NCBI GenBank assembly: GCA_945883805.1
Contig: CAMCYE010000005.1
Span: 5,269-69,268, forward strand
DNA from: Victivallis vadensis
GTDB taxonomy: Bacteria; Verrucomicrobiota; Lentisphaeria; Victivallales; GWF2-50-93
DNA length: 64,000 bases
Reading direction: 5' to 3'
Shown here: positions 1-64,000 of the stretch, one piece after another
Layout of the letters: the number at the start of each line of letters is the position of its first letter
Numbering within the stretch: the stretch's first letter is position 1
Position numbers and translations under genes: made by a program
Notes under the pieces: model-generated
What the model was told of the DNA's origin: nothing
Databases searched by the model: none
Seen by the model: the letters and a program-made list of their open reading frames with translations, nothing else

Positions 1-2253
1 GTTCCAGCGGAAAAAGTGTTTTAACCCACGCGTCAACAACCCGACCTGCCGCATGTCTTCGTTTGCGACAGCCATATTGGTCCCGATGAACGGCGACATT
101 CCGAGCCACCAGTTCCGGATATCGGTGTGCCAGGTAATGTCCGACGGTTGCAGCATCTCCCTGATATGGAAAGGCTGGTCGGAAAAATAACGCGCAGGCC
201 CGGAAAGCGGAAACAGGACGGCCAGTCCCGGCACATAAGGCCGTTCACACTGCGCTCCCAGCATGGAACCATCTTCAGTTGTAAAAGGAGGACTGCTCAG
301 TCCCAGCGTCGTCGGCTTAGGGAAGAAAATGCGGAGATCATATTCCAGGTGACGGCTCCCGGCCCGCAGGGATGCGTCCATCTGATATTTAAGATCTGGC
401 AGTTCACCGTTGAACCGCACGGTTTTCATGGCGGGATCATTGCGGAGGATACGGGCTTCCGCAGTGGTCGGACACGAATATGTGTTGGCGTAAAAGAGTT
501 CGGCATCCCAAGACTGTACAGTAAGTTTCCGGGATCCGTCAAATGCGAGTGTCGCAGTTCCCGGACACACCGATCCTTCCGCCAGCATCCAGATGCGCAG
601 ACGGAGCCTTCTGGCGTTTTTCACCTGAATTGCAAGCGGGTCGATGTCACATCCGTGTCTTGGCAGCCCTTTTCCGCCCCAATGAAGATTCTGCAGGGGG
701 ATCCATTCGGATTCCCAGCAGTTTCCATCAGAGTCCAGCCGCTCCACCTGAAGAAGGAATGCGGCTCCTGCAAGACCGCGCATTTCAAAACGAACCTCCG
801 CACCACAGTAAACGGGAATGCCGGCCTCATATGAAATTGCCAATGCGCCCTCGAAAGATTCCAGTTTCTGTCCGGCCTTCAAGACGACCCGTTTCCCAAG
901 AGGTGTTTCATGTATGCGCATAAGTTTCCCGAGACCGTTGAACAACTCTGTTTTCCGGCCATGTTTTGCTTCGGCAACCTGTCCCAGTTCATTCAAACGG
1001 AACTTCGCCATTCCATTTGAAAAAGTCAACGGATCAGTGTCGTTGATTCTGGGGTGGGATTTCTTCAGGCAATCCACATTGGCAGTCCCCCAGCCTGGAA
1101 CATTTTTCGCAAGGAACGTATGTTTGTCAGCAGCCACGACCAAGTCCCTCCGCCATGGTGTCGGATTGAAAATCACATCTTTAGATTCCACGGAATCCGG
1201 TGCTCCGCCGAGCAGACCGAATTCCAGTTCTTCGGCTGAAATTGCCAGGGCATGCGATGCCGGGAGGTAATGTGGTTTGTAGTTGTGGCACTGCCAGAGC
1301 AGATGGTTGTCGCAAAGAATGAAGCAGGCCTTCCACAGATCATCAAGGCGGTCCCTGGATTTCCGCGTCATATTTCCGTTCAGGACACCGACTGCCTCTA
1401 CGGCAGGCAGGCGTATCTCCACAGTTCTCACATTCTGTTCGAGCAACAGGGAATCGATGGTTCCGCCATACCAGCTTTTCGAGCCCATTTTCCGGGAATC
1501 GAAGATGCGCCTCGACCGGATCCGTCCAAGATACTCGTCCATTGTGATGGCATGCAGATCCATTCCTTTCAGGTGCGGTGAGCTTTCGCGTATCTGAGGC
1601 CAGTTGTGGATAAAGTACAGATTGTTTGTCAGTTCCAGAGGATTGAAAACGGGAATTTTCCCAACAGGTTCGTCTCCTCCGGAAATGGCTTTAAGCCGGA
1701 TCCTACCCAGGGTTTTCACCGTAGTTCCGTCAGGGCTCCGGATCAATCCGTCATGCATGGAAAAGAGTATTTGAAATCCTAGAATTTCCGCTATCTGGGG
1801 CATTTGGACGGCAGCCCATTCCAGACCGTACATGAAATCATGGTTCAGCACGCTGCGTGGCGGTTTTCCAGTGAGTTCCTCCGCAAGTTCCCGGCTTATC
1901 CGCAGACTGCGCAGGAGGCCTTCACCGGTCGTTCCCTCTGCAACACAGGCGGCATAGGGGTAGACCACGAACTCGAGACGGCCGCTCCGGATCTGCCGTT
2001 GCAGTTTCATCCAGGTATTTCCGTCGCATGGAACCAGGGACCGGTTGCTTTCCGGATTCCGCCCCGTCAGGGATCTCACGAAATCGCTCGCATTCTTGTC
2101 AATCCACCATCCGCAATGGGTCAGTAGGAAATGTTCGCGTCCCGGAGAGATCGCTTCGGCGAGAAATTCAAAGTGCTTGTCGGACTGCTCGTCCCGGTTC
2201 ATATTCCCAGTTCCAGGCGTTATCCATCCCCACTGCAGAAATAAGATGTCCAT
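1..2253 (-). CDS. Glycoside-hydrolase-like protein, C-terminus cut by window edge (751 codons visible)
   Basis: Reverse-strand frame is open from ATG 2253 (alternative ATG 2277) to base 1. It is absent from the ORF track because it has no in-window stop. Hand translation starts MDILFLQWGWITPGTGNMNRDEQSDKHFEFL and I found no stop. Segment GEGLLRSLRISRELAEELTGKPPRSVLNHDFMYGLEWAAVQMPQIAEILGF resembles the GH38-type N-terminal catalytic-domain pattern (weak, from memory). The + strand track ORFs in 127-2405 are shadows of it. Confidence 0.6.
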   Translation of the reverse strand, partial: MDILFLQWGWITPGTGNMNRDEQSDKHFEFLAEAISPGREHFLLTHCGWWIDKNASDFVRSLTGRNPESNRSLVPCDGNTWMKLQRQIRSGRLEFVVYPYAACVAEGTTGEGLLRSLRISRELAEELTGKPPRSVLNHDFMYGLEWAAVQMPQIAEILGFQILFSMHDGLIRSPDGTTVKTLGRIRLKAISGGDEPVGKIPVFNPLELTNNLYFIHNWPQIRESSPHLKGMDLHAITMDEYLGRIRSRRIFDSRKMGSKSWYGGTIDSLLLEQNVRTVEIRLPAVEAVGVLNGNMTRKSRDRLDDLWKACFILCDNHLLWQCHNYKPHYLPASHALAISAEELEFGLLGGAPDSVESKDVIFNPTPWRRDLVVAADKHTFLAKNVPGWGTANVDCLKKSHPRINDTDPLTFSNGMAKFRLNELGQVAEAKHGRKTELFNGLGKLMRIHETPLGKRVVLKAGQKLESFEGALAISYEAGIPVYCGAEVRFEMRGLAGAAFLLQVERLDSDGNCWESEWIPLQNLHWGGKGLPRHGCDIDPLAIQVKNARRLRLRIWMLAEGSVCPGTATLAFDGSRKLTVQSWDAELFYANTYSCPTTAEARILRNDPAMKTVRFNGELPDLKYQMDASLRAGSRHLEYDLRIFFPKPTTLGLSSPPFTTEDGSMLGAQCERPYVPGLAVLFPLSGPARYFSDQPFHIREMLQPSDITWHTDIRNWWLGMSPFIGTNMAVANEDMRQVGLLTRGLKHFFRWN

Positions 2254-2266
2254 GTGCAGGCATTTC

Positions 2267-3424
2267 CTACTCGACATTCACGGTTTCAAAAGTGACCTGC
2301 TCCAGCTTATCCATGTCTACATCTACGCCCAGGCCGGGAGTATCCGGGATAAGTGATGCGCCGTCAAGCTCCTCGTATTCTTTTTTGACAACAGTGAAAC
2401 CCTGACAGCAGTACACGGCGTTTTCCTGTTCGCAAATGGCAAGGTTGCCTGGCAGCAGGCTGGTGAGAATGCGATAGCCTGCCACACCCATGCCGAGGAG
2501 AAATGTTGATCCCACGAGGCACTCAATGCCACCGACGGCGGCGATCCCCGCCTTAAGCATGGCCCTCTGAAAACCGCCGGCCCAGTTGGCATGGATGTTG
2601 ATTAGATCCGCACATCCGGCGTTGGCGATGGCCATGATGCTTTCCGGACTGCGGGCGCATTCGTCAATCATGATTTTGACCTTGGTCCTGTCCTTGATAT
2701 ACCGGAAGGTGGCCCAGTCTGTTTTGATGGGATCTTCGCAGACTTCCAGACCCAGCTCGTGGAGGCGGTTGAGATATTTGACCACGGCGTCCGGGTGCTG
2801 TTCCTTCAAGGCGTAGTTCGGATCTATGAAGATATGGCTGCCCGGCAGAGTGAGTTCCCGGATTTTCCGGATGGTCTCATAATCCTTTTCCATTTCACCA
2901 TTGGGCTTGAGTTTGAAATAGCGGGTATGCCTCTGCTTCTGAAATTCCAAAGCCGTCTTCGCCATGATATCCGGCTCGTCGGTCCTGATAACATCCATAT
3001 TCCATACCCGGTCATGCTTTCTTCCTCCGAGAAATGCCGTTGCCGGCAAATTGAAAATGTGTCCGGCAAGATCGTGGATCGCAAAATCAAACCCGTCAAC
3101 GATGCTGTTTGCATCGTGGCACTTGAGCTCTTCCGGAATCCAGTTCCCAAGGATGCGGCAGTCTTTCCCGATAAGGTTCTGCGCGGTTTTAAGCGTGATG
3201 TCCCATTCGTCAAGAGCCGACGTGCCGATATGTCCCGGCGGATATATCAGACTGGTGGGAACGAATTCGCCGAATCCCGACACCTTGCCATTGGAAACTT
3301 CTATGACGATGTTGATGCAGTCCGGATCTGTTTCCCCGGTGGTGTAGCGGCCCTTGTTGATTGCGGTTGTACATTTACGGATCGTAATACGGCGGATCGT
3401 GCCGTGTCCTGTATTCCTCTGCAT
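2267..3424 (-). CDS. Enolase-superfamily enzyme (mandelate racemase / muconate lactonizing family; probable sugar-acid dehydratase)
   Basis: The track ORF 2267..3430 starts at GTG. AGGAG at 3433-3437 is better spaced for ATG 3424. Barrel-domain motifs are YFKLKPNGEMEKD, HIFIDPNYAL, LEVCEDPI and KIMIDECARS. Confidence 0.75.
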   Translation of the reverse strand: MQRNTGHGTIRRITIRKCTTAINKGRYTTGETDPDCINIVIEVSNGKVSGFGEFVPTSLIYPPGHIGTSALDEWDITLKTAQNLIGKDCRILGNWIPEELKCHDANSIVDGFDFAIHDLAGHIFNLPATAFLGGRKHDRVWNMDVIRTDEPDIMAKTALEFQKQRHTRYFKLKPNGEMEKDYETIRKIRELTLPGSHIFIDPNYALKEQHPDAVVKYLNRLHELGLEVCEDPIKTDWATFRYIKDRTKVKIMIDECARSPESIMAIANAGCADLINIHANWAGGFQRAMLKAGIAAVGGIECLVGSTFLLGMGVAGYRILTSLLPGNLAICEQENAVYCCQGFTVVKKEYEELDGASLIPDTPGLGVDVDMDKLEQVTFETVNVE

Positions 3425-3456
3425 TTTCACATCTCCTGTTTAATTTACTTCTTTTT

Positions 3457-4482
3457 TTAATTTCCTGCCGGCCTGCAGATGCTGGTGTCTTCTGGCCATG
3501 CCACGGTTTCCGGTGCAATTCCGACCATTTCGATGTACCGCTGCAATAAGCGGCCTGCGGAACCCCATTCGGCATTGGGGCTCATGCAGGTGGAGAACTC
3601 GAAGGTGATCAGTTTCTCCGCATGCCGCGACGCGGCCTGCATCTTCGCCGCCAGGACACGGTAGTCATTCTGGCGGTAATGGAACTCCCCGCCAATGGTC
3701 GAAGGCTGGAACGGACGGTAAAAGGATTCCACATTGGCCCAAAGGGCAATCTTGTTCCGCGCGAGAAATGTTCCTGCGGCCTCATACCATTCGTCAAGCA
3801 CGTTGGGCAGAATTCGGCCTTCATCGCATTCTACGTCATTGAACTTGTCCTGCCAGGCGCAGAAATCGAGTTTCCCGGCCAGCCTGTCGAACATCCTGCC
3901 GAAAATCTCGCGGAATTCGTCCGGGGAATAATGGGAGCTCATATCCCCCTTGAGCCCGTTGAAAGTCGGGGAAAGCAGTGTCGGCCGTTTCGGATCGAGC
4001 CGGCGGCAGGCGTCGCAAATCCCCTCTACGATATCGGCGTAGTTGTAATGCCAGGGCAGCGCCTCGCATGTGACATAGAATCCCCGGAAACATTTACGGT
4101 TACCGAACTTCTCCAGCATGCGTTCATAAAGCTTTTCGTTGTCCAGCGTATCTCCCTGCCAGTCGCCCCGGTAGAGCTTGGAACAACTGGTTACCCCTCC
4201 CAGATACAGATCCATGTTGTTTTCATCGCAGAGTCGGAAATACATGGAAACCAGATCGGGATCCTCAGGCCAGGTCGTGCCGCGCGGGTCGAACCCCGAG
4301 AAGTGGCGTCCGCCTTGTTCGTATTCGCAGCGGAGAACTATGATCGTGTCGATCCCGAGGCTTTTCATGAGGCGGAAATCCGCTTCCCATTCCCTGCGAC
4401 CCCAGTTGTTGATGCCTGTATCATTGATGAACGGCGTGACGAAAGTGCCGGTGATCGGCTTGAATTGACGTGAATCCAGCAT
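3457..4482 (-). CDS. TIM-barrel glycosidase-like protein (DUF4434-like)
   Basis: The track ORF 3457..4551 overlaps the upstream gene by 50 nt. Internal ATG 4482 (MLDSRQFKPITGTF...) has GGGAG upstream. LGIDTIIVLRCEYEQGG and FYVTCEALPWHYN resemble DUF4434 as I remember it. Confidence 0.5.
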   Translation of the reverse strand: MLDSRQFKPITGTFVTPFINDTGINNWGRREWEADFRLMKSLGIDTIIVLRCEYEQGGRHFSGFDPRGTTWPEDPDLVSMYFRLCDENNMDLYLGGVTSCSKLYRGDWQGDTLDNEKLYERMLEKFGNRKCFRGFYVTCEALPWHYNYADIVEGICDACRRLDPKRPTLLSPTFNGLKGDMSSHYSPDEFREIFGRMFDRLAGKLDFCAWQDKFNDVECDEGRILPNVLDEWYEAAGTFLARNKIALWANVESFYRPFQPSTIGGEFHYRQNDYRVLAAKMQAASRHAEKLITFEFSTCMSPNAEWGSAGRLLQRYIEMVGIAPETVAWPEDTSICRPAGN

Positions 4483-4501
4483 AGAGATGGTTCTCCCTTT
4501 C

Positions 4502-5191
4502 CTATTTTTCAGCTTTCTGAGCAGGTTCTGTTTTTGCAGGTTCTTCCACATTTGGAATTACCTTCATTGCGACAGCATCAAACCGCACGCTTTCCCCTTC
4601 CGCCTGGCCGCGTGCGGATAGTTGGAAGATCATGTCCTGTTCCTCTTCAGGTCCAGTAGCTCCGGGCACTACAAATTCGAGTACGCCTTCTTTCCATTCT
4701 TTTGAGGGGACCAGGGTAGCTGTCCGTTCGATCCATTTGCCATCGAACTTAGATTTGGCTGAGATTTCGGCACGGCCCGTTACCTGTTCAGTCCTGTATT
4801 GGACTGTCATCCTGTATTTTTTCCCTACAAACAATTTTTTGCCGTATATGACACCATTGTAATCGCCGGCGCCTTGAACCACAATACAGTAGTTCCCATC
4901 GGGATTCTTCCCTTTTTCCCTGAGAATCTTGCCATTCTCGCTACGATTGAAGTACTGGCCCCAGTTATCCGAGCTCAAGGGCTTGTTTTCATTCAGAGGC
5001 GATTCAAACGAAGAGTTTGGGATAGGAACCGAATCCGCCGAGAAAGTCTGCGCAGGCTTCACGGCCTTGCCATCGGCATCATCAGATGCGGGCTTGACCT
5101 CCGCACCAAGGGCAAACGCCCCGCACAAGAGCATGCCTCCGGAAATAACTGTTACCGACACCATCCGACAAATCTGCTTCTGCGATTTCAC
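4502..5191 (-). CDS. Secreted carbohydrate-binding-module-like protein
   Basis: GTG start with AAGGAGG 5 nt upstream. Signal peptide is MKSQKQICRMVSVTVISGGMLLCGAFALGA. The mature part is beta-rich and opens with IPNSSFESPL, as in CBM4/9/22-type jelly-roll modules. Confidence 0.45.
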   Translation of the reverse strand: MKSQKQICRMVSVTVISGGMLLCGAFALGAEVKPASDDADGKAVKPAQTFSADSVPIPNSSFESPLNENKPLSSDNWGQYFNRSENGKILREKGKNPDGNYCIVVQGAGDYNGVIYGKKLFVGKKYRMTVQYRTEQVTGRAEISAKSKFDGKWIERTATLVPSKEWKEGVLEFVVPGATGPEEEQDMIFQLSARGQAEGESVRFDAVAMKVIPNVEEPAKTEPAQKAEK

Positions 5192-5287
5192 GTAGTCCTC
5201 CTTTAATTTATTATTTCATCCTAGCAGCGCCAGTACCTAAAATCACCGGATACTGATATGATATTTGAAATTGTTTTATTAAAACAC

Positions 5288-5316
5288 TTGACAGGCATCA
5301 AATAATTATATATAAT
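5288..5316 (+). promoter_or_regulatory. Consensus sigma70-type promoter of the 1717-aa protein operon
   Basis: TTGACA (5288-5293), a 17-nt spacer, then TATAAT (5311-5316), about 70 nt upstream of the ATG at 5385. Confidence 0.6.
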
Positions 5317-5332
5317 ATTGTATTAATACAAT
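5317..5332. promoter_or_regulatory. Perfect 16-bp palindromic operator ATTGTATTAATACAAT abutting the -10 box
   Basis: Perfect palindrome read directly. The same core TGTATTAATACAAT recurs at 18129-18143 in an equivalent promoter context. It fits the GntR-type GT..AC half-site logic. Confidence 0.55.
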
Positions 5333-5384
5333 TATTCAATGAAAAATTTGAAGAAAATAAAATTAATAAATTGGGAGATGCTTC

Positions 5385-8300
5385 ATGAAATGTACCAAGC
5401 TGGCGGCCGGATTTTTGTGCTGGACGCTTGTTCTTCTTGTTTTCGCCCTGCATCCACAGGCTGCCGGAGCTGAGGAATCCGGATGGTTCCAGCTTCAACC
5501 CTGCTTGCCGGTATGGGAAACGGTACCGGTTGCATCAGTGCCTCGGATGGCGGCCGGAAAGGCGGGCAATCCCCCTGTCATTGACGGACAGCTTACAGAT
5601 GCAAACTGGAAAGGACTGCCTGACAATACGGCATTTTCAACCTGCAGGAATTTTCCGGAAAGCGCATTGACATGGGTATCCGCTGCCTGCCAATACGACG
5701 GTGAGCGGCTTTATCTGGCGGCCAGGCTACAGAAGGCGGAAGGCAATCTCAAGGCTTCCTGCAAGACTCCGGGAGGAAGGATATGGGAAGACGACTGTCT
5801 GGAGATTTTTCTGGGTCAGCCGGACAGTGCTGTCCGCTATCAGATTGATGTAAACGCCAATGGGGTGTGGTGGGCAGGTGCAGTAGGAGGAGGTAAAGAC
5901 TGGAAACCGGACATCAGAGCCGCAGGCAAGATCGAAGACAAGACATGGACTGTGGAGCTTTCCATTCCTTTGGCCTCTCTTGATCTTGACAAGGGAAACC
6001 TTCTTCCTCTTGCCATGGATATGAGATATCTGGTGAACAATGGGGCGAGCTGGACGGCCTGGGGTTCGGGACAGGGTGCAAAGCAGGGGTATGGCATACT
6101 TATTCTGGATCCGGCTAAAGCTCCGCTCCTTCCGGCCCAGACGACAGCCTTTCTTATGCCAGACGCACTGCTCCGTGGCAAAAACTCCGAAGTGCTGGGC
6201 GTGGAGGTCGTCAACTCCGACAAAGTCCCGCATCAGATTGCTGTTCTTCTGGACTGGGGAACAAATTTCGGCAAGCATGTCCAGGAAATACTTCAGTTGC
6301 AGCCCAAGGAAAAGAAGCGGTTTATGCTGAACTTGGATATTGCCGGCGCCGATCTTCAAAATATTCCTCTGCGTCTGACCTGCAAGGATCTTACCGGGGC
6401 ACAAACGATTTTTGCAAAGGAAAAAACAGTTCCGGTTATTCCCGAATTTTCATTTGTCCTAGACCGGATGCGCCTTTTGAAAGGGGACCGGGAAACAACA
6501 GGTATCCTTTCGTACGGCACCAATCTTGGCGAAATGTTCATGGAATTATGGGATGACGTTCATTGCATCAACCGGGAAAAACTCACCATTAAAAATCCGG
6601 GGCAGTACCGGATTCGGCTGAAGACGGCCAGTTTGAATCCAGGCGAATACCGCTTCCGTATCAAGACGGGAACTGCCGGACACATACTTACGGAAACAGT
6701 TCCTCTGGTCATTGTCCAGACAGTCCCTATGCCTGAATCCAGCAAAATTGCACTGATCACTGATGTCGGCACGGTCCAGCCCGGTGGCAAGGAGGAGGAT
6801 GTTCCCCTCTATTCCGGAATCACATTTCCCGGAGGCGTACTGACCGATATGAAACAGGTCCGGGTAGTGGATGATTCGGGACGCGAAGTCCCCAGCCAGT
6901 CTGAAATCCTCACCACTTGGGGACCAGGGGGATCCATTCAATGGCTCGGCATGCATTTCCAGGGAAAGACTGGAAGAACATATGCCGCAGAATTCGGCTC
7001 GGACGTGCAACGTAAAGTACTGCCGGAAAAACCAGTGACCGTCAATCCGGCTGCCGGCGGGAACGGCCTGACAATAGACACTGGCGCAGCCGTTTTCGAG
7101 CTCTCCAAAACCGGTCCGCTGATAGTCAAATCCTCCTTGGGGGGAATACCTGTAACCACCAATTCCAAGGGTTGTCTTACCGTGACAGATCAGAAAGGCA
7201 GGATTGGAGATGAGACACATGACACGGTCAGCGACGGTGTTGGACCGCAGGTCGAGTTTTCCGGCCCTTTAATGGCGGTTGTAAGGCGCGAGGGATTTTA
7301 TCGTACGGAAAAAGGCGAGAGCCTTGGCAAGTATGTGGTCCGCCTCTCTTTCTATGCAGGAAAACCGTATGTGGGCATCCAGCATACGTTCATTCATACC
7401 GAAGACAGCAACAGACAGCAGATTGCCGATCTTTCACTGAGCTTCCTTCCAGTTTTTTCCGCACCTTGGAAAGTGGTTCTCAACAATCTCCCCGGTAAAG
7501 ACAACGGAAACTTTTCAACGGAAATTGAGCCGGCAAAAGGTGAAGGGGCGTATCTGGCTCAGACGGAATACCGCCATTACCTGAGCGAGTTGTGCGAATA
7601 TCAGGTAGGAGTGAAGAAGGCCGCTGGCGATTGGAAAACGGTCAATAAAGGGGAGCGGGCCGGAAACTGGGGGGCTGTCACCGGAAAAGACACCGGTGTC
7701 GCGCTGATTCTTCCAAAACTGGTTGAAATGTTCCCTAAAGAGATTGAAGTCGGAGCAGACGGAATTGCCGCACATCTCTGGTCAAGCCGTGGCGGACGCC
7801 TTCTGGACTACCGTCCGTCGGCCATCTCCAAGAACCTAGGTGAAGAGTGGGTTGAGAAGGGGGGATATCCGGGAGGCCTCAAGGCATTCAATGCCATTTA
7901 TTCTACCGCCGTCGGCAGTGCCAGGACCCATGACCTCATGCTGATGCTGATGAAAACAGGTGAAGGCACCGGACAAGTAAGCGCAACGGCGGAACGCGCG
8001 GAGAATCCTCCGATCACCATCCAGGATCCCGCCTGGCTCAACCAGACCGGAGCAATCGGCCCTATCCATCAGCATGACCCCAAAAAGTTTCCCCGCATTG
8101 AATCCTTTGTTCAGAATACCTTCCTGACGGAAGTTGCCGGGAAAGCGGATAAAATCGGCGATTACGGCTTCCTCGAATACGGTAATGGGCCGCACTCCTA
8201 CGTCGGCAGACCGCAGTATAAGCACTTCCCCCGGTTCTACCGCTATTACGATACTGACTACCAGTTCCGGAATGCGGTCTGGCTTCTTTTTGCCAGATCG

Positions 8301-10538
8301 GGATATCGTCCTTACTTCACCTATGGATACCACTATAACCGCCATCTGAGCGATTTCCTTTATTCCTATTGGAGCTCCCAGGGCAAACCAAAGGGGACAT
8401 TGCTGATGGCGGGTGATTCGATGTGGCCGCTTTATTGGCTGAACAGCGCCAGTTTTTACGGATCACAGGGAATCACCATGTCCGGACCTCTGATGATGCA
8501 CTATCTGACCGGTGACCGGCGTATCATGGACGGTGTCCGCGCCTACGCAGATTACATGGCACGCAATTTCGATCCGTCAAAACTGCCAGATGCAATAGCC
8601 GGATCCAACCAAGCTCCATACGAATGCCTGGCGGAACTCTATGCGGCAACCTGGGACGAACGTCTTGGCGATCTGCTAAGGGAAACCCGGATGCGGATAA
8701 CCGATCTGGAAACCGGCAGCGGACTGCCGAACGACAAATACTACGGAGCCTGGTACAAGCCGTTTACGGTTATCAATGCAGTTCTAAAGGATTGGATTGT
8801 TACCGGTTCACCTCGGGCAAAGGAATGTTTCCTGAAATATTGCCAGACCCTGCTGCGGAAAGTTCCGCCGTCCGATCCCGGATACAATGATTTTACCGGG
8901 AAATTCATGAATTATGCCTGGCAGATGACAGGTGATCAGCGTTATGCCGACTGGAATGCCGAGCGCCTGTCACGGGTCGAGAAGGCATTCACCGCTCCAG
9001 ACGGCCGCGTTACAGTCGCAAATCCTTTTGTGGGAACGCACAATCTGACTTTTTATGAGACCGTTGCCAGGGGACTCGATCTGGTGGCGAAAAATGAAGG
9101 CAAAATTCGGCCGTGGCCGCAGCTCGAAACCGGACCAAGCGGTTTTCCTGTTTCTATGTTTATTCAGAAGCCACATGGAAAAACGGTGTCAGCCGATCTG
9201 GATTACGGACGCAAATTCAATCTCGTCATGACCAAAATCCAGCGGGAAAAAGATGTTCCCCTGAAATACGGCTATCTCGGGTCAGTTGAATTAAATTCCT
9301 GCCCATCCTATGGCTTGGACGAGGATAACGGAGGCCTTGGACGCGGCTTTGCCACGCTGCTCCTCCCAAAGGAAACACTCGCAGGGGAATACCGGCTCGA
9401 TGATGTCCGCCGCATTTATGCTACGGATGCCGAAAAACTGGTCCTCTGTATCCCGTGCGGAGCATATCTGCCGGCATCCAATACCCAGGGGACAACCTGG
9501 TATTTCTCGGTTCCAGCCGGACGTGAAGGCGCGCTCCAGGTAAATAAACCCGTCACGATGAATTTCGATGGAAAAGAAGTGGCGATTCAGGCTGGCGCGG
9601 CTTATCCCATTGCCAAATCCGACAAGGAACGCAAAGGAATAATCCGTGTAAATGAAATGACATTCCTCCGGTTTTCCGGCAATATTCCAGCGGTTCTGTC
9701 CTGCAACGATGCCGGAGGGTATTTTGTTCCTGACAGCCCGAATGCGACACCCAATCCCCTGCTCCCATTGGAACCGGCGGATTCGGTATGGACTCCGGGC
9801 CAGACAAAACAGGAAGGCGATCAGGCTCTGCTTCTCAATGGAAAAAGGAGCCTTATCCTGCCCCGCGGAGAAAAAAAGGATTCAGGCCGCCGCAACTACC
9901 AGTTTGTGGATTATGACAAGGGCACCCTCGAATTCTGGTTCAAGCCCCAATGGACCAGCCCGCTGCTGACCGAAAAGAAAACCTTTCCCATAATCAAGTG
10001 CATGGAATGGGAGCTTTCGTACTTCAACTATCTTGGCAATACTGTTGACGGCAAAGAATTTCCCTTCGTGGATAATCAGTTCCTCTTCCGCGCGCTGTCA
10101 CCGGATAAAAAGCCGCCTTATGTCCCCCAGGACATCCGGAATCACATGTCAATTGAGCAGGGAGACTGGCATCACCTCGCCCTTTGCTGGGAATACGATA
10201 CCGGAAAAAAAGTATGGAATGCAGAACTGTATATTGACGGCCGTTCCGAACACGGAGGTCTGCACCGATACGAATACGCTCCGAAACTCGGATACAACTG
10301 GGATGTCGCCGAACCAAGCCGACCATTCGAATTTCCTGGCGGGTTCAACGCCGTCATTGACGAGATCCGGATCAGCGATATTCCCAGATATTCCGTTTCT
10401 TTCGATCCCATTCCGCGACGTCCCTTCGAAACGGACAAGCATACGCGGCTTCTTCTGCATATGAACGGTAATGCCAAAGCAGTCGACGGAGAAGGAAAAC
10501 CGGTGGAAACGCAAGTGTCAGGAATTCCGAATAAGTAA
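5385..10538 (+). CDS. Very large secreted multidomain protein (CBM9-like N-terminal module, uncharacterised central region, C-terminal LamG/concanavalin-like module)
   Basis: 1717-aa ORF with GGGAG upstream. Signal peptide is MKCTKLAAGFLCWTLVLLVFALHPQAAGA. CBM9-like signature: DGQLTDANWKGLPDNTAF ... WEDDCLEIFL ... YQIDVNANG. C-terminal LamG-like signature: GTLEFWFKPQW ... GDWHHLALCW ... LYIDGRS ... IDEIRISD. I did not recognise the central ~1000 aa. Confidence 0.7.
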   Translation: MKCTKLAAGFLCWTLVLLVFALHPQAAGAEESGWFQLQPCLPVWETVPVASVPRMAAGKAGNPPVIDGQLTDANWKGLPDNTAFSTCRNFPESALTWVSAACQYDGERLYLAARLQKAEGNLKASCKTPGGRIWEDDCLEIFLGQPDSAVRYQIDVNANGVWWAGAVGGGKDWKPDIRAAGKIEDKTWTVELSIPLASLDLDKGNLLPLAMDMRYLVNNGASWTAWGSGQGAKQGYGILILDPAKAPLLPAQTTAFLMPDALLRGKNSEVLGVEVVNSDKVPHQIAVLLDWGTNFGKHVQEILQLQPKEKKRFMLNLDIAGADLQNIPLRLTCKDLTGAQTIFAKEKTVPVIPEFSFVLDRMRLLKGDRETTGILSYGTNLGEMFMELWDDVHCINREKLTIKNPGQYRIRLKTASLNPGEYRFRIKTGTAGHILTETVPLVIVQTVPMPESSKIALITDVGTVQPGGKEEDVPLYSGITFPGGVLTDMKQVRVVDDSGREVPSQSEILTTWGPGGSIQWLGMHFQGKTGRTYAAEFGSDVQRKVLPEKPVTVNPAAGGNGLTIDTGAAVFELSKTGPLIVKSSLGGIPVTTNSKGCLTVTDQKGRIGDETHDTVSDGVGPQVEFSGPLMAVVRREGFYRTEKGESLGKYVVRLSFYAGKPYVGIQHTFIHTEDSNRQQIADLSLSFLPVFSAPWKVVLNNLPGKDNGNFSTEIEPAKGEGAYLAQTEYRHYLSELCEYQVGVKKAAGDWKTVNKGERAGNWGAVTGKDTGVALILPKLVEMFPKEIEVGADGIAAHLWSSRGGRLLDYRPSAISKNLGEEWVEKGGYPGGLKAFNAIYSTAVGSARTHDLMLMLMKTGEGTGQVSATAERAENPPITIQDPAWLNQTGAIGPIHQHDPKKFPRIESFVQNTFLTEVAGKADKIGDYGFLEYGNGPHSYVGRPQYKHFPRFYRYYDTDYQFRNAVWLLFARSGYRPYFTYGYHYNRHLSDFLYSYWSSQGKPKGTLLMAGDSMWPLYWLNSASFYGSQGITMSGPLMMHYLTGDRRIMDGVRAYADYMARNFDPSKLPDAIAGSNQAPYECLAELYAATWDERLGDLLRETRMRITDLETGSGLPNDKYYGAWYKPFTVINAVLKDWIVTGSPRAKECFLKYCQTLLRKVPPSDPGYNDFTGKFMNYAWQMTGDQRYADWNAERLSRVEKAFTAPDGRVTVANPFVGTHNLTFYETVARGLDLVAKNEGKIRPWPQLETGPSGFPVSMFIQKPHGKTVSADLDYGRKFNLVMTKIQREKDVPLKYGYLGSVELNSCPSYGLDEDNGGLGRGFATLLLPKETLAGEYRLDDVRRIYATDAEKLVLCIPCGAYLPASNTQGTTWYFSVPAGREGALQVNKPVTMNFDGKEVAIQAGAAYPIAKSDKERKGIIRVNEMTFLRFSGNIPAVLSCNDAGGYFVPDSPNATPNPLLPLEPADSVWTPGQTKQEGDQALLLNGKRSLILPRGEKKDSGRRNYQFVDYDKGTLEFWFKPQWTSPLLTEKKTFPIIKCMEWELSYFNYLGNTVDGKEFPFVDNQFLFRALSPDKKPPYVPQDIRNHMSIEQGDWHHLALCWEYDTGKKVWNAELYIDGRSEHGGLHRYEYAPKLGYNWDVAEPSRPFEFPGGFNAVIDEIRISDIPRYSVSFDPIPRRPFETDKHTRLLLHMNGNAKAVDGEGKPVETQVSGIPNK

Positions 10539-10549
10539 AGGCTTAAGAC

Positions 10550-11653
10550 ATGAAACGCCATCATGAACTTTCGATCAGCGGTATCGTTGCAAAACCCGGA
10601 CAGGCCGTGTCCGGCGTCCTGCAAATCAAACAGGACGGAAAATCCGTCCGACTGCCGCTTCTGCTGATCAACGGTTCCAGACCCGGTCCAAAAGTGCTTG
10701 TCCTGGCCAATCAGCATGGGAATGAGTTGAACGGCATGGAGTCAGCCCGTACTTTTTTCCAGGAAATCAACCCGGGAAAACTGCGCGGACAGATTATCCT
10801 GTTCCCTTCTATGAACCCTGAGGCGGCCATGCTGGGAACACCGACTTGGGCAGAAGGAACTGAAGCGGTTGGTGTCTACGAGTCAAAATTCAATCTCAAT
10901 CACATCTGGCCCGGAAATGCAAATACTACACTTGCGGGAAAAATCGTCCACGAAATCTGGAACTCGGCGGTTGCAGGCAAAGACCGAAAAGCCGATCTGC
11001 TCATTGATCTCCATTGCCACCGGAACCCCACCGCCGTATATGCCGAAGACGATGAGGCGGGTGTTCTGGGAATTGCCTCGGGCATGCCTGTGGTGGTGAT
11101 GACCCGCGGCAACGATGCCGAACGCTGTGGTAAAAAACAATTGGTAACCGGCTCCAACCTGGCCTGCGCCAGGAATGGGATTCCTTCGATTACCATTGAG
11201 CTTAAGGGGCAGGACGCATTCTTTCCGGAATCGATCCGACAAGGGAAGACTGCGCTCCTCAACCTCTGTCGGTATCTTGGAATGCTGGGCGGAGCTATGG
11301 TTCTGCCGGAAAATACCGCAATCATTGATCCATGGCGTGCGGAATTTGTCCCTGACACACACCGGCAAACTTACAGTCAATACCGTTCAAAATACGATGC
11401 CCTTTTTGTCCCCCATGTTTCCATTTATGAAAGAGTCAGGAGGAACCAGGTTGTCGGGCATATTCTGGATCCGTACACGGCGCAGATACTGGAGGAATGT
11501 CCATCTCCGATGAATGGCGGACTATACGGCATTGCCGGTAAAGGCCAATGTAAAAATGGCGAAATCCTTTTCACTGCAGCCCATTGGAAAGCAGTAAATC
11601 CAAATAATGTCATAAGGAAGATTAACAAAAAAAGTACAGGAGGTGCCAAATGA
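10550..11653 (+). CDS. Succinylglutamate desuccinylase / aspartoacylase (AstE/AspA, M14-like) family deacylase
   Basis: VLVLANQHGNELNGMESA (the H-x-x-E zinc motif of this family), LIDLHCH, ITIELKG. Confidence 0.7.
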   Translation: MKRHHELSISGIVAKPGQAVSGVLQIKQDGKSVRLPLLLINGSRPGPKVLVLANQHGNELNGMESARTFFQEINPGKLRGQIILFPSMNPEAAMLGTPTWAEGTEAVGVYESKFNLNHIWPGNANTTLAGKIVHEIWNSAVAGKDRKADLLIDLHCHRNPTAVYAEDDEAGVLGIASGMPVVVMTRGNDAERCGKKQLVTGSNLACARNGIPSITIELKGQDAFFPESIRQGKTALLNLCRYLGMLGGAMVLPENTAIIDPWRAEFVPDTHRQTYSQYRSKYDALFVPHVSIYERVRRNQVVGHILDPYTAQILEECPSPMNGGLYGIAGKGQCKNGEILFTAAHWKAVNPNNVIRKINKKSTGGAK

Positions 11654-12438
11654 ACAACTCTTCATCCGGACAAAAGCGAGTAGTTTGTGAAGAAGGACAA
11701 AAAGAAACCGGTGTGCGGGAAATCCGCATGCACCTGTCTGCGGGTGCCCATGCACAGGCAGGCGGTTTGCCGGAAGAGGCGAGGCCGGAAATATGCAATG
11801 CGTTGCGGAAAAGAAGTGGCTTCTCTTTAGTCGAACTGCTTGTAGTGATAGCTATCATCGGAATTTTGGCGTCGCTACTTTTGCCGGCTCTGAAAAATGC
11901 AAAGGATGTGGCACAAGAGATCAGTTGCGCCAGCATGCTCAGGCAACATACGACTTCAGCAATCATGTATACGGATGATAACGGTGGCTTTTTCATGCCA
12001 CATGTCGTAGGTTCCACCCCTTGGTACCTGTATCTCGACAGTGACGCCATTAAAAACAAGGAACGTTTTAAATGCCCTTCGGCAGATGCGGCAAAATGGT
12101 CGGATTTCGAACTGCTTCCGAATTACCGTCCCATGTACGGTTACAACAGGTGCCTTGCCTTAGGAAATGGAAGCACTGTGCCGCCGCCCAAAAACTTCAC
12201 CATCAAAAATCCTTCGAAAACCGTAATCTTCGGAGACAGCCAGGGGCGATATCCCAGCAATAAGGATCATTCTTTTTCATATGTCCTTGACAATAGTGCA
12301 AATATGTGGTTTGAGTTGCGGCATGGCAGGAAAGCCAATTTCACCTGCATTGACGGGCACCGAGAAAGCCTGCGTTGGGTCTATGGATATGCGTGCGAGG
12401 GATACGACAGCACCTCCTTTCAATATTGGAACCAATGA
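11650..12438 (+). CDS. Prepilin-type N-terminal methylation-domain protein with H-X9-DG motif (DUF1559-type)
   Basis: [30 protein letters not shown] leader/helix. C-terminal RH-GRKANFTCI-DG gives H-X9-DG. ATGA overlap with the preceding stop. The start is uncertain, with a later ATG at MHLSAG. Confidence 0.8.
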   Translation: MNNSSSGQKRVVCEEGQKETGVREIRMHLSAGAHAQAGGLPEEARPEICNALRKRSGFSLVELLVVIAIIGILASLLLPALKNAKDVAQEISCASMLRQHTTSAIMYTDDNGGFFMPHVVGSTPWYLYLDSDAIKNKERFKCPSADAAKWSDFELLPNYRPMYGYNRCLALGNGSTVPPPKNFTIKNPSKTVIFGDSQGRYPSNKDHSFSYVLDNSANMWFELRHGRKANFTCIDGHRESLRWVYGYACEGYDSTSFQYWNQ

Positions 12439-12463
12439 CGATTGATATAGAGGGATAAAGACT

Positions 12464-13333
12464 ATGAAAGTACTGCTGCATGTGAATTATCATGAGGGAA
12501 AAGGGCGGCTTCGCCGCTTGTTTGAACTGGCCAGTCAATATGGCTATGACGGCGTGGAGTTGCGCTGGAAATATGCCTTCGACGATTTCAATCAGAACAC
12601 TTACCTACAGGAGGTCGCAACGCTAAAATCGCAATATCCGGACATGGAGATCGTTTTTGGGGGAACGGTTGGCTTCTGCCGCGGCAGTAAGGATGAAGTG
12701 GAGAAGTCAACTGGCGAGTATCTGGATTTTCTCGGCTGGGCGGCAAAAGAATGCGGAACGAAAGTTATGAACTTTTTCACCGGAGCGATGGTTGCCGGAA
12801 ATAATAATTACTATGATTTTCATGCCAATGGCAGCGCGATCGCGTCGGAGCACGACTATGAAAAGGCTGCGTCCGGATTGCGCCTGATCGGAGACGCTGC
12901 GGCTTCCAAAGGGATTCTGATTGCCCTGGAGACGCACAATTGCCAACTGCACGATACCGCGACGGCATGCAATAAATTGATGGCTCTGACCAGTCACAAT
13001 GCCATCGGCTTGAACTACGATCACGGCAATATCTTCATTCATCGGCACGGCGAGTCAATTGAAGACGTATTTAAACTTATCGGCGGCAAGATTTATTACG
13101 CCCACCTTAAAAATATAATTAAACCTGCGGGAATGGCGTTGCCGGGAGGTTTTATCCCCACCCGTTTAAAAGACGGCCATATCAACAACCGTGATATTGT
13201 CGGGCTTCTGCGTCACTCGCTGCGGTCAGATATGCTGGCACTGGAATATCCCTGCACCGGCGATGGCATACTCGCGATTAAAGAGGATATGGAATATATG
13301 CGTTCATTAAAGGAATATTTCAATATCCCGTGA
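12464..13333 (+). CDS. Sugar phosphate isomerase/epimerase (xylose-isomerase-like TIM barrel)
   Basis: 289 aa. YGYDGVELRW, ILIALETHN and YYAHLKN are typical AP-endonuclease-2/xylose-isomerase-like barrel motifs. Confidence 0.75.
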   Translation: MKVLLHVNYHEGKGRLRRLFELASQYGYDGVELRWKYAFDDFNQNTYLQEVATLKSQYPDMEIVFGGTVGFCRGSKDEVEKSTGEYLDFLGWAAKECGTKVMNFFTGAMVAGNNNYYDFHANGSAIASEHDYEKAASGLRLIGDAAASKGILIALETHNCQLHDTATACNKLMALTSHNAIGLNYDHGNIFIHRHGESIEDVFKLIGGKIYYAHLKNIIKPAGMALPGGFIPTRLKDGHINNRDIVGLLRHSLRSDMLALEYPCTGDGILAIKEDMEYMRSLKEYFNIP

Positions 13334-13373
13334 TCGGTTTATCTGCGTTTTTGACTATTTCCCGGATGGGTCG

Positions 13374-13540
13374 CCCCTTACGAATTTTTTAGACAAATGT
13401 TTTTGGCGAAAATCCCTACCTGGGAACGCCAAGCGTCTGCTTGGCTGTTACCAAGAGCCGACCAGACGGTCGGCGTTCCCGGCATTTCATCGCGCCTCCG
13501 GCGCATTTTTCCCCGAGGGAAAAACTTAGCCCCTTACGAA
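13374..13540. repeat. Hairpin-array element flanked by 11-bp direct repeats CCCCTTACGAA
   Basis: Direct repeats at 13374-13384 and 13530-13540. The inside has a nested structure at 13422-13480 (GGGAACG[CCAAGC-GTCT-GCTTGG]...[CCGACC-AGAC-GGTCGG]CGTTCCC). It also has hairpins GCGCC-TCC-GGCGC (13492-13504) and TTTTTCCC-CGA-GGGAAAAA (13506-13524). Confidence 0.6.
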
Positions 13541-13574
13541 AAATTTAACCCCTTAAAAGTTAAGTCTTCTGTTT

Positions 13575-15038
13575 TCAGCGCAAGATATTTTCCGTTTTCC
13601 ATGTCCCATCTTGGTTCCGGCTGCGCCGGGTTAGGCTGATTGCCGACATATCCCATGTCTCAACCGACAGTACCTTCGCTTTGCCGCCACAGGAGAAGAA
13701 TGAGACCCCAAGACTGTCAGTCCGGGTCGGCCAGATGCGCTGGGTCATGCACTGGCGGCCATTGGCGAAGACTTCCATGATGGAATGATCGAGATAGATG
13801 CGCAGCTCAAGCAATTCGCCGGGCTTCAATTCAAAAGGGGCTTCTTGTGCGGCGATGTCGGGATTTTCCGAACCCTTTGGCAGCATAAAGGTCGTCACGT
13901 AGGTCCGGGGCCTGACGCCTTTGTCCAACGAGGACTTGTCCATTTCGATGCGGAGGACTTTCCGAGCGTGAACATACGTGACCGCAGTTTCCTCCGCACC
14001 ATCGGGAGTACGGCGCACCTTGACTCCGCACGCTTCAGCCTGATGCGGATCAATAGTGATCTGCAGTTCCTTGCAGTCACCGTTAATTCCCGCCGTAATC
14101 ACATTCGTCTCAGGGGGAATATCTATGTTTTCCAAGTACTGCCGGTTCTTGCGCAATGTATTAAGTTCCACGGCCGATTCGATGTTCATCAAACCGCCGG
14201 GCCCCATCGAGAGCACTCGTGGCAGGGACATCGTCGTCGGACTGCCGAGCACCCAGGCCCACATGATCCGCCGACCTTTGCCATCGAGCAGGGTCTCAGG
14301 CGCAAAGCAGGTGCCTCCGGGCCAGTTCATGCGGTGATGTGCTTCCGGATGAAACTGCCTGTTGTCAAAACGGCCTGCATAGTGGCGGGTGCCACGGATG
14401 TGGCTGATGCACAGCAGAATGTGTTTGTCTCCCAGCCTGAATAGATCCGGGCAGGAAATATCCTCGTTGGCAAAGACATCCGACATCTCCCGGCTCATCA
14501 GCGGGCCAACCAGTTTCCAGTTCACAAGATTGTCGTCAGCGGAGGTGTAAAGAGAGGGTGCTTCACCGCTGCCCGGCTTGCCCCCAGAAATCGAGTAATA
14601 GGTGCCATCTTCGAACCAGGTGTGCGGATCCCAGCCGGGATTTTTCATCACGGGATTGGCTTCCAGCTTCTTGAAAACGTTCAATTCATCGTCCTGTGCA
14701 ACGGCCAGGCAGTTGCCTCCGGGATGCTTGGTGGATTCATCACCCAGTCCGTGGTAGGACAAGATCACGCGCCCATTCTTGCCGATGAAGGCGTTGCCGC
14801 TGTAGATTCCGCCTTCCGGGGCAGGCGAAAGCATCGGCGGATGCATTTGCCAGTTCACAAGATCCGTTGAGGAGACATGCCCCCATAAATGCCGGCCTCC
14901 TTCCTGATGGATATATCCCAGATGATAGCGCCCCTTGTAAAAGATAGCGCCGTTTGGATCGAAAATACTGCAGTCCAGCCCCGACGGACTGGTGAAGTGA
15001 TACGTGGGCATGGCCGCTTTGACCGAAGTGCTTGTCAT
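13575..15038 (-). CDS. Glycoside hydrolase family 32 (beta-fructofuranosidase / fructan hydrolase type)
   Basis: FDPNGAIFYKGRYHLGY (the WMNDPNG-type block) and EDISCPDLF (the EC motif block). 487 aa, no signal peptide. Confidence 0.75.
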   Translation of the reverse strand: MTSTSVKAAMPTYHFTSPSGLDCSIFDPNGAIFYKGRYHLGYIHQEGGRHLWGHVSSTDLVNWQMHPPMLSPAPEGGIYSGNAFIGKNGRVILSYHGLGDESTKHPGGNCLAVAQDDELNVFKKLEANPVMKNPGWDPHTWFEDGTYYSISGGKPGSGEAPSLYTSADDNLVNWKLVGPLMSREMSDVFANEDISCPDLFRLGDKHILLCISHIRGTRHYAGRFDNRQFHPEAHHRMNWPGGTCFAPETLLDGKGRRIMWAWVLGSPTTMSLPRVLSMGPGGLMNIESAVELNTLRKNRQYLENIDIPPETNVITAGINGDCKELQITIDPHQAEACGVKVRRTPDGAEETAVTYVHARKVLRIEMDKSSLDKGVRPRTYVTTFMLPKGSENPDIAAQEAPFELKPGELLELRIYLDHSIMEVFANGRQCMTQRIWPTRTDSLGVSFFSCGGKAKVLSVETWDMSAISLTRRSRNQDGTWKTENILR

Positions 15039-15088
15039 GCTTCTATTCTCCCGCTGATGAGTTAGCGTTCACGGATCCCGCAGACCGT

Positions 15089-16453
15089 TCATGCAAACTG
15101 CCAATACCCCGGATAGTCCTCTCCGTACTCCACCTTTGCCCAGTAAATCCCCGACTTGTCAATCTCCTCCTGTTTCAGGCGCCTTGTCGGCACCCGGGGA
15201 TCGTTCAACATCTGGCTCCTCACCCTGTGGAAGCAGTACTGCGTTTTACCGCCACCATGCGCCACCAGTTTTGGAAAATCAATCAGCGGTCCGCCCTGCA
15301 TCGGCAACCCCGCGCGGACACCATCGTAAATCTCCTGGACTTTCCTGACCGCAAATTCCCTCTCTACATCAATTTCCACCAGGTAAATCGGTCCTCTCCC
15401 ACCCTTATACGGAGAAATATCAATACAGCCGCCCGCCCGCCGGATCTCACCGTCCGGACACAGAAACGCACTGGACGGAAACCAGTTCGGCTGATTTTCC
15501 GGCATGACAAACTTCAATGCCTCCCGACCAAACAAATCACCGGTACGCGCCCATGCCATCGTCTTCCCAGTTGATCTCCTCGCCGAGATCACCCAGTCGC
15601 CTTTCCACGGCACAATGCTTGCCTCCATCAGATCCTCGCCCTGCAACGCTCCGCTCTCAACCCACTCATACCTCATGATCTTCGAATTGAACTTAAACCT
15701 AATTGGCATCACGCAACACCGTTTCATAGTTCCACCGGCGGTTGCCTTCTGCTCGCCAATCTGTGGGGGCACCCTCGGATCGTTCGTATTGTTCGCCATC
15801 ACCCATTCACTGCAATCGCCGTTGTATGGAACCGGCGGCACAAACGTCTGCACCATCCATCGCACTCCTTCCTGACTGCAGATCTCCAGCCCTTTCTCAT
15901 ATCCCGCCTGCCTCAACGGTCGCGCGGTTTCGAAAAACTCGATGTCGTCCTCAGCATCGTTGAGCCGGAACTGAACCCACTCCACGTGACGCGTTTTCTG
16001 CATCAACCCCGGAAACTCCTCCACATCTAGCATGAAGTTCAGCTTCGGATCGATATACCTCGCCTCGACGCGCCAGCACGCCGCAAAATGATTCTCATGC
16101 GCCACCCGTCCGCCATTGATCAACGCTCCCTTAGGCACTCCCATCACTACCGGGTGACCGAGCTGTTTCACATACCGTCTCCCGTCGCCCAGCGGATCCC
16201 AGTCATCACAGGTCCTGCATAGCCACCCCTCCTTGATTACCGGGCCCGCGATCCCTCCTTGCCGAAGTTGATACACCCCGCTCCTCTCATCGTCGTTCCC
16301 GCGGTACGACCTTGTTGTGTATACAAACAGCCAACGATCCCTGCTCAACTGAAAACCATTGGGATGTGCCGGATGGACGTTAAGCTCCCGTTCTTCCCCC
16401 GGCAAGCCACACCCATGGAAAAACTCGCCTTGATGTTCAATCCGCTTAATCAT
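15089..16453 (-). CDS. Conserved-looking hypothetical protein (454 aa), no family recognised
   Basis: Long ORF translationally coupled to the upstream amidohydrolase gene by an ATGA overlap at 16450-16453. It is followed 50 nt later by GH32. No signal peptide and no motif I can name. Confidence 0.6.
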   Translation of the reverse strand: MIKRIEHQGEFFHGCGLPGEERELNVHPAHPNGFQLSRDRWLFVYTTRSYRGNDDERSGVYQLRQGGIAGPVIKEGWLCRTCDDWDPLGDGRRYVKQLGHPVVMGVPKGALINGGRVAHENHFAACWRVEARYIDPKLNFMLDVEEFPGLMQKTRHVEWVQFRLNDAEDDIEFFETARPLRQAGYEKGLEICSQEGVRWMVQTFVPPVPYNGDCSEWVMANNTNDPRVPPQIGEQKATAGGTMKRCCVMPIRFKFNSKIMRYEWVESGALQGEDLMEASIVPWKGDWVISARRSTGKTMAWARTGDLFGREALKFVMPENQPNWFPSSAFLCPDGEIRRAGGCIDISPYKGGRGPIYLVEIDVEREFAVRKVQEIYDGVRAGLPMQGGPLIDFPKLVAHGGGKTQYCFHRVRSQMLNDPRVPTRRLKQEEIDKSGIYWAKVEYGEDYPGYWQFA

Positions 16454-17325
16454 TTCAGCCCCAATATTTTAATTGCATTCCCTTTTGCGACTTTATCAAA
16501 TACAGTTTTAGAAATATCACCGGAATTTTCAAGGTCAAGAAGAAAATCTGCCAGCGGCGTGGGCGTATCAGGCGAACATATGTCTGTTCCGAACATCAGC
16601 CTGTCCTGGAATTCATTCAGGAATTTGATCGCATATCTCCTGTCGCGCTTGAGGGCGTTGCAGCCGCTGCCGGCCGAAAGATCCCCATACAGGTTCGGAT
16701 GTTTGCGCATCAGTTTCGGGACAGCCCCTTCCTCAAGTATCTCATAGGCGGGATAACCATTCCGGTCAGACTCCTGATTCAGGACGCTTATTTCAGCCCA
16801 GAACGCCTGCGAGTGCCCGAAAAGTTTCAGCTTAGGAAACCGTTTCAGACATTCTTCCAGCTGAGGCAGGCCGGGATTGTCATAAAGCCCGTAGTCACCG
16901 CCTATGCTCGAGGAAATATGAAATGTCAGGGGCATCTCATTTTCATCTGCGGCACGGAACAAATTCTGCACAAGCGGATCAAGGAAAGGAAGATTCGCGC
17001 AGACTTCTCCAACCCCCTTGCATCCCAGCTCCTTATAGTGCTTTACCATTTTCGAGAGGGGCGCAGTATCGGAATTGCCTATCGCACGCGGATCAATATT
17101 GCAGAAAGGTATGAATCTGGAATTCCTGCCGGCAATCTCCAGTATCTCCTCGTTGGATTGAACTCCGTGACTGCATTCCGGATTTACTTCCGGCAGGAGG
17201 ACGGCGCGTTCCACGCCAATCCGATCGTATGTTCCCAGCAGTTGTTCCGAGGAGGCATACGCCGCTTTTCCATTCCTCGGATAAGCGGGCAGTCTCATCG
17301 TGTGCGCATGAATGTCTATGAACAT
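16450..17325 (-). CDS. Metal-dependent amidohydrolase-fold hydrolase (amidohydrolase_2 type)
   Basis: The start is trimmed to MFIDIHAHTM (ATG 17325), 4 nt after the upstream stop. H-x-H at the N-terminus is typical of the TIM-barrel amidohydrolase fold. Confidence 0.7.
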   Translation of the reverse strand: MFIDIHAHTMRLPAYPRNGKAAYASSEQLLGTYDRIGVERAVLLPEVNPECSHGVQSNEEILEIAGRNSRFIPFCNIDPRAIGNSDTAPLSKMVKHYKELGCKGVGEVCANLPFLDPLVQNLFRAADENEMPLTFHISSSIGGDYGLYDNPGLPQLEECLKRFPKLKLFGHSQAFWAEISVLNQESDRNGYPAYEILEEGAVPKLMRKHPNLYGDLSAGSGCNALKRDRRYAIKFLNEFQDRLMFGTDICSPDTPTPLADFLLDLENSGDISKTVFDKVAKGNAIKILGLK

Positions 17326-17329
17326 GAAT

Positions 17330-18106
17330 TTAAACCCCGTTGATATTGGTGAAAAAATGGTAATGAGGCGCGAAATCAATCCAGTCAGGAGCTCCGGCAT
17401 CGATTTTCGCCATCAGTTCAGGATAGCATTTGCGCCGGGCTGTATTTACGGCAGCAATATGCCCCAGGATGATTTCACCGACCTGGTCAGAAGAAATATC
17501 TTTCGGAAGCCCCTTGAGCATAAGATCGAATCCGGATGCGATACAGACTGCGCCTGCGTCGATTGCCTCGGGGATTCTGGCCTGTGTCATGCCGCCGGTA
17601 AAAAAGAACGGACAAAATCCATGGCTTGGCGCCGCCCTGGCTTTCCGGACTAGGGACAAATCTTCGACAATCTTGATTATGTGTGCGCCATCCCTGAGCA
17701 TGCGAAACGCTTCATTGGGCGTATATGCACAAGGCACGAGAAGATGGGTGTTGCTGTATTTACTGATAGTTTCAGAGGAGAATTCAAACATTGAAATAAA
17801 TCCGTGAACCCCGCATCCGGCTAACTGTCCAAAGGTCATCAGCTGAGGATTATTCCGGTGGAGCTGCTTGATTATGCGCTCGGAATCCAATACGCTGCCG
17901 ACCAGGATCTTCATGTCCGGACAGGAAGCCGGGAGGGATGGAATGACTTCATGCGCATCCTGACGGCGCAACGTATATTCTATGGCTTTGACTCCGGCCT
18001 TCCGGCAAGCGTCAAGAAGCATGCCGGTATCCCAGTCATCCTTCACGAAAATCGGCATGAATCCCTGTTTGTATACTGCAGCGTATGTTTCAAATAATTT
18101 CTGCAT
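17330..18106 (-). CDS. KDPG/KHG-aldolase-like class I aldolase
   Basis: The start is trimmed to MQKLFETYAAVYKQGFMPIFVKDD (ATG 18106). The resemblance to the Eda-family N-terminus and barrel (GVKAIEYTLR ... FFTGGM) is from memory. Confidence 0.5.
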   Translation of the reverse strand: MQKLFETYAAVYKQGFMPIFVKDDWDTGMLLDACRKAGVKAIEYTLRRQDAHEVIPSLPASCPDMKILVGSVLDSERIIKQLHRNNPQLMTFGQLAGCGVHGFISMFEFSSETISKYSNTHLLVPCAYTPNEAFRMLRDGAHIIKIVEDLSLVRKARAAPSHGFCPFFFTGGMTQARIPEAIDAGAVCIASGFDLMLKGLPKDISSDQVGEIILGHIAAVNTARRKCYPELMAKIDAGAPDWIDFAPHYHFFTNINGV

Positions 18107-18128
18107 TTTAATTTTTCCGATATTGAAT

Positions 18129-18172
18129 ATTGTATTAATACACATTATATATAATCCTACAATATATTTCAA
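18129..18172 (-). promoter_or_regulatory. Promoter plus operator of the aldolase-amidohydrolase-GH32 operon
   Basis: The minus strand reads TTGAAA (18167-18172), a 17-nt spacer, TATAAT (18144-18149), then GTGTATTAATACAAT (18129-18143) and ATTCAAT. This is almost base-for-base the arrangement at 5288-5340. Confidence 0.55.
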
Positions 18173-18256
18173 GGGTCTTGCGATATTATTTTCAAATATC
18201 ATATTAGTATTGTTACTGTCGCATTTATCGATAATTTAGATTGCAGGAGTATGGGA

Positions 18257-19327
18257 ATGTCCACCAATAATAAATATTCCGAAGTGTTGGAAAAGTTGGA
18301 AATACGGATCAGCTCGATGGCGTCGAACAGCAAACTGCCCACATTCCGTGAACTGATGCGCGAGTATTCAATCAGCCAGAGCCCGCTGGACACAGCACTC
18401 AAGATTCTTGAGGAAAGAGGCATAGTAAGCAAAATACATGGCAGCGGCATTTATGTATGCCCGCAGCCCGGCAAGCCGCAGACCCGCACGATAGGCCTGG
18501 TGACTGGCGACTTCAGCGACAACTTCTATCCTGTTGTAATAAGGATCTTGGAAAAAGTGATTGCGGCGGCCGGATACCGGTTGCTGCTTTGCCATTCGCA
18601 TAAGGATTTGGAAAATGAACTGGCGATTTTAAAATCGCTGAGGGGTAAAATTGACGCCTTGATCATATTCCCATACACCCTGCACTCGGTAAACCCAGAA
18701 TATCTGGCTTATTTCAATAAATTCAGTCGACACCACAACGTTCCTGTCATTACAATAAATGTGCCATTGAACGGCATCAACTCCAGACACGTCGCCTTTG
18801 ACGAATACAACTGTTTTCAAGGTATTCCCAGAAAGCTGGTCAATAAATATCCTGAGGCTCAGGTCTTCTACATGGGACGCATGGGTAGCCATACCAATAC
18901 TCTGAGGATGTCTGGATTCAAATCCGAGATCTCCAGATTGAACCTTAAGAACAAAGTCATCTACATCAATGCCGATCCTGTGGAATCCGAACCAATCATG
19001 CTCATAGGTGCCATCATACAGAAAACTCAGCCGGAAAAGCTGCTGTTCTTCAACGCTTTTCCTGAAGCGCTCAACCCCCTCGTCAAATTCCTCATCAAAA
19101 AGAGAATAGATATTCCGAAACGGGCAATTATCGTCAGTGTCGTCGAAGAGGATTATGTGGCGGACGAAAATGTTCCAATCATCAGACTGGTCAAGCCAAA
19201 TATCGAATTCGGGGAAAATGCCGGAAAGATAGCCCTTTCCGCAATCCGCAAAGGGGGGGCGGGCACCATCCTCGACCCGCCTATGAAAATACCAGTCATA
19301 ATTCCTGCAAAACTGAAACTGAAATAA
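18257..19327 (+). CDS. Transcriptional regulator, GntR-type winged HTH fused to LacI/periplasmic-binding-protein-type sugar sensor
   Basis: LPTFRELMREYSISQSPLDTALKILEERGIVSKIHGSGIYV is a GntR HTH. The remainder (TIGLVTGDFSDNFYPVVIRILEKV...) is like the PBP type-1 fold. AGGAG at 18245-18249 favours ATG 18257 over 18251. Confidence 0.75.
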   Translation: MSTNNKYSEVLEKLEIRISSMASNSKLPTFRELMREYSISQSPLDTALKILEERGIVSKIHGSGIYVCPQPGKPQTRTIGLVTGDFSDNFYPVVIRILEKVIAAAGYRLLLCHSHKDLENELAILKSLRGKIDALIIFPYTLHSVNPEYLAYFNKFSRHHNVPVITINVPLNGINSRHVAFDEYNCFQGIPRKLVNKYPEAQVFYMGRMGSHTNTLRMSGFKSEISRLNLKNKVIYINADPVESEPIMLIGAIIQKTQPEKLLFFNAFPEALNPLVKFLIKKRIDIPKRAIIVSVVEEDYVADENVPIIRLVKPNIEFGENAGKIALSAIRKGGAGTILDPPMKIPVIIPAKLKLK

Positions 19328-19364
19328 CCTTCATAAATCTGAAGGGAAAAAATGGAGTATAAAT

Positions 19365-20273
19365 ATGGCTGTCTTAAGAATGGGACCTGTTAACGCTGCG
19401 ACTCCGACGCCGCTCAATGCCGATTACAGTCTCGACAAATCCTCCGCTAAAAAACTCTGCAGACGCTGGATTGACATGGAGCTGGATGGCGTGCTGCTCC
19501 TGGGCAGCATGGGTGAAGGCACCATGCTTAGCGATCAAGCACGCAATGACTTTGTCGAACTTGCCCTAGAGGAGGCTGGAGACAGACTGACCATTTACGT
19601 CTGCACCGCCGATTCGTCGACGGCCCGGGCCAAAGAGCGCGCCCTCCGTTACGCCAGGATGGGCGCCCCATGCGTGGTTCTCTGTCTTGCGCCTAAACTC
19701 AGCCCAGGCCAGGCGGTCAAGGAAGTCAAGGAGATCGCGGAGGCATGCCCTGTCCCCTGCGCCTACTATGACAATCCTGATCACAGCGGCAGCCCCTTGG
19801 TGCTCAACGAAATGCTCGATATACTCAGCCATCCCAACATCAAGGTCTTAAAGGATTCCAGCGGAAACGCATTGATCGGCAAAATGATCGCTTCGCCTGA
19901 GTTCCACCCGAAAGGTGTTTTCGTTCTTGATGGCAATGAATATCAAACGACAAGTAGCCGCATTCTCGGATATGAGGGTGTCCTGCATGGAGGAGGCGTG
20001 ATGACCGGAAAATGGATCCGCAGGATATGGGATCTTGCGGGTCAAGGCAGGATCACCGAAGCCGAGGAGCTGGACCGCCACAAAGCAATGTTCCTGGCCA
20101 AAATATACAATCGGTTCAGTCGTCCATTGCAGAATGCCGCCGGTCAGAAATATTGCCTGCACCTGCTGGGGTGCGGCGACGGACTCAGCATGGTCAATGG
20201 GCAGTCACTTGACGATGCAGGCCGTACACGTGTCAAGTCGGCAGTGGATGAATATCGAGAGTTCCTCTCCTGA
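19365..20273 (+). CDS. DapA/NAL-family class I aldolase (dihydrodipicolinate synthase-like)
   Basis: GVLLLGSMGEGTMLS, YVCTADSSTARAKERALRYARMGAPCVVL and KDSSGN blocks typical of the DHDPS/N-acetylneuraminate lyase family. Confidence 0.7.
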   Translation: MAVLRMGPVNAATPTPLNADYSLDKSSAKKLCRRWIDMELDGVLLLGSMGEGTMLSDQARNDFVELALEEAGDRLTIYVCTADSSTARAKERALRYARMGAPCVVLCLAPKLSPGQAVKEVKEIAEACPVPCAYYDNPDHSGSPLVLNEMLDILSHPNIKVLKDSSGNALIGKMIASPEFHPKGVFVLDGNEYQTTSSRILGYEGVLHGGGVMTGKWIRRIWDLAGQGRITEAEELDRHKAMFLAKIYNRFSRPLQNAAGQKYCLHLLGCGDGLSMVNGQSLDDAGRTRVKSAVDEYREFLS

Positions 20274-20594
20274 AAGAATCGACTCTTTACTATAAGCCCA
20301 AAAAGATGATCAAAGGGTACTTCCCCGGCTACAGACCAGAAGGTTTTGGTCCTGCCTGGAGTTCTTTACGCACTACGCCAATCTGTACTCAGGAGGGTCG
20401 TATAACGGGCTTGAGATCCTTACAATCGCGATTGGACGGCTTAATAAGTTTTACGGTGACAGGATAGAGTGGATGACTGGCGTTGAAATATGCAAGAGGT
20501 TTGCCGAATAGCCTGGAAATGGGCGAGAACGTCGGCATCATGTTCCACGAGCCACGTGATTTTTCAAAACAAACAAATAAGGAAATAAGTATGA

Positions 20595-21440
20595 CACAGA
20601 AGAAGCAGGCGATTTGATGGTTTTTTCCGTCTTTACTGGAACCCCGCGACGGGGCCATGGGGAAAACTGATTGATTTCGGCCATGACCCTGTGCTCACAT
20701 GGAAGGCAATTATAGACTGGGAGGCGAAATTGAAAGTGAATTATCTGATTCCTAGAATTGAACCGTATGCGAGTGATCGCGTTTATAATCAATGGGGATT
20801 TCACTACGTCTGTCATTTTCCCGATGATCCGTCAGCACGCTTCAACACGCCGTTCGGCATTTCCTCGGTAGACATGCAGGCTCCATATTATAATCCGAAG
20901 GGTTACTGGAACGGAGGCATCTGGCCCGTCATGCAGTGGTATCTCTGGCGCGGGCTTCTAGAATCAGGTGAACCGGCGCTGGCACGGAAAATAGCCGAGA
21001 CGATTCTTGGAACATGGAACCGGTACTTTGAAAAGGAGCACTACCTGGGCGAACACTTCATGATCGCTCCCGAGCAAATGAACGGTGCGGCAAATTTCGG
21101 AGGGCTAAGTGCCATTCTCGTCCCAATGCACGCAGCCTATTTCTCCGCCTACCAGATGACGACATGCTACGATGTCGTCATCCTGAACCAGTCCGCAGAC
21201 CATGCTAACGACACACTGTCTTTCCAGCTCAGCGCGCCGTTTCTGACGGCTTTATCTCACGATCTCCTAGTCAACATGGGCAAGGGCGGGACACGGTATG
21301 ATTTGATTGTCAATGGAAAATTCTTCGGAGAGTTTGTTTCAGATGAATTCGGACACATGACCATTCGCCTCCCGCGTCCGTCGGGAATGGATAATGTGTT
21401 GGTGAAACCGGCAGCACCGGCGAGGGAGACCGGACAATGA
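20595..21440 (+). pseudogene. C-terminal remnant of an (alpha/alpha)6-barrel glycoside hydrolase (GH63/GH37/GH15-like)
   Basis: The frame opens right after TGA at 20592 with no ATG, and the first start is GTG 20691. YYNPKGYWNGGIWPVMQWYLWRGLLESGEPALARKIAETIL is a typical C-terminal six-hairpin block. Only ~320 nt separate it from the previous gene, so the N-terminal half of the fold is missing. Upstream 20283-20590 contains out-of-frame protein-like fragments. Confidence 0.5.
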
Positions 21441-23386
21441 CGAATACCCCATCTGCTCCTCCTCCAGTTGTCGAAACTATCGGTGGTCACAAAGTTTATC
21501 ATTGCGGAACGTTGACCTACACAAAAATGGGGCTGCTTGCGATATTCGCATGGCTGCTCTGGGGGGATTTCTGTTTTACGCTGATGGAATCGGTCGTGCC
21601 GAGCGTACTTCCCCTGAAGCTGAAAGACCTCGGATGCTCAAATTGGCTGATGGGGATTGTGATGACTACCGTCCCGAGTGTCCTGAATATGACGATCTGT
21701 CCCTATGTCAGCTTCAAAAGCGACCGTTACCGCAGCCGCTGGGGGCGGAGGATTCCATTCATAGTATGGACCATGCCTTTTCTCTGCGCGGCACTGGCGC
21801 TGATCGGCTGGAGCGATGATATTTCCGAATTCCTGCGCGGGAATTCAGTATTTCTCCAGCAGTATGCCCCTACGACCATAACGATAATCCTGATCGGTGT
21901 GTTCATTGCAATGTTCCAGTTCTTCAACATGTTTGTGGGTTCGGTTTTCTATTATCTTTTCAATGACGTTATCCCGCCGCAGTTTCTCGCAAGGTTCACG
22001 GGCACATTCCGGATGGTCGGGACTGCAGCGTCGGCGATATACAACTTTTTCATATTCCAATATGCCGAATCCAACATGCGGGAGATTTTCCTAGGCGCGG
22101 CAGTCCTCTATTTCTTCGGGTTCGGCATGATGTGTTTCATGATTAAGGAAGGCAAATATCCGCCATTGAAAGAGGAAGAGGCCGGAAAAAGAAGCGGGAG
22201 ACTGGAGGGGCTCAAGAACTTTTTCAAAGAATCCTTCACTCATAAGATCTATTGGCTGATATTTTTCTTCACCACATTCGGGGCAGTGACCGGTGCCACC
22301 GGCACTTTCAACGTATTCTTCTACAAGAATATGGATTTGACGTTGTCGCAGATAGGCAAGATGACTGCAATTACCGGAATCGCATCGCTCTTGGCGATGT
22401 ATCTCGCCGCCATTTACATTGACCGTTGGCACCCGTTGCGGGTGACCGCCTATATGGCGGTTTTCACAGTAGTCGGGAATTTCATGAACTGGAAATGGGT
22501 TTTCATCTCGCTTCCCGGTGAATACTTTTTCTGGCTGACCTTGGGCGTAGGTGTAATTACAGCTTTTGCAGGGGCGATCGGGGCTGCCGGAAACTTGCCG
22601 CTGTTCTACAGGATATTTCCCAAATCCAGATTCGGGCAGTTCTGTTCGGCCCAATCCATTGTCAGATCCATTTTCACCTTGTGTTCCGGTATTCTCGCAG
22701 GCCTGTATATTGATACTGTAAAATACTTTGCAGGCGGCTCCGATTTCGCATATCGTTTCATTTTCGTGTGGCAGACTATCGGAAGCGCCGTATGCGCAAT
22801 CGTCATCGTCATTGCATACCGTGAATGGTACCGGCTGGGTGGCGATGCGCATTTTCATCCGCCCGCCACATGGAATCCGAAAGGCTTTGAGGAGATGCAG
22901 GTCATTCCCACGGTTGGACCGCAGGTGCGCTGGCTCGATATTTCCTTTAAGCTGTTCAATGCGATCATGGTGGTGTCCGTATTCGGGATTCCCATGTTGA
23001 TGTGCTGGATGTATTACAAGCACTCCATGGTTGCGTTCGAGTGGCACGCCTGGCTTCTTTTTCCAATGTCGGTCATTGCCTGGATTTACTGGAAGCTCGT
23101 GGAGAAGGGCATTCGCCGGGACATGCAAAGATCCCTCAACAACGAACCTCTCAGGAACGGGATTCCGCATCACGGAGTATTCATCTTTGTCGCCGGCAAG
23201 TTCTTCCTGGTGCTGGGCCTGTGGTTCGTACAGGTCGTGGTGACTGTCAACCTGCACATGGAATTGGGTGCGATCATCTTCACTGCTGCGAACATAGCAA
23301 CTGATTTCCTGCTGATCGGAGGAGTACAGATACTTTGCCGCATCGAACGCGGATTCTCTACGACACTCAATGAAAACCTCTCATAG
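21437..23386 (+). CDS. MFS/GPH-type sugar permease with extra C-terminal membrane domain
   Basis: 649 aa, highly hydrophobic throughout, with an ATGA overlap to the preceding frame. The last ~170 aa add about four predicted helices beyond a normal 12-TM core. Confidence 0.65.
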   Translation: MTNTPSAPPPVVETIGGHKVYHCGTLTYTKMGLLAIFAWLLWGDFCFTLMESVVPSVLPLKLKDLGCSNWLMGIVMTTVPSVLNMTICPYVSFKSDRYRSRWGRRIPFIVWTMPFLCAALALIGWSDDISEFLRGNSVFLQQYAPTTITIILIGVFIAMFQFFNMFVGSVFYYLFNDVIPPQFLARFTGTFRMVGTAASAIYNFFIFQYAESNMREIFLGAAVLYFFGFGMMCFMIKEGKYPPLKEEEAGKRSGRLEGLKNFFKESFTHKIYWLIFFFTTFGAVTGATGTFNVFFYKNMDLTLSQIGKMTAITGIASLLAMYLAAIYIDRWHPLRVTAYMAVFTVVGNFMNWKWVFISLPGEYFFWLTLGVGVITAFAGAIGAAGNLPLFYRIFPKSRFGQFCSAQSIVRSIFTLCSGILAGLYIDTVKYFAGGSDFAYRFIFVWQTIGSAVCAIVIVIAYREWYRLGGDAHFHPPATWNPKGFEEMQVIPTVGPQVRWLDISFKLFNAIMVVSVFGIPMLMCWMYYKHSMVAFEWHAWLLFPMSVIAWIYWKLVEKGIRRDMQRSLNNEPLRNGIPHHGVFIFVAGKFFLVLGLWFVQVVVTVNLHMELGAIIFTAANIATDFLLIGGVQILCRIERGFSTTLNENLS

Positions 23387-23403
23387 GCAAATCAAGACAA
23401 TGC

Positions 23404-23440
23404 AGGTAATTTCAAAACTCGAAAAACGGTTTTGACAAGC
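23404..23440 (+). repeat. Solo end of the GAGGTAATTTCAAAACT repeat element
   Basis: AGGTAATTTCAAAACTCGAAAAACGGTTTTGACAAGC matches the left end of the complete element at 38918-39030. Confidence 0.6.
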
Positions 23441-23451
23441 CCTGGTCGCCT

Positions 23452-23700
23452 TTGGCGCCGCCTGTCGGCGTCCCGATACAAAGGCAGTACGATCCTCAGG
23501 GCGCAGAGGCAGTCGAACACTTGCAAATGCCCTGCGTCATAATGCAGAAGGAGCTCGGTATAGAGAAAAGAGCGTATGAAATCCTTCAGATTTTAAACTT
23601 GACCCTGTTCGAAAAAGCGTCTTTGAAAGAATTACTTTTGAGCGTAAATGTGTCAGAAAACAAGAGTGATAGTTGCAACCAGTTGCTGTTGTTCAACTAA
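23452..23700 (+). pseudogene. Probable C-terminal remnant of an IS4-family transposase
   Basis: The tail KRAYEILQILNLTLFEKASLKELL...NQLLLFN resembles the conserved C-terminal tail of IS4-group transposases as I recall it (SLYxxLQILSxTLFEK...NQLxLF). No DDE domain is present upstream. Confidence 0.4.
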
Positions 23701-24001
23701 TATTGGGACACTACTTATTTTGTGTATTTAACCACTCAAAATGAAAACTAACCTAAAATTATATACATTTTATTTGCATTCCCGAGTCGTGAAAGTTAGA
23801 GTTCCATAGTTTTTCACGAATATCTCCTTTCCGTGCACTTTGAGCAGTTCACAGTCTGGAGATATTCCAACTGTTTCCGCAAAAGTCAAACCTTGCCAGT
23901 CTCCCCGGCTAAACCGGGGGTTTACAGGTAAATCAGACGAAGAAAGGATGTCAAAGAAATGAATCTTGGTATTATAACAGAATACATATGGAGTGCGCAA
24001 A

Positions 24002-25162
24002 ATGGCTGATAAATTAAAACTTCTTCTTGCCGGTATCGGCGGATACGGTGCCGGTTATGTTATGGCTACAATGGGCATGAAGGATGAGATGGAGATTGCA
24101 GGCATAATCGACCCCTATGCGGATAAAAGCAGTGCTTTCGATTCCGTTAAGGATCTGCCGGTTTTTAACACCATAGACGAATACTTCGATGCAGGCAACA
24201 CTGCAGAGGCAATTGTAATTTCAACGCCAATTCAGCTTCACTGCCAACATCTATGCGCAGCACTTAACCATGGCCTGCATGTTTTGTGCGAAAAGCCTTT
24301 GTGCGCTTCACTTGAAGAAGCGCAGACAATTATAAAGGCTTCCAAGAATCACCCGGACCAAAAGGTGTTAATTGGCTTCCAATGGTCATTTTCTCCCGCT
24401 ATTCTTGAAGCAAAAAAACAAATTCTTTCAGGCGTTTTCGGGAAACCGCTTTCAATGAAAGTCATTGTTCGCTGGCCGCGTGCGTTCAGCTATTATGAAC
24501 GCAACGATTGGGCAGGGAGAAAAAATGACAGCAAGGGCAACTTTGTTGGCGACAGCATTATTTCAAATGCTACAGCCCACTATCTCCATAACCCGTTGTT
24601 TATGCTTGGCGACAGCATGGGGCTTTCCGCGGAACCCCTAAAAATCGAGGCGGAATGCTATAAAGCTTATGATATAGAAACTTTTGATACCGCCTTTGTC
24701 CGTCTGAGTGTTCCAAATAAGCAGGGAAGTGAAACAAAGGTGTTTATCGCTGTTTCACACTGTTGTGAAGAAAATGTTAACCCCACACTTGAATACACTT
24801 TTCAAAACGGCAGAATGTGGTGCTCCGGCGATGATAGGCTGCACGGTGAATTAAACGGGGAACCAAATGAGTTCGGCATAATAGGTTCTAACCTGGGGTA
24901 TTACAATAAGCTTATTTGGCTGTGCAAGTGTGCACGAAATGGAGCGGAATCGCCTTGCAATGCGTTAACAGCGTTACCGGAGCTTAAGACGGCAAATTAT
25001 ATTTTAAAACACATAGCAGTGAAACATTTTGAAAAAGGCAATGTTGAAGAATGCACAGCGCCGATGAATGAGAAAAGACTGAAAGTTAATGGTCTTGACG
25101 CTGTTATGAAGGATTGCTATAATACAATGTTGTTGCCTTCCGAAATTGAGACTGCTTTATAA
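24002..25162 (+). CDS. Gfo/Idh/MocA-family NAD(P)-dependent oxidoreductase
   Basis: KLLLAGIGGYGAGY Rossmann start and EKPL block (HVLCEKPLCASLEEA). GGAG is spaced for ATG 24002 rather than GTG 23993. Confidence 0.75.
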   Translation: MADKLKLLLAGIGGYGAGYVMATMGMKDEMEIAGIIDPYADKSSAFDSVKDLPVFNTIDEYFDAGNTAEAIVISTPIQLHCQHLCAALNHGLHVLCEKPLCASLEEAQTIIKASKNHPDQKVLIGFQWSFSPAILEAKKQILSGVFGKPLSMKVIVRWPRAFSYYERNDWAGRKNDSKGNFVGDSIISNATAHYLHNPLFMLGDSMGLSAEPLKIEAECYKAYDIETFDTAFVRLSVPNKQGSETKVFIAVSHCCEENVNPTLEYTFQNGRMWCSGDDRLHGELNGEPNEFGIIGSNLGYYNKLIWLCKCARNGAESPCNALTALPELKTANYILKHIAVKHFEKGNVEECTAPMNEKRLKVNGLDAVMKDCYNTMLLPSEIETAL

Positions 25163-25196
25163 AAACATAGTTTGAAAAATATAAAACAAGCACAGA

Positions 25197-25290
25197 GTCA
25201 TCCCACAGGATGACGGATGGATGGAGGGATTGTTGGATGAATGGTTACAATAAGGGTCAGACTCCCTTTATTGACTACAAAGATCCTTCA
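25197..25290. repeat. Partial copy of the intergenic mosaic repeat (GTCATCC-CACA-GGATGAC module plus AAGGGTCAG...CAAAGATC module)
   Basis: 25197-25244 matches 62669-62766 and 41451-41550 with the middle segment missing. 25252-25290 matches 41240-41278. Confidence 0.6.
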
Positions 25291-25400
25291 ATTCCGAATA
25301 CGTTGCATACGGCCTTTCAACGTCTTCAGGAGAGAAACTGCCTCTGACCCTCAAAAGCTGCTTCTGATCCTTTCGGCTCGGACACCCCGAATCATCCGAT

Positions 25401-25455
25401 GGGGCAGGAGCCTCGCCCTCCATTTTTATCCGCCTAGGCGGATGGAGGGTCGTGC
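25401..25455. repeat. Long nested hairpin centred on palindrome TCCGCCTAGGCGGA
   Basis: GGGGCAGGAGC / CGCCCTCCA / TCCGCCTAGGCGGA / TGGAGGGTCG / GCTCCTGTCCC. The same central palindrome occurs at 40375-40389, with a variant at 30322-30336. Confidence 0.6.
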
Positions 25456-25660
25456 TCCTGTCCCTCATAGCTCACAGAGCGACGTGGGATGTCAAACCCG
25501 TTTCTTGCGTTTTGAAATTATCTCTTCAGTCTGCTTTTTTTTCAACGGACCATCTTCTCCCCTATTCCGCATAGCAGTTCGGCCTCGACGCCGGCGATGG
25601 AAAATTCCTTTATATTCTAGGCGAAGTCTAGGTTTTTTAGAGTCGTCCGGGAATGAAACG

Positions 25661-26557
25661 TCAACGTTCAGCTACAATATCGGCAATCACCGATTTTATA
25701 TAGTGCAAATCCTCTATGGCATACCATTCGCGGTCGCCGCCGCGCGGAGCTTCAATGCCTATCGGCCCCTTGTAACCGGAAACCTTGAGGGCCGCGATAT
25801 ACTCCCTGTGGTTTATTTCACCCTGCGACAATGCTGTCGGCATTCTTTTATTTTCGGTGCCGGGAACAGCCATGGAATTCTTGAGATGCGTATAATAAAG
25901 CGTCTTGCCGACGTGTTTTATCGTATCTGAAAGGGGAAGGATGTTCTTGCTGTCGAAGTAGACGGCATTGCCGTAGTCGAGATTGACCCCCACGCCCGGA
26001 CTTCCTATCATGTCGACGAGTTTTTTGGCAGCCTGAGGGGTGTCATGCAAATAACCCATGTGTGTTTCAAAGGCGAACCTGAACTTATTCTCCTCGGCGA
26101 AACGACCGAGCACCTTGTAACCTTCAACGGCCTGCTTCCATTGCGCCTCGGTCGCAATGAAAGAACCGTGCTTCTGATAATCCACATAGGGCACATCCTT
26201 CGCGATGAGACTCCCGGAAAAAGCGTTGACCACCGAGAGGGGGAAACGTTTCAATGCGGATTTGAAAAAAACAATCGCCTCCTCGACTTCCTTTTCCCTT
26301 TTCGAGGCGTCAGACTGCATAAGGTCGGCCGTGGGATAACCGAAAAGGACGTATTTCAATCCGTGTTTCTTGCTGCCGGCGGCAAGGTCGTCAAGATATT
26401 TCTCCTGGCTTTCATATTTCAACACCGTGGAAACCCTTCTGAATTCAACTCCGTCAAAACCCCACGCCACGGCCTTACGGCAGATTTCGTCAACGGTCTG
26501 GCCCTGTTCACAATAATTCACATGCATTACAATCGGATTGTTCATTTCCCTGTCCAT
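25661..26557 (-). CDS. Sugar phosphate isomerase/epimerase (xylose-isomerase-like TIM barrel)
   Basis: 298 aa. WGFDGVEFRR, FAFETHMGY, YYTHLKN. Confidence 0.75.
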   Translation of the reverse strand: MDREMNNPIVMHVNYCEQGQTVDEICRKAVAWGFDGVEFRRVSTVLKYESQEKYLDDLAAGSKKHGLKYVLFGYPTADLMQSDASKREKEVEEAIVFFKSALKRFPLSVVNAFSGSLIAKDVPYVDYQKHGSFIATEAQWKQAVEGYKVLGRFAEENKFRFAFETHMGYLHDTPQAAKKLVDMIGSPGVGVNLDYGNAVYFDSKNILPLSDTIKHVGKTLYYTHLKNSMAVPGTENKRMPTALSQGEINHREYIAALKVSGYKGPIGIEAPRGGDREWYAIEDLHYIKSVIADIVAER

Positions 26558-26900
26558 TCATTAATATTTGAAAGATTCCTTGAGTGTGAACGTTAAGCTG
26601 GATATTTCGCCTCATAAGTAGGGCGGTTTTAAAACCGCCAACCAATCGTCGGGTTAAAACCAGACATACTTTCAATGACATAGCCAGCCGAATAAATCCC
26701 CAGATCAACGGCTACCCCTACGTCCACGTCTACGGTAATCAGAAGGATTGGGAAATCAAGAAAAATCATTGAAGGTTCCCTAAAGAAATTCCGCATTGAA
26801 CTGTTTCTGCCCGTCAGCCCTTGATTATTTACAATGTCCGGGTTAGCTTTCGCGTATTATACACTGTATCACTTTGATGTTTAAAAATGGAGCCATTCTG

Positions 26901-27578
26901 ATGGAATATGAATTGAATACCGTGGAGGCGCGAGTTCTGGGCTGCCTGATGGAGAAGCAGTTTACGACACCCGACACATATCCGCTCACCCTGAATTCGC
27001 TCAACCTCGCCTGCAACCAGAAATCCAACCGCGACCCGGTGATGGAACTTGATGAACAGATAGTATTACGGACGCTCGACAGCCTTCGAGATAAGAAGTT
27101 GATAGAAATGGTCAGCATGGCGGGAAGCCGGGTGATGAAATACAGGCACCAGGCCGACCGCGCACTTGGACTCGAATCACAGCCGTTGGCACTGCTCTGC
27201 GAACTGCTCGTGCGAGGTCCGCAGACCGCAGGAGAACTCCGGGGACGGGCTGCGCGCATGTGTTCGTTTGACAATATTGAAGCGGTTGAACAGGTGCTCG
27301 GAGCACTGACATCACGGAGTCCGGAACCGCTGGCGATGCTTCTGCCGCGCCAGCCAGGGCGCAAGGAGCCTCGTTATGCACACCTGCTTTCCGGCGCATT
27401 GAGCGCCGATGAACTCGCCGCAATGACGGCTAATCCGGCACCGGAAAAAGCCAGGATTACTCTCCAGGCGGAAAACGAACGCATTGAAAAACTCGAATTG
27501 GAACTGGCCGCGCTCCGCCAGGATGTGGCCGCACTTCAGATCCAGCTCTGCGAACTTCGCAAATCACTGGAGCAATAA
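26901..27578 (+). CDS. yceH: YceH-family protein (DUF480)
   Basis: MEYELNTVEARVLGCLMEKQFTTPDTYPLTLNSLNLACNQKSNRDPVM lines up with the E. coli YceH N-terminus as I remember it. GGAG lies 8 nt upstream of ATG 26901. Confidence 0.8.
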   Translation: MEYELNTVEARVLGCLMEKQFTTPDTYPLTLNSLNLACNQKSNRDPVMELDEQIVLRTLDSLRDKKLIEMVSMAGSRVMKYRHQADRALGLESQPLALLCELLVRGPQTAGELRGRAARMCSFDNIEAVEQVLGALTSRSPEPLAMLLPRQPGRKEPRYAHLLSGALSADELAAMTANPAPEKARITLQAENERIEKLELELAALRQDVAALQIQLCELRKSLEQ

Positions 27579-27579
27579 A

Positions 27580-27999
27580 ATGATTTTCGTGAGCGACAGA
27601 ATTTCCATACCTGAAAACGAAGTTGAGGAAAAGTTTGTACGGGCGTCCGGTCCGGGAGGACAGAATGTCAACAAAGTCTCCACATCGGTTCAGCTCAGGT
27701 TCAACGTCGTCAAATCCCCGTCCATCCCCTTCGATATTAAGTCAAGGATGTTCCGCCTGTTCAGGAACAGGATAAACAACGACGGATTCATTGTCATCAT
27801 TTCCGACAAGTTCCGGACACAGCTCCAGAACAGGGAGGAAGCACAGCGCAAGCTCGTGGAATTCGTGAAAAGCGCCACTGTCGTCCCTAAATTCCGCAGA
27901 AAAACAAAAGCGACCTATTCATCAAAACAGAAACGCATGGAATCCAAACGCAAAAACTCAGATGTGAAAAAATACAGGCGTGTCAATGACAGTGAATAA
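27580..27999 (+). CDS. arfB: Alternative ribosome-rescue factor ArfB (peptidyl-tRNA hydrolase, GGQ motif)
   Basis: 139 aa from ATG 27580. Contains RASGPGGQNVNKVSTSVQLRF and a basic C-terminal tail KFRRKTKATYSSKQKRMESKRK. Confidence 0.85.
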   Translation: MIFVSDRISIPENEVEEKFVRASGPGGQNVNKVSTSVQLRFNVVKSPSIPFDIKSRMFRLFRNRINNDGFIVIISDKFRTQLQNREEAQRKLVEFVKSATVVPKFRRKTKATYSSKQKRMESKRKNSDVKKYRRVNDSE

Positions 28000-28056
28000 A
28001 TATTCCCGACAGGAATATTTATGAACAATATCTGTTTTTCGGACGAAAAACAGATA
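27998..28056 (+). terminator. Two consecutive stem-loops after arfB
   Basis: AAATATTCC-CGACA-GGAATATTT (27998-28020) and TATCTGTTTTT-CGGACG-AAAAACAGATA (28029-28056). There is no clean trailing U-tract, so terminator function is tentative. Confidence 0.35.
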
Positions 28057-28066
28057 TACTTACACC

Positions 28067-30007
28067 ATGAAAACACGTATTCTTTTAACTCTGCTGCTCC
28101 TCTTCTCATTCATATTTCTTTCGCCTGCGAAAGAAATATCCGTCATGACGTACAACCTTTGCAATTATTTTGTGGCGGATGAAACCGGAAAACCAAAGAT
28201 CGACGATTCAAAAAAAGCCCTCATGGGAATGATAAAAACGGCGGATCCGGATATTCTTTTTGTTGTCGAACTCGGCGGTGCAAAATCCCTCGAAGACCTT
28301 ATGGAAAACCTGAAGTCCGCAGATTGCAAAGATTATATATTTTCAGATGAGATGACAGGCGAGGATGAAAGCAGGCACATCGGATTCATATCCAAAATCA
28401 AACCTGTCAAAGTCATCAAGAAAGAAAGTCTGTTCTACAGGATAAAGCCCAAAGACAAGGAAAACGGCTATGCCGAAAAAGTCTTCGTCCAACGGGGATT
28501 CATGCATCTGGTTTTCGAGTTCGAGGATAATTACCGGCTCCATGTTGTCGGTGCCCATCTCAAGTCCAGGCTGAATCATCCGCGATATATTCAGACAGAC
28601 ATGCGCCGTTACGAGGCAAGACTTCTGAGATATCTTGTCAATGACATCCAAGAGAAAGAGAAGGATGCCAACATACTGGTTGTCGGCGATTTCAATGACA
28701 TTTATTCTTCAGATCCGCTCATCACAATCCGGGCGCCTGAAAAAACCTTTAAAAATAAGCTGTACGACCTGCGTCCTCTCGACAGCGCGGGCCTGCCGTG
28801 GACACACTGGTGGCATTCCGAAGACATTTACGGCAGAATCGATTACACTCTTGCCTCGGCTTCGCTTCTTCCGGAAATAAACTTCGACAAAACAAGAGTC
28901 GTCCATCTCAGGGACTATTGGATGTTCGCATCGGATCACAGGCCCGTTTTTGTCACAATAAACACCGAAAACGCGCCCTTGTGGAATAAAAATACCCTTG
29001 ATAAATATTTCCCGGCAGGTCTGCGTCTGGACAGCTCTAAAGGCATTGCATCCTCGACATATTCTGCTAAAACACCTAGCTCGCCGGAAAATATCTCCGT
29101 CTGCTTCCTTGATGCCGGAGGATATTCATCCGCCGATCCGGCAGGTGAAAAAAACGAGATGGTTGAAAACCTTAAAACATCCGGAGCCGAAATTATCGTG
29201 CTGTCGGGGGTGAGGGATACCGGCTCAGCCGCGGAAATAAAAAAGAGCCTGCCGGGATATGACTACGCACAGACAGTTGAAAGCTCGGACAAAGGATCTG
29301 TCCTCACGGTGATTTCCAAAATCAAACCCGAAAGGTTCGAGGCGCTCACCGATATGAAGTATAAGATTGGCGAAAAGGAAATCCCCGTTTCAAATGGCTT
29401 CGCACACGGTGTCTTCAACGTCAATGGATATAAATTCCATCTTGTAGCAGCCGACTTGAAGGACAGGCGGAAACATCCTGAATTCAATCAGACGGACATG
29501 CGCCGGTATGAGGCCAGACAGCTCAGATATCTGGTAAATGATATAGTCAAGAAAGAACCGGACTCAAATATCCTGCTCGTAGGGAACCTCAATGACACCT
29601 GCGGAATGTCTCCGTTGAAAGAGCTTTACAACCGGAGAAGCGGAATAGAGAAAAGGCTGTTTGACATCAGGCCGCTTGATTCAATGAAAACATCTTGGAC
29701 TTACTGGAACAGGGAAACCGATGATTTCGAAAGAATCGATTATGCGATGGCAAATTTTCCGATGATTTCCGAGATAATCCGCAAAAAAACCGCAGTCATC
29801 CAGACGGATAACTGGAGAAATGCGTCAACACACAGGCCATTACTTATCGGTATCCATTGCAAAGACGCAGAAAAACCTTCAAAGGATGAGCTGGACAAAA
29901 CCTATCCTTCCTGCATTTATTCCGGGGAAGCCTCCCATTTCGAGGAGGATAGGGAGATCGGCGACAAACCTGAAAGGAAAAAGCCGGCAGATCCGAGTGA
30001 CGAGTAA
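28067..30007 (+). CDS. Secreted protein with two tandem endonuclease/exonuclease/phosphatase (EEP) domains, the second apparently degenerate
   Basis: Has a signal peptide. Domain 1 motifs: MTYNLCN, FVVELGG, VVGDFND, ASDHRP. Domain 2 at the same positions: VCFLDAG, VLSGVRD, LVGNLND, ASTHRP. Internal repeat QTDMRRYEAR(L/Q)LRYLVNDI. Confidence 0.75.
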   Translation: MKTRILLTLLLLFSFIFLSPAKEISVMTYNLCNYFVADETGKPKIDDSKKALMGMIKTADPDILFVVELGGAKSLEDLMENLKSADCKDYIFSDEMTGEDESRHIGFISKIKPVKVIKKESLFYRIKPKDKENGYAEKVFVQRGFMHLVFEFEDNYRLHVVGAHLKSRLNHPRYIQTDMRRYEARLLRYLVNDIQEKEKDANILVVGDFNDIYSSDPLITIRAPEKTFKNKLYDLRPLDSAGLPWTHWWHSEDIYGRIDYTLASASLLPEINFDKTRVVHLRDYWMFASDHRPVFVTINTENAPLWNKNTLDKYFPAGLRLDSSKGIASSTYSAKTPSSPENISVCFLDAGGYSSADPAGEKNEMVENLKTSGAEIIVLSGVRDTGSAAEIKKSLPGYDYAQTVESSDKGSVLTVISKIKPERFEALTDMKYKIGEKEIPVSNGFAHGVFNVNGYKFHLVAADLKDRRKHPEFNQTDMRRYEARQLRYLVNDIVKKEPDSNILLVGNLNDTCGMSPLKELYNRRSGIEKRLFDIRPLDSMKTSWTYWNRETDDFERIDYAMANFPMISEIIRKKTAVIQTDNWRNASTHRPLLIGIHCKDAEKPSKDELDKTYPSCIYSGEASHFEEDREIGDKPERKKPADPSDE

Positions 30008-30281
30008 CAGTTTTTCCCGGTGGGAAAACCTGATTATCCAGGAGGCAATTTCAAAAGCCTGAAAATTCCTGAATGAGGGGAATGAAAAACCTTTTAAGGA
30101 AAGGTTCTTCCCTTCCCCTCACCCCAACCCTTTCCAAACCTGTCTGCCCTATAAGGCAATTGCAAGATAAAAACCATGGCATATTCGCCTGTGTTAAGCT
30201 GATTGCATTGATGGAATTGCGAATTTTAACGGAGGGCGGACTTTCCAGTCCGCCAACTCGCGGGTAAGAAAACCCACGCTC

Positions 30282-30364
30282 CTTTGAAAGAGGAACGCGT
30301 CAGCGGAGTGACGCGGCCACAGTCCGCCTATGCGGATAGTCACGTCACTCTGCTGACGTGCTCT
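30282..30364. repeat. Three-hairpin intergenic repeat, copy A
   Basis: CTTTGAAAG..., H1 CGCGTCA-GCGGAG-TGACGCG (30296-30315), H2 TCCGCCTATGCGGA, H3 CACGTCA-CTCTGC-TGACGTG (30341-30360). The homologous copy is at 40341-40420. Confidence 0.65.
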
Positions 30365-30381
30365 TAGATTGCGATTTAGTA

Positions 30382-31218
30382 TTACTTTCCTGTACGCGTT
30401 CCAGCTTCGATCATTTCCTTGACGTCAGGATTTTTTGCGAGATCCGCAGGCTTCAGACCTTCCTTGTTTTTGACACTGGCGTCCGCTCCATTGTCAAGGA
30501 GTAATTTCACCATGCCCTTGTCGCCTTTGACTGCGGCCTTGTGCAAGGGGGTGTCACCTTTGTTGTCAGGCGTGTTTAATTCCACCTTGTTTTCAATCAG
30601 AAATTTCGCGGCTTCAATCTGACCGGCTGAAACTGCTTTTGAGAAAGGGGATTCTCCCCTGACATTGCTCTTCCAGGCCAGGGCGCCGGATTTCTTCAAG
30701 AGAAGCTCAAGAGTTCTCACATCTCCGGATTGGGCGGCTTTGTGGAGGGGAGTGTCTCCATAGATGTTCGCAAGTTTGACATCGGCGTTCATTTTGACAA
30801 GGAACTCCGCAATCGGATACTGATTTGCGGACACAGCATTGAAGACGGGAGCGTGACCGAACTTGTCCTGTCTGTTCAGAAGTTTCGGGAACGTTGAAAT
30901 CAGCGAATCTACATGTTCAAGGTTGCCTGCCCTTATGTCTTTCAACAGTTCTTCAAATGCATCATCCTCGTTTAATCCGGGATGCAGATTTTTTTTATTG
31001 GAGATCGCCTCTTCGGCCGGTTTGGCTTCTTCCGCTTTCACAGGTTCGACAGTTTCTTTTACCTGTTCGGGGGCTTTCACCTCCTCAGCCTTCTTGACTT
31101 CCGCAGTAGTTGCCTTCGCTTTCTTCACAGGTTTCATATCGTCAAAATCCTCTGCAGCCAGACTAATTGCGAATAACAAAATAGCCGGGACGAGTAGCAT
31201 TCCTAGTTTTTCCTTCAT
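30382..31218 (-). CDS. Secreted ankyrin-repeat protein
   Basis: Signal peptide, then a K/E/A/P-rich linker (AEVKKAEEVKAPEQVKETVEPVKAEEAKPAEEA). At least three ankyrin units follow (GDTPLHKAAQSGDVRTLELLLKK; GDTPLHKAAVKGDKGMVKLLLDNGAD). Confidence 0.8.
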   Translation of the reverse strand: MKEKLGMLLVPAILLFAISLAAEDFDDMKPVKKAKATTAEVKKAEEVKAPEQVKETVEPVKAEEAKPAEEAISNKKNLHPGLNEDDAFEELLKDIRAGNLEHVDSLISTFPKLLNRQDKFGHAPVFNAVSANQYPIAEFLVKMNADVKLANIYGDTPLHKAAQSGDVRTLELLLKKSGALAWKSNVRGESPFSKAVSAGQIEAAKFLIENKVELNTPDNKGDTPLHKAAVKGDKGMVKLLLDNGADASVKNKEGLKPADLAKNPDVKEMIEAGTRTGK

Positions 31219-31260
31219 ACTGTTCTTCCTTATTATTTTATAAATTTTTCGCAGAAAAAT

Positions 31261-31602
31261 TTATCCTCTAAAAATAAAATATACGGCGCCGATCAGGCAC
31301 AGTCCAGCCCATAGATAATTGAGCTTCATCCCTTCCTGCATGTAGAACACCGAAAATGGGATGAATACCGAAAGGGTGATCACTTCTTGGATTATTTTCA
31401 GCTGTCCAAGCGTCAGGGCCGTGTGTCCGATCCTATTTGCGGGAACCTGTAGCATGTATTCGAAAAATGCTATCCCCCAGCTGATCAGCGCGGCCACAAA
31501 CCATGGCTTGCTATTCAGATGTTTCAGATGACCATACCAGGCAAACGTCATGAAAACATTCGACAGGGTGAGAAGGATCACGGTTCTTACAAAAACTGAC
31601 AT
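31261..31602 (-). CDS. Small DMT-superfamily membrane protein (DUF486-like)
   Basis: 113 aa with four hydrophobic segments. FMTFAWYGHLK is recalled from the DUF486 family. Confidence 0.6.
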   Translation of the reverse strand: MSVFVRTVILLTLSNVFMTFAWYGHLKHLNSKPWFVAALISWGIAFFEYMLQVPANRIGHTALTLGQLKIIQEVITLSVFIPFSVFYMQEGMKLNYLWAGLCLIGAVYFIFRG

Positions 31603-31676
31603 GTCGGATTATCTCCACCTAATTTCCATGTTAATTTTTCCGCAACGGAAAAATTTTCTGTACGATCAAGAAGTCA

Positions 31677-32099
31677 TCATGGTTCAAGAACTTTGTAATT
31701 GTTCTTTTTAAAATAGGAAACTATCTTTGAATCGCCTGTAATGAGACTTGCTCCTAGGTGTATTGCTGTTGCGGCCATGATCCGATCTGCAGGGTCGCCA
31801 TGGAAAACACCAGGCAGTCTGCAGCTTAGACAGGCGATTTCAGGGCTTATATTCACGGTTGAAAAACCCGGGACTTCAAAAGTCCTGTTCATCCAGCTTA
31901 GGCAGTCGCGACTAAAGGAAATTCTCCCCTTTGACTCAAGCATGGCAAGCTCCCAAAGACTTATCTCTGATATTCTCAGAGAGGAACTGGAGATCGCAGA
32001 TTTTATATTTTCCAGAACAGGAGAGCCTACTAAATTGGCGCTTCCTTCAAAATACCAAATCCACACATGGGTGTCCAGAAGAACAATATCAGTTTTCAT
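31677..32099 (-). CDS. vapC: PIN-domain toxin (VapC-like)
   Basis: VLLDTHVWIWY N-terminal acidic-residue block and the later ITGD block. It overlaps the upstream antitoxin ORF by 11 nt. Confidence 0.75.
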   Translation of the reverse strand: MKTDIVLLDTHVWIWYFEGSANLVGSPVLENIKSAISSSSLRISEISLWELAMLESKGRISFSRDCLSWMNRTFEVPGFSTVNISPEIACLSCRLPGVFHGDPADRIMAATAIHLGASLITGDSKIVSYFKKNNYKVLEP

Positions 32100-32316
32100 C
32101 TGCTTCCCATTTCTCTCCAGTGGATTTTACAATGTCACCTTTTATGCTGACAGACCCCTTCAGCATTCCAAAGAAACCTGTACTTTTCTGTTCACACGGA
32201 ACGATTTTAGCTACGGGCCTTCCGTGCTTTGTGATCACAATTTCCTGATGGAATTTGCTCACGTCGTCCATAACCCTCAGACATTTAGCCTTGAATGTTC
32301 CTGCTGCCATCTGCAT
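32089..32316 (-). CDS. Phd/YefM-type antitoxin
   Basis: 75 aa. FKAKCLRVMDDVSKFHQEIVITKHGRPVAKIVP is the canonical Phd/YefM N-terminal fold sequence. It lies immediately upstream of the PIN gene. Confidence 0.7.
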   Translation of the reverse strand: MQMAAGTFKAKCLRVMDDVSKFHQEIVITKHGRPVAKIVPCEQKSTGFFGMLKGSVSIKGDIVKSTGEKWEADEN

Positions 32317-32403
32317 ATTCTAATTCTCCTAATTATGACCATAATATTATGACCACAATTGAAAATATCAAGGTTTTGAGAAATCTTTCAAATATATTAC
32401 ACG

Positions 32404-33384
32404 TTAATTTTTCCGTCCCGGAAAAATTTTCACATTATGTTTATTTAACGCCCTCACTGCGGCAAGCCTTATCGCGGCGAAGAGGCTGCCGGTGTCAGCC
32501 TTGCCCTTCCATGCAATGTCAAAAGCGGTACCGTGATCAACACTTGTCCGGATTATGGGAAGACCCAGAGTGGAGTTCACCCCCTTATCAAAAGCGAGCA
32601 TCTTGAAAGGGATATGCCCCTGATCATGATACATCGAAACTATCCCGTCAAATTTTCCCCTTATCTCCCTTATGAACAGCGTATCCGGAGGAAAAGGGCC
32701 TTGGATGTCTATCCCTTTTTCCCGTATTTGCCGAAGAGCTGGAATGATCATCTTAATTTCCTCTTTGCCCATATACCCGCTTTCGCCAGCATGAGGATTT
32801 AATGCGGCGCATGCGAGTACGGGTTTATTGATCCCCTCCTGCCGTATGGCTTCATAGAGAAGCTCAGTCACTTCGATTATCCGTTCCATTGTCAGAACCT
32901 TGGAGACTTTCTGGAGGGGAATATGAGTTGTCGCAAAAACAACCCTCAGATTTCCCGAAGACTGCATCATTGCGAAGTTCGCAGTCCCGCAGAGTTCGGC
33001 GACAAGTTCGGTGTGGCCTGTGAACGGTATTCCCGCCTTATTGATCGAGGCTTTGTTTACAGGCGCAGTCACCAGCGCGTCCATTTTACCTGACAGGACA
33101 TCTTTCGTAGCGCAGATAATGGCGTTCCAGGCTTCAATCCCGCAACGGGGATCTGTTTTTCCGACAGGCACTTTTGAGAACTTCAGGTCACCTGTGTCTA
33201 CGATTTTAATTTTCTTGTTTCCTGCGAACTTCGCAGATGCTTTCCCGATAATGTCGGAACAGCCGTAAATGGTGATGTCGGCGATTTTGCGGAGTGCGGC
33301 ATTTGTAGCGGCGCGGACAGCCAGCTCCGGCCCGATTCCGGCCGGATCACCCACGGTCAATGCTATTTTTGGAAGATCTTTCAT
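32404..33384 (-). CDS. pdxA: 4-hydroxythreonine-4-phosphate dehydrogenase
   Basis: GDPAGIGPEL, FTGHTE, NPHAGE, MYHDQG, TSVDHGTAFDIAWKGKAD. Confidence 0.9.
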   Translation of the reverse strand: MKDLPKIALTVGDPAGIGPELAVRAATNAALRKIADITIYGCSDIIGKASAKFAGNKKIKIVDTGDLKFSKVPVGKTDPRCGIEAWNAIICATKDVLSGKMDALVTAPVNKASINKAGIPFTGHTELVAELCGTANFAMMQSSGNLRVVFATTHIPLQKVSKVLTMERIIEVTELLYEAIRQEGINKPVLACAALNPHAGESGYMGKEEIKMIIPALRQIREKGIDIQGPFPPDTLFIREIRGKFDGIVSMYHDQGHIPFKMLAFDKGVNSTLGLPIIRTSVDHGTAFDIAWKGKADTGSLFAAIRLAAVRALNKHNVKIFPGRKN

Positions 33385-33573
33385 ACATTACCCAATAAAT
33401 TACCTATTGCCCAATAGACTCTTCCACTTTGCGTGTTTGCCTCGCCCGACACACTGGATTTTTCCCTGCGCCCGCATGTCGGATTTGCACCTCAAAAGAC
33501 ACACAGCCAGAGCACAGTCATACGACGTGCCAAGTGACTGTGCTATTTTAACGTTAAGGAATTTCAAAGTTTG

Positions 33574-33596
33574 TAAACAGGCGACGCCTGTTTACC
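33574..33596 (-). terminator. ACAGGCG-type hairpin overlapping the thyX stop codon
   Basis: GTAAACAGGCG-A-CGCCTGTTTAC. It belongs to the ACAGGCG...CGCCTGT repeat family, and the trailing U-tract is weak. Confidence 0.3.
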
Positions 33597-34272
33597 AGTT
33601 CATGATTTTCGCGACATTGGGGATATAGGGTTTGACTAGCTGCTTGATCGCCAGTGCGTATTCGCGGATTTCCAGCTGGGCGTGATCGCTGTCGCGAAGT
33701 TCGAGGAAATGAATCAGGTTGTTGAGGTCTACTGTCCCCCAGAAAGTGACCATCATGCTTTGCGGAAGCACCATGCGGGCCTGTTCCCTGCAGACGCCTC
33801 CGTCCAGGAGCTTATTGTACAAATCCAGGGAATTCCTGTTATGGTCAATCATCATTTTCCTGTATTCCTCATCATTGAAATTCTCATCGACAACGGAAGC
33901 CTGCCGGTTGCTCTCGGCCTGTTTCCTGAGTTTTGACGGGGTGAAGAATTCAAGATCTATTTCCGTATAGCGTCGGGAGATCTCGTTATATGACCAAGTA
34001 CGGTGGCGATGCCACTGGGCGCGGACAAAAAGCGGACAGTGTATGCTGAACGTGAACACGATGTGCTCCATTGTGCTGCTATGCTTGTTTTCAAGAAGGT
34101 ACTTGAGGAGGACGACGTCTTTTTCGTCCATGCTGTCCTTCAGTTTTCCAAACGAGACGCGGGCCGCATTGACTATGGTTGCTTCGGTCCCCATCTTGTC
34201 TATGAGGCCGATCCAGCCCTGACCGTCCAGCACTTTCACATGTTCTTTTGGAGGGACGTTGATATGCTGCAT
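33592..34272 (-). CDS. thyX: FAD-dependent thymidylate synthase
   Basis: ThyX signature RHRTWSYNEISRRY (RHRxxSxxxxSxR). 226 aa. Confidence 0.9.
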   Translation of the reverse strand: MQHINVPPKEHVKVLDGQGWIGLIDKMGTEATIVNAARVSFGKLKDSMDEKDVVLLKYLLENKHSSTMEHIVFTFSIHCPLFVRAQWHRHRTWSYNEISRRYTEIDLEFFTPSKLRKQAESNRQASVVDENFNDEEYRKMMIDHNRNSLDLYNKLLDGGVCREQARMVLPQSMMVTFWGTVDLNNLIHFLELRDSDHAQLEIREYALAIKQLVKPYIPNVAKIMNW

Positions 34273-34763
34273 AAAATTATTCCTGTATTAAATTAGGCGG
34301 CCAAAGACCGCAACTCAGAATATCCAATAACCAACACGGAATATCCAATCTCCAAGTTAAGATTTTCCAGAAATTAATTCCGATGGAAATTGGAAATTGA
34401 GTGTTGGATTTTGAATGTTCATAAACTTTGAAATTCCTTAGCCATAAATTTGAAAACATCAGATGGGAAATCTTAACACCGGTTCGTATAATATTCAAGG
34501 GAACTACGGGAATCAGTTACCAGTAATCAGCGCCCGACTGCGGAGGGCGCAGTTTTATCAATAAGAAACTTTTAAAGGCACACACTAAAGTGCCACGTGA
34601 GTCACGTTCCACGTGTCAACGTGGTCACGTGATGAACTCCAAATTTTGGAGTCCAGCCTTTCTTGTCCGCCGTAGCATCTCAGCGAAGGAGGAAGGCTGT
34701 TCTTTAGACACGCTAAAGCTGTGAACTCCAACATTAAGTTTTCAAAGGAGTTATCAGTAATCA

Positions 34764-34800
34764 GTTATCGGTTATCGGTTATCGGTTATCGGTTATCGGT
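34764..34800. repeat. Heptanucleotide microsatellite (GTTATCG) x5.3
   Basis: Five perfect contiguous GTTATCG units at 34764-34798 plus a partial unit. It lies ~150 nt upstream of rex. Confidence 0.9.
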
Positions 34801-34951
34801 GAACAATTGTAAATTTGAATTTGAAAGATAGATTAGGAAATTCGAAGCACGAAGCACTAAATTCGAAGTTTAAAAATTTCGAACAATTGATTTTAGTGTC
34901 TTTTTGTTTCGAGTTTCGTATTTCCATATTATCAAAAAGTTCGGGGGATTG

Positions 34952-35596
34952 ATGAAGGACAAGGTGAGAAGAATATCCAGGGCCACAGCCGCAAGGCTTT
35001 CCGAGTATCTGCTTATCCTGGAACAGCATCTAAAGAACGGCAGGGATACGATGTCCAGCAAGGAGCTTGCAGATGTCTATGGCAATACCGCTAGCCAGGT
35101 CAGGCAGGATCTTTTCCAGATCGAAAACACCGGAAGGATAAGACACGGATACAATGTAAGAACCCTCACAGCGGCCATACGCGAGAAGCTAGGCATTGAA
35201 AAGACGACAAATCTCGTCATCATCGGTTGCGGTAAACTGGGATCCGCAATCGCGGAACATGTCCCCTTCTCGTCATACGGAATGAACCTCAAAGGTATTT
35301 TCGACAATGACCCTTCGATTGTCGGGACAGAGGTCAGCGGGCTTGCCGTTGAAGATATCAAGGCTTTGGAAAAAGCCATCAGGGAAAGGAAAATTTCCAT
35401 GGCGGCTCTGTGTGTCCCACCGACTGCGGCACAGGAAGTTGCCGACAAGCTTTTCGCCGGAGACGGGATTAAAGGTATTTTAAACTATACGCAGCTGAGG
35501 CTTAAAGTTCCTGCGGGAATCGTGGTCAAGGACAGTCAGATCGTATGTTCCTTCATGCAGCTTGCGTTTTTCAGCAATCAGGAAAACAAAAAATGA
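34952..35596 (+). CDS. rex: Redox-sensing transcriptional repressor Rex
   Basis: ATAARLSEYLLILE...MSSKELADVYGNTASQVRQDLF is the Rex wHTH, and IIGCGKLGSAIA is the Rossmann motif. The start is trimmed to ATG 34952. Confidence 0.85.
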   Translation: MKDKVRRISRATAARLSEYLLILEQHLKNGRDTMSSKELADVYGNTASQVRQDLFQIENTGRIRHGYNVRTLTAAIREKLGIEKTTNLVIIGCGKLGSAIAEHVPFSSYGMNLKGIFDNDPSIVGTEVSGLAVEDIKALEKAIRERKISMAALCVPPTAAQEVADKLFAGDGIKGILNYTQLRLKVPAGIVVKDSQIVCSFMQLAFFSNQENKK

Positions 35597-36594
35597 AATT
35601 TGTAGAAAAAGACGAACTTTACCCCCTTCTTTTCGACCCTATTTATGTGGACATTGTATGGGGTGGCAACCTTCTGAGCGAACACCTTAAAAGGAATATT
35701 CCCAAGACAGTGGTGCCGATCGGTGAATCCTGGGAGATTTCCGACAGGGAAGGCGCCGAAAGCGTTGTTTCAAACGGCCCCATGAAGGGAATTTCAATAA
35801 GGGATCTCATCAATCACTATGAAAAAGCTCTGGTGGGAAATGTTTTCCAGGGCGGAAGATTCCCACTTCTCGTAAAGCTGATAGATGCGGGCAAGCGACT
35901 TTCCCTGCAGGTTCATCCCGATGAGCGCGCATGTGAAAAAACAAAGGGCGCCCAGCCCAAAACCGAAATGTGGTATGTGATCGCATCCAAGCCGGGAGCC
36001 AAAATAATAGCCGGACTGAAATCAACCTGCACCCAGAGGCGTTTCATTGACAGCATTCATTCAAGCGAAATAGAAAACTGCCTTCAGGTTTTCACCTCGG
36101 TTCCGGGTGACGCCTTTTTCATAAGCGCGGGAAGAGTCCATGCGATCGGAGGAGGAAGCCTCCTTCTCGAAATCCAGCAGAACAGCAACACCACATACAG
36201 GATAAGCGACTGGGGACGACTCGGATCGGACGGGAATCCCCGCGAACTGCACGTTGAAAAGGCTCTCGACTGTGTTAATTTCACAGACAGGACTTCGCCG
36301 CGGATAGCCGGAGTTTCAGGTTTCTCCGACCACAACAGGAAATTTCCGATAATCAACAGATGCCCGTTTTTCCGCGTAGACGACCTCAGACTTGCGGAAA
36401 GATGGCCGGACAGCACCGACGGAAACAGTTTCCACCTGATAACAGCGGTAAACAATCCTGTCACCATAACCAGATATGATATTTCGGTCAAGGTTGACAA
36501 GGGAGCCACCTGCATGATCCCCGCATCTTTCGGCGACTACAGCATAATCGTCGAAGAAGGGAAAGAGACAACCGTCATCCGAACCACGCTGTAA
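35593..36594 (+). CDS. manA: Mannose-6-phosphate isomerase, class I
   Basis: WGGN, GESWEISD and LSLQVHPDE motifs. ATGA overlap with the rex stop at 35593-35596. Confidence 0.8.
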   Translation: MKFVEKDELYPLLFDPIYVDIVWGGNLLSEHLKRNIPKTVVPIGESWEISDREGAESVVSNGPMKGISIRDLINHYEKALVGNVFQGGRFPLLVKLIDAGKRLSLQVHPDERACEKTKGAQPKTEMWYVIASKPGAKIIAGLKSTCTQRRFIDSIHSSEIENCLQVFTSVPGDAFFISAGRVHAIGGGSLLLEIQQNSNTTYRISDWGRLGSDGNPRELHVEKALDCVNFTDRTSPRIAGVSGFSDHNRKFPIINRCPFFRVDDLRLAERWPDSTDGNSFHLITAVNNPVTITRYDISVKVDKGATCMIPASFGDYSIIVEEGKETTVIRTTL

Positions 36595-36696
36595 ATCATA
36601 GAACAGCTCTTACGAGCTTAACTACCAACGAAATTCAAATAAGTGAATTGCATTTTGTTTGTAGTTAATGCCGTAAGGCATGTGCATTTTATGAAA

Positions 36697-38502
36697 TTAC
36701 TTCCCGGGTTCCGGCTTCGCCTTTTCTTCGGGCTTTTTCGGCATCACAATATTGATGTGAAGTTCGCGCAACTGGCGCGGTTCTACTTCGGATGGCGCGT
36801 TCATCATGAGATCCTGAGCCTGCTGGTTGAACGGGAACGCAATCACTTCACGGATATTGGGTTCGTCCGCAAGAAGCATCACTATCCTGTCAACTCCGGG
36901 GGCGATTCCACCGTGTGGCGGCGCTCCGAGACGGAACGCACTTATCATTCCTCCAAATCTTGTCTCGACAACTTCCTTGCCGTAGCCGGCAATCTCGAAA
37001 GCCTTGTACATTATTTCAGGGCTGTGATTCCGTATCGCCCCGCTGGAGAGTTCAACGCCGTTGCAGACAATGTCATACTGGTACGCAAGTATGTCGAGAG
37101 GATTTTTTTCGAGCAGCGATTTCATGCCACCCTGCGGCATTGAGAAAGGATTGTGGCTGAACATGACCTTGTTCGTCTCCTCGTCAAGTTCGAACATCGG
37201 GAAGTCGACAATCCAGCAGAACTTGAACACATTTTTGTCAATCAGGTTCAACCTGTTGGCAAGTTCAGTCCTTACGACACCACCTATTTCGCATGCCTTC
37301 TTTTCCTTGTCGGCGATGAAGAACATAGCGTCGCCGTCCTTGATGTCCCATATCTGCTTGAGGGCGTCAAGTTCCTCACGCTTCATGAATTTGACAATTG
37401 GACTTTTCTCCTGTCCGTTTTCCCAGACAATATAGGCAAGCCCTTTCGAGCCGACAGACTGAGCAAACACAATCATGTCATCATAGAATTTACGCGGCTG
37501 ACCTGCAATGCCCCTCACAGCGATGGCTCTCACCACTCCGCCATTTTTGACAACCCCGGCGAACGCATTGAACCCGCTGTTTTTGAAAACTTCGGAAACG
37601 TCTTTTATCTCAAGGGGGTTCCGGAGGTCGGGCTTGTCGGTTCCGTATTTCAGCTTCGCCTCTTTGAATGGAATTCTGACATAAGGAGGCATTTCTATTG
37701 TTTTGGTGCTGAATTTGGTGAAAATTGTTTTAAAGAGGTCTTCAATCACAAGAAACACGTCGTCCTGAGTCACAAAACTCATTTCCATGTCGAGCTGGTA
37801 AAATTCGCCTGGTGAACGATCGGCTCTGGCGTCTTCATCGCGGAAGCACGGTGCAATCTGGAAATACCGGTCGAATCCGGCAACCATCAGGAGCTGTTTG
37901 AACTGCTGGGGTGCCTGTGGAAGCGCATAGAATTTTCCGGGGTGGATCCGGCTGGGCACAAGATAATCCCTCGCGCCTTCAGGTGAACTGCTTGTGAGGA
38001 TCGGGGTCTGATATTCCAGAAATCCGATGTCCGTCATCTTCCTGCGCATTTCCGAAATGACCTTTGAACGCAGAACGATATTCTTATGTATCCTGTCTTT
38101 GCGAAGATCGAGGAACCTGTATTTGAGGCGGAGGTGTTCCGGAGTCTGCTCGTCCTGGTTGATCTGGAATGGAATCTGTTCGGCTTCTCCGAGAACTTCC
38201 ATCTCCTCGGCTACAAGTTCAATTTCGCCGGTCGGTATTTTCGAATTGACAGTCGATTCAGCTCTGGCGACAAGAGGCCCGGTGAAACAAGCAACGGTTT
38301 CAACACGCCATTTTTCCAGAGACTGATAGAAATCGCGTTTGGGATCTATTACGACCTGGGTTATGCCGTAATGGTCGCGAAGGTCAATGAATATGATTCC
38401 GCCATGGTCGCGGACACTGTGTATCCAGCCGGACAGGCGCACTTTCTTGTCAACATCCGTCTTGCGGAGTTCGCCGCAGGTATTTGTCCTGTATTTGTGC
38501 AT
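36697..38502 (-). CDS. aspS: Aspartate--tRNA ligase (bacterial type with insertion domain)
   Basis: 601 aa. N-terminal OB fold [19 protein letters not shown], class II motifs [10 protein letters not shown] and [13 protein letters not shown]. Confidence 0.95.
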
Positions 38503-38812
38503 AAAATTTTTCTCACTTAATTCTAAAATTTTTATATTAATTCCGTTGCAAAAGGTTCATATACTAGCATAAAAGAGGTTTTTTTCTATTGGCATGATTT
38601 AAAAAAGTAACTCGGGCTTTCCAGCCCGAGAAATATTTCGGATTAGTGGCTCGGGTTGGAAAGCCCGAGTTACTCAGATATTTGGAACTTGCGAAATTCG
38701 CATTAATTAGGCGGCTGGAAGCCGCAACTTTTATGGAACGCCACCCTTCCCGACGCACTCTGTGGCCGGGATCTTCGACTTGGCGGCATCTGTTATTCTG
38801 TTATAATGTGAT

Positions 38813-38867
38813 ACAGGCGTCTCGCCTGTGTTTTAAGATTAAGGACAAGAACAGGCGAGACGCCTGT
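38813..38867. repeat. Inverted pair of ACAGGCG-NNN-CGCCTGT hairpins
   Basis: ACAGGCGTCTCGCCTGT at 38813-38829 and ACAGGCGAGACGCCTGT at 38851-38867. Further copies are at 39101-39117 and 33579-33593. Confidence 0.7.
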
Positions 38868-38917
38868 ACCACATTCTTTTAATCCGAATGGCAAGTTGCC
38901 GAAATATTTGGCAAGCT

Positions 38918-39030
38918 GAGGTAATTTCAAAACTCAAGAAACGGTCGTGACAAGCACGACCCTCCACGCCCGAAACGGGCGTAAACATGGAGGGCGAGGC
39001 TTGTCCGAGCCGCAGTTTTGAAATTACCTC
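38918..39030. mobile_element. 113-bp MITE-like element with 17-bp perfect terminal inverted repeats
   Basis: GAGGTAATTTCAAAACT (38918-38934) ... AGTTTTGAAATTACCTC (39014-39030). The interior has nested hairpins (CGACCCTCCA..TGGAGGGCG; CGCCCGAAACGGGCG). Solo ends are at 23404-23440 and 41057-41084. Confidence 0.55.
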
Positions 39031-39100
39031 AAGCTATTATACTCCTTTATCATGTTAATCCCGTTATCCTGACTGAATATCTGCTTTACAAAAACGTGGT

Positions 39101-39117
39101 ACAGGCGTCTCGCCTGT
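39101..39117 (-). terminator. ACAGGCG hairpin 5 nt downstream of the lpxK stop
   Basis: The minus strand reads TAA-ATAT-ACAGGCG-AGA-CGCCTGT-ACCACG-TTTTT, a stem-loop followed by a short U run. Confidence 0.4.
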
Positions 39118-39121
39118 ATAT

Positions 39122-40294
39122 TTACAGGAAGCAGATACGGGAGATGCACTGGTCGAAGCTTTCCTTGCCGCTTATGATGTCAATCTCGACCCGCATGAAA
39201 TACACTGGGATGTCCCTGCGGTCCAGACGTGGCATCCTGACAGCATCCTTTTCCGTGGTCACGATGAAATCGGCGTCCGCTTTTTGGGAGCTGTTTATGA
39301 AGTCGATGATTTCCTGCTGGCGGAACCTATGATGATCTGCGAACCTCTCCCTGTGCACAATTTCTCCGCCTAGGTTTTCCAGAAAGTCTTCAAAGCCTTC
39401 CGGACACGCGATCCCGCTCAATGCCGCGATTTTCTTACCCTTGAGGTGCCCGAGATCGAGACGCGCCCCTTTTATGAATACGTCTTCGAGATACTTGGGT
39501 TTGTGACAGCACTCGATTATTTCAGCGCGCCTATTGTGTTTCCTTAAAAAATCCTTGAGATGCCTCAGCTGGTTTCCGCCCTTGGACTTGGTGAGGAATA
39601 TGTAGTCGGCCCGTCGTATGTTTTTTATCGGTTCACGGAGAAGCCCGCGCGGAAGAACATGATGGTTGCTGAAAGGAACAGTGGAATCCACAAGCACGAT
39701 GTTCAGCCTGGGCTTGAGATCAAGATACTGAAATCCGTCATCCAGGATCAGTGTATCGGCCTCAAATTCCGAAATGGCGTAAAGACCGGATTTGACACGG
39801 TCCTTGTCAACAAGGACAATCGCATTCTTCAGGTTTGAAGCCAGCATGTACGGTTCATCCCCGGCCATGCTGGAATTGAGGAGAAGGTTCTTCCCGTCCG
39901 AAACAACACGGGGAGGTACTTCTTTCCGTTTTGACGAGAATTTCTCCTTCATCTTTTCAACAAATGATCTGTCCTTGCTTCTGTAACCACGGCTGAGAAT
40001 CGCGACTTTTCTGCCTTTCTGGCTGAGCGTCCTCGCGAACACTTCGACGACGGGGGTTTTTCCGGTTCCGCCGCAGGTGAGGTTGCCTATGCTGACAACC
40101 AGACAGCCCAGCGCCCGGGGCCTTATCACTCTTTTATTGTAGAGCCAATGTCTGAACTGAACCGCCCTGTAATAGAATCTGGAAAGCACAAACAGGAACA
40201 TTCTCATCCCGACATCAAAGGGGGAATGATGGCGTTCATCAATTATTTCAGTGAAATACTGAAGCAGATTTTCATTGAGTTCGCGAATGGTCAT
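39122..40294 (-). CDS. lpxK: Tetraacyldisaccharide 4'-kinase
   Basis: VVSIGNLTCGGTGKTPVVEVFARTL P-loop block and AILSRGY. Confidence 0.85.
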   Translation of the reverse strand: MTIRELNENLLQYFTEIIDERHHSPFDVGMRMFLFVLSRFYYRAVQFRHWLYNKRVIRPRALGCLVVSIGNLTCGGTGKTPVVEVFARTLSQKGRKVAILSRGYRSKDRSFVEKMKEKFSSKRKEVPPRVVSDGKNLLLNSSMAGDEPYMLASNLKNAIVLVDKDRVKSGLYAISEFEADTLILDDGFQYLDLKPRLNIVLVDSTVPFSNHHVLPRGLLREPIKNIRRADYIFLTKSKGGNQLRHLKDFLRKHNRRAEIIECCHKPKYLEDVFIKGARLDLGHLKGKKIAALSGIACPEGFEDFLENLGGEIVHRERFADHHRFRQQEIIDFINSSQKADADFIVTTEKDAVRMPRLDRRDIPVYFMRVEIDIISGKESFDQCISRICFL

Positions 40295-40340
40295 TAAAAT
40301 GAGCTGCCTGTTATATAAGTTGTTCGTGCCTGGTTACATT

Positions 40341-40420
40341 CTTTGAAAAAGAACGCGTCTACAGTGACGCGGCTATCCGCCTAGGCGGACTGTAGCCACG
40401 GCACTCTGTTGCCGTGCTAT
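40341..40420. repeat. Three-hairpin intergenic repeat, copy B
   Basis: CTTTGAAAAAG..., H1 CGCGTC-TACAGT-GACGCG (40354-40371), H2 TCCGCCTAGGCGGA, H3 CACGGCA-CTCTGT-TGCCGTG (40397-40416). Confidence 0.65.
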
Positions 40421-40581
40421 TTTTGACTGCAACTCAGCTTTTAGTTATTATAATAATAAAGAGCTAAGATACTTCTGCTTGAACAAATTTTCACTTTGCC
40501 AACCCCAATTTTCAGAACAATATAAATGAGTCTGACTTGTAAGAATGCAAAAATGCACTATTCTTATGCGCTTCTTGAAAA

Positions 40582-40658
40582 GGGAGGTTAGCTCAGTTGG
40601 TTAGAGCATCTCGTTTACACCGAGAGGGTCGGGGGTTCGAGTCCCTCACCTCCCACCA
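40582..40658 (+). tRNA. tRNA-Val: tRNA-Val (anticodon TAC), CCA encoded
   Basis: Hand-folded cloverleaf. Acceptor GGGAGGT/ACCTCCC, D arm GCTC-AGTTGGTTA-GAGC, anticodon arm TCTCG-TTTACAC-CGAGA, T arm GGGGG-TTCGAGT-CCCTC, discriminator A, then CCA. Confidence 0.9.
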
Positions 40659-40762
40659 GCCTTCGCTCGTAGCGGAGCGGAGAGTGAAGGCTGTCACGCC
40701 GAAGATCCCGTGTCAACGGGACGTAGGCGGACAAACCTTCCGCTACGAGACTACGGCTTGGC

Positions 40763-41017
40763 ATGCCATCTAAGGAATATCATTACGTCTATATTTTAAT
40801 AAGCGAAATAGACAACTCCCGTCACTACACTGGATGCACTGCGGATTTGCAGGAACGTCTCCATAAGCACAACAAAGGAGATGTAACGCATACGGCAAAA
40901 TATCTTCCTTGGCACATCGAAACCGCGATCCGTTTCTCTTCAATTGAGAAAGCCCGGGAATTCGAGAAGTACCTGAAGTCCGGGTCCGGCCGGGAGTTCG
41001 CCAGGAAACACTTCTGA
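40763..41017 (+). CDS. Small GIY-YIG nuclease-superfamily protein (UPF0213/YhbQ-like)
   Basis: YVYILISEIDNSRHYTGCTADLQERLHKHNKG contains the GIY-YIG, R and H/N blocks. 84 aa. Confidence 0.8.
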   Translation: MPSKEYHYVYILISEIDNSRHYTGCTADLQERLHKHNKGDVTHTAKYLPWHIETAIRFSSIEKAREFEKYLKSGSGREFARKHF

Positions 41018-41056
41018 CGACCATGGCGAAGCGGGGCCAATCGGCTTCAAACTACA

Positions 41057-41084
41057 CCGTTTCTTGAGTTTTGAAATTACCTCG
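41057..41084 (-). repeat. Solo end of the GAGGTAATTTCAAAACT element (reverse orientation)
   Basis: ACCGTTTCTTGAGTTTTGAAATTACCTC is the reverse complement of 38918-38945. Confidence 0.65.
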
Positions 41085-41450
41085 ATCAAGTTATGATTTA
41101 AAGTCGTACCAAGGCTAGATAAAGGATTTAATTTAAAAAAAAACCGGATTGCGCATTCTTCAAAAAATTTCCCTCAAAATGGATTTTGAGTAGGCAACAT
41201 TGCCATAAGTTGCCACAAGCCACAAGGATTAGAAGCCATAAGGGTCAGTCTCCTTCTATTAACTACAAAGATCTTTCACTACCGTCACATGGATGATTGT
41301 ATGAATGGATTGCCCGCCTTCGTAAAGAAACTACGGCGTGACATGCTGGATGGTTGGGTATCAAAGACATAAGACTAAAAACATCTTAGATAAATTATCC
41401 GAAATGCCTTTCCAATAATTCTCATGCATCTTTATGACTTTTATGTTATC

Positions 41451-41550
41451 TTGAACTCAAACCCACTCATCCACTCATCCAACAATCCAACTTGTCACGC
41501 CGTAGCTTCTCTGCGTAGGCGGATCCATCCGTCATCCTGCGGGATGGGTC
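41451..41550 (-). repeat. ~100-nt intergenic mosaic repeat, reverse-orientation copy
   Basis: The reverse complement is nearly identical to 62669-62766 (GGATGACGGATGGATCCGCCTACGCAGAGAAGCTACGGCGTGACAAGTTGGATTGTTGGATGA...GGGTTTGAGTTCAA). Confidence 0.75.
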
Positions 41551-41674
41551 TGAAGAATAACGGAAAGGGACCGGCAAGCGCCAGCCCCCTCCCGGTTTCC
41601 CTGTCATCACTTCATGTCGAAGAGTCCTGCCAGCCGCCGTCAAGCAGTATGCCCAAAGCCAGTCACTGCAATCC

Positions 41675-42106
41675 GTGAGCCAGGTACATGATTCCATTCT
41701 CTCTTCATATCTTCAGGATGTTTTGAAGTATGAGCGGAATCTATCCGCCGATTCGGTTGAACTGATCCTTTCATCGATCATGGGGCAGGTTGGATCGCAG
41801 ATCAAATATTCACGATTGGCAGAGGGATTGAGCTCATATAAGGTCAGGCAGGCTCTACATGTATTGGAGAAGGCTTTAGTGGTGCATCCGATTCTTTCCA
41901 GTTCGGCACAAGGAGTCCCACTTGCGGGAAGCGTAAACAGCAAGGTTCTAAAAGCTGTCTTCATGGATATGGCCCAAGCGGACGTTTGCGCAGTTTACAC
42001 CTGTTTCTTCAAGCATCCCGAGACTTCAGAGGGTATTGTCCTTCATGCGGGAACTGGAGGCCGACATGACCACATCCATTTCTGTCCGCTGTACGCAAAG
42101 TTTTAG
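41675..42106 (+). pseudogene. C-terminal remnant of a DUF4143-type AAA ATPase
   Basis: GSQIKYSRLAEGLSSYKVRQALHVLEKALVVHPI resembles the DUF4143 region that follows an AAA domain. No ATPase domain exists upstream, where the repeat element abuts. The start is GTG and the tail diverges. Confidence 0.45.
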
Positions 42107-42147
42107 CCTGCATAGGACTGTGTTCTTTGCACGAGTTTTTCCCCTCT

Positions 42148-42999
42148 TCATTGCCATACCCTCTTCTTCACGCTTGTGAACCTCTGCGTCTGCACGTAGA
42201 TGTCTGTACCGGAAGCGGCTGTATAGGTATTTCTTGCAATTTTCTCAACGCCTTCAATGCCTATCTTTTCAGCGTGCCCGTCGTAAAACCATGTGTTGGC
42301 CAGATTGTTATGCCTGAGATGATAACGGGCATAATAGTCGCCAAGTGAGGCAAACTGGCTATCATCTATTGTAAGATAGACCATCTGAACCTGAGAGTTG
42401 TTCCTGTTTATTGAGTCGGTCATCCCCATGAAGCTCGAAGGGTCGGGCATGCGCCTTGTAAAAACAAAATCAGTGTTATACCCGTTGTACGCCACCCTTT
42501 GTTTGGCATAGCTTGGCAGAGTGTTAAACTGGGGAATGCCATATATGTAATGAGATGCCGTAGTACCGTCCCAGAGGGAAAGGGGTTTATTCGTCGGGCA
42601 GCGGAACATGGTATCTGACTTTATATATCCAAGATGGACATAACCGACGCCAGCAGTATTTATTGAAGTTGGAAGCGTTGAGTCGTAGAATGTGCCCCAT
42701 GAGGCACTTCCGTCGGTCTGCACTACGTAGCCGTTGAAGTCCTCCGCGTACATCAAAAAAGCTCCTAGGCCGTTCTGCTTCAAGTTGTTCATGCAGAGTG
42801 AGGCCTTTGCCACATCCTTGGCATTTTTCAGAGCAGGAAGGAGCATAGCGGCGAGTATTGCTATGATTGCTATCACTACGAGGAGCTCAATGAGGGTGAA
42901 TCTATTGCCTTGTGACCGGCGCCTAATTCCGGTCTCCGCACCCCTTGTTTCCAGTGGACTGTAATCAAATCCGTTTGAAGCCTTGTTTGGAATTCTCAT
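42148..42999 (-). CDS. Prepilin-type N-terminal methylation-domain protein with H-X9-DG motif (DUF1559-type)
   Basis: [30 protein letters not shown], and [13 protein letters not shown] near the C-terminus. Confidence 0.8.
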
Positions 43000-43495
43000 G
43001 ATCGGTGTTCCTTTCCTTAAAATTTATTTTGAACCCGTGAAGGTCTTTTTAACTATTACTTATTCTTTGATTTTTACTTTGTATTTAAAGTATGCCAACA
43101 AACTTTAACCGATTGGTGAGGAACTCTCCGCTCCTCTCTTTGATTGCTTGCTTTTTAAGCAGAATCTATCGCCGCTTCGACGGGCGACTCGGCTTTAATT
43201 GTATCATATTCACTTATCAAAAGCAAGCCTAGATCAAAGACAAACTAAAAATATGTCCTCCTTTCTATTTTCTTCACAGAAAGATATCAGCCCATCCAGA
43301 CGAGCCCGTTTTTCCCGAATTACAGCATCAATGAACAAATATGTTTCCTTTTCGTATACTTAATTATATCATTTTTTTCGAGTCTTGTCAATAGCCTGCA
43401 AGGCAAAAACCACAAATAAAACAAAAAAAAGTTTTGCTTTGTTTCTTCCGACGATATATTTTAATCTCAGTAATTTCCCCGGAGGCAACATTTTT

Positions 43496-44056
43496 ATGCA
43501 GAAAAGCAAGAACATCATAAAGGTAATCCGCAAGCAGAAGGGCATGACCCTCGACCGCCTGGCAAAGGTCACCGGTCTGACAAAAGGATACCTTTCAAAA
43601 ATCGAGCGGGCCTCGGCACTGCCGCCATTCTCCACTCTCGAACTTATCGCCAAAGCCTTCGACATCGACGTGGTGTCGATGATCGAGAAGAATTCAAGTG
43701 CGCACCTGCACCCGGACATCGATCTCATGAAGAAGGGTGAGAGGGAAGAGGGAGACGGGGCCAGCACGCGGGAGAACTGTTCCTTCACATCCCTACTCCA
43801 TTCCTACAGGGGCCGTTACATGAGCCCCATACTTGTGACCTTCGAGGCGGGCGCGGAGCGCGAGTTCGAGCACGACAGCGAGGAGTTCGTGTATGTCCTC
43901 CGCGGGAGCATCACCCTCCTCTATGAAAACGAAAGCTTTTCCTTAAGCACGGGTGATTGCTTCTACTTAGACTCCAGGAAGGAGCACCGCTTCAGGAACG
44001 GCAAGAACGGCAAGACCTACCTCCTGTCAGTATCCTTCAACTACCGCAAATACTGA
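43496..44056 (+). CDS. XRE-family HTH / C-terminal cupin transcriptional regulator, paralogue 1
   Basis: The start is trimmed to MQKSKNIIKVIRKQKGMTLDRLAKVTGLTKGYLSKIERA (HTH_3), with GGAGG 10 nt upstream. The cupin part is EEFVYVLRGSITLLYENESFSLSTGDCFYLDSRKEHRFRN. Same architecture as PuuR-type regulators. Confidence 0.8.
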   Translation: MQKSKNIIKVIRKQKGMTLDRLAKVTGLTKGYLSKIERASALPPFSTLELIAKAFDIDVVSMIEKNSSAHLHPDIDLMKKGEREEGDGASTRENCSFTSLLHSYRGRYMSPILVTFEAGAEREFEHDSEEFVYVLRGSITLLYENESFSLSTGDCFYLDSRKEHRFRNGKNGKTYLLSVSFNYRKY

Positions 44057-44112
44057 TTCCCCGATACCGGCCCGACGCAACGGTTCAGGTTGCTCCGACA
44101 TCTCCTAAAAAC

Positions 44113-44195
44113 AACCACAGAGGGCACAGAGAAATTCTAATTTACAACAGAACCATGACGAATGCGTCTCTTCTCCCTCTGTGTCCTCTGTGGTT
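44113..44195 (+). repeat. Long imperfect hairpin between regulator 1 and the downstream promoter
   Basis: AACCACAGAGGGCACAGAG (44113-44131) pairs with CTCTGTGTCCTCTGTGGTT (44177-44195) around a ~45-nt loop. It is duplicated at 56737-56819. Confidence 0.6.
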
Positions 44196-44260
44196 AGTTC
44201 CAGAAAGAGACTGGTCGATTACCTCTCCCCACAAAACTGATAAAAAAAATCAATTGGCTG

Positions 44261-44310
44261 TTGACACCAAACCTGGAATGCGTATAATATGAATGTTTCC
44301 TATTTGGAAA
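44261..44310 (+). promoter_or_regulatory. Consensus promoter plus TSS-proximal inverted repeat (candidate operator), copy 1
   Basis: TTGACA (44261-44266), a 16-nt spacer, TATAAT (44283-44288), then TTTCC-TATTT-GGAAA at 44296-44310. Confidence 0.6.
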
Positions 44311-44435
44311 TATTTAACGTCGCAACCGTGCGCTTGGCGGATGTTCGGGAACGACTTTCGCGTGTACGTCGAATTGTTCGTACATCTTCGGATCGGGAGA
44401 TAATAATTAGTAATTTGACAAGGAGAGGAGAAATC
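44295..44435 (+). promoter_or_regulatory. 5' leader of the M81 operon (first ~97 nt shared with the mmsA-operon leader)
   Basis: 44289-44391 differs from 56914-57016 at only two positions, whereas the 16-nt promoter spacer alone differs at four. It contains local stems such as GTACG-TCGAATTGTT-CGTAC. I recognised no known riboswitch class. Confidence 0.4.
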
Positions 44436-45893
44436 GTGAAGATAGCAGTAGCCGGTATAATCCAGGAGACATGCAGTTTCAGTCCCGTGAAAACGACATT
44501 GCGAAACTTCAAGATATCCTTGGGAGATGAAGTCGTATTGTCTGCAGATGCGGGCGGAGTGATTGGAGGCTTCCTCAGCGCCATGGAACACTCCTGCTGC
44601 AGTTTTACAGGGACACTGAACGCGCAGGCAATGTCTGGAGGGTCACTTTCCTCAAGCACATTACTCTTTCTGAGGAAAAAACTGTTGAATGGCCTCGGAA
44701 AGGTCCGCGGATTCGACGCCGTCTTTATTTCCCTGCACGGGGCGATGGCCTCGGATGACGAACCCGACGCCTGCGGTTTAATCCTTGAGGACGTGCGAAA
44801 ACTGGTCGGGAGCCGGTGTTTTGTAGCGGTCGAACTGGATCACCATGCAAATGTCACAAGGAGGATGGTCTCGGCGGCAGACGTGATTGCCGGCTATGAG
44901 AAACAGCCGCACGATTTGGCGGTCTCTGGCGCAAAGATGGCCAGGGTGATGTCGGACATCCTCAAATGCGGGCTAAAGCCGCATGCCTCCCTGGTCAAAA
45001 TCCCCATGCTAGCGCCGCAGGACAACTTCCTGACCTCGTCTGGGCCGATGAAAGAATGGTTCAGTCTCGCCCGTGAGATGGAAAAGGACGGGGAAGTTAT
45101 CGTCGCCTCGACTTTCCCGACCCAGCCGTGGCTGGACGCCCCCGACAACGGCTGGAGCTGCCTGGTGTATGCCGACAGCCCTGAAAAAGCGCGGAGATGC
45201 GCCGAACAACTGGCTGCAAAAGCCTGGCGAATGCGGAAGGAATTCTGGCATTCCGAGCGTCTGCCTCTCTCTGAGACCATAGCTGCGGCAAATTCTGAAC
45301 CGAAAGGACTGGTCGTGATTTCGGACACCGGCGACGCGGTGTTAGGGGGCGCCCCTGGAGACAACATGTCGATTATAGCTGAAATGCTGAAGCATGATCT
45401 GAACGGGACGGCGTTGGTTCCTGTCGTCGCACCAGATGCGTTTGCAAAGGCTCTGGCCGCAGGAGCAGGCAGTAAGATCACATTAAGCCTGGGTGGCAGG
45501 ATGAGCGCCGGTTTTTCTCCCCGCCTTAAAATATCCGGGACGGTCAGGGCTTTTGCCGGAGCCGGGGATTTCATGTTCGATGACGGGCGCAGGCGTCCGA
45601 AAGGCCGTTCAGCCCTGTTCGAGCACGGCAATCTGAAAATCGCCATACTGGAGTTGCGGGACTATTCGATAAACCATCCCTCTCTCTACCAGAATCTGGG
45701 AGTGGATGTGGAAAAAGCGCAGATGGTGGTGCTCAAGACCGGCAGCAATTTCCAATACTTCAAAGAATACCAGAGCCGCCTGATCCGCGCGGACTCGCCG
45801 GGCCCGACACAGTCGGATCTCACCGCATTCAAATGGGAAAAAAGAAGCCGTCCACTTTATCCTTTTGATGGCATAAAAAACTGGAGACCATGA
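44436..45893 (+). CDS. M81-family (MlrC-like, DUF1485 + MlrC_C) metallopeptidase homologue
   Basis: GTG 44436 is preceded by GGAGAGGAG. (V)KIAVAGIIQETCSFSP matches the family N-terminus (M-x-IAVAG-x-HETN-x-FSP). Also LHGAMASDDEPDACG ... LDHHANVT ... YEKQPHDL. Confidence 0.7.
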   Translation: MKIAVAGIIQETCSFSPVKTTLRNFKISLGDEVVLSADAGGVIGGFLSAMEHSCCSFTGTLNAQAMSGGSLSSSTLLFLRKKLLNGLGKVRGFDAVFISLHGAMASDDEPDACGLILEDVRKLVGSRCFVAVELDHHANVTRRMVSAADVIAGYEKQPHDLAVSGAKMARVMSDILKCGLKPHASLVKIPMLAPQDNFLTSSGPMKEWFSLAREMEKDGEVIVASTFPTQPWLDAPDNGWSCLVYADSPEKARRCAEQLAAKAWRMRKEFWHSERLPLSETIAAANSEPKGLVVISDTGDAVLGGAPGDNMSIIAEMLKHDLNGTALVPVVAPDAFAKALAAGAGSKITLSLGGRMSAGFSPRLKISGTVRAFAGAGDFMFDDGRRRPKGRSALFEHGNLKIAILELRDYSINHPSLYQNLGVDVEKAQMVVLKTGSNFQYFKEYQSRLIRADSPGPTQSDLTAFKWEKRSRPLYPFDGIKNWRP

Positions 45894-45896
45894 ATC

Positions 45897-46676
45897 ATGA
45901 GCAAACTTCTGGAGGGAAAGAAAGCCATAGTGACCGGAGCGTCCAGCGGCATCGGCAAAGGGATCGCCAGAATCCTTGCCAAAGAGGGTGCCGATGTGGC
46001 GTTCACTTATAGGAACAACAAGGCTGGTGCCGATGCGACGCTGAAGGAACTGGGCCAGTTCGGAGTGAAAGTCTTCTGCATGCGTTCGGACGTGAGCATA
46101 GTTTCCGGGATTGACGCGATGCTCGACGAGGCGGTGCAGGCCATGGGCGGGTTTGACATTATGGTGAACAACGCTGGCATTACCAGCAAATACCCTTTTC
46201 TTGAGATCACCGAGGCGCAGTACGACGAGTTGTTCGACATAAACTGCCGCGGCACTTTCTTCTGCACTCAGCGCGCGGCCCGCCACATGAAGGCTCATGG
46301 AGGGGGAAGCATTGTCAACATCTCCTCCTTGTCCAGCCGAGCCTCGACCGAAGGGTTCAGCGCCTACGCCTCTACAAAGGCAGCGATCAACAAGTTCACG
46401 GAGACGGCGGCAATAGAACTGGCGCCATTCCGCGTCAGGATAAACTCCGTTGCCGCAGGATGGGTTCCAGTTGAAAGCGAAAAGCCCAATACGGAGGAAT
46501 TCATCAGGGAGGCATTGAAGCATCTGCCTGTCGGGCGGTTCGGACTTCCAGACGACATCGGGGAGATGTGCGCGTTCCTGGCGTCGGACCGGGCAGCTTT
46601 TATCACCGGCCAGACCTATTTCGTGGACGGCGGCCAAACCTGCTTGCTGTCCATTCCGCAACGGAAGAACGTGTAG
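45897..46676 (+). CDS. Short-chain dehydrogenase/reductase (classical SDR)
   Basis: TGASSGIGKGIA (TGxxxGxG), NNAG, and the S ... YASTKAAINKF (YxxxK) catalytic motif. Confidence 0.85.
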   Translation: MSKLLEGKKAIVTGASSGIGKGIARILAKEGADVAFTYRNNKAGADATLKELGQFGVKVFCMRSDVSIVSGIDAMLDEAVQAMGGFDIMVNNAGITSKYPFLEITEAQYDELFDINCRGTFFCTQRAARHMKAHGGGSIVNISSLSSRASTEGFSAYASTKAAINKFTETAAIELAPFRVRINSVAAGWVPVESEKPNTEEFIREALKHLPVGRFGLPDDIGEMCAFLASDRAAFITGQTYFVDGGQTCLLSIPQRKNV

Positions 46677-46718
46677 GGAATTTTTTTCATCGGACAACAA
46701 AACATTCAGGGAGAAAAA

Positions 46719-48026
46719 ATGTCAATTGCACAAAAACTGTACGACAGGGCAAAGAAAGTGATGCCCGGAGGCGTGTGTTCCTCGACCCGTTACATTAACG
46801 CCCTTGGAAGGCCATTCTATATAGCAAGGGGCGCTGGCTCGAAAGTATATGATTACGACGGCCGCGAATACATCGACATGAACTGTTCACACGGTGCGGC
46901 CCTGCTAGGACATGGGCATCCAGCGGTGACAGAAGCTCTGGTTAAGGCCGCAGAGCTTGGATGTATCTGCTCCGCCGAGACCGAGCACCAGATAGAACTC
47001 GCCGAAAAGCTCTGCCGCATGATACCGTGCATGGAGAAAGTCCGTTTCTGCACTTCCGGCTCGGAGGCGACGATGCACATGATACGCGCCTGCCGCGGAT
47101 TCACTGGACGCGACAAAATTCTGCGGCTTGAAGGGCATTTTCACGGATACCATGAAATGATATACATCGGTGGCCAGCCCCCCATGGACAAGCTTAGGGA
47201 AAACCGCAGCAGGCCTTACATCGAATCTGCAGGTATCCCGGAGATTTTGCGTGACCTGATTGTTACAGCCCCTTTCAATGACCTTGACGCGATTAAAGAG
47301 GTCATCGATTCAAACAGGAATCAGATTGCAACCCTCATCCTGGAACCGGTGAACTACAATTCCGGAGGCATCAAGCCTGATCCGGGCTATCTGGAAGCGC
47401 TCAGGAAAATCACGGCCGACAACGGCATAATTCTGTTCTTCGATGAGATACAGTCGTCCTTCAAGAAATCCGTCGGGGGCGCACAGCAGGACTTCGGCGT
47501 CGTCCCGGATGTCTGCACCATCGGCAAGTCGCTGGGAGGTGGCGTGCCGCTCTCGGCTTTCGGCGGGAAATCAGAGATCATGGACATGTACAAGCCTTTC
47601 GGAACGGTTCAGCACAGCGGCACATTCAACGCACATCTCACACAGATCCTTCCGGGCCTGGCCTTCCTGGGCGAAATTGAGAAGCCGTATTTCTTCGCCC
47701 ATCTTGCCACGCTTGAAAACCGCCTCCACAAGGGGCTTGACCGCATCACACGAGATCTCGGAGTGCCGGTAATGTTCCCGCACCACGGCTCCCGCTTTAA
47801 TCTCGTTATGGGACTGGGGGAGGAGCCGCGACGCTACTCGGACTTGGAGAAACACGATCAGAGCCACGCCTTCGAGTTCTACCGAAGATCCGCAGAGCTC
47901 GGAGTTTACTATCATGATTACGGCAAAGGCTCGCCAGGCCACAGCGGCTACTCTATCCAGCACACTGAGGCCGACATTGACAAGATTCTGGAGTTTGCCG
48001 AGAAGGTTCTAAAGGAAATTTACTGA
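46719..48026 (+). CDS. Class-III PLP-dependent aminotransferase (HemL/GSA-aminomutase-like subgroup)
   Basis: AKKVMPGGVCSSTR, LGHGHPAV, FDEIQSSF, and DVCTIGKSLGGGVPLSAFGG with the Schiff-base Lys. Confidence 0.8.
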   Translation: MSIAQKLYDRAKKVMPGGVCSSTRYINALGRPFYIARGAGSKVYDYDGREYIDMNCSHGAALLGHGHPAVTEALVKAAELGCICSAETEHQIELAEKLCRMIPCMEKVRFCTSGSEATMHMIRACRGFTGRDKILRLEGHFHGYHEMIYIGGQPPMDKLRENRSRPYIESAGIPEILRDLIVTAPFNDLDAIKEVIDSNRNQIATLILEPVNYNSGGIKPDPGYLEALRKITADNGIILFFDEIQSSFKKSVGGAQQDFGVVPDVCTIGKSLGGGVPLSAFGGKSEIMDMYKPFGTVQHSGTFNAHLTQILPGLAFLGEIEKPYFFAHLATLENRLHKGLDRITRDLGVPVMFPHHGSRFNLVMGLGEEPRRYSDLEKHDQSHAFEFYRRSAELGVYYHDYGKGSPGHSGYSIQHTEADIDKILEFAEKVLKEIY

Positions 48027-48037
48027 ACGGTGAAGCC

Positions 48038-49096
48038 ATGCCCAAGAGTCTGATGAAACAAACCGCTGAGACCGCCACCGGGTTCTGGAACGATTCATGT
48101 GATTTGTATCAATTGAAGGAGGCGCTCGAACACGGAGCGGTAGGCGCCACATCAAATCCGGTGATAGTGACGGCCGTAGTTAAAAGTGCCCCTGAAACCT
48201 GGAACCCCCTGATCGACCGTCTCATAATCGAACATCATACGGCAAACGAGGATGACATTGCCTGGAAACTGATCGAAGAGATCGGGAAAAAAGCTGCGGA
48301 ACTCCTGATGCCGGAATTCAAAAGAAGCGGCGGCGTCAGAGGGCGTTTGTCGGTGCAGGTGGATCCGAGAAACTTCAGAGACGCCTCAGCAATGCTGGCA
48401 CAGGCGGAGAAATTGAACGGGATTGCACCGAACATCGCCGTGAAGATGCCGGTGGTTCCGGCCGGGCTGAAGGCAATCGAGGAGGCGACCGCAAAAGGGA
48501 TGACCCTAACTCCAACAGTCTGCTTCAGCGTTTCACAGGCAGTTTCCGCCGGTGAAGCCTTGGAACGCGGGTTAGACAGGGCTGCGGCCAACGGAATTGA
48601 CATATGCCAGATCCGTCCATGCGTGGCAATCATGGTCGGCCGCCTGGACGATCATCTCAGGCGTGTCATGGAAGCCCGTAAGCTCTGTATCGATCCGGGT
48701 TGTCTAGAATGGGCGGGCATAGCGGTCTTCAAGCGCGCCTACGCAATCTTCCGCAAGCGCGGCTTCAGAAGCATGCTTCTTTCGGCGGCATACCGCAACC
48801 ACATGCAGTGGTCCGAGTTCATAGGTGGAGAAGTCATCGTATCCATCCCGCACGCCTGGTGGAAACGTTTCAATGCCTCTAGCATCAAGGTGAAAGACAG
48901 CATCGGCAACCCCGTCGATCCCGCAATCGTAAAAACGCTAGAAATGAATTTCGAGGATTTCCGGCGTGCATATGAGCAGGAAGGTATGGCTCCAGAAGAA
49001 TTCCTGCAGTTCGGTGCAACAGTGCACACGCTGAAACAGTTTATCGCCTCCTATCATGAACTGCTCGAACTGATAAGGGAGAGGATGCTCAGATGA
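48038..49096 (+). CDS. Transaldolase-family protein
   Basis: GAVGATSNPVIV and NIAVKMPVVPAGLKAIE (catalytic Lys block). 352 aa. Confidence 0.7.
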   Translation: MPKSLMKQTAETATGFWNDSCDLYQLKEALEHGAVGATSNPVIVTAVVKSAPETWNPLIDRLIIEHHTANEDDIAWKLIEEIGKKAAELLMPEFKRSGGVRGRLSVQVDPRNFRDASAMLAQAEKLNGIAPNIAVKMPVVPAGLKAIEEATAKGMTLTPTVCFSVSQAVSAGEALERGLDRAAANGIDICQIRPCVAIMVGRLDDHLRRVMEARKLCIDPGCLEWAGIAVFKRAYAIFRKRGFRSMLLSAAYRNHMQWSEFIGGEVIVSIPHAWWKRFNASSIKVKDSIGNPVDPAIVKTLEMNFEDFRRAYEQEGMAPEEFLQFGATVHTLKQFIASYHELLELIRERMLR

Positions 49097-49965
49097 GACA
49101 TGAGAACATGAAGCCTGAACTGGTCTGCGATCCCGCTTGTCTCCTTGCCGAAGGGCCGCTCTGGAACCCAGCCGACCTGAAACTATATTTCACCGACATC
49201 CTGGGATGCAGCCTATGGCGCTGCGACACCGCAACCGGCAAGGTGGAGAATTTCTGGCGTGGATCCGTAAAAGTCGGAGGATTCGCCTTCAACAGGGACG
49301 GAAATATTATATTGTGCGCAGAAAACAGGGTGCTTAAACTCCACTCGGACGGCAGCACTGAAACGCTCTTCACCATGGACTTTCCGGACGGCGAACGTTT
49401 CAACGACATCACCACTGATCCGGAGGGGCGCATTTTTGCCGGCACCATGGGCTGCGGACTGTTCCGCTTTGAAAAAGGTAAAGCGCCGGTGAAACTGCTG
49501 GACGATATCCCCTGTTCAAACGGCATGACATTCAGCCTCGACTTGAAAACATTTTATCATACCGAGACCGGGAATCATGTGGTCAACTGCTACGATTACG
49601 ACCGGCATACAGGCGACATATCCAAACCTCGGGAATTTTTCAGGTGCTGCAAAGATGACGGGTTACCGGATGGTTTGACCATCGATGTGGAAGGCTGTCT
49701 TTGGCTGGCCTTATGGAACGGCGGGGCAATCATCCGTATTTCGCCAGCCGGCAAGATTTTAAGGACAATCAAGCTGCCCGCGAAAATTCCGACCAGCGTG
49801 ATGTTCGGAGGCGAAGGGCTGAAGGAATTGTTCATTACAACTTCAAGTTACGGGCGGACCGACGATATAAAAAGGGTAAACTCCAAAGGGGAGTTCCTAG
49901 GTGGCGGAGTTTTCCGCATTGTGCCGGGAGTGGCCGGCAGGGCCGAATGGCCGGCGGATTTTTAA
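49093..49965 (+). CDS. SMP-30 / gluconolactonase / LRE-family lactonase
   Basis: LAEGPLWNP, NDITTDPEGRIFAGTM, SNGMTFS, PDGLTIDVEGCLWLALWNGG, PTSVMFGG. ATGA overlap with the transaldolase stop. Confidence 0.85.
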   Translation: MRHENMKPELVCDPACLLAEGPLWNPADLKLYFTDILGCSLWRCDTATGKVENFWRGSVKVGGFAFNRDGNIILCAENRVLKLHSDGSTETLFTMDFPDGERFNDITTDPEGRIFAGTMGCGLFRFEKGKAPVKLLDDIPCSNGMTFSLDLKTFYHTETGNHVVNCYDYDRHTGDISKPREFFRCCKDDGLPDGLTIDVEGCLWLALWNGGAIIRISPAGKILRTIKLPAKIPTSVMFGGEGLKELFITTSSYGRTDDIKRVNSKGEFLGGGVFRIVPGVAGRAEWPADF

Positions 49966-50022
49966 ATTCAGAGTTAGGGAATTTCAACGCTTGTGTTAAT
50001 TTAACGCTGAAAGCGTGTGGTA

Positions 50023-50196
50023 ATATAGCCTATGGTTTCAACCATAGGGACTATGATCATGATGATTGCGTCCTGAATGGACGAAGTGTATCCATGTTTT
50101 TGGGTTAGCTACTTAAAAACAACTCCGTCTCTTCAAGACGAACAGATGTGTATGAGCTACCTGTGGTTGAAACCACAGGCTATAATACATTATCCC
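50023..50196. repeat. ~170-bp palindromic element with ~26-bp inverted ends inside the operon-1 region
   Basis: ATATAGCCTATGGTTTCAACCATAGG (50023-50048) against CCTGTGGTTGAAACCACAGGCTATAAT (50170-50196, reverse complement ATTATAGCCTGTGGTTTCAACCACAGG). Each end is itself a hairpin. Confidence 0.6.
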
Positions 50197-50326
50197 TCCG
50201 GGATAGAGAGAAAGCTAATCTAGGAATAAAAGGAAATAACAAAATTAAATATCCTTTGAATCCTGTTATCCTGTCAATAAAATCTTAAATTCCGGAGCAG
50301 TCGGCCAAGTACAAATTAGGGAATTC

Positions 50327-51127
50327 ATGAAACTCAGTTGTCTACCTGTGTCTTTTTATCCGGATTTCAGATCAGGGCAAATGGATATCTCCGGATGGTC
50401 CGCCATGGCTGAAAAGTTCGGCCTTGACTCGATCGACCTGAGCGTACTGATCACCCGCTGTGACAGGTCAATACCTTCGTTCCCTGTTGACACCGTGGCC
50501 ACATATACCGACTTCACGCATCCCGACAAGACAGTCAGGGAATGCGAATTCAACAGTTTCATGGATGATGTCAGGGACTGTGCGAGAATCGGAGCGCGCT
50601 ATTTGCGTGTCACCGCCGGACAGGCTCATCCGGAAACTTCCACCTGCAGCGGTTTGGACTGGGCGGCGGATTATCTGGGTAAAGCTGCGGATTTCGCAAA
50701 ATCTGAAAACATCGGGCTGTTGTTTGAAAACCATTCGAAACCGGGAGTCTGGAAATATTACGATTTTGCAGGAGAACCGGAGATTTATTTTGAACTTGTG
50801 AAGCGTCTTGAGGGCGTCAACATAGATCTGCTGTTCGACACGGCCAATGCGTGTTTCTACAGGCAGGATCCGGTGCTTATGCTTGAAAAAATATTCCCGC
50901 GCGTACGGCGCATCCATGTCGCGGACATCGCCGAATCGGATGATTTGAAGCCGGTCTTGATTGGGCACGGCATTGTTCCGCTGTCGGAAATATTCGGTTA
51001 CCTGGGCCGGAATGGATTTATCGGCTCCTTGTCAATCGAAGAAGCATCCTTTTGTGGGGCCGATGGGGTCGAAAAAGCCGTCCGCGCCACCAGGTGCCTA
51101 TGGCGTGACGCATGTTTTGGGGCATGA
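50327..51127 (+). CDS. Sugar phosphate isomerase/epimerase (xylose-isomerase-like TIM barrel)
   Basis: 266 aa. GARYLRVTAGQ, LLFENHSKPG, HVADI. Confidence 0.7.
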   Translation: MKLSCLPVSFYPDFRSGQMDISGWSAMAEKFGLDSIDLSVLITRCDRSIPSFPVDTVATYTDFTHPDKTVRECEFNSFMDDVRDCARIGARYLRVTAGQAHPETSTCSGLDWAADYLGKAADFAKSENIGLLFENHSKPGVWKYYDFAGEPEIYFELVKRLEGVNIDLLFDTANACFYRQDPVLMLEKIFPRVRRIHVADIAESDDLKPVLIGHGIVPLSEIFGYLGRNGFIGSLSIEEASFCGADGVEKAVRATRCLWRDACFGA

Positions 51128-51230
51128 GCATCACGTGCCGGCAATATTAATAGGATTTTATTAACGACATCACCGGCTGTCGAATATTTTTTGGAATTTC
51201 TGGAAAAATAAATATAAGGACGGATAGCAT

Positions 51231-53204
51231 ATGAATTTCCCAAAAGTCTGGAGAGAGCCTCTCAATGACTATATTCCATCAACACTGAGGATGGAGGCGG
51301 CTCGCTTTTTCAGGATCCACCAGTTGCCGGATAATCTCGAAAAATGGATGGTTGAAAGGAAAAAGCTGAGAGACAGGATCTGGAACTCTCTTGGAGTGAG
51401 CTTTGATAACTCTATCCCGCTGGACTACCATGAGACTGGTACTGTTGATATGGACGGGTACAAGGTGAAAAAAATATACTTTCAGAGCCGGAAGGACTTT
51501 TATGTGACCGGAAATCTTTATGTGCCCGAAGGGAAAGGCCCGTTTCCCGCTGTTCTTTGTTTGCATGGACACTGGCAGCGCGGCCGTTTGACTGAAAGGG
51601 TTCAGGCCAGGGGGCACAGCCTGGCCAAGAACGGTTATGTATGTCTTGCCGTGGATGTTTTCGGTGCCGGTGAACGCTCGACAACCCATGGGGAATATGA
51701 AAATCATGGCAGCATGCTTGGCGCCTCGCTGATGAACATAGGTGAGACGCTAATGGGAATCCAGGTGGTCGACAACATGAGAGGTATTGATCTGCTCTGT
51801 TCGCTGGATTTCGTGGATAAGTCCAGAATCGGGGCAACAGGTGCGAGCGGGGGCGGCAATCAGACGATGTGGCTCGCCGCCATGGATGACAGGGTGAAAG
51901 CAGCCATGCTTGTGGTGAGCGTGGGAACTTTCGAATCATATGTCATGGGGGGCAACTGCATATGCGAACTGCTTCCGGACGGTCTTACCTATACCGAAGA
52001 ATCCGGTGTCCTCGCCCTTGTTGCGCCAAGGGCTTTGAAGATTTGCAATTGCCTTGGGGACGACAACCCCACTTTCTTTCCATCTGAGATGCTGCGCAGC
52101 TATGCGGAGGCGAGAAATATTTTCCAGGCATATGAGGCTGATGGGAATCTTGCCTATCAGATATTCAATCTGCCGCATGGATTCTGGCCTGAAATCCGTG
52201 AAGCGATGCTGGGGTGGTTTGATCTGCATCTCAAGGGAGTTGGACACGGAAGTCCGAAGAGGGAAATTCCCTTTGAATATCTTCCGGAAGACAAGGCGAT
52301 GGTTTTTGAAAAGGGTAAAAGGGATGAGAAAGTCATTTCAATTGCCCGTTATTGCCATGAAAAAGGGGAGCTGCTAAAAAGGGCGTTTCTGGAAAATAAA
52401 AACATAGATGCGCCCAAATCACGCAACGATCTGATGAAAATGCTTAGAATCACTGCATGGCAGAAAATCAAAAAGCCCCATATGTATTCACCGGAAGATG
52501 GATGGGAGCGCATCGCCTTGGAAACTGAATGCGGACGTATGGTTCCGATCCTTTTCAGGAAGCCCTCTTCAGAGGACGATGATTTTCTGATTTTGGCGGC
52601 ACCTGACTCCAAGGAGAAACTGCTCGGTTCGAGCATATTCAAAGAAGCCATGGATTCTGGAAAAGGCTTGCTTATACTGGATCTCTGGGGAACCGGAGAA
52701 ACATGCTGTAATGATAAACAGGAACAAATGTATCGGGATCTTCCGAGGGCTATCTTATGGCTTGGCAGGACATTCATGGGTGAATGGTGCATGGATTTCT
52801 CATTGGCAGCCGCATATGTCAGGATGACATATCCGGAAGCCCATATAACTGTCGGCGGCACCAGAGGAGCCGGACTTGCAGCCCTGTTTTTTTCGGCGAT
52901 TGAAGGAAAGTCAGTTCCTGCTGTTTTGGAAAAATGCCCGGCCTCATTGGTCTTCCATGGGAAAGCTCCGTCCGAATATTCGGCCATGGTTGACTATCTT
53001 CCAGGATTCCTCGTCTGGGGGGACGTTTCACTGGCAGCGGCCTTGACCGGGGCGGATGTCAGCTTCATTGATCCTCTTTACAGCGACTTGGAGCCGGTGG
53101 ATAATGAAGGAATACTGAAACTGAAGAGCGAATTCGACAGCGTCAGGAGATTCTGCGGAACTTCCGGCACGATACGTTTTATGAATGCTAAACAGGGTGT
53201 CTGA
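51231..53204 (+). CDS. Alpha/beta-hydrolase-fold protein (esterase / dienelactone-hydrolase-like), cytoplasmic
   Basis: FPAVLCLHGHW, nucleophile elbow GATGASGGGNQTMW, and a ~300-aa C-terminal extension. No signal peptide. Confidence 0.55.
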   Translation: MNFPKVWREPLNDYIPSTLRMEAARFFRIHQLPDNLEKWMVERKKLRDRIWNSLGVSFDNSIPLDYHETGTVDMDGYKVKKIYFQSRKDFYVTGNLYVPEGKGPFPAVLCLHGHWQRGRLTERVQARGHSLAKNGYVCLAVDVFGAGERSTTHGEYENHGSMLGASLMNIGETLMGIQVVDNMRGIDLLCSLDFVDKSRIGATGASGGGNQTMWLAAMDDRVKAAMLVVSVGTFESYVMGGNCICELLPDGLTYTEESGVLALVAPRALKICNCLGDDNPTFFPSEMLRSYAEARNIFQAYEADGNLAYQIFNLPHGFWPEIREAMLGWFDLHLKGVGHGSPKREIPFEYLPEDKAMVFEKGKRDEKVISIARYCHEKGELLKRAFLENKNIDAPKSRNDLMKMLRITAWQKIKKPHMYSPEDGWERIALETECGRMVPILFRKPSSEDDDFLILAAPDSKEKLLGSSIFKEAMDSGKGLLILDLWGTGETCCNDKQEQMYRDLPRAILWLGRTFMGEWCMDFSLAAAYVRMTYPEAHITVGGTRGAGLAALFFSAIEGKSVPAVLEKCPASLVFHGKAPSEYSAMVDYLPGFLVWGDVSLAAALTGADVSFIDPLYSDLEPVDNEGILKLKSEFDSVRRFCGTSGTIRFMNAKQGV

Positions 53205-53283
53205 TCACTGATCCCGATTTTGAAAGCGATTGAACAGAAAAGTTCATCGCCTTCAAAATCGGAAGTTGGACTTCATTTTCCCT

Positions 53284-55806
53284 TCATGGCTTCTTGAACT
53301 GATCCGCGCTCCTGTTAACCAGGATGATTCTGTCGACAAGCACAAGTTCCGTCCCCTTCATTCCCGGGCTTCCGGCAAAGTGCTTTCTTTCTGCGACGGG
53401 AAGAAGGGCCTCGTCCGGCTTGTTCCCGTATGCCCCCGCCGCGTCAAACTTGAGCGAGACATAGACGTCCCATACATTCTCGCCTCCCGCTTCGAAAAGC
53501 TTGTCCCCAAACTCTATATTCGTATCCCATCCCCTTGAGAACCAGAGCATGCAGTCAGTGGTGGCCTTGACCGTGCCTAGTTTATATAGGACGTATCCAC
53601 CCGGTTTTATCTCATTCAATTCTAAAGAGCGTTTTGCCGCAACCGTCTTTATGTCGTTCTGGTAGAATCCGAACGTGAATGGCAGATCGGGCATTGCCAC
53701 TGGCACCGCATATCCGAAAGCAGCATCCTTGTCCAGGACGGATTTTGGACCCGGCCGGCGTTTTGGATATTTGGGGAGATATTGACGTATCAATGAGGGA
53801 TCAATTCCGGCTAGCTCCTGTGGCAGGGGCTTTGAATGGCCGCCGGCCTGGATGACAGTGATGAAATCGCCCGGCGAAGATCCCCTAGTCTGCTGGCGGT
53901 TGATGCCTTTCTTCTCCCAGGCCAGAGCGAGAATCTCCTTGGCGCTGTTAACTGCTTCTATGCGGTCCGAAAACACCTTGTAGTCGGTATAATATTCCGG
54001 TTGCACTTTCTTCAAATCAAACCATTTCCACAATGCCGCCAAGTCCAGTTCCCGCCTCAATAGACGGACATTCCCCAGAAACCGTTCCGGTTGCCCCTTG
54101 AGCCCTGACTCCATCTGGTCGAAATACGTCTCCCAGCGGTGGATGTTTTCGGCGGTAAGATATGGGAATGTGCGGGCATCCGTGTTTGACGACGTGTAGG
54201 TAACGTTGGGCGGCAGGGCCATTGTCTTGCGGCACTGTTCAAGTTCCGCCATGTATTTCCTAGCCAGAGGTGCTGCAGAACCGTAGAAATTGTCGGTGAC
54301 CTCAATGATTAACTTTTCCGTGTCGCAATTCACATCCTGCATGAGCTTATATAGCAAATAGCTCTGCAGATCGCTGAAGTTGCTGCGGGCGTTGAAGCCG
54401 GCACCCTGGTCCAGGAAGACGCCCTCCACTCCGGCCTTGTGCAGCATCCTGATATTTTTTATGTTCCGTTCGATGTTTCCGACCGGCATCGCCACTCCAC
54501 TGCCGGACGGGTGCGGATACAGCCATGCCCACAAGTGCGACGATATCCTCCTCCATTCCAGAAGATCGCGATATGTGTCCTGTATGCGAGCGTCAGGATT
54601 CTCCCAGTCGGCAAAGTAATTGTCCTCGATATGGGCGAAGTCGACGATTATGTTTTCCGGTAAACGCACACCTTCAGCAAGTGCCGGGGGCTTCTGCGTC
54701 TGTGCCCGGCGGTAGGCCAGCGTCTTGACCAAGATGTCCGGGTGCTTGCTTTTCAGCATCGTACACAGTTCGATAAGATAATCATAGAAAGGGCCGCCCG
54801 GGCTTTTATATTTCTCCTCAAGCTCCTTGCAGGGCTTGCAGTAGCAGAACGGCCCGGGATTGTCCTGGGCGCAGAGGCTCAACGCTCCGCGGCCTCCGAT
54901 GATTGAAATGTGTTTGAGAATGTTCTTCGTCAACTCCTCCCTCAGCTTTGGATTAGAGAAGCAAAGCTGCCTGCTGTCTATGCGCTGGCCGTTATCCCAC
55001 AAGGAGAAAAAATCCGGGTTGGTCGCAAAATAGTTCTTTGTAACCCAGTCATAGCGTCCGGCCTCTTCTGACTTGGGATTAGGAGTTATATAGCTGAAAA
55101 GATTGTGGGTGGCGGCGAGGTCCGCATCAGGTATTTCGGATACAAATCTGTTCAAGTCAGGCGATGTGTTGCCTTTCAGCCGCTGTCTTTTGACATGTTC
55201 GTCGAACCCCATGTTCATTCTCTGCTGGTAGAAGAAATCCAAGCCGCGGCGGTTGCTTACGCACCTGTATGCAAATGAAAACCCCTTTTGCCGCTCAAAC
55301 GGCTCCAGGATGAGTGTGCGCCTGGCGGGAATCACGGGCGACTCGAACACCGAGTACCAGCGCCAGCCCAGCGAGTTCTCCAGGAAATCCATTACTGCGT
55401 ACAAGTTGCCGTGGACGCCTTTGCCGTAGAGGAAAATATCCTGTCCGACGTTGCGGACAACAAATTCCTGATCCTTGAGTTTCAGCATGGGGTCGCTGCC
55501 GAGGTGTTTCACCACAGGCCCGCTGACACCTATGTAGATGGAGGGCTTGCCTGCGGTAGCATCGCTGGGGGTTGTAATCGGAAATTTTACGCCTGTGATG
55601 AGTTCAAGATAGCCGGCCAATTCCTTGGCGGCATAGTCATCCACCAGTGTCGGCGAATCAGGTTTGACTATGGAATAGCCCGTATTACCGTCCTTCGACA
55701 AGAGCAACTGTCCGCCGGTGTCGTTCCCGGCTAAAATGTCTGGGGACGATGCAAAAGAGACAGTGGCGAGAACCATGGCCGAGATGCAATATTTCAGCTT
55801 CATCAT
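53284..55806 (-). CDS. Secreted DUF4838-like protein (GH20/GH67-like N-terminal domain architecture)
   Basis: The start is trimmed to MMKLKYCISAMVLATVSFASS (signal peptide). PSIYIGVSGPVVKHLG ... FVVRNVGQDIFLYGKGVHGNLYAVMDFLENSLGWRWY resembles DUF4838 proteins as I recall them. Confidence 0.55.
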   Translation of the reverse strand: MMKLKYCISAMVLATVSFASSPDILAGNDTGGQLLLSKDGNTGYSIVKPDSPTLVDDYAAKELAGYLELITGVKFPITTPSDATAGKPSIYIGVSGPVVKHLGSDPMLKLKDQEFVVRNVGQDIFLYGKGVHGNLYAVMDFLENSLGWRWYSVFESPVIPARRTLILEPFERQKGFSFAYRCVSNRRGLDFFYQQRMNMGFDEHVKRQRLKGNTSPDLNRFVSEIPDADLAATHNLFSYITPNPKSEEAGRYDWVTKNYFATNPDFFSLWDNGQRIDSRQLCFSNPKLREELTKNILKHISIIGGRGALSLCAQDNPGPFCYCKPCKELEEKYKSPGGPFYDYLIELCTMLKSKHPDILVKTLAYRRAQTQKPPALAEGVRLPENIIVDFAHIEDNYFADWENPDARIQDTYRDLLEWRRISSHLWAWLYPHPSGSGVAMPVGNIERNIKNIRMLHKAGVEGVFLDQGAGFNARSNFSDLQSYLLYKLMQDVNCDTEKLIIEVTDNFYGSAAPLARKYMAELEQCRKTMALPPNVTYTSSNTDARTFPYLTAENIHRWETYFDQMESGLKGQPERFLGNVRLLRRELDLAALWKWFDLKKVQPEYYTDYKVFSDRIEAVNSAKEILALAWEKKGINRQQTRGSSPGDFITVIQAGGHSKPLPQELAGIDPSLIRQYLPKYPKRRPGPKSVLDKDAAFGYAVPVAMPDLPFTFGFYQNDIKTVAAKRSLELNEIKPGGYVLYKLGTVKATTDCMLWFSRGWDTNIEFGDKLFEAGGENVWDVYVSLKFDAAGAYGNKPDEALLPVAERKHFAGSPGMKGTELVLVDRIILVNRSADQFKKP

Positions 55807-56119
55807 GGTGTCCAAGAGCCTCGTTAATGGCTTAGTGTTTAATAGTTGACCTTTTGAAATATTCTCCATTTCTCCCATCCTCCTGTTTTTTTTGGCTCGA
55901 ATATGTTGTTATTTCTTCTTCCATCGCCCCTGCGAATGAATACTGCCGTCCTTGCCTTCGGGCAAATATGTTTCCTTATTGTATACTTTATTATATCATT
56001 TTTCCGGATCTTGTCAATAGCCTGCACGGCAAAAAACACAAATAAAACAAAAAAGTTTTGCTTTGTTTCTTCCGACGATATATTTTAATCCCAGTAATTT
56101 CCACGAAGGCAAGATCCTG

Positions 56120-56680
56120 ATGCAGAAAAGCAAGAACATCATAAAGGTGATCCGCAAGCAGAAGGGCATGACCCTCGACCGCCTGGCAAAGGTCACCGGC
56201 CTGACAAAAGGATACCTTTCAAGAATCGAGCGGGCCTCGGCACTGCCGCCATTCTCCACGCTCGAACTCGTCGCCAAGGCCTTCGATATCGACGTGGTGT
56301 CGATGATCGAGAAGAATTCAAGCGCACACCTGCACCCGGACATCGATGTCATGAGGAGGGGCGAGAGGGAAGAGGGAGACGGGGCCAGCACGCGGGAGAA
56401 CTGCTCCTTCACATCCATACTTCATTCCTACAGGGGCCGTTACATGAGCCCCATACTTGTGACTTTCGAACCGGGCGCGGAGCGCGAGTTCAAACACGAC
56501 AGCGAGGAGTTCGTGTATGTCCTCCGCGGGAGCATCACCCTCCTCTATGAAAATGAAACCTTTGCATTGAACACGGGCGACTGCTTCTACCTGGACTCCA
56601 GGAAGGAACACCGCTTCAGGAACGGCAAGAACGGGAAGACCTACCTCCTTTCAGTATCCTTCAACTACCGCAGATACTGA
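56120..56680 (+). CDS. XRE-family HTH / C-terminal cupin transcriptional regulator, paralogue 2
   Basis: Nearly identical to 43496-44056. Differences include SRIERAS, VAKAF, DVMRRGE, FEPGAEREFKH, ENETFALNTG, NYRRY. Confidence 0.8.
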   Translation: MQKSKNIIKVIRKQKGMTLDRLAKVTGLTKGYLSRIERASALPPFSTLELVAKAFDIDVVSMIEKNSSAHLHPDIDVMRRGEREEGDGASTRENCSFTSILHSYRGRYMSPILVTFEPGAEREFKHDSEEFVYVLRGSITLLYENETFALNTGDCFYLDSRKEHRFRNGKNGKTYLLSVSFNYRRY

Positions 56681-56885
56681 TTCCCCGATACCGGCCCGAC
56701 GCAACAGTTCAGGTTGCTCCGACATCTCCTGAAAATAACCACAGAGGGCACAGGGAAATTCGCATTTATAACAGAACCATGACGAATGCGTCTCTTCTCC
56801 CTCTGTGTCCTCTGTGGCTAGTTCCAGAAAGAGACTGGCCGATTACCTCTCCCCACAAAACTGATAAAAAAAATTAAATTGGATG

Positions 56886-56935
56886 TTGACACGAAACCGA
56901 AAATGCGTATAATATGAATGTTTCCTATTTGGAAA
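56886..56935 (+). promoter_or_regulatory. Consensus promoter plus inverted repeat, copy 2
   Basis: TTGACA (56886-56891), a 16-nt spacer, TATAAT (56908-56913), then TTTCC-TATTT-GGAAA at 56921-56935. Confidence 0.6.
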
Positions 56936-57115
56936 TATTTAACGCCGCAACCGTGCGCTTGGCGGATGTTCGGGAACGACTTTCGCGTGTATGTCGAATT
57001 GTTCGTACATCTTCGGGGTGTTGGAACCGGAAAAGCCGTCAATAGCACCAGGTACATATGGAGACGCATGTTTTTGGGAGTGAACATTACAAGCCGGTAA
57101 TATTAGGAGGAAGTT

Positions 57116-58636
57116 ATGAACGACATCAAACGACTGAAATTATTTTACGGAGGCCAATGGCTTGAATCAAAGTGCCACAAACACATGGACATTTTCGATC
57201 CGAGCACCGGCGAGGTGATTGCACAGGCGCCCTGCTGTACGGCTGAAGAGGTCGGGTCGGCGATAAAATCCGCCGCCACTGCTTTTCCCGCCTGGGCGGA
57301 CACCCCGGCCATGAAAAGGGTGCAGGTCCTTTACAGGTTTCGCGAACTGCTTGAAAAGCATTTGGACGAACTTACCATGCTGGTTTGCCGGGAAAACGGC
57401 AAAGTCTGGGAGGAGGCCAAAGGCGATGTCCTTAAGGCAAAGGAGGCGGTGGAGTTCGCCTGTGGAATCCCGTCCCTGCTGATGGGAGAATCCCTCATGA
57501 ACGCGTCCGCCGGCTTTGACACCGTACTCTACAGGGAACCGGTCGGTGTGTTTGCGGGGATCGCGCCATTCAACTTTCCCGCGATGATCCCGATCGGCTG
57601 GATGATGCCGCTTTGCATAGCCTCTGGAAACACCCTGGTACTCAAGGCCTCCAGCATGACCCCGATGACTGCCCTGCGCTGTGCGGAACTTCTGCAGGAG
57701 GCGGGTCTGCCGGACGGAGTCGTCAATATCGTCACCTGCAGCCGCAACGAGGCGGAACTATTCCTCAAGGAGCCGGCCGTAAAGGGCGTGACGTTTGTCG
57801 GTTCGACTTCTACGGGAATGCATGTATACGCCACGGCATCCGCAAACGGGAAAAGGGTGCAGGCCCTGTGCGAGGCAAAGAACCACGCGTTAGTGCTGGA
57901 AGATGCGCCACTGGAGCATACCGCCCGCAGCATCATCAACGCCGCTTTCGGATGCGCTGGGGAACGCTGCATGGCGCTGCCGGCAGTTGTGGCGCATGCG
58001 AATATAGCCGACGAACTTGCGGGGCTACTTGCGAAGTTCGCAGGCGAACTGAAGGTCGGTCCCGCATACGACAAGTCCTCCGAACTCGGTCCGCTTGTCA
58101 CAGCGGCCCACCGCAAGTCGGTCCTTGATTGGATTGAGAGGGGGATCAAGGAAGGGGCGAAACTTGTCCTCGACGGCAGAAACGTGCAGGTCAAAGGTTA
58201 TGAAAAAGGTTTTTACCTCAAGCCGACCATCTTCGATCACGTGAAACCCGGAATGAGCATAGGCGACGATGAAATCTTCGGTCCGGTTCTCTGTATCAAA
58301 AGAGTCGCGGATTTCGAGGAGGGATTGCAGCTCATGAATGGGAACAGGTTTGCAAACGGATCAGTGATATTCACAAGGGACGGTCATTTCAGCAGGGAAT
58401 TCGCCAGACGCACGCATGGCGGCATGGTCGGGATCAACGTAGGCATCCCGGTGCCGGCCGGAGTATTCCCGTTCACAGGACACAAGGATTCCTTCTTCGG
58501 CGACTTGCATGCGCTCGGAAAGGATGGAGTAAGGTTCTACACAGAGACAAAAGCCGTAACCACACGCTGGTTCGGGAAGGAGGAGGCCGGAAAACAGAAA
58601 ATCGACACATGGGACGGCACAGTTGTACGTCCCTGA
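57116..58636 (+). CDS. mmsA: CoA-acylating methylmalonate/malonate-semialdehyde dehydrogenase
   Basis: FNFPAMIP, EAKNH, FGCAGERCMA (catalytic Cys) and a C-terminus without the usual ALDH Glu-loop pattern. This is a strong overall resemblance to MmsA/IolA. AGGAGG lies upstream. Confidence 0.8.
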   Translation: MNDIKRLKLFYGGQWLESKCHKHMDIFDPSTGEVIAQAPCCTAEEVGSAIKSAATAFPAWADTPAMKRVQVLYRFRELLEKHLDELTMLVCRENGKVWEEAKGDVLKAKEAVEFACGIPSLLMGESLMNASAGFDTVLYREPVGVFAGIAPFNFPAMIPIGWMMPLCIASGNTLVLKASSMTPMTALRCAELLQEAGLPDGVVNIVTCSRNEAELFLKEPAVKGVTFVGSTSTGMHVYATASANGKRVQALCEAKNHALVLEDAPLEHTARSIINAAFGCAGERCMALPAVVAHANIADELAGLLAKFAGELKVGPAYDKSSELGPLVTAAHRKSVLDWIERGIKEGAKLVLDGRNVQVKGYEKGFYLKPTIFDHVKPGMSIGDDEIFGPVLCIKRVADFEEGLQLMNGNRFANGSVIFTRDGHFSREFARRTHGGMVGINVGIPVPAGVFPFTGHKDSFFGDLHALGKDGVRFYTETKAVTTRWFGKEEAGKQKIDTWDGTVVRP

Positions 58637-58683
58637 ATAAATATGCCGGAAGGCCAATTGATCAAATAAAGGAGGAATGGAAA

Positions 58684-59559
58684 ATGAAGAAGTCGACAAA
58701 GGTCATGATTTCAACGGTTTCAAGTGTGCTGCTTTTGACGTTCTGCTCTGGAGGACTCATCGCAGGAGACAATCTTCTGAACGGAGGCGACGGAGAGGAT
58801 GAGGGGCTCCTGAAAAAATGGACCGGCGCACCCAGCCAGAGGAACACCATGGAAAAAAAATCAGGCGATGCTTCCATCCAGTTATGGGACATAAACTGGC
58901 TCTTCTCGCCCGATCTGATACCGGTTGACACGTCCAAAACGTATGAGCTTAAGGCGCAAATTAAGACGGCAAAAGACAAGAAGCCGACCCAGGGTCTTTT
59001 AGGCGTCCGCTACTACAACGCCGATAAGATGGAAATGTCGGCATTATCGGTCTGTCCCGTCAAAGGTGCCATGACAACATTGGCCGCCGCCGCAAAGAAA
59101 GGCGACAAGTCAGTCATCATCCCGGGCGATGCCTCCTGGACGGTAGGTTCACTTTTCGGTGTAGCGTTCAACGCCGCCGATGACTTATCCGATCTGCCGA
59201 ACCTGTCGGCTGTCCGGATGGTGAACATTAAGAAGAAAGACAGTACGTTGGAAGTGATCCTCAAATCGCCGTTGGAGACGGATTATCCCGCCGGGACAAA
59301 GGTGAGGCAGCAGCGTTATATAGATTTTACAGGCATGGAATTTACCACTACCGACGATTGGAAGGAGTTGACGCTCAAGTTGTCCGGGCAGAACGAACCG
59401 GGCTCCGCTCCAGTGAAAAACCAAATGTGGCTGGGAACCAAATACATCCGTATCGCCATATTCAGCAATATGAGCGGCAAGGTGGACAATTCTGTGGCCG
59501 TGCTTTTCGATGACATATCATTTTCAGAAGTGAGCGACGTTCCAGAGGCAAAACCGTGA
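58684..59559 (+). CDS. Secreted CBM-like / jelly-roll protein
   Basis: The start is trimmed to MKKSTKVMISTVSSVLLLTFCSGG (signal peptide, possibly a lipoprotein Cys), with GGAGG upstream. DNLLNGGDGEDEG opens the mature part as in CBM4/9-type modules. Confidence 0.45.
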   Translation: MKKSTKVMISTVSSVLLLTFCSGGLIAGDNLLNGGDGEDEGLLKKWTGAPSQRNTMEKKSGDASIQLWDINWLFSPDLIPVDTSKTYELKAQIKTAKDKKPTQGLLGVRYYNADKMEMSALSVCPVKGAMTTLAAAAKKGDKSVIIPGDASWTVGSLFGVAFNAADDLSDLPNLSAVRMVNIKKKDSTLEVILKSPLETDYPAGTKVRQQRYIDFTGMEFTTTDDWKELTLKLSGQNEPGSAPVKNQMWLGTKYIRIAIFSNMSGKVDNSVAVLFDDISFSEVSDVPEAKP

Positions 59560-61688
59560 AATGCAAAACTCCAGCCGGCCATATCGACGCCAGTGACTGC
59601 GGAGCATCGGGTTCAGAGTTCAAGACGGTCGGTGCCATAACCGCAGGATCCAACGTGATCAGGGTTGATGACGTCGGTGATTTCCGTGTCGGTCAGGAAG
59701 TGGAGGTGTCGCACTGCCACCTCCACCACTACGGTACTGTCTATGCCGCAGGAAAACCGGCCTTGGCGGGAAGCCAGCACAAGCTGGAAGGAGAGGTGGA
59801 ATTATCCGGACTTGACGATGCGAAGCCGTGGCAGACATTCGTAATTCATTTCGACGCGACAGATCCTGTCACTTTCCGCTGGATGGCGGTTGATCCGGCA
59901 TACCAGACCATGGTCAGGCATGAACCGGTGACATTCCGCGAATGGGTCTGGCAGGGTACGGGCGTTCCGATCAGTGGCGATTGGCTGCCGCTTCTTGACG
60001 GTGTGCGGATGCGTTTCAGGAAACGTGACTGGGAACCGGGGCAGTGCATTTCATTTCACGCCCGCAACCGTCTGCTGGCCAGCATAACCGGCATCTCGGG
60101 AAAGATGCTTACTCTGAGCGCACCCGCCACCCGCGATGCCGTATCAGCAGAAATCCGCCATCACGACCAGTCCGCGCTCCAGACTGCCGTTGATATGGCT
60201 ATTGCCGATCGCAAAAACCTCTTCATTCCAGCGGGCCGTTACCGTCTAAGCTCCGGTTTGTGGATACGGAACGCCTCACTGGGGATTGAAGGGGCGCACC
60301 GGGAGCATACGTTGCTTGACATAAGCGGGGACAATACTGCCGTGTTCTGGATTTCCGGCGGCAAAGATGTCTCCGTGCGCAATCTGGCAATGCTCGGACA
60401 TACCGGATTCATGGAACTGCCGGCAGATCATTCATTCCCTACGGTTCAAGGATCCGCATTCTGGCCTACAGCCAACCAGCAGATGGAGGTGAAAGGGTGC
60501 GCAGCGGCGAATATCGTGAGCACCGAGCATCTGCTTTTCGAGGATCTGAAGGTCTCGCGCATGGTGTCGGAAGCCTTCTATCTGCATGGTGCGGACAGGT
60601 TGGGCAACCCGCCGTTCATACAGGCGCCCCACGAGGGAATGCATGAACTCGCACGACAATACACGAAATCCTGTATATTCCATCGCTGCCATGTGAGCGA
60701 CTGCGGGTTCAACGCCTTCAACAACAACGATTTCGCAGAGAACACAAGCATTTTGCATTGCCATGTTGAGAGGGTACACAACTTCTGCGAGGGCGCAGGC
60801 CGCTTCATCCGCATCATCGGGAACTACGTGCTGGACGGCTGTGCCACCAGCATCCACAGTTGCAGCAGAGCCTGGCCGTTGAAGCTTGGACCTTGTCAGG
60901 CCGTCATCTCCGACAATGTGTTTGAAGGGGGCGCCATATCCGGCGGTATCTCAATCGGCAACGCCGCCACACAGGTTGTCATATCGAACAATCTTTTCAT
61001 AGGCTACAGCAAAGAGTCGGCCATCACGGTGTTCGCCGGAACTAGAGGCTCCCCTGTCCGCACTGTCAACATAACCGGCAATATTGTGGATCTCACACGC
61101 CTCGGCGACAATCCAGAACATGACCGCGTTGGCATCGCCGTCAGTGCGTCAAATGTCGTTGTAGCGAACAATCAGATATACGTCCGGGGCTCTAAGACGG
61201 GAAATGTCACGGCAATCCATGTGTCCGACCATGCAGTAAACATCCATGTGCATGACAACATCGTCGAGAACTGCGACTGGGGATTCCGCACAGGGAGCCG
61301 AGTTTATGTAGTAGATGACGGTAAAGGCCGCTTTGAATATCGCCACACCGAATCCGAAGTGGGCGAAGTTTTAGGCAGCGGACTTTTCCGGGACCTTAAA
61401 CTGCCTGGCGGATGGGATGAGGTGTCGGCTTATTGCGGCTGGCATATCAAGTGGCTGAGCGGTGCAAATGCAGGTGTGACAACGACCATAGAGGGTTTCA
61501 CTACGAAAGAGCGGATAATGCGGCTGAAGGAGCCGTTGCAGTTACAAACCGGAGACCGCTTCGCTCTTTATCCGGCAAAAATGAACTGGCAGATCCACAA
61601 CAACACCATTGAAAACTGCACCCATCCATTTACAGTGGATCTGCTCGTAACTGAAGGCGTACAAATCAAGGATAATCTACTCGGATGA
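59556..61688 (+). CDS. Right-handed parallel beta-helix protein (pectate-lyase-fold, Pectate_lyase_3-like N-terminal part)
   Basis: GTGA overlap with the previous gene. DQSALQTAVDMAIADRKNLFIPAGRYRLSSGLWI is followed by many repeats of the (I/V)xxNx(I/V)xxC/G type (VISDNVFEGG, VISNNLFIGY, ITGNIVDL, VANNQIYV, VHDNIVENC, IHNNTIENC). No signal peptide. Confidence 0.65.
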   Translation: MKCKTPAGHIDASDCGASGSEFKTVGAITAGSNVIRVDDVGDFRVGQEVEVSHCHLHHYGTVYAAGKPALAGSQHKLEGEVELSGLDDAKPWQTFVIHFDATDPVTFRWMAVDPAYQTMVRHEPVTFREWVWQGTGVPISGDWLPLLDGVRMRFRKRDWEPGQCISFHARNRLLASITGISGKMLTLSAPATRDAVSAEIRHHDQSALQTAVDMAIADRKNLFIPAGRYRLSSGLWIRNASLGIEGAHREHTLLDISGDNTAVFWISGGKDVSVRNLAMLGHTGFMELPADHSFPTVQGSAFWPTANQQMEVKGCAAANIVSTEHLLFEDLKVSRMVSEAFYLHGADRLGNPPFIQAPHEGMHELARQYTKSCIFHRCHVSDCGFNAFNNNDFAENTSILHCHVERVHNFCEGAGRFIRIIGNYVLDGCATSIHSCSRAWPLKLGPCQAVISDNVFEGGAISGGISIGNAATQVVISNNLFIGYSKESAITVFAGTRGSPVRTVNITGNIVDLTRLGDNPEHDRVGIAVSASNVVVANNQIYVRGSKTGNVTAIHVSDHAVNIHVHDNIVENCDWGFRTGSRVYVVDDGKGRFEYRHTESEVGEVLGSGLFRDLKLPGGWDEVSAYCGWHIKWLSGANAGVTTTIEGFTTKERIMRLKEPLQLQTGDRFALYPAKMNWQIHNNTIENCTHPFTVDLLVTEGVQIKDNLLG

Positions 61689-62644
61689 ATCAAACAAAAA
61701 AAAGGAAAGGCGACCTTATGGAAATCAATATGATGTATTATGGATGCTCAAGCCCATATATCCCCCGAAATTACCGAGAGCATTTCAAAATGATGAAGGA
61801 GATGGGTGTTGACAGTGTCAATTTCAACTTTCTAGAAGGCTCTCTCAATTGGCTCAAATCGATTTCAGACATTGCGCATGAAAGCGGACTTCGCGCCTAT
61901 GGGATGCCGGGCCGTATCGCCGGTCTTTTCGCCGCAGGCCCCAGGCCATGCAGTGTTTTCACGCTGGAACACCCTGAGGCGCTGATGCTGGACAGGCATG
62001 GAAAACCGGTCATAGGTCATTCCGGTCTTTTGGCTTGCGTGAACAATCCCGTCTTCAAGGACTGGTTTTATCCGTTCATGGCGGAGGCGGCGGACGCATG
62101 CGACGGCATACTGTTCGACGAGCCGAAAAGCGGTGACGAGGCGTGTTATTGCGGCATATGCCGAAAACTTGCGGGAAGCGGAAACGAGGACGCACTGATA
62201 GACTTCCACCGCCGCTCCATGGCCGAGATGATGGGAAAAGTCGCGCAGTCGGCCAAGACTAAATCACCGGGCAAAACCTCGGGAGTGATGCTTATGCCGA
62301 TCTCTTCTCTTGAATTTACGGCACAATGCGCCGCACAGGAGGGGTTTGACTTTGTCGGCACCGACGGCCCGCTTTGCGCACAGTCGGTCGAGAAGGAGTA
62401 CATATCAAGTTCATTCCCCCGATTCCGTGAAATCGTACGTGGAGCGGGCAAAAGGACGATTGCTCTGGTGGAGACATTCTGTGTTTCACAAAACGCCCAC
62501 AAGGAGCTCCAACAGAACCTGCTCCCGCTTTCCGCATTGGACGCAGACATATTTTCCTTCAACTTCTACCCGCACAGGGTTGAGGCGCCTGACGAACTGA
62601 TGGATATTGTCAAAAAGACGATCCTCAGTCTGCGAAAACCGTAG
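61685..62644 (+). CDS. TIM-barrel glycosidase-like protein with GH42-like Cys cluster
   Basis: ATGA overlap with the previous gene. MGVDSVNFNF, ACVNNP and FDEPKSGDEACYCGICRKL recall the GH42 catalytic-domain zinc site (CxC..C). The assignment is weak. Confidence 0.4.
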   Translation: MNQTKKRKGDLMEINMMYYGCSSPYIPRNYREHFKMMKEMGVDSVNFNFLEGSLNWLKSISDIAHESGLRAYGMPGRIAGLFAAGPRPCSVFTLEHPEALMLDRHGKPVIGHSGLLACVNNPVFKDWFYPFMAEAADACDGILFDEPKSGDEACYCGICRKLAGSGNEDALIDFHRRSMAEMMGKVAQSAKTKSPGKTSGVMLMPISSLEFTAQCAAQEGFDFVGTDGPLCAQSVEKEYISSSFPRFREIVRGAGKRTIALVETFCVSQNAHKELQQNLLPLSALDADIFSFNFYPHRVEAPDELMDIVKKTILSLRKP

Positions 62645-62668
62645 CGGATTTATAGTTTTTCATTCACA

Positions 62669-62766
62669 GTCATCCCACAGGATGACGGATGGATCCGCCT
62701 ACGCAGAGAAGCTACGGCGTGACAAGTTGGATTGTTGGATGAATGGATGATTGGGTTTGAGTTCAA
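62669..62766 (+). repeat. ~100-nt intergenic mosaic repeat, forward copy
   Basis: GTCATCC-CACA-GGATGAC hairpin followed by GGATGGATCCGCCTACGCAGAGAAGCTACGGCGTGACAAGTTGGATTGTTGGATGAATGGATGATTGGGTTTGAGTTCAA. See 41451-41550 and 25197-25244. Confidence 0.75.
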
Positions 62767-62791
62767 AGAAAATTTAAAATAAGGAATCCAC

Positions 62792-64000
62792 ATGGCGTCT
62801 AACAACCCGAAAATAGTGATGGTAGGCGGCGGCAGTTATGGATGGAGCCCCTGCCTCTTAAGCGATTTAATCCAAACTCCGGAACTTGAAGGCTGTGAAG
62901 TTGTCCTGCTTGATATCAATATTGCTGCGGCAAAAGAGATAAAAGCCGTTGCCGACAGACTCTGCGCCGACAACCGCAAAAAATTCCGCTTTACCGCCAC
63001 AAGCAACGAGGAGAGCGCCTTTAAAGACGCCGACTTCGTGGTTATTACAATCTCCACCGGCGGACTCGACATGATGAAGCACGACCTTGAAATTCCGGAC
63101 CGCTACGGAATTTTTCAGACCGTGGGCGATTCCGTAGGCCCAGGCGGCTGGTCGCGCCTCCTCCGCAATGTCCCGGTTTTCGAGAAGATGGCACGGAAAA
63201 TCGAAAGACTTTCACCCAATGCCGTAGTTCTGAACTATACCAACCCGATGGCAGGATTGACCGGTGCCATCGCGGAGACCAGTTCCCTGCGGACTGTGGG
63301 ACTATGCCACGGAATTTTCTCGACTTACTGGCTTATCAGGCGCATTTTCCAATGCGAGGAAAAAGATATTTCAGTACGTTTCGGCGGCGTAAACCATTTC
63401 TTCTGGATCCTAGATTTCAAAGTCCACGGCAAGGACGGTTACCAATTGCTGCGTAAAAAACTCTCAGGGCTTTCACTTGACGAATATCTCGACAAGACCC
63501 CTGACGGCAAAGGCGTCGGCAAAAGAACAATTGACCACATCCTGCTTGACGAAATGCTGAAGGAGTACGGATACCTCACATATCTGGCCGACCGCCACAC
63601 CTGCGAATATTTCACCGCATATCTGACAGACCGAAAAATGACCAAACGCTACAAGCTTCACCGGACAACCATAGAAGAACGCAGAGGGAATCTCCGCAAA
63701 GCCCGCGAACACGCATTAAAAATGGCAACTGGCAAGGAGAAGATTTTCCCGCGCAGCCGTGAGACGGCCATCGACATGATCAAGGCGTTTGTCACCAACA
63801 AGCCATTTGTTGATGTGGTAAACCTCCCGAACATCGGCCAGATTGACAATCTTCCCCGTGGCGCGGTTGTGGAAACGCTTGGTTTGGTTGACAGTTCTGG
63901 GTTCGCTCCGATAAGCATCGGCCCAATGCCGGAAATATTGCGAGGCCTGACCGACGTTCACTGCCGTGTCCAGAAAATGACTTTGGAGGCCGCCTTGACC
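62792..64000 (+). CDS. Glycoside hydrolase family 4 (NAD+/Mn2+-dependent), C-terminus cut by window edge
   Basis: The frame is open from ATG 62792 to the window end (403 codons) and is absent from the ORF track. KIVMVGGGSYGWSP, NYTNPM, GLCHG and the later NLPN block are typical of GH4. Confidence 0.8.
   Translation, partial: MASNNPKIVMVGGGSYGWSPCLLSDLIQTPELEGCEVVLLDINIAAAKEIKAVADRLCADNRKKFRFTATSNEESAFKDADFVVITISTGGLDMMKHDLEIPDRYGIFQTVGDSVGPGGWSRLLRNVPVFEKMARKIERLSPNAVVLNYTNPMAGLTGAIAETSSLRTVGLCHGIFSTYWLIRRIFQCEEKDISVRFGGVNHFFWILDFKVHGKDGYQLLRKKLSGLSLDEYLDKTPDGKGVGKRTIDHILLDEMLKEYGYLTYLADRHTCEYFTAYLTDRKMTKRYKLHRTTIEERRGNLRKAREHALKMATGKEKIFPRSRETAIDMIKAFVTNKPFVDVVNLPNIGQIDNLPRGAVVETLGLVDSSGFAPISIGPMPEILRGLTDVHCRVQKMTLEAALT

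Follow-up and report, generated by a model that had tools for sequence, protein, structure and literature searches.

XRE-cupin regulators of Pseudomonas are reported to act as local repressors on metabolic genes next to their own, binding palindromes and probably occluding promoters, and each is reported to have its own motif and a regulon that does not overlap those of the others (PMC7901475). The chain 1Y9Q has served as the template for these repressors (PMC7901475). Here we describe a locus in a 64-kb stretch of DNA (the window) whose two regulators, RegA and RegB, share their two-domain build and approximate size with Pseudomonas ErfA, PsdR, PauR and PA0535 (PMC7901475). As in the Pseudomonas systems, the regulator gene adjoins metabolic genes that it presumably controls, the adjoining promoter contains a palindromic candidate operator, with autoregulation likely, and the pair of regulator and target is conserved as a unit across genomes. 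Unlike the Pseudomonas factors, the two paralogs are predicted to use a single type of operator at six promoters, the entire unit of regulator plus promoters is duplicated, splitting an operon, the copies appear to evolve in concert, and the host is an uncultured freshwater bacterium from a lake. Its lineage is probably Lentisphaerota-like, a guess from the Acido-Lenti-1 motif and one homolog named Victivallales.

The best NCBIfam match of the regulator is PuuR (NF007408, residues 8–178), at 54.3 bits against a cut-off of 211, and the protein was not accepted as a PuuR equivalog because its score lies far under that cut-off. E. coli PuuR, which acts in putrescine utilisation, is likewise an HTH-cupin repressor, and its cluster also has an aminotransferase and an aldehyde dehydrogenase, whereas the genes presumed to be regulated here include M81, TAL/FSA, SMP-30 and TIM-barrel genes. 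The closest solved chain (E = 2.9e-6) is 1Y9Q, a 192-aa HTH_3-family regulator from Vibrio cholerae in which, as here, an HTH is followed by a cupin-like region, but the confident alignment covers the HTH only. To our knowledge, 1Y9Q has no described function or operator.

The classic case of concerted evolution of dispersed paralogs by gene conversion is that of tufA and tufB in Salmonella. Like tufA/tufB, the two copies described here are dispersed, in direct orientation, and more alike within than between genomes. Unlike tufA/tufB, the unit that is apparently converted is a regulator and the cis elements that go with it instead of a highly expressed housekeeping gene, and conversion looks episodic (dS 0.22 between copies) rather than continuous.

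The locus offers a clean, comparatively documented operon split in which co-regulation has probably been kept, with a local repressor-operator-promoter unit duplicated and recombination between the copies apparently holding the shared signal. In addition, it supplies a defined candidate operator, GTTTCC-N5-GGAWAY, and four textbook σ70 promoters from a freshwater group in which almost no regulation has been studied, and it flags a conserved seven-gene catabolic cluster (M81 hydrolase, SDR, aminotransferase, TAL/FSA-type aldolase, SMP-30 lactonase, TIM-barrel isomerase and (methyl)malonate-semialdehyde dehydrogenase).

The window contains two copies of a regulator-promoter module

An earlier note, made from the sequence of the window, had described a near-identical, collinear pair of cassettes of about 1.05 kb. 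Alignment with MAFFT and a repeat finder bear this out: copy A (43336–44391, + strand) and copy B (55963–57016, + strand) are 93.3% identical, with 71 mismatches in 1053 columns and a few indels of 1–2 nt. Identity ranges along the repeat from 88.8% in the upstream segment to 97.2% in the HTH-coding part. As had been proposed, the homology ends abruptly. On the right, 44 nt separate its end in copy A from the GTG of the M81 gene (44436), and 99 nt its end in copy B from the ATG of the MmsA-type gene (57116); similarity collapses at the left edge as well. A repeat search of the window returned these two copies only.

The duplicate modules are confirmed to be real and not an assembly artefact. 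Contigs from sample 3300059473, whose identity with the sample of the window is uncertain, encode proteins identical to these and extend through both copies into the flanking DNA. DNA run X1 gave contigs with 0 mismatches across all four outer junctions at an even depth of ~15–19×, the flanks of copy B being supported by other assemblies and runs, and two other genomes carry two module copies on one contig. Judged from its sequence, each copy appears to be a complete local control unit, comprising a regulator gene and three promoters, each with a candidate operator.

Three promoters per module carry a candidate operator

The candidate operator GTTTCC-N5-GGAWAY has one site at each of the three promoters of a module, P_L, P_reg and P_down. 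The leftward promoter P_L(A) (TTGACA-17-TGATATAAT with an extended −10; 43363–43391, − strand) faces the N_methyl gene, and P_L(B) (TTGACA-16-TGATATAAT) lies at 55990–56017 on the − strand; both match the consensus at 12/12 positions. The P_L hexamers are invariant in 7/7 aligned loci, and the homologue of P_L(A) in the relatives L001, L009 and L019 is the divergent M81 operon's promoter block. The operator O_L(A) (TGTTTCCTTTTCGTATAC; 43342–43359, − strand) is positioned 3 nt downstream of the P_L −10, with O_L(B) at 55969–55986, and an O_L-type site occurs ~150–190 nt upstream of the regulator start in 11/11 loci examined. O_L(A) includes ATGTTTCCTT, which in the window is found at 43341 and 55968 only and had been suggested as a possible autoregulatory half-site. 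Rather than standing in isolation, it is the left half of a full candidate operator, GTTTCC-N5-GTATAC, that sits just after the −10 of the perfect leftward promoter P_L, which had been missed.

The likelier candidate for an autoregulatory site is the third operator, in the spacer of the regulator's own promoter. P_reg(A) (43437–43465, + strand), read from the sequence as TTGCTT-17-TATTTT, contains O_R (TGTTTCTTCCGACGATAT, 43440–43457) between its hexamers and is homologous to TTGACT-TGTTTCCTTTTATGATA-TATAAT in L009, L001, L019 and L022, where the operator is likewise within the spacer. Motif scanning and the A/B alignment place P_reg(B) at 56061–56089 (+ strand), with O_R(B) at 56064–56081 in its spacer. 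P_reg is weak in the window (7/12 consensus matches), and in the P_reg operator and the O_L sites the right half-site departs from the palindrome at 1–2 positions.

P_down(A) (44230–44288, + strand) consists of a conserved A-rich upstream block, CACAAAACTGATAAAAAAAA, and the hexamers TTGACA-16-TATAAT (44261–44288), and is homologous to the M81-operon promoter of L022. Both this promoter and the TTTCC-TATTT-GGAAA inverted repeat beside it had been noticed earlier. The former matches the consensus at 12/12 positions here and at 56886–56913, and the latter is present at 44296–44310 and 56921–56935. The corresponding operator O_down(A) (TGTTTCCTATTTGGAAAT; 44294–44311, + strand) overlaps the predicted start site (~44295), while consensus matching and motif scanning place P_down(B) with its operator O_down(B) (56919–56936) at 56886–56936 on the + strand. 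The O_down operators are identical in the two copies, and the 35-nt core formed by −10 and operator is exactly identical in 12 other loci, where nearby genes are only 87–94% identical.

Perfect consensus promoters number five in the 64 kb against 0.025 expected, and four of the five fall inside the two modules. A scan of the window for TGTTTCNNNNNNGGAWAY with at most one mismatch gave 13 matches against 1.3 expected, nine of them within the modules; the operator-like matches at 11417, 16823, 22156 and 50974 all lie inside ORFs and were treated as chance. In 11 loci, with regulators 50–100% identical, the distance between operator-type sites and the regulator gene is conserved. In silico, a palindromic candidate operator is predicted to overlap all three core promoters of each module, with its position kept in the 11 loci.

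RegA and RegB are predicted XRE-cupin regulators

The genes regA (43496–44056, + strand; HTH_3 5e-13, Cupin_2 4e-13), with a GGAGG ribosome-binding site 8 nt upstream, and regB (56120–56680, + strand; HTH_3 2e-12, Cupin_2 9e-15) each encode an XRE-HTH and cupin regulator of 186 aa. Their domain build, an N-terminal HTH_3 and a C-terminal Cupin_2 in a protein of ~180–200 aa, points to membership in the XRE-cupin family. The earlier count of roughly a dozen differences and the substitutions listed with it were correct, with 174 of 186 residues identical and 12 different. The dN/dS between the two is 0.12, and the recognition-helix block TKGYLSKIER, the cupin motif HDxEEF and all family-invariant residues are intact, which argues that both copies are functional.

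In their HTH regions the two proteins differ at two positions only, K35R and I51V. Since the downstream operators are also identical, cross-talk between both regulators on both operator sets is plausible. Position 35 lies inside the recognition helix and is K in at least 90% of relatives, so RegB, with Arg at this position, may not be fully interchangeable with RegA. Furthermore, residue 149 is Ser in M81-type copies and Ala in MmsA-type copies, a difference kept across lineages. It is conceivable, albeit doubtful, that the paralogs are non-redundant, forming two repressors, possibly heterodimers, that would sense two pathway metabolites at six shared operators. Gene conversion would then keep the DNA-binding parts and operators compatible while a few copy-specific residues (Ser149/Ala149, RegB Arg35) persist, and the signals might be, for example, the incoming substrate and the semialdehyde intermediate. 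Such an arrangement, if real, would build a two-input logic gate into the split pathway.

A single catabolic operon of relatives corresponds to two operons in the window

Domain and family searches show that operon A (44436–53204, + strand) runs from an M81/MlrC-like gene (44436–45893; DUF1485 7e-70, MlrC_C 2e-32) through genes for an SDR (45897–46676), a class-III aminotransferase (46719–48026), TAL/FSA (48038–49096), an SMP-30/lactonase (49093–49965) and a xylose-isomerase-like TIM barrel (50327–51127) to an AXE1-type esterase (51231–53204), all on the + strand. The first product scores 160 bits with the NCBIfam MlrC model against a cut-off of 999, has 3IUU and 7YLQ as PDB relatives, and is assigned by sequence to the M81 family, not as an MlrC equivalog. 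Operon B (57116–62644, + strand) opens with a CoA-acylating (methyl)malonate-semialdehyde dehydrogenase (57116–58636), which passes the TIGR01722 cut-off (565.7 against 448.5 bits, model positions 2–477 of 477). It continues with three genes on the same strand (58684–59559, 59556–61688 and 61685–62644), for whose products relaxed Pfam and PDB searches gave nothing credible. A GH4 gene follows operon B at the window end. Going by the enzyme set only, the pathway probably acts on an amino sugar or a sugar acid.

Leftward of the modules, the gene for an 864-aa DUF4838 protein (53284–55878, − strand) is the likely target of P_L(B) and also adjoins the regulator in L004–L008. The N_methyl (prepilin-type) gene (283 aa; 42148–42999, − strand) is an uncertain target of P_L(A) because of a gap of ~340 nt.

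In relatives with a regulator 50–74% identical, one regulator is divergent from one operon. In the two of these for which the far end of the M81 operon was recovered, L009 and L019, this is a single divergent operon, M81-SDR-aminotransferase-TAL/FSA-SMP30-TIM barrel-MmsA, ending with an aldehyde dehydrogenase of 503–506 aa of the same MmsA type, and for L001 and L022, whose loci run off before its end, the divergent beginning of that operon was recovered. Operons A and B therefore appear to be one pathway that has been split, in support of the earlier proposal of one system in two transcription units behind copies of one regulator-promoter module. The regulator adjoins the M81-SDR-aminotransferase-TAL cluster in every locus recovered with a regulator identity of 50–96%, which is consistent with a conserved local unit of regulator and adjacent metabolic genes.

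A scan of genome contigs yielded one useful relative, and scans of a metagenome-contig collection found nothing. The order module-M81 operon-module-MmsA is also present in GCA_965085625 (L007 and L013), where the B-type leader meets the MmsA-upstream sequence at the window's junction point, within 7 nt.

Hairpin, leaders and transcripts

Between regA and P_down lies the long imperfect hairpin of the earlier note (44113–44195, + strand), with arms at 44113–44131 and 44177–44195 that are 95% complementary and RNA fold z-scores of −6.4 (A) and −4.9 (B). It behaves as a polymorphic spacer element, absent in L008, L013c2 and L003 and split by ~125 nt in L004–6. A role as a required part of the module was rejected, since relatives that have retained the promoter lack the hairpin or carry it in interrupted form; no T-run follows it. 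The comparison indicates that the hairpin is dispensable.

The leader of about 100 nt ascribed to each copy has a shared stretch of 97 nt. The M81-operon leader (44295–44435, + strand) is common to copy B up to 44391, and the MmsA-operon leader (56920–57115, + strand) is common to copy A up to 57016, the rest being B-specific and homologous to L013c2. L008 by itself would make the 3′ leader look original to the M81 type but not to the MmsA type; this reading was dropped as L013c2 also has it, and the L008 leader is best read as a simple deletion. Metatranscriptome contigs were recovered over both leaders (one covers 44313–44703 in the M81 operon, another 56961–57111 in the MmsA operon) and continue into the first genes, and none of these low-depth assembled contigs falls in the promoter region 43256–43412. 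The contigs come from related strains, their ends may reflect assembly-graph branches and DNA carry-over is possible, so that as evidence of start sites they are suggestive at best.

A proposed model of shared repression and gene conversion

Taken as a whole, the observed architecture, conservation, synteny and divergence within versus between genomes are probably explained by duplicated XRE-cupin repressor-operator-promoter units, a split pathway, gene conversion and a shared regulon. In the proposed scheme of repression, ligand response and cross-regulation, a RegA or RegB dimer would bind the imperfect palindrome at three places per module. Specifically, it would bind just downstream of the −10 of the strong P_L, facing the DUF4838 gene (B) and the N_methyl gene (A); in the −35/−10 spacer of the regulator's weak promoter, leading to autorepression; and over the putative start site of the strong P_down, facing the M81 operon (A) and the MmsA operon (B). 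RNA polymerase would be blocked from all three positions, and a small molecule held by the cupin domain would release the repressor. Because operators and recognition helices are nearly unchanged, both pathway halves and the two leftward genes are proposed to remain one regulon. Of the overall interpretation offered earlier, the split system stands, ATGTTTCCTT is no isolated half-site, and 'portable' is not to be taken to mean mobile.

The ancestor would have had one regulator divergent from one M81-to-MmsA catabolic operon. In this clade the module and flanking DNA would have been duplicated, MmsA and later genes coming to lie behind the second copy, and different flanking genes would afterwards have been lost or replaced in different lineages. 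Once the lineages had diverged, gene conversion would have made the two copies in each genome uniform again, most recently before the window and L014 separated. The exact order of these rearrangements is tentative: the region left of copy A contains ~55 nt of unique filler and shows no clean deletion scar.

In a quartet comparison of the two genomes from which both copies were recovered in full, 43 sites inside the module group by genome, 3 by position and 7 crosswise. The counts are 45, 13 and 7 over the whole aligned region, which reaches ~40 nt past the module on each side into flanks that, as expected, group by position. The dS values are 0.225 and 0.217 between paralogs, 0.30–0.40 between positional orthologs and 0.27–0.49 for flanking genes. 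The B-junction is shared between genomes, yet copies are closer within a genome than to their positional counterparts, which suggests an old duplication kept uniform by gene conversion. That paralogs within a genome are closer than positional orthologs, with a duplication apparently older than the split, is the pattern of concerted evolution.

Grouping of paralogs by genome would be equally expected if each lineage had separately copied the module before MmsA, at a dS of ~0.22 and with no gene conversion. Mosaic conversion tracts were indeed not significant (maximum chi-square, permutation p = 0.17), and in GCA_965085625 the repeat reaches further left, into the DUF4838 leader, and ends right after the operator on the right. 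We nevertheless regard such independent duplication as unlikely, given that the L013c2 and window-B leaders carry the same A-type-derived segment with the same MmsA-upstream join (within 7 nt), that in the window, L008, L013 and L005 the MmsA-type copy has a DUF4838 leader or 5′ remnant on its left, and that two identical same-site insertions in separate lineages are improbable. The variation of flanking genes among close relatives, in which DUF4838 and the N_methyl gene swap places, and the hairpin as a polymorphic insertion hot spot might instead recall a mobile or selfish cassette resembling a MITE or an IS, or a two-strain assembly chimera. An origin of this kind is highly improbable: the regulator is the only annotated gene in the module, with no transposase gene; terminal inverted repeats and target-site duplications were not seen at the module edges; plasmid and phage BLAST and a viral-contig scan gave no match; the window holds just two copies; and contigs of other assemblies, as well as those of run X1 (at even depth), cross all four junctions. 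The copies are better read as an old duplication that gene conversion has apparently kept similar.

The homology past the promoter raises a different question, namely whether the shared 97-nt leader is itself a regulatory device, such as a riboswitch, an attenuator or a leader peptide. Its first ~45 nt show partial conservation across lineages in the two operon types, a near-palindrome, TGTTCGGGAACG, lies 3′ of the operator, and a short ORF from the ATG at 44339 (MFGNDFRV...) stays open in L004 and L013c2 through multiple-of-three indels. However, no ribosome-binding site lies at a normal distance from this ORF, which L008 has lost, and the leader is replaced in L007c1 and mostly deleted in L008 and L003, so that a leader device seems quite improbable. 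The riboswitch reading was dropped because the leader folds no better than shuffled controls (z = −0.08, −1.45 and +0.19; −0.08 being the M81-operon leader). Rfam gave no match to hairpin or leader, with the whole window searched at the gathering score and the module at E ≤ 10. Elsewhere in the window, the Rfam matches comprise only one tRNA and two Acido-Lenti-1 motifs.

A near-identical block heads two operons

To delimit the repeat, positions 43200–44600 were aligned with 55827–57227. The pairwise alignment shows a sharp similarity block running from 43336/55963 to 44391/57016 (93.3% identity over 1053 aligned columns, with 71 mismatches and several 1–2 nt indels), and a repeat finder also returns this block, the repeat starts lying 12,624–12,627 nt apart, bearing out the earlier note's by-eye claim of two collinear, nearly identical intervals. 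All the parts it listed, namely the regulator, hairpin, promoter and inverted repeat, are present in both copies, and homology ends as abruptly as it described, leaving 44 nt to the M81 gene and 99 nt to the MmsA-type gene. Specifically, RegA (43496–44056) and RegB (56120–56680) are identical at 174 of 186 residues and both contain HTH_3 and Cupin_2. The hairpin arms lie at 44113–44131 and 44177–44195 (fold z-scores −6.4 and −4.9), the TTGACA-16-TATAAT promoters at 44261–44288 and 56886–56913, and the TTTCC-TATTT-GGAAA repeats at 44296–44310 and 56921–56935.

The duplication is no assembly artefact. All four outer junctions are crossed by mismatch-free contigs of even depth in DNA run X1, and two copies occur on one contig in two other genomes. 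In addition, exactly these proteins are encoded on contigs of sample 3300059473 (possibly the window's own sample), and those contigs link each copy to its flanks.

Each module contains three predicted promoters overlapped by operators

The module holds three promoters rather than one. Besides the rightward promoter P_down, each regulator gene is preceded by a second perfect promoter, P_L, on the minus strand (TTGACA-17-TGATATAAT at 43391–43363 in copy A; TTGACA-16-TGATATAAT at 56017–55990 in copy B). The 64 kb contain five perfect consensus promoters where 0.025 would be expected; four are inside the modules, and the fifth (TTGACA-17-TATAAT, 5288–5316) lies ~70 nt upstream of a 1717-aa ORF (5385–10538). 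The motif ATGTTTCCTT, suggested in the earlier note as a possible autoregulatory half-site, is actually the left half of GTTTCC-N5-GTATAC, which starts 3 nt past the P_L −10 element. Immediately 5′ of the regulator gene lies a weak plus-strand promoter (TTGCTT...TATTTT), whose 17-nt spacer encloses a third operator-type site, TGTTTCTTCCGACGATAT. With one mismatch allowed, the pattern TGTTTCNNNNNNGGAWAY has 13 matches in the window against 1.3 expected, nine of them in the two modules. All three predicted operator positions overlap core promoter elements, a layout typical of a repressor, as which both regulators would act.

Relatives were gathered through a protein search, its cluster members and contig look-ups. 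The regulator is divergent from the M81 operon in L001 (72% identical), L009/L010 (74%), L019–L021 (68%) and L022 (50%), and two blocks recur in the short intergenic region of these loci, corresponding to the operon promoter and the regulator promoter. On the operon strand, the former reads TTGACA-17-TATAAT-taa-GTATCC-N5-GAAAC, with the operator immediately after the promoter; its L022 version, TATACT-atgg-ATGTTTCCTAATTGGAAATAT, nearly matches the window's P_down operator at equal spacing. The regulator-promoter block reads TTGACT-[TGTTTCCTTTTATGATA]-TATAAT, with the operator within the spacer. An operator-type site lies 149–189 nt upstream of the regulator start in 11 of 11 loci scanned. Furthermore, a 35-nt core, GCGTATAATATRAATGTTTCCTATTTGGAAATATT, is exact in 12 further loci from close relatives, whereas the adjoining coding DNA is only 87–94% identical.

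Two features of the relatives concern annotation. L001 (LBWG01000023.1), with its regulator and operon, is labelled Candidatus Uhrbacteria, which may be a binning error; the other relatives are all lake or PVC-like bins. In sister species the regulator ATG is ATA (L004 8166, L005 1963, L006 696, L012 1835), so gene callers choose a start further upstream and predict a protein of 205 aa.

RegA and RegB are of the XRE-cupin kind; scoring 54 bits where the cut-off is 211, they do not qualify as PuuR equivalogs. In Pseudomonas, XRE-cupin factors are reported to inhibit metabolic genes next to their own, binding palindromes as dimers and probably acting by promoter occlusion, with autoregulation in some cases (PMC7901475). 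The overlap of operators with promoters here fits that reported pattern. Each of the Pseudomonas members studied reportedly has its own regulon, whereas here, as a new feature, two paralogs share one operator type.

The two operons correspond to one operon in relatives

A minus-strand gene for a prepilin-type N_methyl protein (42148–42999) precedes regA, which is followed by genes for an M81/MlrC-like hydrolase, a glucose-1-dehydrogenase-like SDR, a class-III aminotransferase, a TAL/FSA-family aldolase or transaldolase, an SMP-30/gluconolactonase, a xylose-isomerase-like TIM barrel and an AXE1-type esterase. A minus-strand DUF4838 gene (53284–55878) separates the esterase gene from regB. The gene after regB encodes a CoA-acylating (methyl)malonate-semialdehyde dehydrogenase (566 bits for TIGR01722, whose cut-off is 448.5); the next three proteins (291, 710 and 319 aa) gave no family, including in relaxed Pfam and PDB searches, and a GH4 glycosidase follows at the window end. 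The sequencing runs that contain window DNA are lake and freshwater metagenomes, and the sole named homolog from the protein search is a Victivallales bacterium. Together with the Acido-Lenti-1 motif, this homolog points, very tentatively, to a Lentisphaerota-like organism.

In L009, a single divergent operon encodes M81, SDR, GH39, aminotransferase, TAL, SMP30, TIM-barrel and aldehyde dehydrogenase (506 aa) proteins in that order. The L019 operon differs only in having a DegT-type instead of a class-III aminotransferase and in ending with a 503-aa dehydrogenase, and the operons of L022 and L001 start in the same way. The undivided M81-to-dehydrogenase operon in L009 and L019 indicates that the window's MmsA-type gene belongs to the pathway of the first operon, and lends independent support to the proposal that one system is split into two operons. 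Judging by the enzyme set, an amino sugar would be oxidised to a lactone and then an acid, transamination would follow the lactone/acid step, aldol cleavage would give a 3-oxo-acid semialdehyde, and the MmsA-type dehydrogenase would convert this to an acyl-CoA. What is new here is that a whole local control unit has been duplicated, splitting an operon, and that its copies seem to evolve together.

Origin of the duplication

Two gene layouts are found. In the window type (the window and L014), the order is N_methyl (minus), regulator, M81 operon, DUF4838 (minus), regulator and MmsA; in the sister type (L004–L007, L012 and L013), it is N_methyl (minus), DUF4838 (minus), regulator, M81 operon, a small minus-strand gene, regulator and MmsA, with a vestige of DUF4838 (its leader and start region) still present left of the second copy. 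L008 has DUF4838 (minus), regulator and MmsA, matching window copy B. The B-type leader of the second copy in L013 has a leader segment in common with A-type copies, and its MmsA-upstream junction is the same as that of window copy B (±7 nt). On the simplest account, one ancestral duplication of DUF4838 and the module, possibly with the M81 operon, would have set a module copy before MmsA, and one or other DUF4838 copy would later have been lost, differing by lineage, an order of events that we infer. The left edge of copy A is ~55 nt of unique filler with no clean scar. In a 929-nt contig (L003 1–929, JGI sample 3300044990), regB (99.7% identical) is followed by P_down and the leader's initial ~75 nt, after which the sequence jumps to window 58570, so that just the final 67 nt of MmsA precede the next gene; the contig represents either a natural deletion of MmsA or a chimeric assembly.

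The word 'portable' in the earlier note does not hold in the sense of mobile: the module encodes no transposase, neither terminal repeats nor target-site duplications were observed, it exists in just two copies, and sequence searches gave no plasmid, phage or viral match. The main point of that interpretation stands, corrected to a bidirectional, three-promoter, non-mobile module in which the upstream motif is part of the leftward promoter.

The module copies appear to evolve in concert

Coding identity is 93.6% between the window copies and 92.5% between the two copies of GCA_965085625, against 89.5–91.4% across genomes. Over the module plus ~40 nt beyond each side, 45 quartet sites group by genome, 13 by position and 7 crosswise; within the module the counts are 43, 3 and 7, and sites just outside group by position, as expected. 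Likewise, dS is 0.225 and 0.217 for the paralog pairs, 0.30–0.40 for positional orthologs and 0.27–0.49 for flanking genes of the same two genomes. We read this within-genome likeness, found despite a common junction, as probable episodic gene conversion, a reading that covers the two genomes with both copies recovered in full. Independent duplication in each lineage has some probability instead, since repeat boundaries vary between genomes and a mosaic-tract test is not significant (p = 0.17). If gene conversion took place, the last homogenisation would be older than the split of the window and L014, as the dS of 0.12 between RegA and the first L014 regulator copy is close to that of the flanking genes (0.08).

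Both regulator copies are under purifying selection (dN/dS 0.12), with every family-invariant residue kept. At residue 35 (window 56222), RegB has Arg, as does cluster member P0107, in place of the Lys present in ≥90% of the 34 relatives aligned, RegA among them, changing the recognition helix from YLSKIER to YLSRIER. The second regulator copy of L014 (12890–13016) begins MQKSKDIIKVIRKQKGMPLDRLAKVTGLTKKYLLKIERVSAL, so that its recognition helix departs non-conservatively from the otherwise invariant TKGYLSKIER. This copy, of which the locus includes just 42 residues, may be decaying.

Leader, hairpin and expression

The module has no Rfam match (whole window at gathering score; module at E ≤ 10), and the leader fold is not unusually stable against shuffled sequences. 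As a spacer element the hairpin is variable, being missing in L008, the second copy of L013 and L003, split by ~125 nt in L004–L006, and replaced by ~600 nt of other sequence in the first copy of L007. The common leader contains a short ORF (44339–44401; 56964–57113) that begins MFGNDFRVYVELFVHLR and has no ribosome-binding site at normal distance; it stays open in L004 and the second L013 copy despite indels, which are multiples of three; L008 has lost it. The ORF start overlaps a near-palindrome, TGTTCGGGAACG, which in L004–L006 is the perfect TGTTCCGGAACA.

Related sequence is present in four metatranscriptomes of one freshwater study. Contigs cover the regulator genes and run from the A leader (44313) into the M81 gene and from the B leader (56961–57111) into MmsA; none lies on the divergent promoter region (43256–43412). 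This coverage, at a depth of 2–7x, with contig ends that may be assembly-graph branch points and possible DNA carry-over, fits the predicted start sites without mapping them. Transcription is predicted to begin close to 44295 and 56920 (plus strand) and to 43356 and 55983 (minus strand). Separately, a 74-nt segment upstream of the N_methyl gene (43084–43157) recurs in metatranscriptome contigs of high abundance (depth 65 in X24; 1235 nt long in X26) that run on into sequence unlike the window, and may be a 5′ leader common to highly expressed paralogous N_methyl genes.

Variable segments of the M81 operon

The AXE1-type esterase gene (51227–53232) is strain-variable: one contig from DNA run X3 jumps over 2006 nt, and L014 is without the gene. 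The spacer between the SMP-30 and TIM-barrel genes (49966–50326) contains two Acido-Lenti-1 RNA motifs in inverted orientation (50003–50048, minus; 50160–50205, plus). One DNA-run contig skips 49972–50319 (348 nt), sister loci have only ~72 nt there, and depth reaches 77–239x in two runs against ~20x nearby. The spacer looks like a multi-copy, insertion-polymorphic MITE-like element with the Acido-Lenti-1 motif as its ends, which, if true, would bear on the real nature of this orphan 'sRNA' family.

Follow-up and report, generated by a model that had tools for sequence, protein, structure and literature searches.

A duplicated repressor-promoter-operator cassette as the probable source of a leader shared by two operons of Victivallis vadensis

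Two operons in the stretch of Victivallis vadensis DNA analysed here (64,000 nucleotides, hereafter the window), one opening with an M81/MlrC-like peptidase gene and the other with an aldehyde dehydrogenase gene, are preceded by the same consensus promoter and by almost the same leader. This arrangement raises the question of whether the leader is a cis-regulatory RNA serving both operons, as put forward in the initial annotation of the sequence, or reached its two positions in some other way. On the evidence gathered from the source genome (G000) and from a comparison set of 61 genomes of the same order (Victivallales), the feature is most probably the promoter-operator end of a duplicated regulatory cassette, and not an RNA element.

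The elements from which the question arises lie at the following positions of the window:

44261..44288, plus strand: sigma-70-type promoter of operon 1, TTGACA-16-TATAAT, matching the consensus at 12 of 12 positions (promoter scan)
56886-56913, plus strand: sigma-70-type promoter of operon 2, TTGACA-16-TATAAT, likewise 12 of 12 (promoter scan)
44290..44316 (copy at 56915-56941), unstranded: putative operator, an imperfect 11-bp inverted repeat, TGAATGTTTCC-TATTT-GGAAATATTTA, invariant in four cassettes
44317..44391 (copy at 56942-57016), plus strand: distal leader, taken to be the duplicated operon-1 5' UTR past the operator, present twice in G000 and otherwise in operon 1 of G002 only

Several of the original observations on these elements were reproduced by alignment. 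The 103 nt past TATAAT (44289-44391 against 56914-57016) differ at only two positions, 44320 (T/C) and 44367 (C/T), and the TTTCC-N5-GGAAA repeat does lie 7 nt past the -10 box (44296-44310 and 56921-56935), where it forms the core of a longer inverted repeat. The 16-nt promoter spacer indeed carries four differences between the copies (at 44268 and 44274-44276), three of which make up one clustered TGG>GAA change in copy 2, TGG being found at both loci of G002, the sister species (an uncultured Victivallis sp. of the same genus).

Global alignment of the surrounding DNA revealed that the leader is no separate island of similarity, being the terminal part (the last tenth) of a segmental duplication of 1056 nt (43337-44391 against 55964-57016), with 93.2% identity, 72 differences and a distance of 12.6 kb between the copies. 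The homology breaks off sharply at both the 5' and the 3' end, and from left to right each copy comprises a leftward consensus promoter, a gene encoding an XRE-HTH/cupin regulator, a REP-like hairpin, the rightward promoter, the palindrome and the leader:

43337..44391, plus strand: cassette copy 1, with the regulator gene, two promoters and the leader (global alignment)
55964..57016, plus strand: cassette copy 2, paired with copy 1
43363..43391, minus strand: leftward promoter of copy 1, TTGACA-17-TG-n-TATAAT with an extended -10, matching the consensus at 12 of 12 positions (promoter scan)
55990-56017, minus strand: leftward promoter of copy 2, TTGACA-16-TGnTATAAT, 86 nt upstream of a DUF4838 gene
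43496..44056, plus strand: XRE-HTH/cupin regulator of 186 aa (Pfam HTH_3 and Cupin_2)
56120-56680, plus strand: regulator paralogue (Pfam HTH_3 and Cupin_2)
44115..44193 (copy at 56740-56818), unstranded: long REP-like hairpin, CCACAGAGGGCACAGAG...CTCTGTGTCCTCTGTGG, which is a dispersed repeat and has inserted between regulator gene and promoter

The leftward promoter of copy 2 faces the DUF4838 gene, which lies on the minus strand with its start at 55878. In copy 1 the leftward promoter is followed by a half-site, GGAAACATATTT (43337-43348, minus strand), which also occurs in copy 2. The same arrangement is found in G002, and in a metagenome locus (L057) an M81 gene is driven by a promoter related to the leftward one, which is presumably active. 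The arms of the REP-like hairpin match many other sites in G000 (contigs C55, C12, C84, C58 and C168) and in relatives from the genus; the hairpin is present in both G000 cassettes and in neither cassette of G002.

In both regulator paralogues the HTH_3 domain spans residues 8-59 and the Cupin_2 domain residues 113-179. The low dN between them (0.028, against a dS of 0.225) indicates that both are under purifying selection. The best NCBIfam match of the regulator is PuuR (NF007408), the putrescine-utilisation repressor, at 54.3 bits; with a cut-off of 211 bits for that family, orthology to PuuR was rejected. Matches to PDB sequences are confined to the HTH domain. Both the M81 operon and the aldehyde dehydrogenase operon have a regulator gene immediately upstream, and the pairing of the regulator with M81 recurs in G002, in G009 (a more distant member of the genus) and in L057. 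The regulators presumably control the metabolic operons next to them.

Among the 61 genomes, BLAST recovered DNA resembling the promoter and leader from G002 only, where it occurs at both operons. In operon 1 of G002 (locus L004), the promoter, the operator and the full leader precede the M81 gene, and the leader is 89.4% identical to that of G000 (97% over its first 32 nt, which form the operator, and 86% over nt 33-103). In operon 2 (L016), the regulator is intact, with 82% amino-acid identity to that of G000, and the promoter and operator are identical to those of G000. Similarity in this leader decays right past the operator (about 7 differences in 24 nt) and ends about 45 nt after the -10 box, where the sequence joins the dehydrogenase-proximal UTR directly and the distal leader with its GTACG hairpin is absent. 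The rightward promoter is accordingly found in both G002 copies, and the palindrome is invariant across all four cassette copies of the two species. At L004 (G002:C253, 1100-1440) the regulator copy has become a pseudogene that carries frameshifts and lacks about 250 nt, and the promoter and operator are intact; the M81 operon of G002 is therefore probably served by the regulator paralogue of the other locus.

The architecture of G000 is also seen in G009, where TTGACA-17-TATACT-atgg-ATGTTTCCTAATTGGAAATA precedes M81, the regulator (51% identical) is divergent from the M81-SDR operon and several extra GGAAA(C/T) half-sites surround the promoter. The leader of about 100 nt in G009 is unrelated to that of G000 (local alignment score of 19, against 20.7+-4.3 for shuffles). 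The palindrome occupies a fixed position, 4-7 nt after the -10, in G000, G002 and G009, and in a further genome (G024) TGTTTCCATAATGGAAACA overlaps the -10 of the regulator's own promoter. We also examined 28 loci with regulator homologues, drawn from metagenomes and GTDB genomes, at 19 of which the top upstream match to GTTTCC-N5-GGAAAC scores higher than in shuffled sequence (p<=0.02), the site usually lying 45-100 nt before the start codon of the regulator. Perfect sites (12 of 12 positions) are present in both Kiritimatiellia and Thermodesulfobacteriota, and MAGs labelled Bacillota have near-perfect ones, so that the palindrome adjoins homologous XRE-cupin regulators in these three groups as well as in Victivallales. 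At three loci from Desulfobacterales and Desulfatiglandales MAGs (L149, L150 and L152), a variant of the palindrome, GTTTAC-N5-GTAAAC, stands about 20-30 nt past the regulator stop codon and a GTTTCC-N5-G(G/T)(A/T)ATAC site precedes the regulator, a layout that resembles the regulator-operator-operon order of the window.

Taken together, the conservation across genomes, the position relative to the promoter and the adjoining XRE-cupin homologues lend good support to the earlier reading of the palindrome as a repressor operator, which we judge to be real and of a known, ordinary kind. The palindrome at the expected transcription start, (A/T)GTTTCC-N5-GGAAA(C/T)A, appears to be the only part of the leader kept in other genomes, and it is likely a recognition site that travels with this XRE-cupin regulator subfamily. 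As far as we could find, GTTTCC-N5-GGAAAC has not been described in the literature as a recognition motif. A search of the G000 genome for further operator sites returned one perfect match, C7:28490, which lies within a long ORF and probably arose by chance. The genome holds 93 TTTCC-N5-GGAAA sites, against about 3 expected by chance (an estimate that assumes equal base frequencies), most of which belong to a different palindrome family, AATTTTTCCG-N3-CGGAAAAATT. The latter is present in about 35 copies genome-wide, including two in the window at about 31637 and 32410 (C5:36905 and C5:37678), and could be a terminator-like hairpin or the site of a global factor.

Past the duplicated DNA the two operons differ. 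Operon 1 encodes an M81/MlrC-like peptidase, an SDR, a class-III aminotransferase, a transaldolase-like protein and an SMP-30 lactonase; operon 2 starts with a dehydrogenase of the methylmalonate-semialdehyde type, and the polysaccharide-related genes that follow it lack Pfam matches. The sequences that lead into the first gene of each operon are as follows:

44392..44435, plus strand: operon-1-specific 5' UTR with the Shine-Dalgarno sequence AAGGAGAGGAG, orthologous to the G002 L004 locus at 80% identity
44436-45893, plus strand: M81/MlrC-like peptidase gene with a GTG start (Pfam M81 and MlrC_C)
57017..57115, plus strand: operon-2-specific 5' UTR, made up of the remnant 3' end of a xylose-isomerase-like gene and the dehydrogenase spacer
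57116-58636, plus strand: aldehyde dehydrogenase gene

The segment 57028-57125 matches 51070-51169 at 76%, of which 51070-51127 is the end of an AP_endonuc_2 ORF (50327-51127). Because the sequence that follows it is the relic of the end of a xylose-isomerase-like gene, the boundary 57016|57017 would mark an old recombination junction at which the leader of operon 1 was joined to other DNA, and the leader appears to have arrived at operon 2 as a passenger. Behind the xylose-isomerase-like gene itself, window positions 51070-51172 hold a defunct duplicate of the region upstream of the dehydrogenase gene, together with the first codons of that gene, in which ATG has become TTA. This suggests that the dehydrogenase gene once stood directly after the xylose-isomerase-like gene. 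The sole large gap of operon 1 contains two inverted copies of the Acido-Lenti-1 RNA (50003-50048, minus strand, and 50160-50205, plus strand; 46 and 38.7 bits in Rfam, with a gathering score of 37), which form the ends of a palindromic element of about 200 bp.

The proposal of a regulatory RNA had started from the observation that the leader is better conserved than its flanks. Differences between the two G000 copies are distributed over the cassette as follows:

5' region of the cassette: 18 of 159 positions
regulator CDS: 36 of 561 positions
stop codon to -35: 11 of 204 positions
promoter: 4 of 28 positions
leader: 2 of 103 positions

Set against the adjacent 204 nt in a proper alignment, the contrast was not significant (Fisher p=0.23), nor was it against all 3' non-coding sequence of the cassette (p=0.11); only the comparison with all non-coding cassette sequence, including the divergent 5' end, was nominally so (p=0.018). 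When the 72 differences were placed at random, some 103-nt window with two or fewer differences arose in 66% of trials, and equally clean windows of this length exist at 43496, 43526-43533 and 44146-44147. Given these tests, and given that the spacer differences stem largely from the clustered TGG>GAA change, the leader/flank contrast is not robust.

A second comparison is less easily set aside. The leader (2/103) and the intergenic flank (11/204) both fall below the synonymous sites of the regulator (24/123, pS 0.195; p=1.5e-5 and 1.4e-4), the divergence of the leader, 1.9%, being ten-fold lower than that of these sites. Furthermore, the leader lies at the edge of the repeat, where gene conversion usually works least well. 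For these two reasons, the leader may be under some constraint, acting on either DNA or RNA. Between species, leader positions 33-103 have diverged by 14%, the promoter flank by 15% and the distal UTR by 20% (identities of 86%, 85% and 80%, respectively). The leader is, however, about half as diverged between the species as the synonymous sites of M81 (14% against 31%, p=0.004), a result that counts against the duplicated-cassette explanation.

A four-cassette alignment of G000 and G002 contains 68 informative sites that pair the copies by genome and 2 that pair the orthologous loci, and beyond 44391 the pattern turns to orthology (13 sites). In agreement with this, the G002 pseudo-regulator is 88.5% identical to the second regulator of its own genome and 82% identical to the first regulator of G000, and the dS between the G000 paralogues (0.225) is below the between-species dS of M81 (0.40) and of the second regulator (0.32) and slightly below that of the aldehyde dehydrogenase (0.25). 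The initial annotation had named gene conversion as an alternative to constraint acting specifically on the leader. The sites argue for conversion, although for a conversion that affects the whole cassette and not the leader in particular. The simplest account of a UTR that is nearly identical within G000, yet without conservation elsewhere, would hence be gene conversion between the copies, which must have been infrequent, the copies having already diverged by 7%. Dispersed duplicates are known to evolve in concert by gene conversion, as in rRNA operons and tuf genes. The likeness to these systems lies in within-genome paralogues being closer to each other than orthologues are and in an insertion, the REP hairpin, that both copies share in one species only; the difference is that the unit converted here is a regulatory module (repressor gene, two promoters and operator) and not a structural gene.

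We considered whether the low divergence of the leader could reflect auxiliary DNA sites, either weak secondary operators or the site of another factor, at which looping or cooperative repression would impose constraint at the DNA level. The candidates are GTTCGGGAAC (GTTCCGGAAC in G002) and GGAAC..TTTCG. Words resembling TTCC/GGAA are indeed present in the leader, the promoter of G009 is surrounded by extra half-sites, the leader and flank are both below synonymous divergence, and the use of several sites is reported for E. coli PuuR. In spacing and orientation the words are nevertheless unlike the conserved operator, their positions are not conserved between G000 and G009, they are deleted from operon 2 of G002, and no statistical support for them was obtained, all of which makes this explanation unlikely. 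We regard as very unlikely the possibility that the 75 nt past the operator are a young, Victivallis-specific regulatory element, acting as RNA or DNA and kept nearly identical in both operons by selection, for instance as the binding site of a second, shared factor; on that account the deletion in operon 2 of G002 would reflect a regulatory loss and not neutrality.

The original proposal corresponds to a lineage-specific cis-regulatory RNA in the distal leader (44317-44391 and 56942-57016), such as a riboswitch or a 5' UTR bound by a protein or sRNA, kept nearly identical at both operons by selection. It draws on the two differences in 103 nt set against the pS of the adjacent gene, on low divergence at a repeat edge, which is unusual for conversion alone, and on a hairpin, GTACG/CGTAC at 44364-44383, in which one of the two differences retains the pair as G-U. 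The C>T change does produce a G-U pair in G000, but the claim that the hairpin is preserved did not hold, as this is a single event and the same stem is broken in operon 1 of G002 (T-A to T-C), together with two other predicted stems, which makes three broken pairs with no compensating change. Folding the three known leaders to a consensus gave 31 predicted pairs, none with compensatory changes, and a covariation term of +0.34, in a sample of three sequences that affords low power. The folds of the two leaders are within 1.3 sd of shuffled sequence (z-scores of -1.28 and -0.88).

Searches for RNA families led to the same picture. Rfam 15 at gathering thresholds returned nothing on the leader, and at E<=10 it returned only noise (<=17 bits) over 44050-44500. 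A covariance model of the distal leader scored 94-106 bits on its three training sequences and at most 20 bits elsewhere in the 61 related Victivallales genomes, blastn-short of the leader against the whole G000 genome and all fetched loci yielded no further copy, and neither leader contains a terminator-like hairpin with a T-run or an attenuator signature. Homologous loci also lack conservation beyond the inverted repeat, as seen in G009, in operon 2 of G002 and in the Infernal search of the 61 genomes: operon 2 of G002 is without the distal 55 nt and 46 more, yet retains an intact regulator, promoter, operator and dehydrogenase gene, and in both G009 and L057 the regulator is still paired with M81 although the leaders are unrelated. 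These data do not support a shared cis-regulatory RNA, and we deem one very unlikely. A small residual doubt attaches to this verdict, since the leader shows very few differences for the edge of a repeat and covariation could be assessed on three sequences only. Likeness to the riboswitches and cis-regulatory 5' UTR RNAs of Rfam is confined to a 5' UTR of about 150-200 nt with predicted hairpins before metabolic operons. Unlike them, the leader matches no family, shows no covariation, is conserved in two sister species only, lacks an expression platform (terminator or SD-sequestering stem) and can be dispensed with in operon 2 of G002.

Least probable of all is a leader peptide, possibly from a leaderless mRNA, starting at the second ATG (44293, 36 codons; 56918-57100, 60 codons), whose frame is open in both G000 copies with 5 of 11 changed codons synonymous, but which has no Shine-Dalgarno sequence, begins 4 nt past the -10 box at an ATG that is probably not transcribed, has different ends and C-termini in three copies, stops after 14 codons in operon 2 of G002 and owes its conserved N-terminus to the operator itself. 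A leader peptide or an N-terminal extension of M81 had also been rejected on frame conservation, the frame open in G000 having a stop in G002.

In the duplicated-cassette explanation that we favour, each cassette would encode an XRE-HTH/cupin repressor and carry, downstream of the repressor gene, a consensus sigma-70 promoter whose predicted start region is covered by the 27-bp palindrome (A/T)GTTTCC-N5-GGAAA(C/T)A. A repressor dimer most likely binds the palindrome and blocks RNA polymerase, and a small molecule lodged in the cupin domain, perhaps a substrate or intermediate of the catabolic pathway, would release it, so that each paralogue may switch its own downstream catabolic operon; weaker binding by each paralogue is also probable at the promoter of its own gene and at the leftward promoter, with weak candidate sites at 43337-43348 and 43440-43458. 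The 75 nt past the operator would be the native 5' UTR of operon 1, which travelled with the cassette when a copy of it was placed before the dehydrogenase gene, and their similarity would be maintained by gene conversion homogenising copies 12.6 kb apart. Repressor binding to the palindrome, the position of the transcription start and the inducer are three points that we infer from this analysis.

The proposed scheme is in keeping with what is known of XRE-cupin factors, which act as local repressors of neighbouring metabolic genes and bind palindromes as dimers, with probable promoter occlusion (PMC7901475). Like the Pseudomonas repressors PsdR, ErfA and PauR and E. coli PuuR, the regulator combines an N-terminal HTH_3 domain with a C-terminal cupin domain, its gene adjoins the metabolic genes that it presumably controls, and a palindromic site overlaps the promoter, with a probable autoregulatory site in addition. 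PsdR controls a metallopeptidase gene (PMC7901475), and the M81 peptidase gene would be a comparable target here. The regulator differs from these repressors in being orthologous to no characterised member, and in that its gene, promoter and operator have been duplicated as a unit and evolve in concert.

These results remove a false lead for a new riboswitch class and concern a poorly studied phylum (Lentisphaerota, represented by a Victivallis-like MAG), although they contain nothing that would surprise a specialist. The two perfect consensus promoters in each cassette may serve as compact inducible parts if the inducer is identified. GTTTCC-N5-GGAAAC also emerges as the candidate operator motif of an XRE-cupin repressor subfamily that extends from Victivallales to Thermodesulfobacteriota and Bacillota, and the cassette would constitute a clear case of regulon growth, in which an entire repressor-promoter-operator module was copied to a position before a second operon and the two copies then evolved in concert.

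Follow-up and report, generated by a model that had tools for sequence, protein, structure and literature searches.

The genes at 44436-53204 of the 64,000-nt stretch of Victivallis vadensis DNA analyzed here (the window) form an operon that is real and conserved; its most likely function is the breakdown of an N-acylated amino sugar through a route that has not been published. The original prediction had described five genes packed with gaps of 3, 42, and 11 nt and one 4-nt overlap, and an ORF check found this spacing exact; its seven family assignments all passed Pfam HMM searches. On the plus strand, the genes encode an M81 (MlrC-like) metallo-amidohydrolase (44436-45893; PF07364, 9e-70; PF07171, 2e-32), a classical SDR 3 nt behind it (45897-46676; PF13561, 8e-65; also PF00106), a class-III aminotransferase after 42 nt (46719-48026; PF00202, 1e-55), a transaldolase (TAL)/FSA-family protein after 11 nt (48038-49096; PF00923, 3e-40), and, with a 4-nt overlap between it and the TAL gene, an SMP-30/gluconolactonase-family lactonase (49093-49965; PF08450, 7e-62). 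A 361-nt intra-operon spacer (49966-50326) holds the inverted repeat I5 and two inverted Acido-Lenti-1 motifs (Rfam RF01687; 50003-50048 minus and 50160-50205 plus) scoring 46.0 and 38.7 bits (gathering score, 37), and is followed by genes for a xylose-isomerase-like (XI-like) TIM barrel (50327-51127, plus; PF01261, 1e-21) and an alpha/beta hydrolase of 657 aa whose N-terminal half is AXE1-like (51231-53204, plus; PF05448, 4e-13). The N-terminus check found no signal peptide in any core enzyme, M81 included. The GTG start of M81 is preceded by the ribosome-binding site AAGGAGAGGAG; a longer ORF from an ATG at 44289 was rejected, as it runs through a duplicated non-coding leader and the homologs start at MKIA.

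The gene combination is not a chance neighborhood: independent contigs show it again, with proteins 48-91% identical, and the neighborhood comparison suggested with the original prediction found the block kept, with the same core, in other contigs. That core consists of an XRE-cupin regulator, M81, SDR, aminotransferase, TAL-like protein, SMP-30 lactonase, and TIM barrel, usually followed by an aldehyde dehydrogenase (ALDH). Full copies are present in five further contigs (L005, L006=L018, L019=L095, L153, and L154); L152 has the block, though the part in view shows no ALDH, L017 carries a fragment of it (M81 88%, SDR 91%), and in L157 the genes are shuffled (DegT-M81-TAL-XI-regulator-SGL, an SDR being close by). 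The block is reduced to TAL-ALDH-AT-M81 in L058 (Planctomycetota), DegT-TAL-XI-SDR in L155, and M20-XI-x-AT-TAL-XI in L156; L155, L156, and L157 have the XI-like orthologs next to the TAL gene. Since the SDR, lactonase, and XI-like genes are missing from the L058 locus, those steps may not be essential. Non-orthologous replacement is seen in three slots: the aminotransferase (class III or DegT), the deacylase (M81, or M20 in L156), and the dehydrogenase (MMSDH-like or SauS-like). Genes of GH39, GH28-like, and pectate-lyase-fold/beta-helix type are inserted at varying points of the block in L006, L019, L152, L153, and L154, and transporter genes occur in no version of it, a point against the catabolic pathway proposed below. 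The distribution of the block is patchy, in glycan-degrading Victivallales. The broad reading offered earlier, undescribed catabolism of an amino-substituted sugar or glycoconjugate, is supported by this comparative evidence, namely the conserved block, the glycoside-hydrolase genes inside it in relatives, and the DegT/DnrJ/EryC1 swap; in agreement with the earlier claim that no characterized pathway has this gene set, the searchable literature gave no matching route.

Upstream of M81, a regulatory cassette (43336-44435, plus) carries an XRE-HTH/cupin regulator (43496-44056; Pfam HTH_3 and Cupin_2) and, by promoter scan, a sigma-70 promoter with 12/12 consensus positions (44261-44288). A TTTCC-N5-GGAAA palindrome, a candidate operator, lies right behind its -10 box, a leader runs up to the M81 start, and a second 12/12 promoter points in the opposite direction (43391-43363). 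The link to amine catabolism that had been drawn from a PuuR-type regulator carries little weight, the PuuR model giving 54 bits against a cut-off of 211. The cassette is repeated at 55963-57016 (plus) with 92-94% identity, its second copy having a regulator (56120-56680) 93.5% identical in protein sequence, a 12/12 promoter at 56886-56913, and an outward-facing promoter (56017-55990) that drives a minus-strand DUF4838 gene (53284-55878; PF16126, 1e-38); the 3.48-Mb assembly contains these two copies and no others. Behind the second copy stands the gene of an MMSDH-family CoA-acylating aldehyde dehydrogenase (mmsA; 57116-58636, plus), which passes the curated TIGR01722 cut-off (565.7 vs. 448.5 bits) and matches solved MMSDH structures at about 3e-138. 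The original prediction had its family right but set it at the head of a separate sister operon; in the ancestral operon it closes the series of core enzymes. Directly 3' of the TIM barrel, relatives carry the MmsA-type dehydrogenase gene (L006, L019, and L153; 81-86% identity), so that the two operons of the window are one ancestral operon, divided by duplication with relics on both sides. A relic of the ancestral XI-mmsA junction at 51107-51172 (plus; repeat D3, alignment) retains the spacer along with an mmsA start that is dead, TTATTAACGACATCA, both matching the live start at 57113-57128, GTTATGAACGACATCA; conversely, a relic of the 3' end of an XI-like gene (57015-57112, plus; repeats D7 and D3) is fused behind the copy-2 leader and aligns with 51057-51172. 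We suggest that the operon was duplicated in this genome and that each copy lost a complementary part, leaving two co-regulated transcription units; the XRE-cupin repressor would control the whole set via the consensus promoter with its palindromic operator.

The alpha/beta hydrolase gene stands where relatives carry mmsA and is not in the block of L005, L006, L019, L153, or L154; its product, which has paralogs in the genome and no signal peptide, is probably a carbohydrate esterase; the gene is an accessory one. The DUF4838 protein, whose gene is also found upstream of the block in L019, has an N-terminal hydrophobic segment and is probably exported and presumed to be glycan-active. Accessory glycan genes lie on the plus strand 3' of mmsA (58609-64000). 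They encode an exported protein of 316 aa (no Pfam family; its true start is probably near 58684), a 710-aa protein with a faint, sub-threshold beta-helix hint (59556-61688; TIGR03805, 20 bits vs. 141.5), a 319-aa protein of no family (61685-62644), and a GH4 enzyme (62792 to past the window end; PF02056 and PF11975). A gene for a PIG-L/LmbE GlcNAc-type deacetylase follows GH4, just outside the window.

We consider it reasonably probable that the core enzymes degrade an N-acylated amino sugar in the cytoplasm by the steps given below, their order being drawn from family chemistry only. The sugar is probably freed from a bacterial-type glycan by the co-travelling glycosidase, beta-helix, and esterase genes. 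The SDR, which scores above the NCBIfam cut-off for the glucose 1-dehydrogenase subfamily (236.8 vs. 215) and has generic FabG and GlcDH proteins as PDB neighbors, is proposed to be a sugar 1-dehydrogenase that would oxidize the free sugar at C1 to the lactone; the SMP-30 lactonase (top PDB matches regucalcin/SMP30, 1e-40) would open this to the aldonate. Aldonate formation would provide the anionic tail for which the TAL-fold enzyme still has two binding arginines. M81, proposed to be the N-deacylase of the amino-sugar acid, would then take off the N-acyl group; its nearest PDB entries are 3iuu (2e-43) and microcystinase C 7ylq (1e-40), and on the MlrC model it reaches 162 bits, the cut-off being 999. 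In the fourth step the aminotransferase, a proposed amino-sugar acid to keto-sugar acid transaminase, would convert the amine-bearing carbon to a ketone. It belongs to the HemL-like clade but was rejected as HemL itself, with 351 bits on TIGR00713 against a cut-off of 527 and the true hemL elsewhere in the genome at 587 bits.

In L152, L154, and L157 the same slot holds a DegT/DnrJ/EryC1 sugar aminotransferase, not class III, whose best scores are to families of C4-aminotransferases (e.g., WecE, PseC, and ArnB). Our best single guess for the substrate, a tentative one, is an N-acyl-4-amino-4,6-dideoxyhexose of the viosamine, perosamine, or Fuc4NAc type. Against the 4-amino guess, N-acyl-alpha-amino acids are the known substrate type of M81 and M20D enzymes, which would favor a 2-amino over a 4-amino aldonate. 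The substrate could be a common 2-acetamido sugar or uronic acid (GlcNAc, GalNAc, ManNAc, or of GalNAcA/ManNAcA/TalNAcA type), which we regard as unlikely: its N-acetyl-hexosaminate, an N-acyl alpha-amino acid, would be deacylated by M81 and transaminated to a 2-keto-aldonate or 2-keto-aldarate, and the TAL-fold enzyme would cleave this 2-keto acid to, e.g., hydroxypyruvate plus glyceraldehyde or tartronate semialdehyde. N-acyl amino acids whose alpha-carboxylate is free are the classical substrates of M81 (MlrC) and the M20D-type amidohydrolase of L156, alpha-amino acid transamination is the most ordinary PLP-enzyme reaction, GH28-like, GH39, and GH4 enzymes typically target uronic-acid glycosides, XI-like proteins accompany 2-ketogluconate operons (KguE), and the deacetylase behind GH4 is of GlcNAc type. 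However, no TAL/FSA-family enzyme with a 2-keto acid donor is known, the 1'-ligand positions became Thr and Ala/Val and not the positive residue that a 1'-carboxylate calls for, the neutral sugars would have an uncharged tail, yet both tail-binding arginines are conserved, and the DegT replacements are closest to C4-aminotransferases.

The same replacement bears on whether M81 and the aminotransferase act on a sugar at all. They could instead process a non-sugar amide, for example one in which a beta-amino acid or an omega-amine is conjugated (e.g., a beta-alanine or taurine amide), the sugar enzymes being a separate unit that is merely co-regulated. MlrC cuts beside the beta-amino acid Adda, beta-transaminases are found within the HemL-like clade (PDB 2yku and 4ao9), and beta-alanine and taurine would give malonate semialdehyde and sulfoacetaldehyde directly, fitting both dehydrogenase types. 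We nevertheless give this little credence: a sugar aminotransferase takes the class-III slot, the genes are tightly packed (4-nt overlap, gaps of 3 and 11 nt), and the aminotransferase adjoins TAL in 11/12 T-type contexts read, including those without M81 (L155) and without ALDH (L152, L155, L156, and L157).

On the amino-sugar pathway, the XI-like metal enzyme would next epimerize or shift the keto-alcohol to the required configuration. It has a metal site (E134/D171/H197/E238), an AlphaFold model with pLDDT 93, and Art22 isomerase, UlaE, ketose 3-epimerases, and IolI as nearest folds, and is proposed to be an epimerase/isomerase working beside the new keto group. The TAL-fold protein would then bind the ketone as a lysine Schiff base and split the chain by retro-aldol cleavage, and we propose that it is a Schiff-base aldolase for the keto-aldonate. 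In the alignment it keeps the Lys in VKMP, the TSNP motif, and the Arg of both MVGR and AAYR, with Gln at TalB Glu96 ("Q-type"), Met at Phe178, Thr for Asn154, and Ala for Ser176. A classical transaldolase was rejected, as Gln stands where the catalytic Glu is expected; the family named earlier holds but not the C3-unit transfer, the sequence indicating a probable FSA-like aldolase from a special clade. Among the 120 closest homologs, TalB positions 154 and 176 are N+T in 78, T+A/V in 34, and mixed in 1; a tree separates N-type from T-type sequences and places the window's protein in a 24-sequence clade with 100% aLRT support. None of the 10 N-type contexts read has an adjacent aminotransferase; 9 are IolG/B/D/E/A clusters and L001 has only an IolG-like gene. 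Speaking against the pathway, P0019 has a T-type TAL and no aminotransferase within 10 kb. TalB Ser176, five residues ahead of the conserved Arg, presumably corresponds, by motif offset, to FSA Ala129. FSA Ala129 cannot hydrogen-bond the donor C1-OH, hydroxyacetone is accepted by FSA, and the A129S change raises the efficiency with DHA 17-fold (PMC3962088, PMC7767278). As both C1-hydroxyl ligands are lost, the donor of the T-type enzyme probably has CH3 or some group other than hydroxyl at its end.

An aldolase beside a transaminase and a dehydrogenase could also mean a biosynthetic cluster, e.g., for an iminosugar or amino-polyol. The deoxynojirimycin pathway, too, has a class-III aminotransferase. 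Iminosugar synthesis follows an aldolase, transaminase, and reductase logic, for which FSA is reported to be used in vitro (PMC9597598, PMC11848910). This reading is very improbable given the glycoside hydrolases and esterase embedded in the block, the lactonase, amidohydrolase, and CoA-acylating dehydrogenase, the repressor type of the regulator, the absence of exporter, kinase, and phosphatase genes from the block, and its patchy occurrence in glycan degraders.

In the last step of the proposed catabolic pathway, the MMSDH-like dehydrogenase would trap a short acidic aldehyde of 3-oxopropanoate type (tartronate, malonate, or methylmalonate semialdehyde) as its CoA thioester. The ALDH slot is occupied by MMSDH-like or SauS-like enzymes, both of CoA-acylating families, the SauS-like versions scoring 556 and 552 bits where the cut-off is 600. 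Counting against the pathway, the aldehydes that these families suggest are X-CH2-CHO or HOOC-CHR-CHO. A 2-deoxy acid would be needed for malonate semialdehyde, and to our knowledge no common amino sugar yields one; tartronate semialdehyde fits sugar chemistry, and we know of no CoA-acylating tartronate-semialdehyde dehydrogenase. The substrate might be an amino derivative whose cleavage gives malonate semialdehyde or sulfoacetaldehyde, either from a 2-deoxy-5-keto-gluconate-like donor, as in the inositol-cluster relatives, or from the sulfonate isostere 5-deoxy-5-sulfo-pentulose, which would arise from an aminated sulfosugar, aminocyclitol, or iminosugar lactam. The textbook substrates are OHC-CH2-COO- for the MMSDH family and OHC-CH2-SO3- for SauS, and N-type relatives (45-58% identity) belong to IolG-IolB-IolD-IolE-TAL-IolA clusters that lack IolC and IolJ. 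Sulfo-ED also opens with an SDR and SMP-30, and a transaldolase and isomerase define sulfo-TAL (PMC12890257). We find this alternative improbable: IolD, IolB, and IolE are absent from the genome, so inosamine ring-opening is not available; the searchable literature shows no aminated sulfosugar; no block version has sulfoquinovosidase, sulfonate exporter, or CoA-ligase genes; and both the TAL-fold protein and the dehydrogenase differ from their inositol-type counterparts.

Like the block's TAL-fold protein, FSA (the aldolase for fructose-6-phosphate) carries Gln in place of the catalytic Glu. The enzymes of the kinase-free inositol clusters form the sister clade to the T-subtype and keep the C1-OH ligands, whereas the T-subtype has lost both, which argues for another donor. 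Similarly, canonical MMSDH and IolA have Arg-Gly where the dehydrogenase of the block has Lys-Ala, while the ERC motif is retained.

The open reading frames and spacings of the original prediction matched exactly on checking, and its family calls were all upheld by Pfam and NCBIfam searches. On the forward strand, the genes for an M81 protein (44436–45893), an SDR (45897–46676), an aminotransferase (46719–48026) and a TAL-family protein (48038–49096) follow one another with gaps of 3, 42 and 11 nt, and the last overlaps by 4 nt with the gene for an SMP-30 lactonase (49093–49965). A spacer of 361 nt separates these from the genes for an XI-like TIM barrel (50327–51127) and an alpha/beta hydrolase of 657 amino acids (51231–53204), both also on the forward strand. 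The spacer's repeats correspond to the Rfam motif Acido-Lenti-1, present there as an inverted pair. The GTG at 44436 is the right start of the M81 gene, as it is preceded by AAGGAGAGGAG and its homologues share the start MKIA; a longer ATG frame from 44289 was rejected because it crosses the leader that is duplicated before another gene. No signal peptide was found on any core enzyme in the N termini scanned, and the seven core proteins are apparently soluble and cytoplasmic.

Relatives were found via TAL-family homologues, contig look-ups and pattern scans with an M81 alignment, and identities were tabulated by tblastn of the window's proteins against all loci. In this comparison of gene neighborhoods, a check proposed with the original prediction, the block recurred with the same core across independent loci. 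Its full order, a divergent XRE-cupin regulator gene and then M81, SDR, aminotransferase (AT), TAL, SMP-30 lactonase (SGL), XI and ALDH genes, was found in loci L005, L006 (the same as L018, a Victivallales MAG), L019 (the same as L095), L153 and L154, while L152 shows the block but no ALDH within view, and only a fragment is present in L017. Protein identity between the window and the block relatives ranges from 48% to 91%, the best match being an uncultured Victivallis contig at 88–91%. This match and the Acido-Lenti-1 motif assign the organism to the Lentisphaerota (Victivallales). Glycanase genes interrupt the block at differing points. L006 has a pectate-lyase-fold gene together with GH39 and an unknown gene, L019 and L152 each have a GH28-like gene, and L153 and L154 each have GH39. 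The block is shuffled in L157 (DegT-M81-TAL-XI-regulator-SGL, with an SDR nearby) and reduced in L058, a Planctomycetota MAG (sigma-54 activator, then TAL-ALDH-AT-M81), L155 (DegT-TAL-XI-SDR) and L156 (M20-XI-x-AT-TAL-XI). Locus L019 is a contig of 15.7 kb (LBWG01000023.1) labeled Candidatus Uhrbacteria; its block is 63–81% identical to the Victivallales versions and it also carries a DUF4838 gene. Such content is unexpected in a CPR bacterium, and the contig may therefore be misbinned.

Within the phylum, a TAL of the window's T-type was found only in the window's own genome among 301 reference genomes, and a genome of the same genus lacks it. The GC content steps at the block start from 0.47 (40582–44000) to 0.53–0.55 (44001–50000), and a tRNA gene (40582–40655) lies 2.7 kb upstream of the block. 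The rarity in the phylum, the higher-GC stretch and the upstream tRNA gene fit an accessory, mobile trait and are consistent with horizontal acquisition of the block.

In loci L006, L019 and L153, mmsA lies directly 3' of the XI-like gene and is 81–86% identical to the window's mmsA (57116–58636). The segment 51057–51172, which comprises the last ~70 nt of XI, the spacer and a dead mmsA start, is repeated at 57015–57128, where it precedes the live mmsA directly behind the second regulator-promoter-leader cassette. The relics are reciprocal, the 3' end of XI standing before mmsA and a dead mmsA start behind XI. The simplest history would derive the two cassette-headed operons from a single one by duplication of the whole unit and complementary deletions: the first copy would have retained M81 through XI and later gained the esterase-like hydrolase, and the second would have retained mmsA and the downstream glycan genes. 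What had been described as a sister operon does have mmsA at its head, but the relics and the gene order of the relatives argue that it is the tail of the same ancestral block and not a separate operon. Such a history would be a clean case of duplication and complementary loss, with regulator and promoter kept twice.

The assembly holds only these two copies of the cassette. Each has a perfect TTGACA-16-TATAAT promoter followed immediately by a TTTCC-N5-GGAAA palindrome; in both, TTTCC-TATTT-GGAAA lies directly 3' of the −10 box of the consensus promoter (44289–44320 and 56914–56945) and may serve as the operator of the XRE-cupin regulator, whose gene is co-directional with the operon in the window and divergent in the relatives. 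A word related to the palindrome, ATGTTTCC, is found near outward-facing promoters, at 43340 and 55967. These promoters, both on the reverse strand with 12/12 matches and an extended −10 TG, lie at 43363–43391, directed toward the gene of a prepilin-type protein with an N-terminal methylation motif (42148–42999), and at 55990–56017, directed toward a DUF4838 gene (53284–55878).

The M81 protein passes the gathering scores of both Pfam domains (DUF1485/M81 N-terminal, 235.6 versus 22.8 bits; MlrC_C, 113.5 versus 27.2 bits) and falls below the cut-off of the MlrC model NF041767 (162.4 versus 999 bits), which by sequence places it in peptidase family M81 but not with microcystinase MlrC proper. 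The deacylase slot is generally held by M81, with an M20 amidohydrolase in L156. The aminotransferase is not the housekeeping HemL, as it scores below the cut-off of the HemL equivalog TIGR00713 (351.5 versus 527.3 bits) and a true hemL, scoring 587.4 bits, is found elsewhere in the genome (contig C4). Its slot is filled by HemL-like class III enzymes in the window, L005, L006, L019, L153 and L058, by a GABA-AT-like class III enzyme in L156, and by DegT/DnrJ/EryC1 enzymes in L152, L154, L155 and L157; the DegT versions scanned (L154 and L155) had their top scores with C4-aminotransferase families. The DegT family comprises aminotransferases of sugars or cyclitols, and its occurrence in this slot argues for an amine on a sugar carbon. 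The alternative is a non-sugar amide. A beta-alanine/pantothenate-type amide, from which M81 would free beta-alanine for transamination to malonate semialdehyde, was rejected because of the DegT sugar aminotransferases in the slot.

The SDR passes the NCBIfam cut-off of the glucose 1-dehydrogenase subfamily, its neighbors among PDB sequences being generic FabG and GlcDH only, and the lactonase scores 209.7 bits against PF08450 (gathering score 26.3) with regucalcin/SMP30 structures as its closest matches (1e-40). Judged by family, the two would turn a free aldose into an aldonate and so supply an acidic tail. The XI-like protein scores 77.9 bits against PF01261 (gathering score 31.1), and its E-D-H-E metal site (E134, D171, H197, E238) is invariant in 10 out of 10 homologues. 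Its predicted structure (pLDDT 93), with Foldseek TM-scores of 0.71–0.80 to Art22, UlaE, DTE/DPE and IolI, fits an enzyme that epimerizes or shifts the keto group beside the new carbonyl; hydroxypyruvate isomerase was discarded, there being no match to that family.

With 565.7 bits against TIGR01722 (cut-off 448.5) and ~3e-138 to solved MMSDH structures, the mmsA product is by homology a true member of the MMSDH family. The E-R-C motif (Arg301-Cys302) is conserved in the MMSDH-like enzymes of the blocks, and in four enzymes of Victivallales-type blocks K-A takes the place of the R-G or R-A present in all solved and iol-linked MMSDHs, a position matched to Arg124 (ALDH numbering) by residue count, not structure. 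We take Arg124 and Arg301 to be the carboxylate-binding arginines of MMSDH, and the Lys-Ala pair hints at a changed 3-oxo-acid substrate. The dehydrogenase slot is MMSDH-like in the window, L006, L019, L153 and L058, and in the otherwise typical blocks of L005 (12225–13601) and L154 (8052–9428) the terminal gene is replaced by one for an ALDH of 458 amino acids resembling the SauS family of acylating sulfoacetaldehyde dehydrogenases (556 and 552 bits, respectively, versus a cut-off of 600). Both families form CoA thioesters, and their textbook substrates are small acidic aldehydes. A sulfonated or deoxy donor is an alternative here; no sulfoquinovosidase, SQ isomerase or sulfonate exporter was noticed in the loci read, and an aminated sulfoquinovose was dropped since the compound was not found in the literature searched.

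The TAL-fold protein passes PF00923, the TAL_FSA superfamily (138.8 bits, gathering score 27), and retains the Schiff-base Lys (VKMP) and the TSNP motif. In its SVQVDP, Gln replaces the catalytic Glu (TalB Glu96 of S-x-E-V-D-P), as in FSA, and Met stands at the position of TalB Phe178 and FSA Tyr131. All transaldolase equivalog models scored far under their cut-offs, the best with 111 versus 367 bits. The transaldolase call thus held for the family, but a classical transaldolase (EC 2.2.1.2) was rejected on the missing Glu and the low equivalog scores. Equivalents of FSA Gln59 and Ala129 are present, Tyr131 is replaced by Met and TIGR00875 gives 45 versus 246 bits; in sequence, the protein is FSA-like in some respects yet not a member of FSA. 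No other TAL_FSA-family gene was detected in the genome by tblastn.

Among the 120 closest homologues, the residues at TalB positions 154 and 176, which we take to bind the donor C1 hydroxyl, covary: 78 are of N-type (Asn and Thr), 34 of T-type (Thr at 154, Ala or Val at 176) and 1 is mixed. The two types separate in a maximum-likelihood tree, the window falling into a clade of 24 sequences with 100% support. The second position presumably corresponds to Ala129 of FSA. Two tail arginines (MVGR and AAYR), conserved in every subtype, would bind an anionic tail. Replacement of FSA Ala129 with Ser, designed to hydrogen-bond the donor C1 hydroxyl, increased the efficiency with DHA 17-fold, and the wild-type enzyme takes hydroxyacetone and hydroxybutanone (PMC3962088, PMC7767278). 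The aminotransferase gene adjoins a T-type TAL in 11 of 12 contexts and an N-type TAL in 0 of 10; nine of the latter are iol clusters, and L001 has only an IolG-like gene. Based on the T/N residue changes, the conserved arginines and an aminotransferase context that follows the subtype, we read the T-type as a putative aldolase for a keto acid with a transamination-made keto group, a non-hydroxylated 1' carbon and an acidic far end. The locus of one T-subtype homologue, P0019, has no aminotransferase within 10 kb, and its neighbors are genes for a beta-hydroxyacid dehydrogenase (NAD_binding_2), UxaE, which is a tagaturonate/fructuronate epimerase, several SDRs, an XI-like protein and URO-D/B12-binding methyltransferases. 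Such a locus may represent a variant for uronates or 6-deoxy sugars that would reduce the aldehyde instead of oxidizing it.

In the proposed pathway, oxidation of an N-acyl amino sugar by the SDR and ring opening by the lactonase would yield an N-acyl amino aldonate, from which M81 would remove the acyl group. The aminotransferase would convert the amino aldonate to a keto aldonate, the XI-like enzyme would set the keto position or stereochemistry, the TAL-fold aldolase would give a C3 ketone unit and an acidic aldehyde, and the dehydrogenase would turn the latter into an acyl-CoA. An alternative to such catabolism is a biosynthetic cluster. As the substrate, an N-acyl-4-amino-4,6-dideoxyhexose meets the largest number of constraints and is a possible, still doubtful candidate. 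It is favored because the DegT versions resemble C4 aminotransferases, a methyl terminus matches the non-hydroxylated 1' carbon, oxidation at C1 accounts for the acidic tail, moving the keto group from C4 to C5 calls for an isomerase, and sugars of this kind are always N-acylated. The products would be acetol and tartronate semialdehyde, which is isosteric with methylmalonate semialdehyde; we know of no precedent for a CoA-acylating tartronate-semialdehyde dehydrogenase. Sugars of this class, namely perosamine, viosamine and Fuc4NAc, occur in O-antigens, S-layer glycans and the enterobacterial common antigen. The full proposal is that the T-subtype is a new aldolase moving or releasing a 1-deoxy (acetol-type) unit from 6-deoxy-5-keto-aldonates, that the block is the first catabolic pathway for N-acyl-4-amino-4,6-dideoxyhexoses and that its terminal CoA-acylating dehydrogenase is specialized for tartronate semialdehyde; taken together, we consider this unlikely.

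Other substrates were weighed against these constraints. The alternatives include 2-acetamido sugars or uronic acids. Malonate semialdehyde as the aldehyde would need a 2-deoxy acid, and ordinary amino sugars give none. A serinol amide of a uronic acid, transaminated to dihydroxyacetone for an FSA reaction, was rejected as the MMSDH would have nothing to do in it and DHA needs C1-OH ligands that the T-subtype has lost. Entry of an aminocyclitol of inosamine or rhizopine type into the iol pathway was rejected on the absence of IolD, IolB and IolE from the genome. A 3-amino-3,6-dideoxyhexose, passing by decarboxylation of the 3-keto-aldonate to a 5-deoxypentulose and acetaldehyde, predicts a neutral tail and a hydroxyl on the 1' carbon, and the TAL residues suggest the opposite. 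The latter route would employ all the enzymes.

Past the window end, contig C5 of the same genome (69475–76702) continues the mmsA-headed operon on the same strand after GH4: a PIG-L/LmbE-type N-deacetylase is followed by the alpha subunit of a class-I fumarase/tartrate dehydratase, an M20 peptidase, the matching beta subunit, an AtuA-family protein and a PGA_cap (CapA-like) protein. A PGA_cap gene also adjoins the shuffled block of L157. The 3.48-Mb assembly has at least 14 GH4-family loci with 27–72% identity to the GH4 at 62792, an unusually large repertoire of NAD-dependent glycosidases, and is also rich in DUF4838 and GFO_IDH_MocA paralogues. Four accessory proteins (316, 710 and 319 amino acids in the window and 314 in L006) gave no usable Pfam family even at E = 1. 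Another M81 cluster was observed in freshwater Actinomycetota (L123, 990–16965, with similar ones in Ilumatobacteraceae loci L079, L083, L084, L088, L128, L130 and L139). It combines SGL, a PhyH dioxygenase, a peptide-type ABC importer, two SDRs, M81, an IlvD/EDD sugar-acid dehydratase, a class-III aminotransferase and an M14 carboxypeptidase, and may be a second sugar-amide pathway built on M81.

To our knowledge, most unusual N-acylated amino sugars of bacterial surface glycans have no known breakdown pathway, a gap that bears on their recycling by glycan specialists of the gut and of sediments. The operon defines seven core proteins amenable to expression and assay, and joins two widespread, uncharacterized modules, M81 with an aminotransferase and a Gln-type TAL-fold protein with a CoA-acylating dehydrogenase, and one substrate solved here would probably annotate many proteins across several phyla. 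It would add kinase-free C–C cleavage to sugar-acid metabolism, and an FSA-like aldolase accepting acidic substrates would be of interest to biocatalysis.

Among known systems, the TALs of kinase-free inositol clusters (IolG-IolB-IolD-IolE-TAL-IolA) belong to the same clade (45–58% identity) and share the Gln for Glu, the Met at TalB Phe178 and both tail arginines; these clusters likewise pair TAL with an MMSDH-family dehydrogenase. The window's TAL represents the sister T-subtype, in which Thr replaces Asn154 and Ala replaces Ser/Thr176, and in place of IolG/E/D/B it is accompanied by an amidohydrolase, an aminotransferase, an SDR and a lactonase. Such clusters with N-subtype TAL and without IolC and IolJ were found in 8 of 8 other genomes of the phylum with a TAL homologue (Lentisphaerota L003, 7344–17359, and seven family f21 genomes, L145–L151, about 7800–16500) and in other phyla, which points to a kinase-free end of inositol catabolism; no paper describing them was found in the literature searched. 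In tblastn with the L003 Iol proteins, the 91%-complete assembly of the window's genome gave only weak paralogues, about 25–27% identical, of the ring-opening IolD, IolB and IolE; neither the canonical nor the kinase-free myo-inositol pathway was found in it.

E. coli FSA is likewise a TAL-fold lysine Schiff-base enzyme with Gln for the transaldolase Glu and Ala at the donor C1-OH position, features that in FSA accompany true aldolase activity and acceptance of hydroxyacetone (PMC3962088, PMC7767278). However, FSA is a 220-aa decamer-type enzyme with a catalytic Tyr131, whereas the window's TAL is a 352-aa long form with Met there, and the match between them is weak (E about 4e-6 over 90 residues). 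The sulfo-ED pathway opens with an SDR sugar 1-dehydrogenase and an SMP-30 lactonase, sulfo-TAL has an isomerase and a transaldolase releasing an acidic C3 aldehyde and then a dehydrogenase, and one sulfo-TK variant has a SauS-type acylating dehydrogenase (PMC12890257). Unlike the block, neither sulfo-ED nor sulfo-TAL has an amidohydrolase or aminotransferase. Known sulfofructose transaldolases form another TAL subfamily. The M81 protein has the two-domain fold of microcystinase C (MlrC, MEROPS M81; PF07364 and PF07171; 1e-40 to PDB 7ylq), but the block has no mlrA, mlrB or mlrD and its context is sugar catabolism, not peptide breakdown. Non-phosphorylative routes for L-fucose, L-rhamnose and L-arabinose (Weimberg/Dahms type) also form an aldonate by 1-dehydrogenase and lactonase and end, with no kinase, in aldol cleavage and aldehyde oxidation. 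There, the keto group arises through a dehydratase, and aldolases of DHDPS or HpcH type release pyruvate, whereas in the block the keto group would come from a deacylase and a transaminase and the cleavage from a TAL-fold enzyme.

Literature on M81/DUF1485 clusters, on transaldolase in inositol catabolism and on sets of transaldolase, aminotransferase and lactonase gave nothing matching; in line with the original prediction, no described pathway with this enzyme set was found in the literature searched. New here are an undescribed enzyme combination in a sugar-catabolic operon and an uncharacterized aldolase subtype. By analogy, we read the logic of the block as borrowed from non-phosphorylative oxidative routes for the dehydrogenase, lactonase, aldolase and aldehyde dehydrogenase, from amino-sugar biosynthesis run in reverse for the deacylase and transaminase, and from sulfo-TAL and kinase-free inositol clusters, in which a TAL-fold enzyme acts on an acidic, unphosphorylated ketose.
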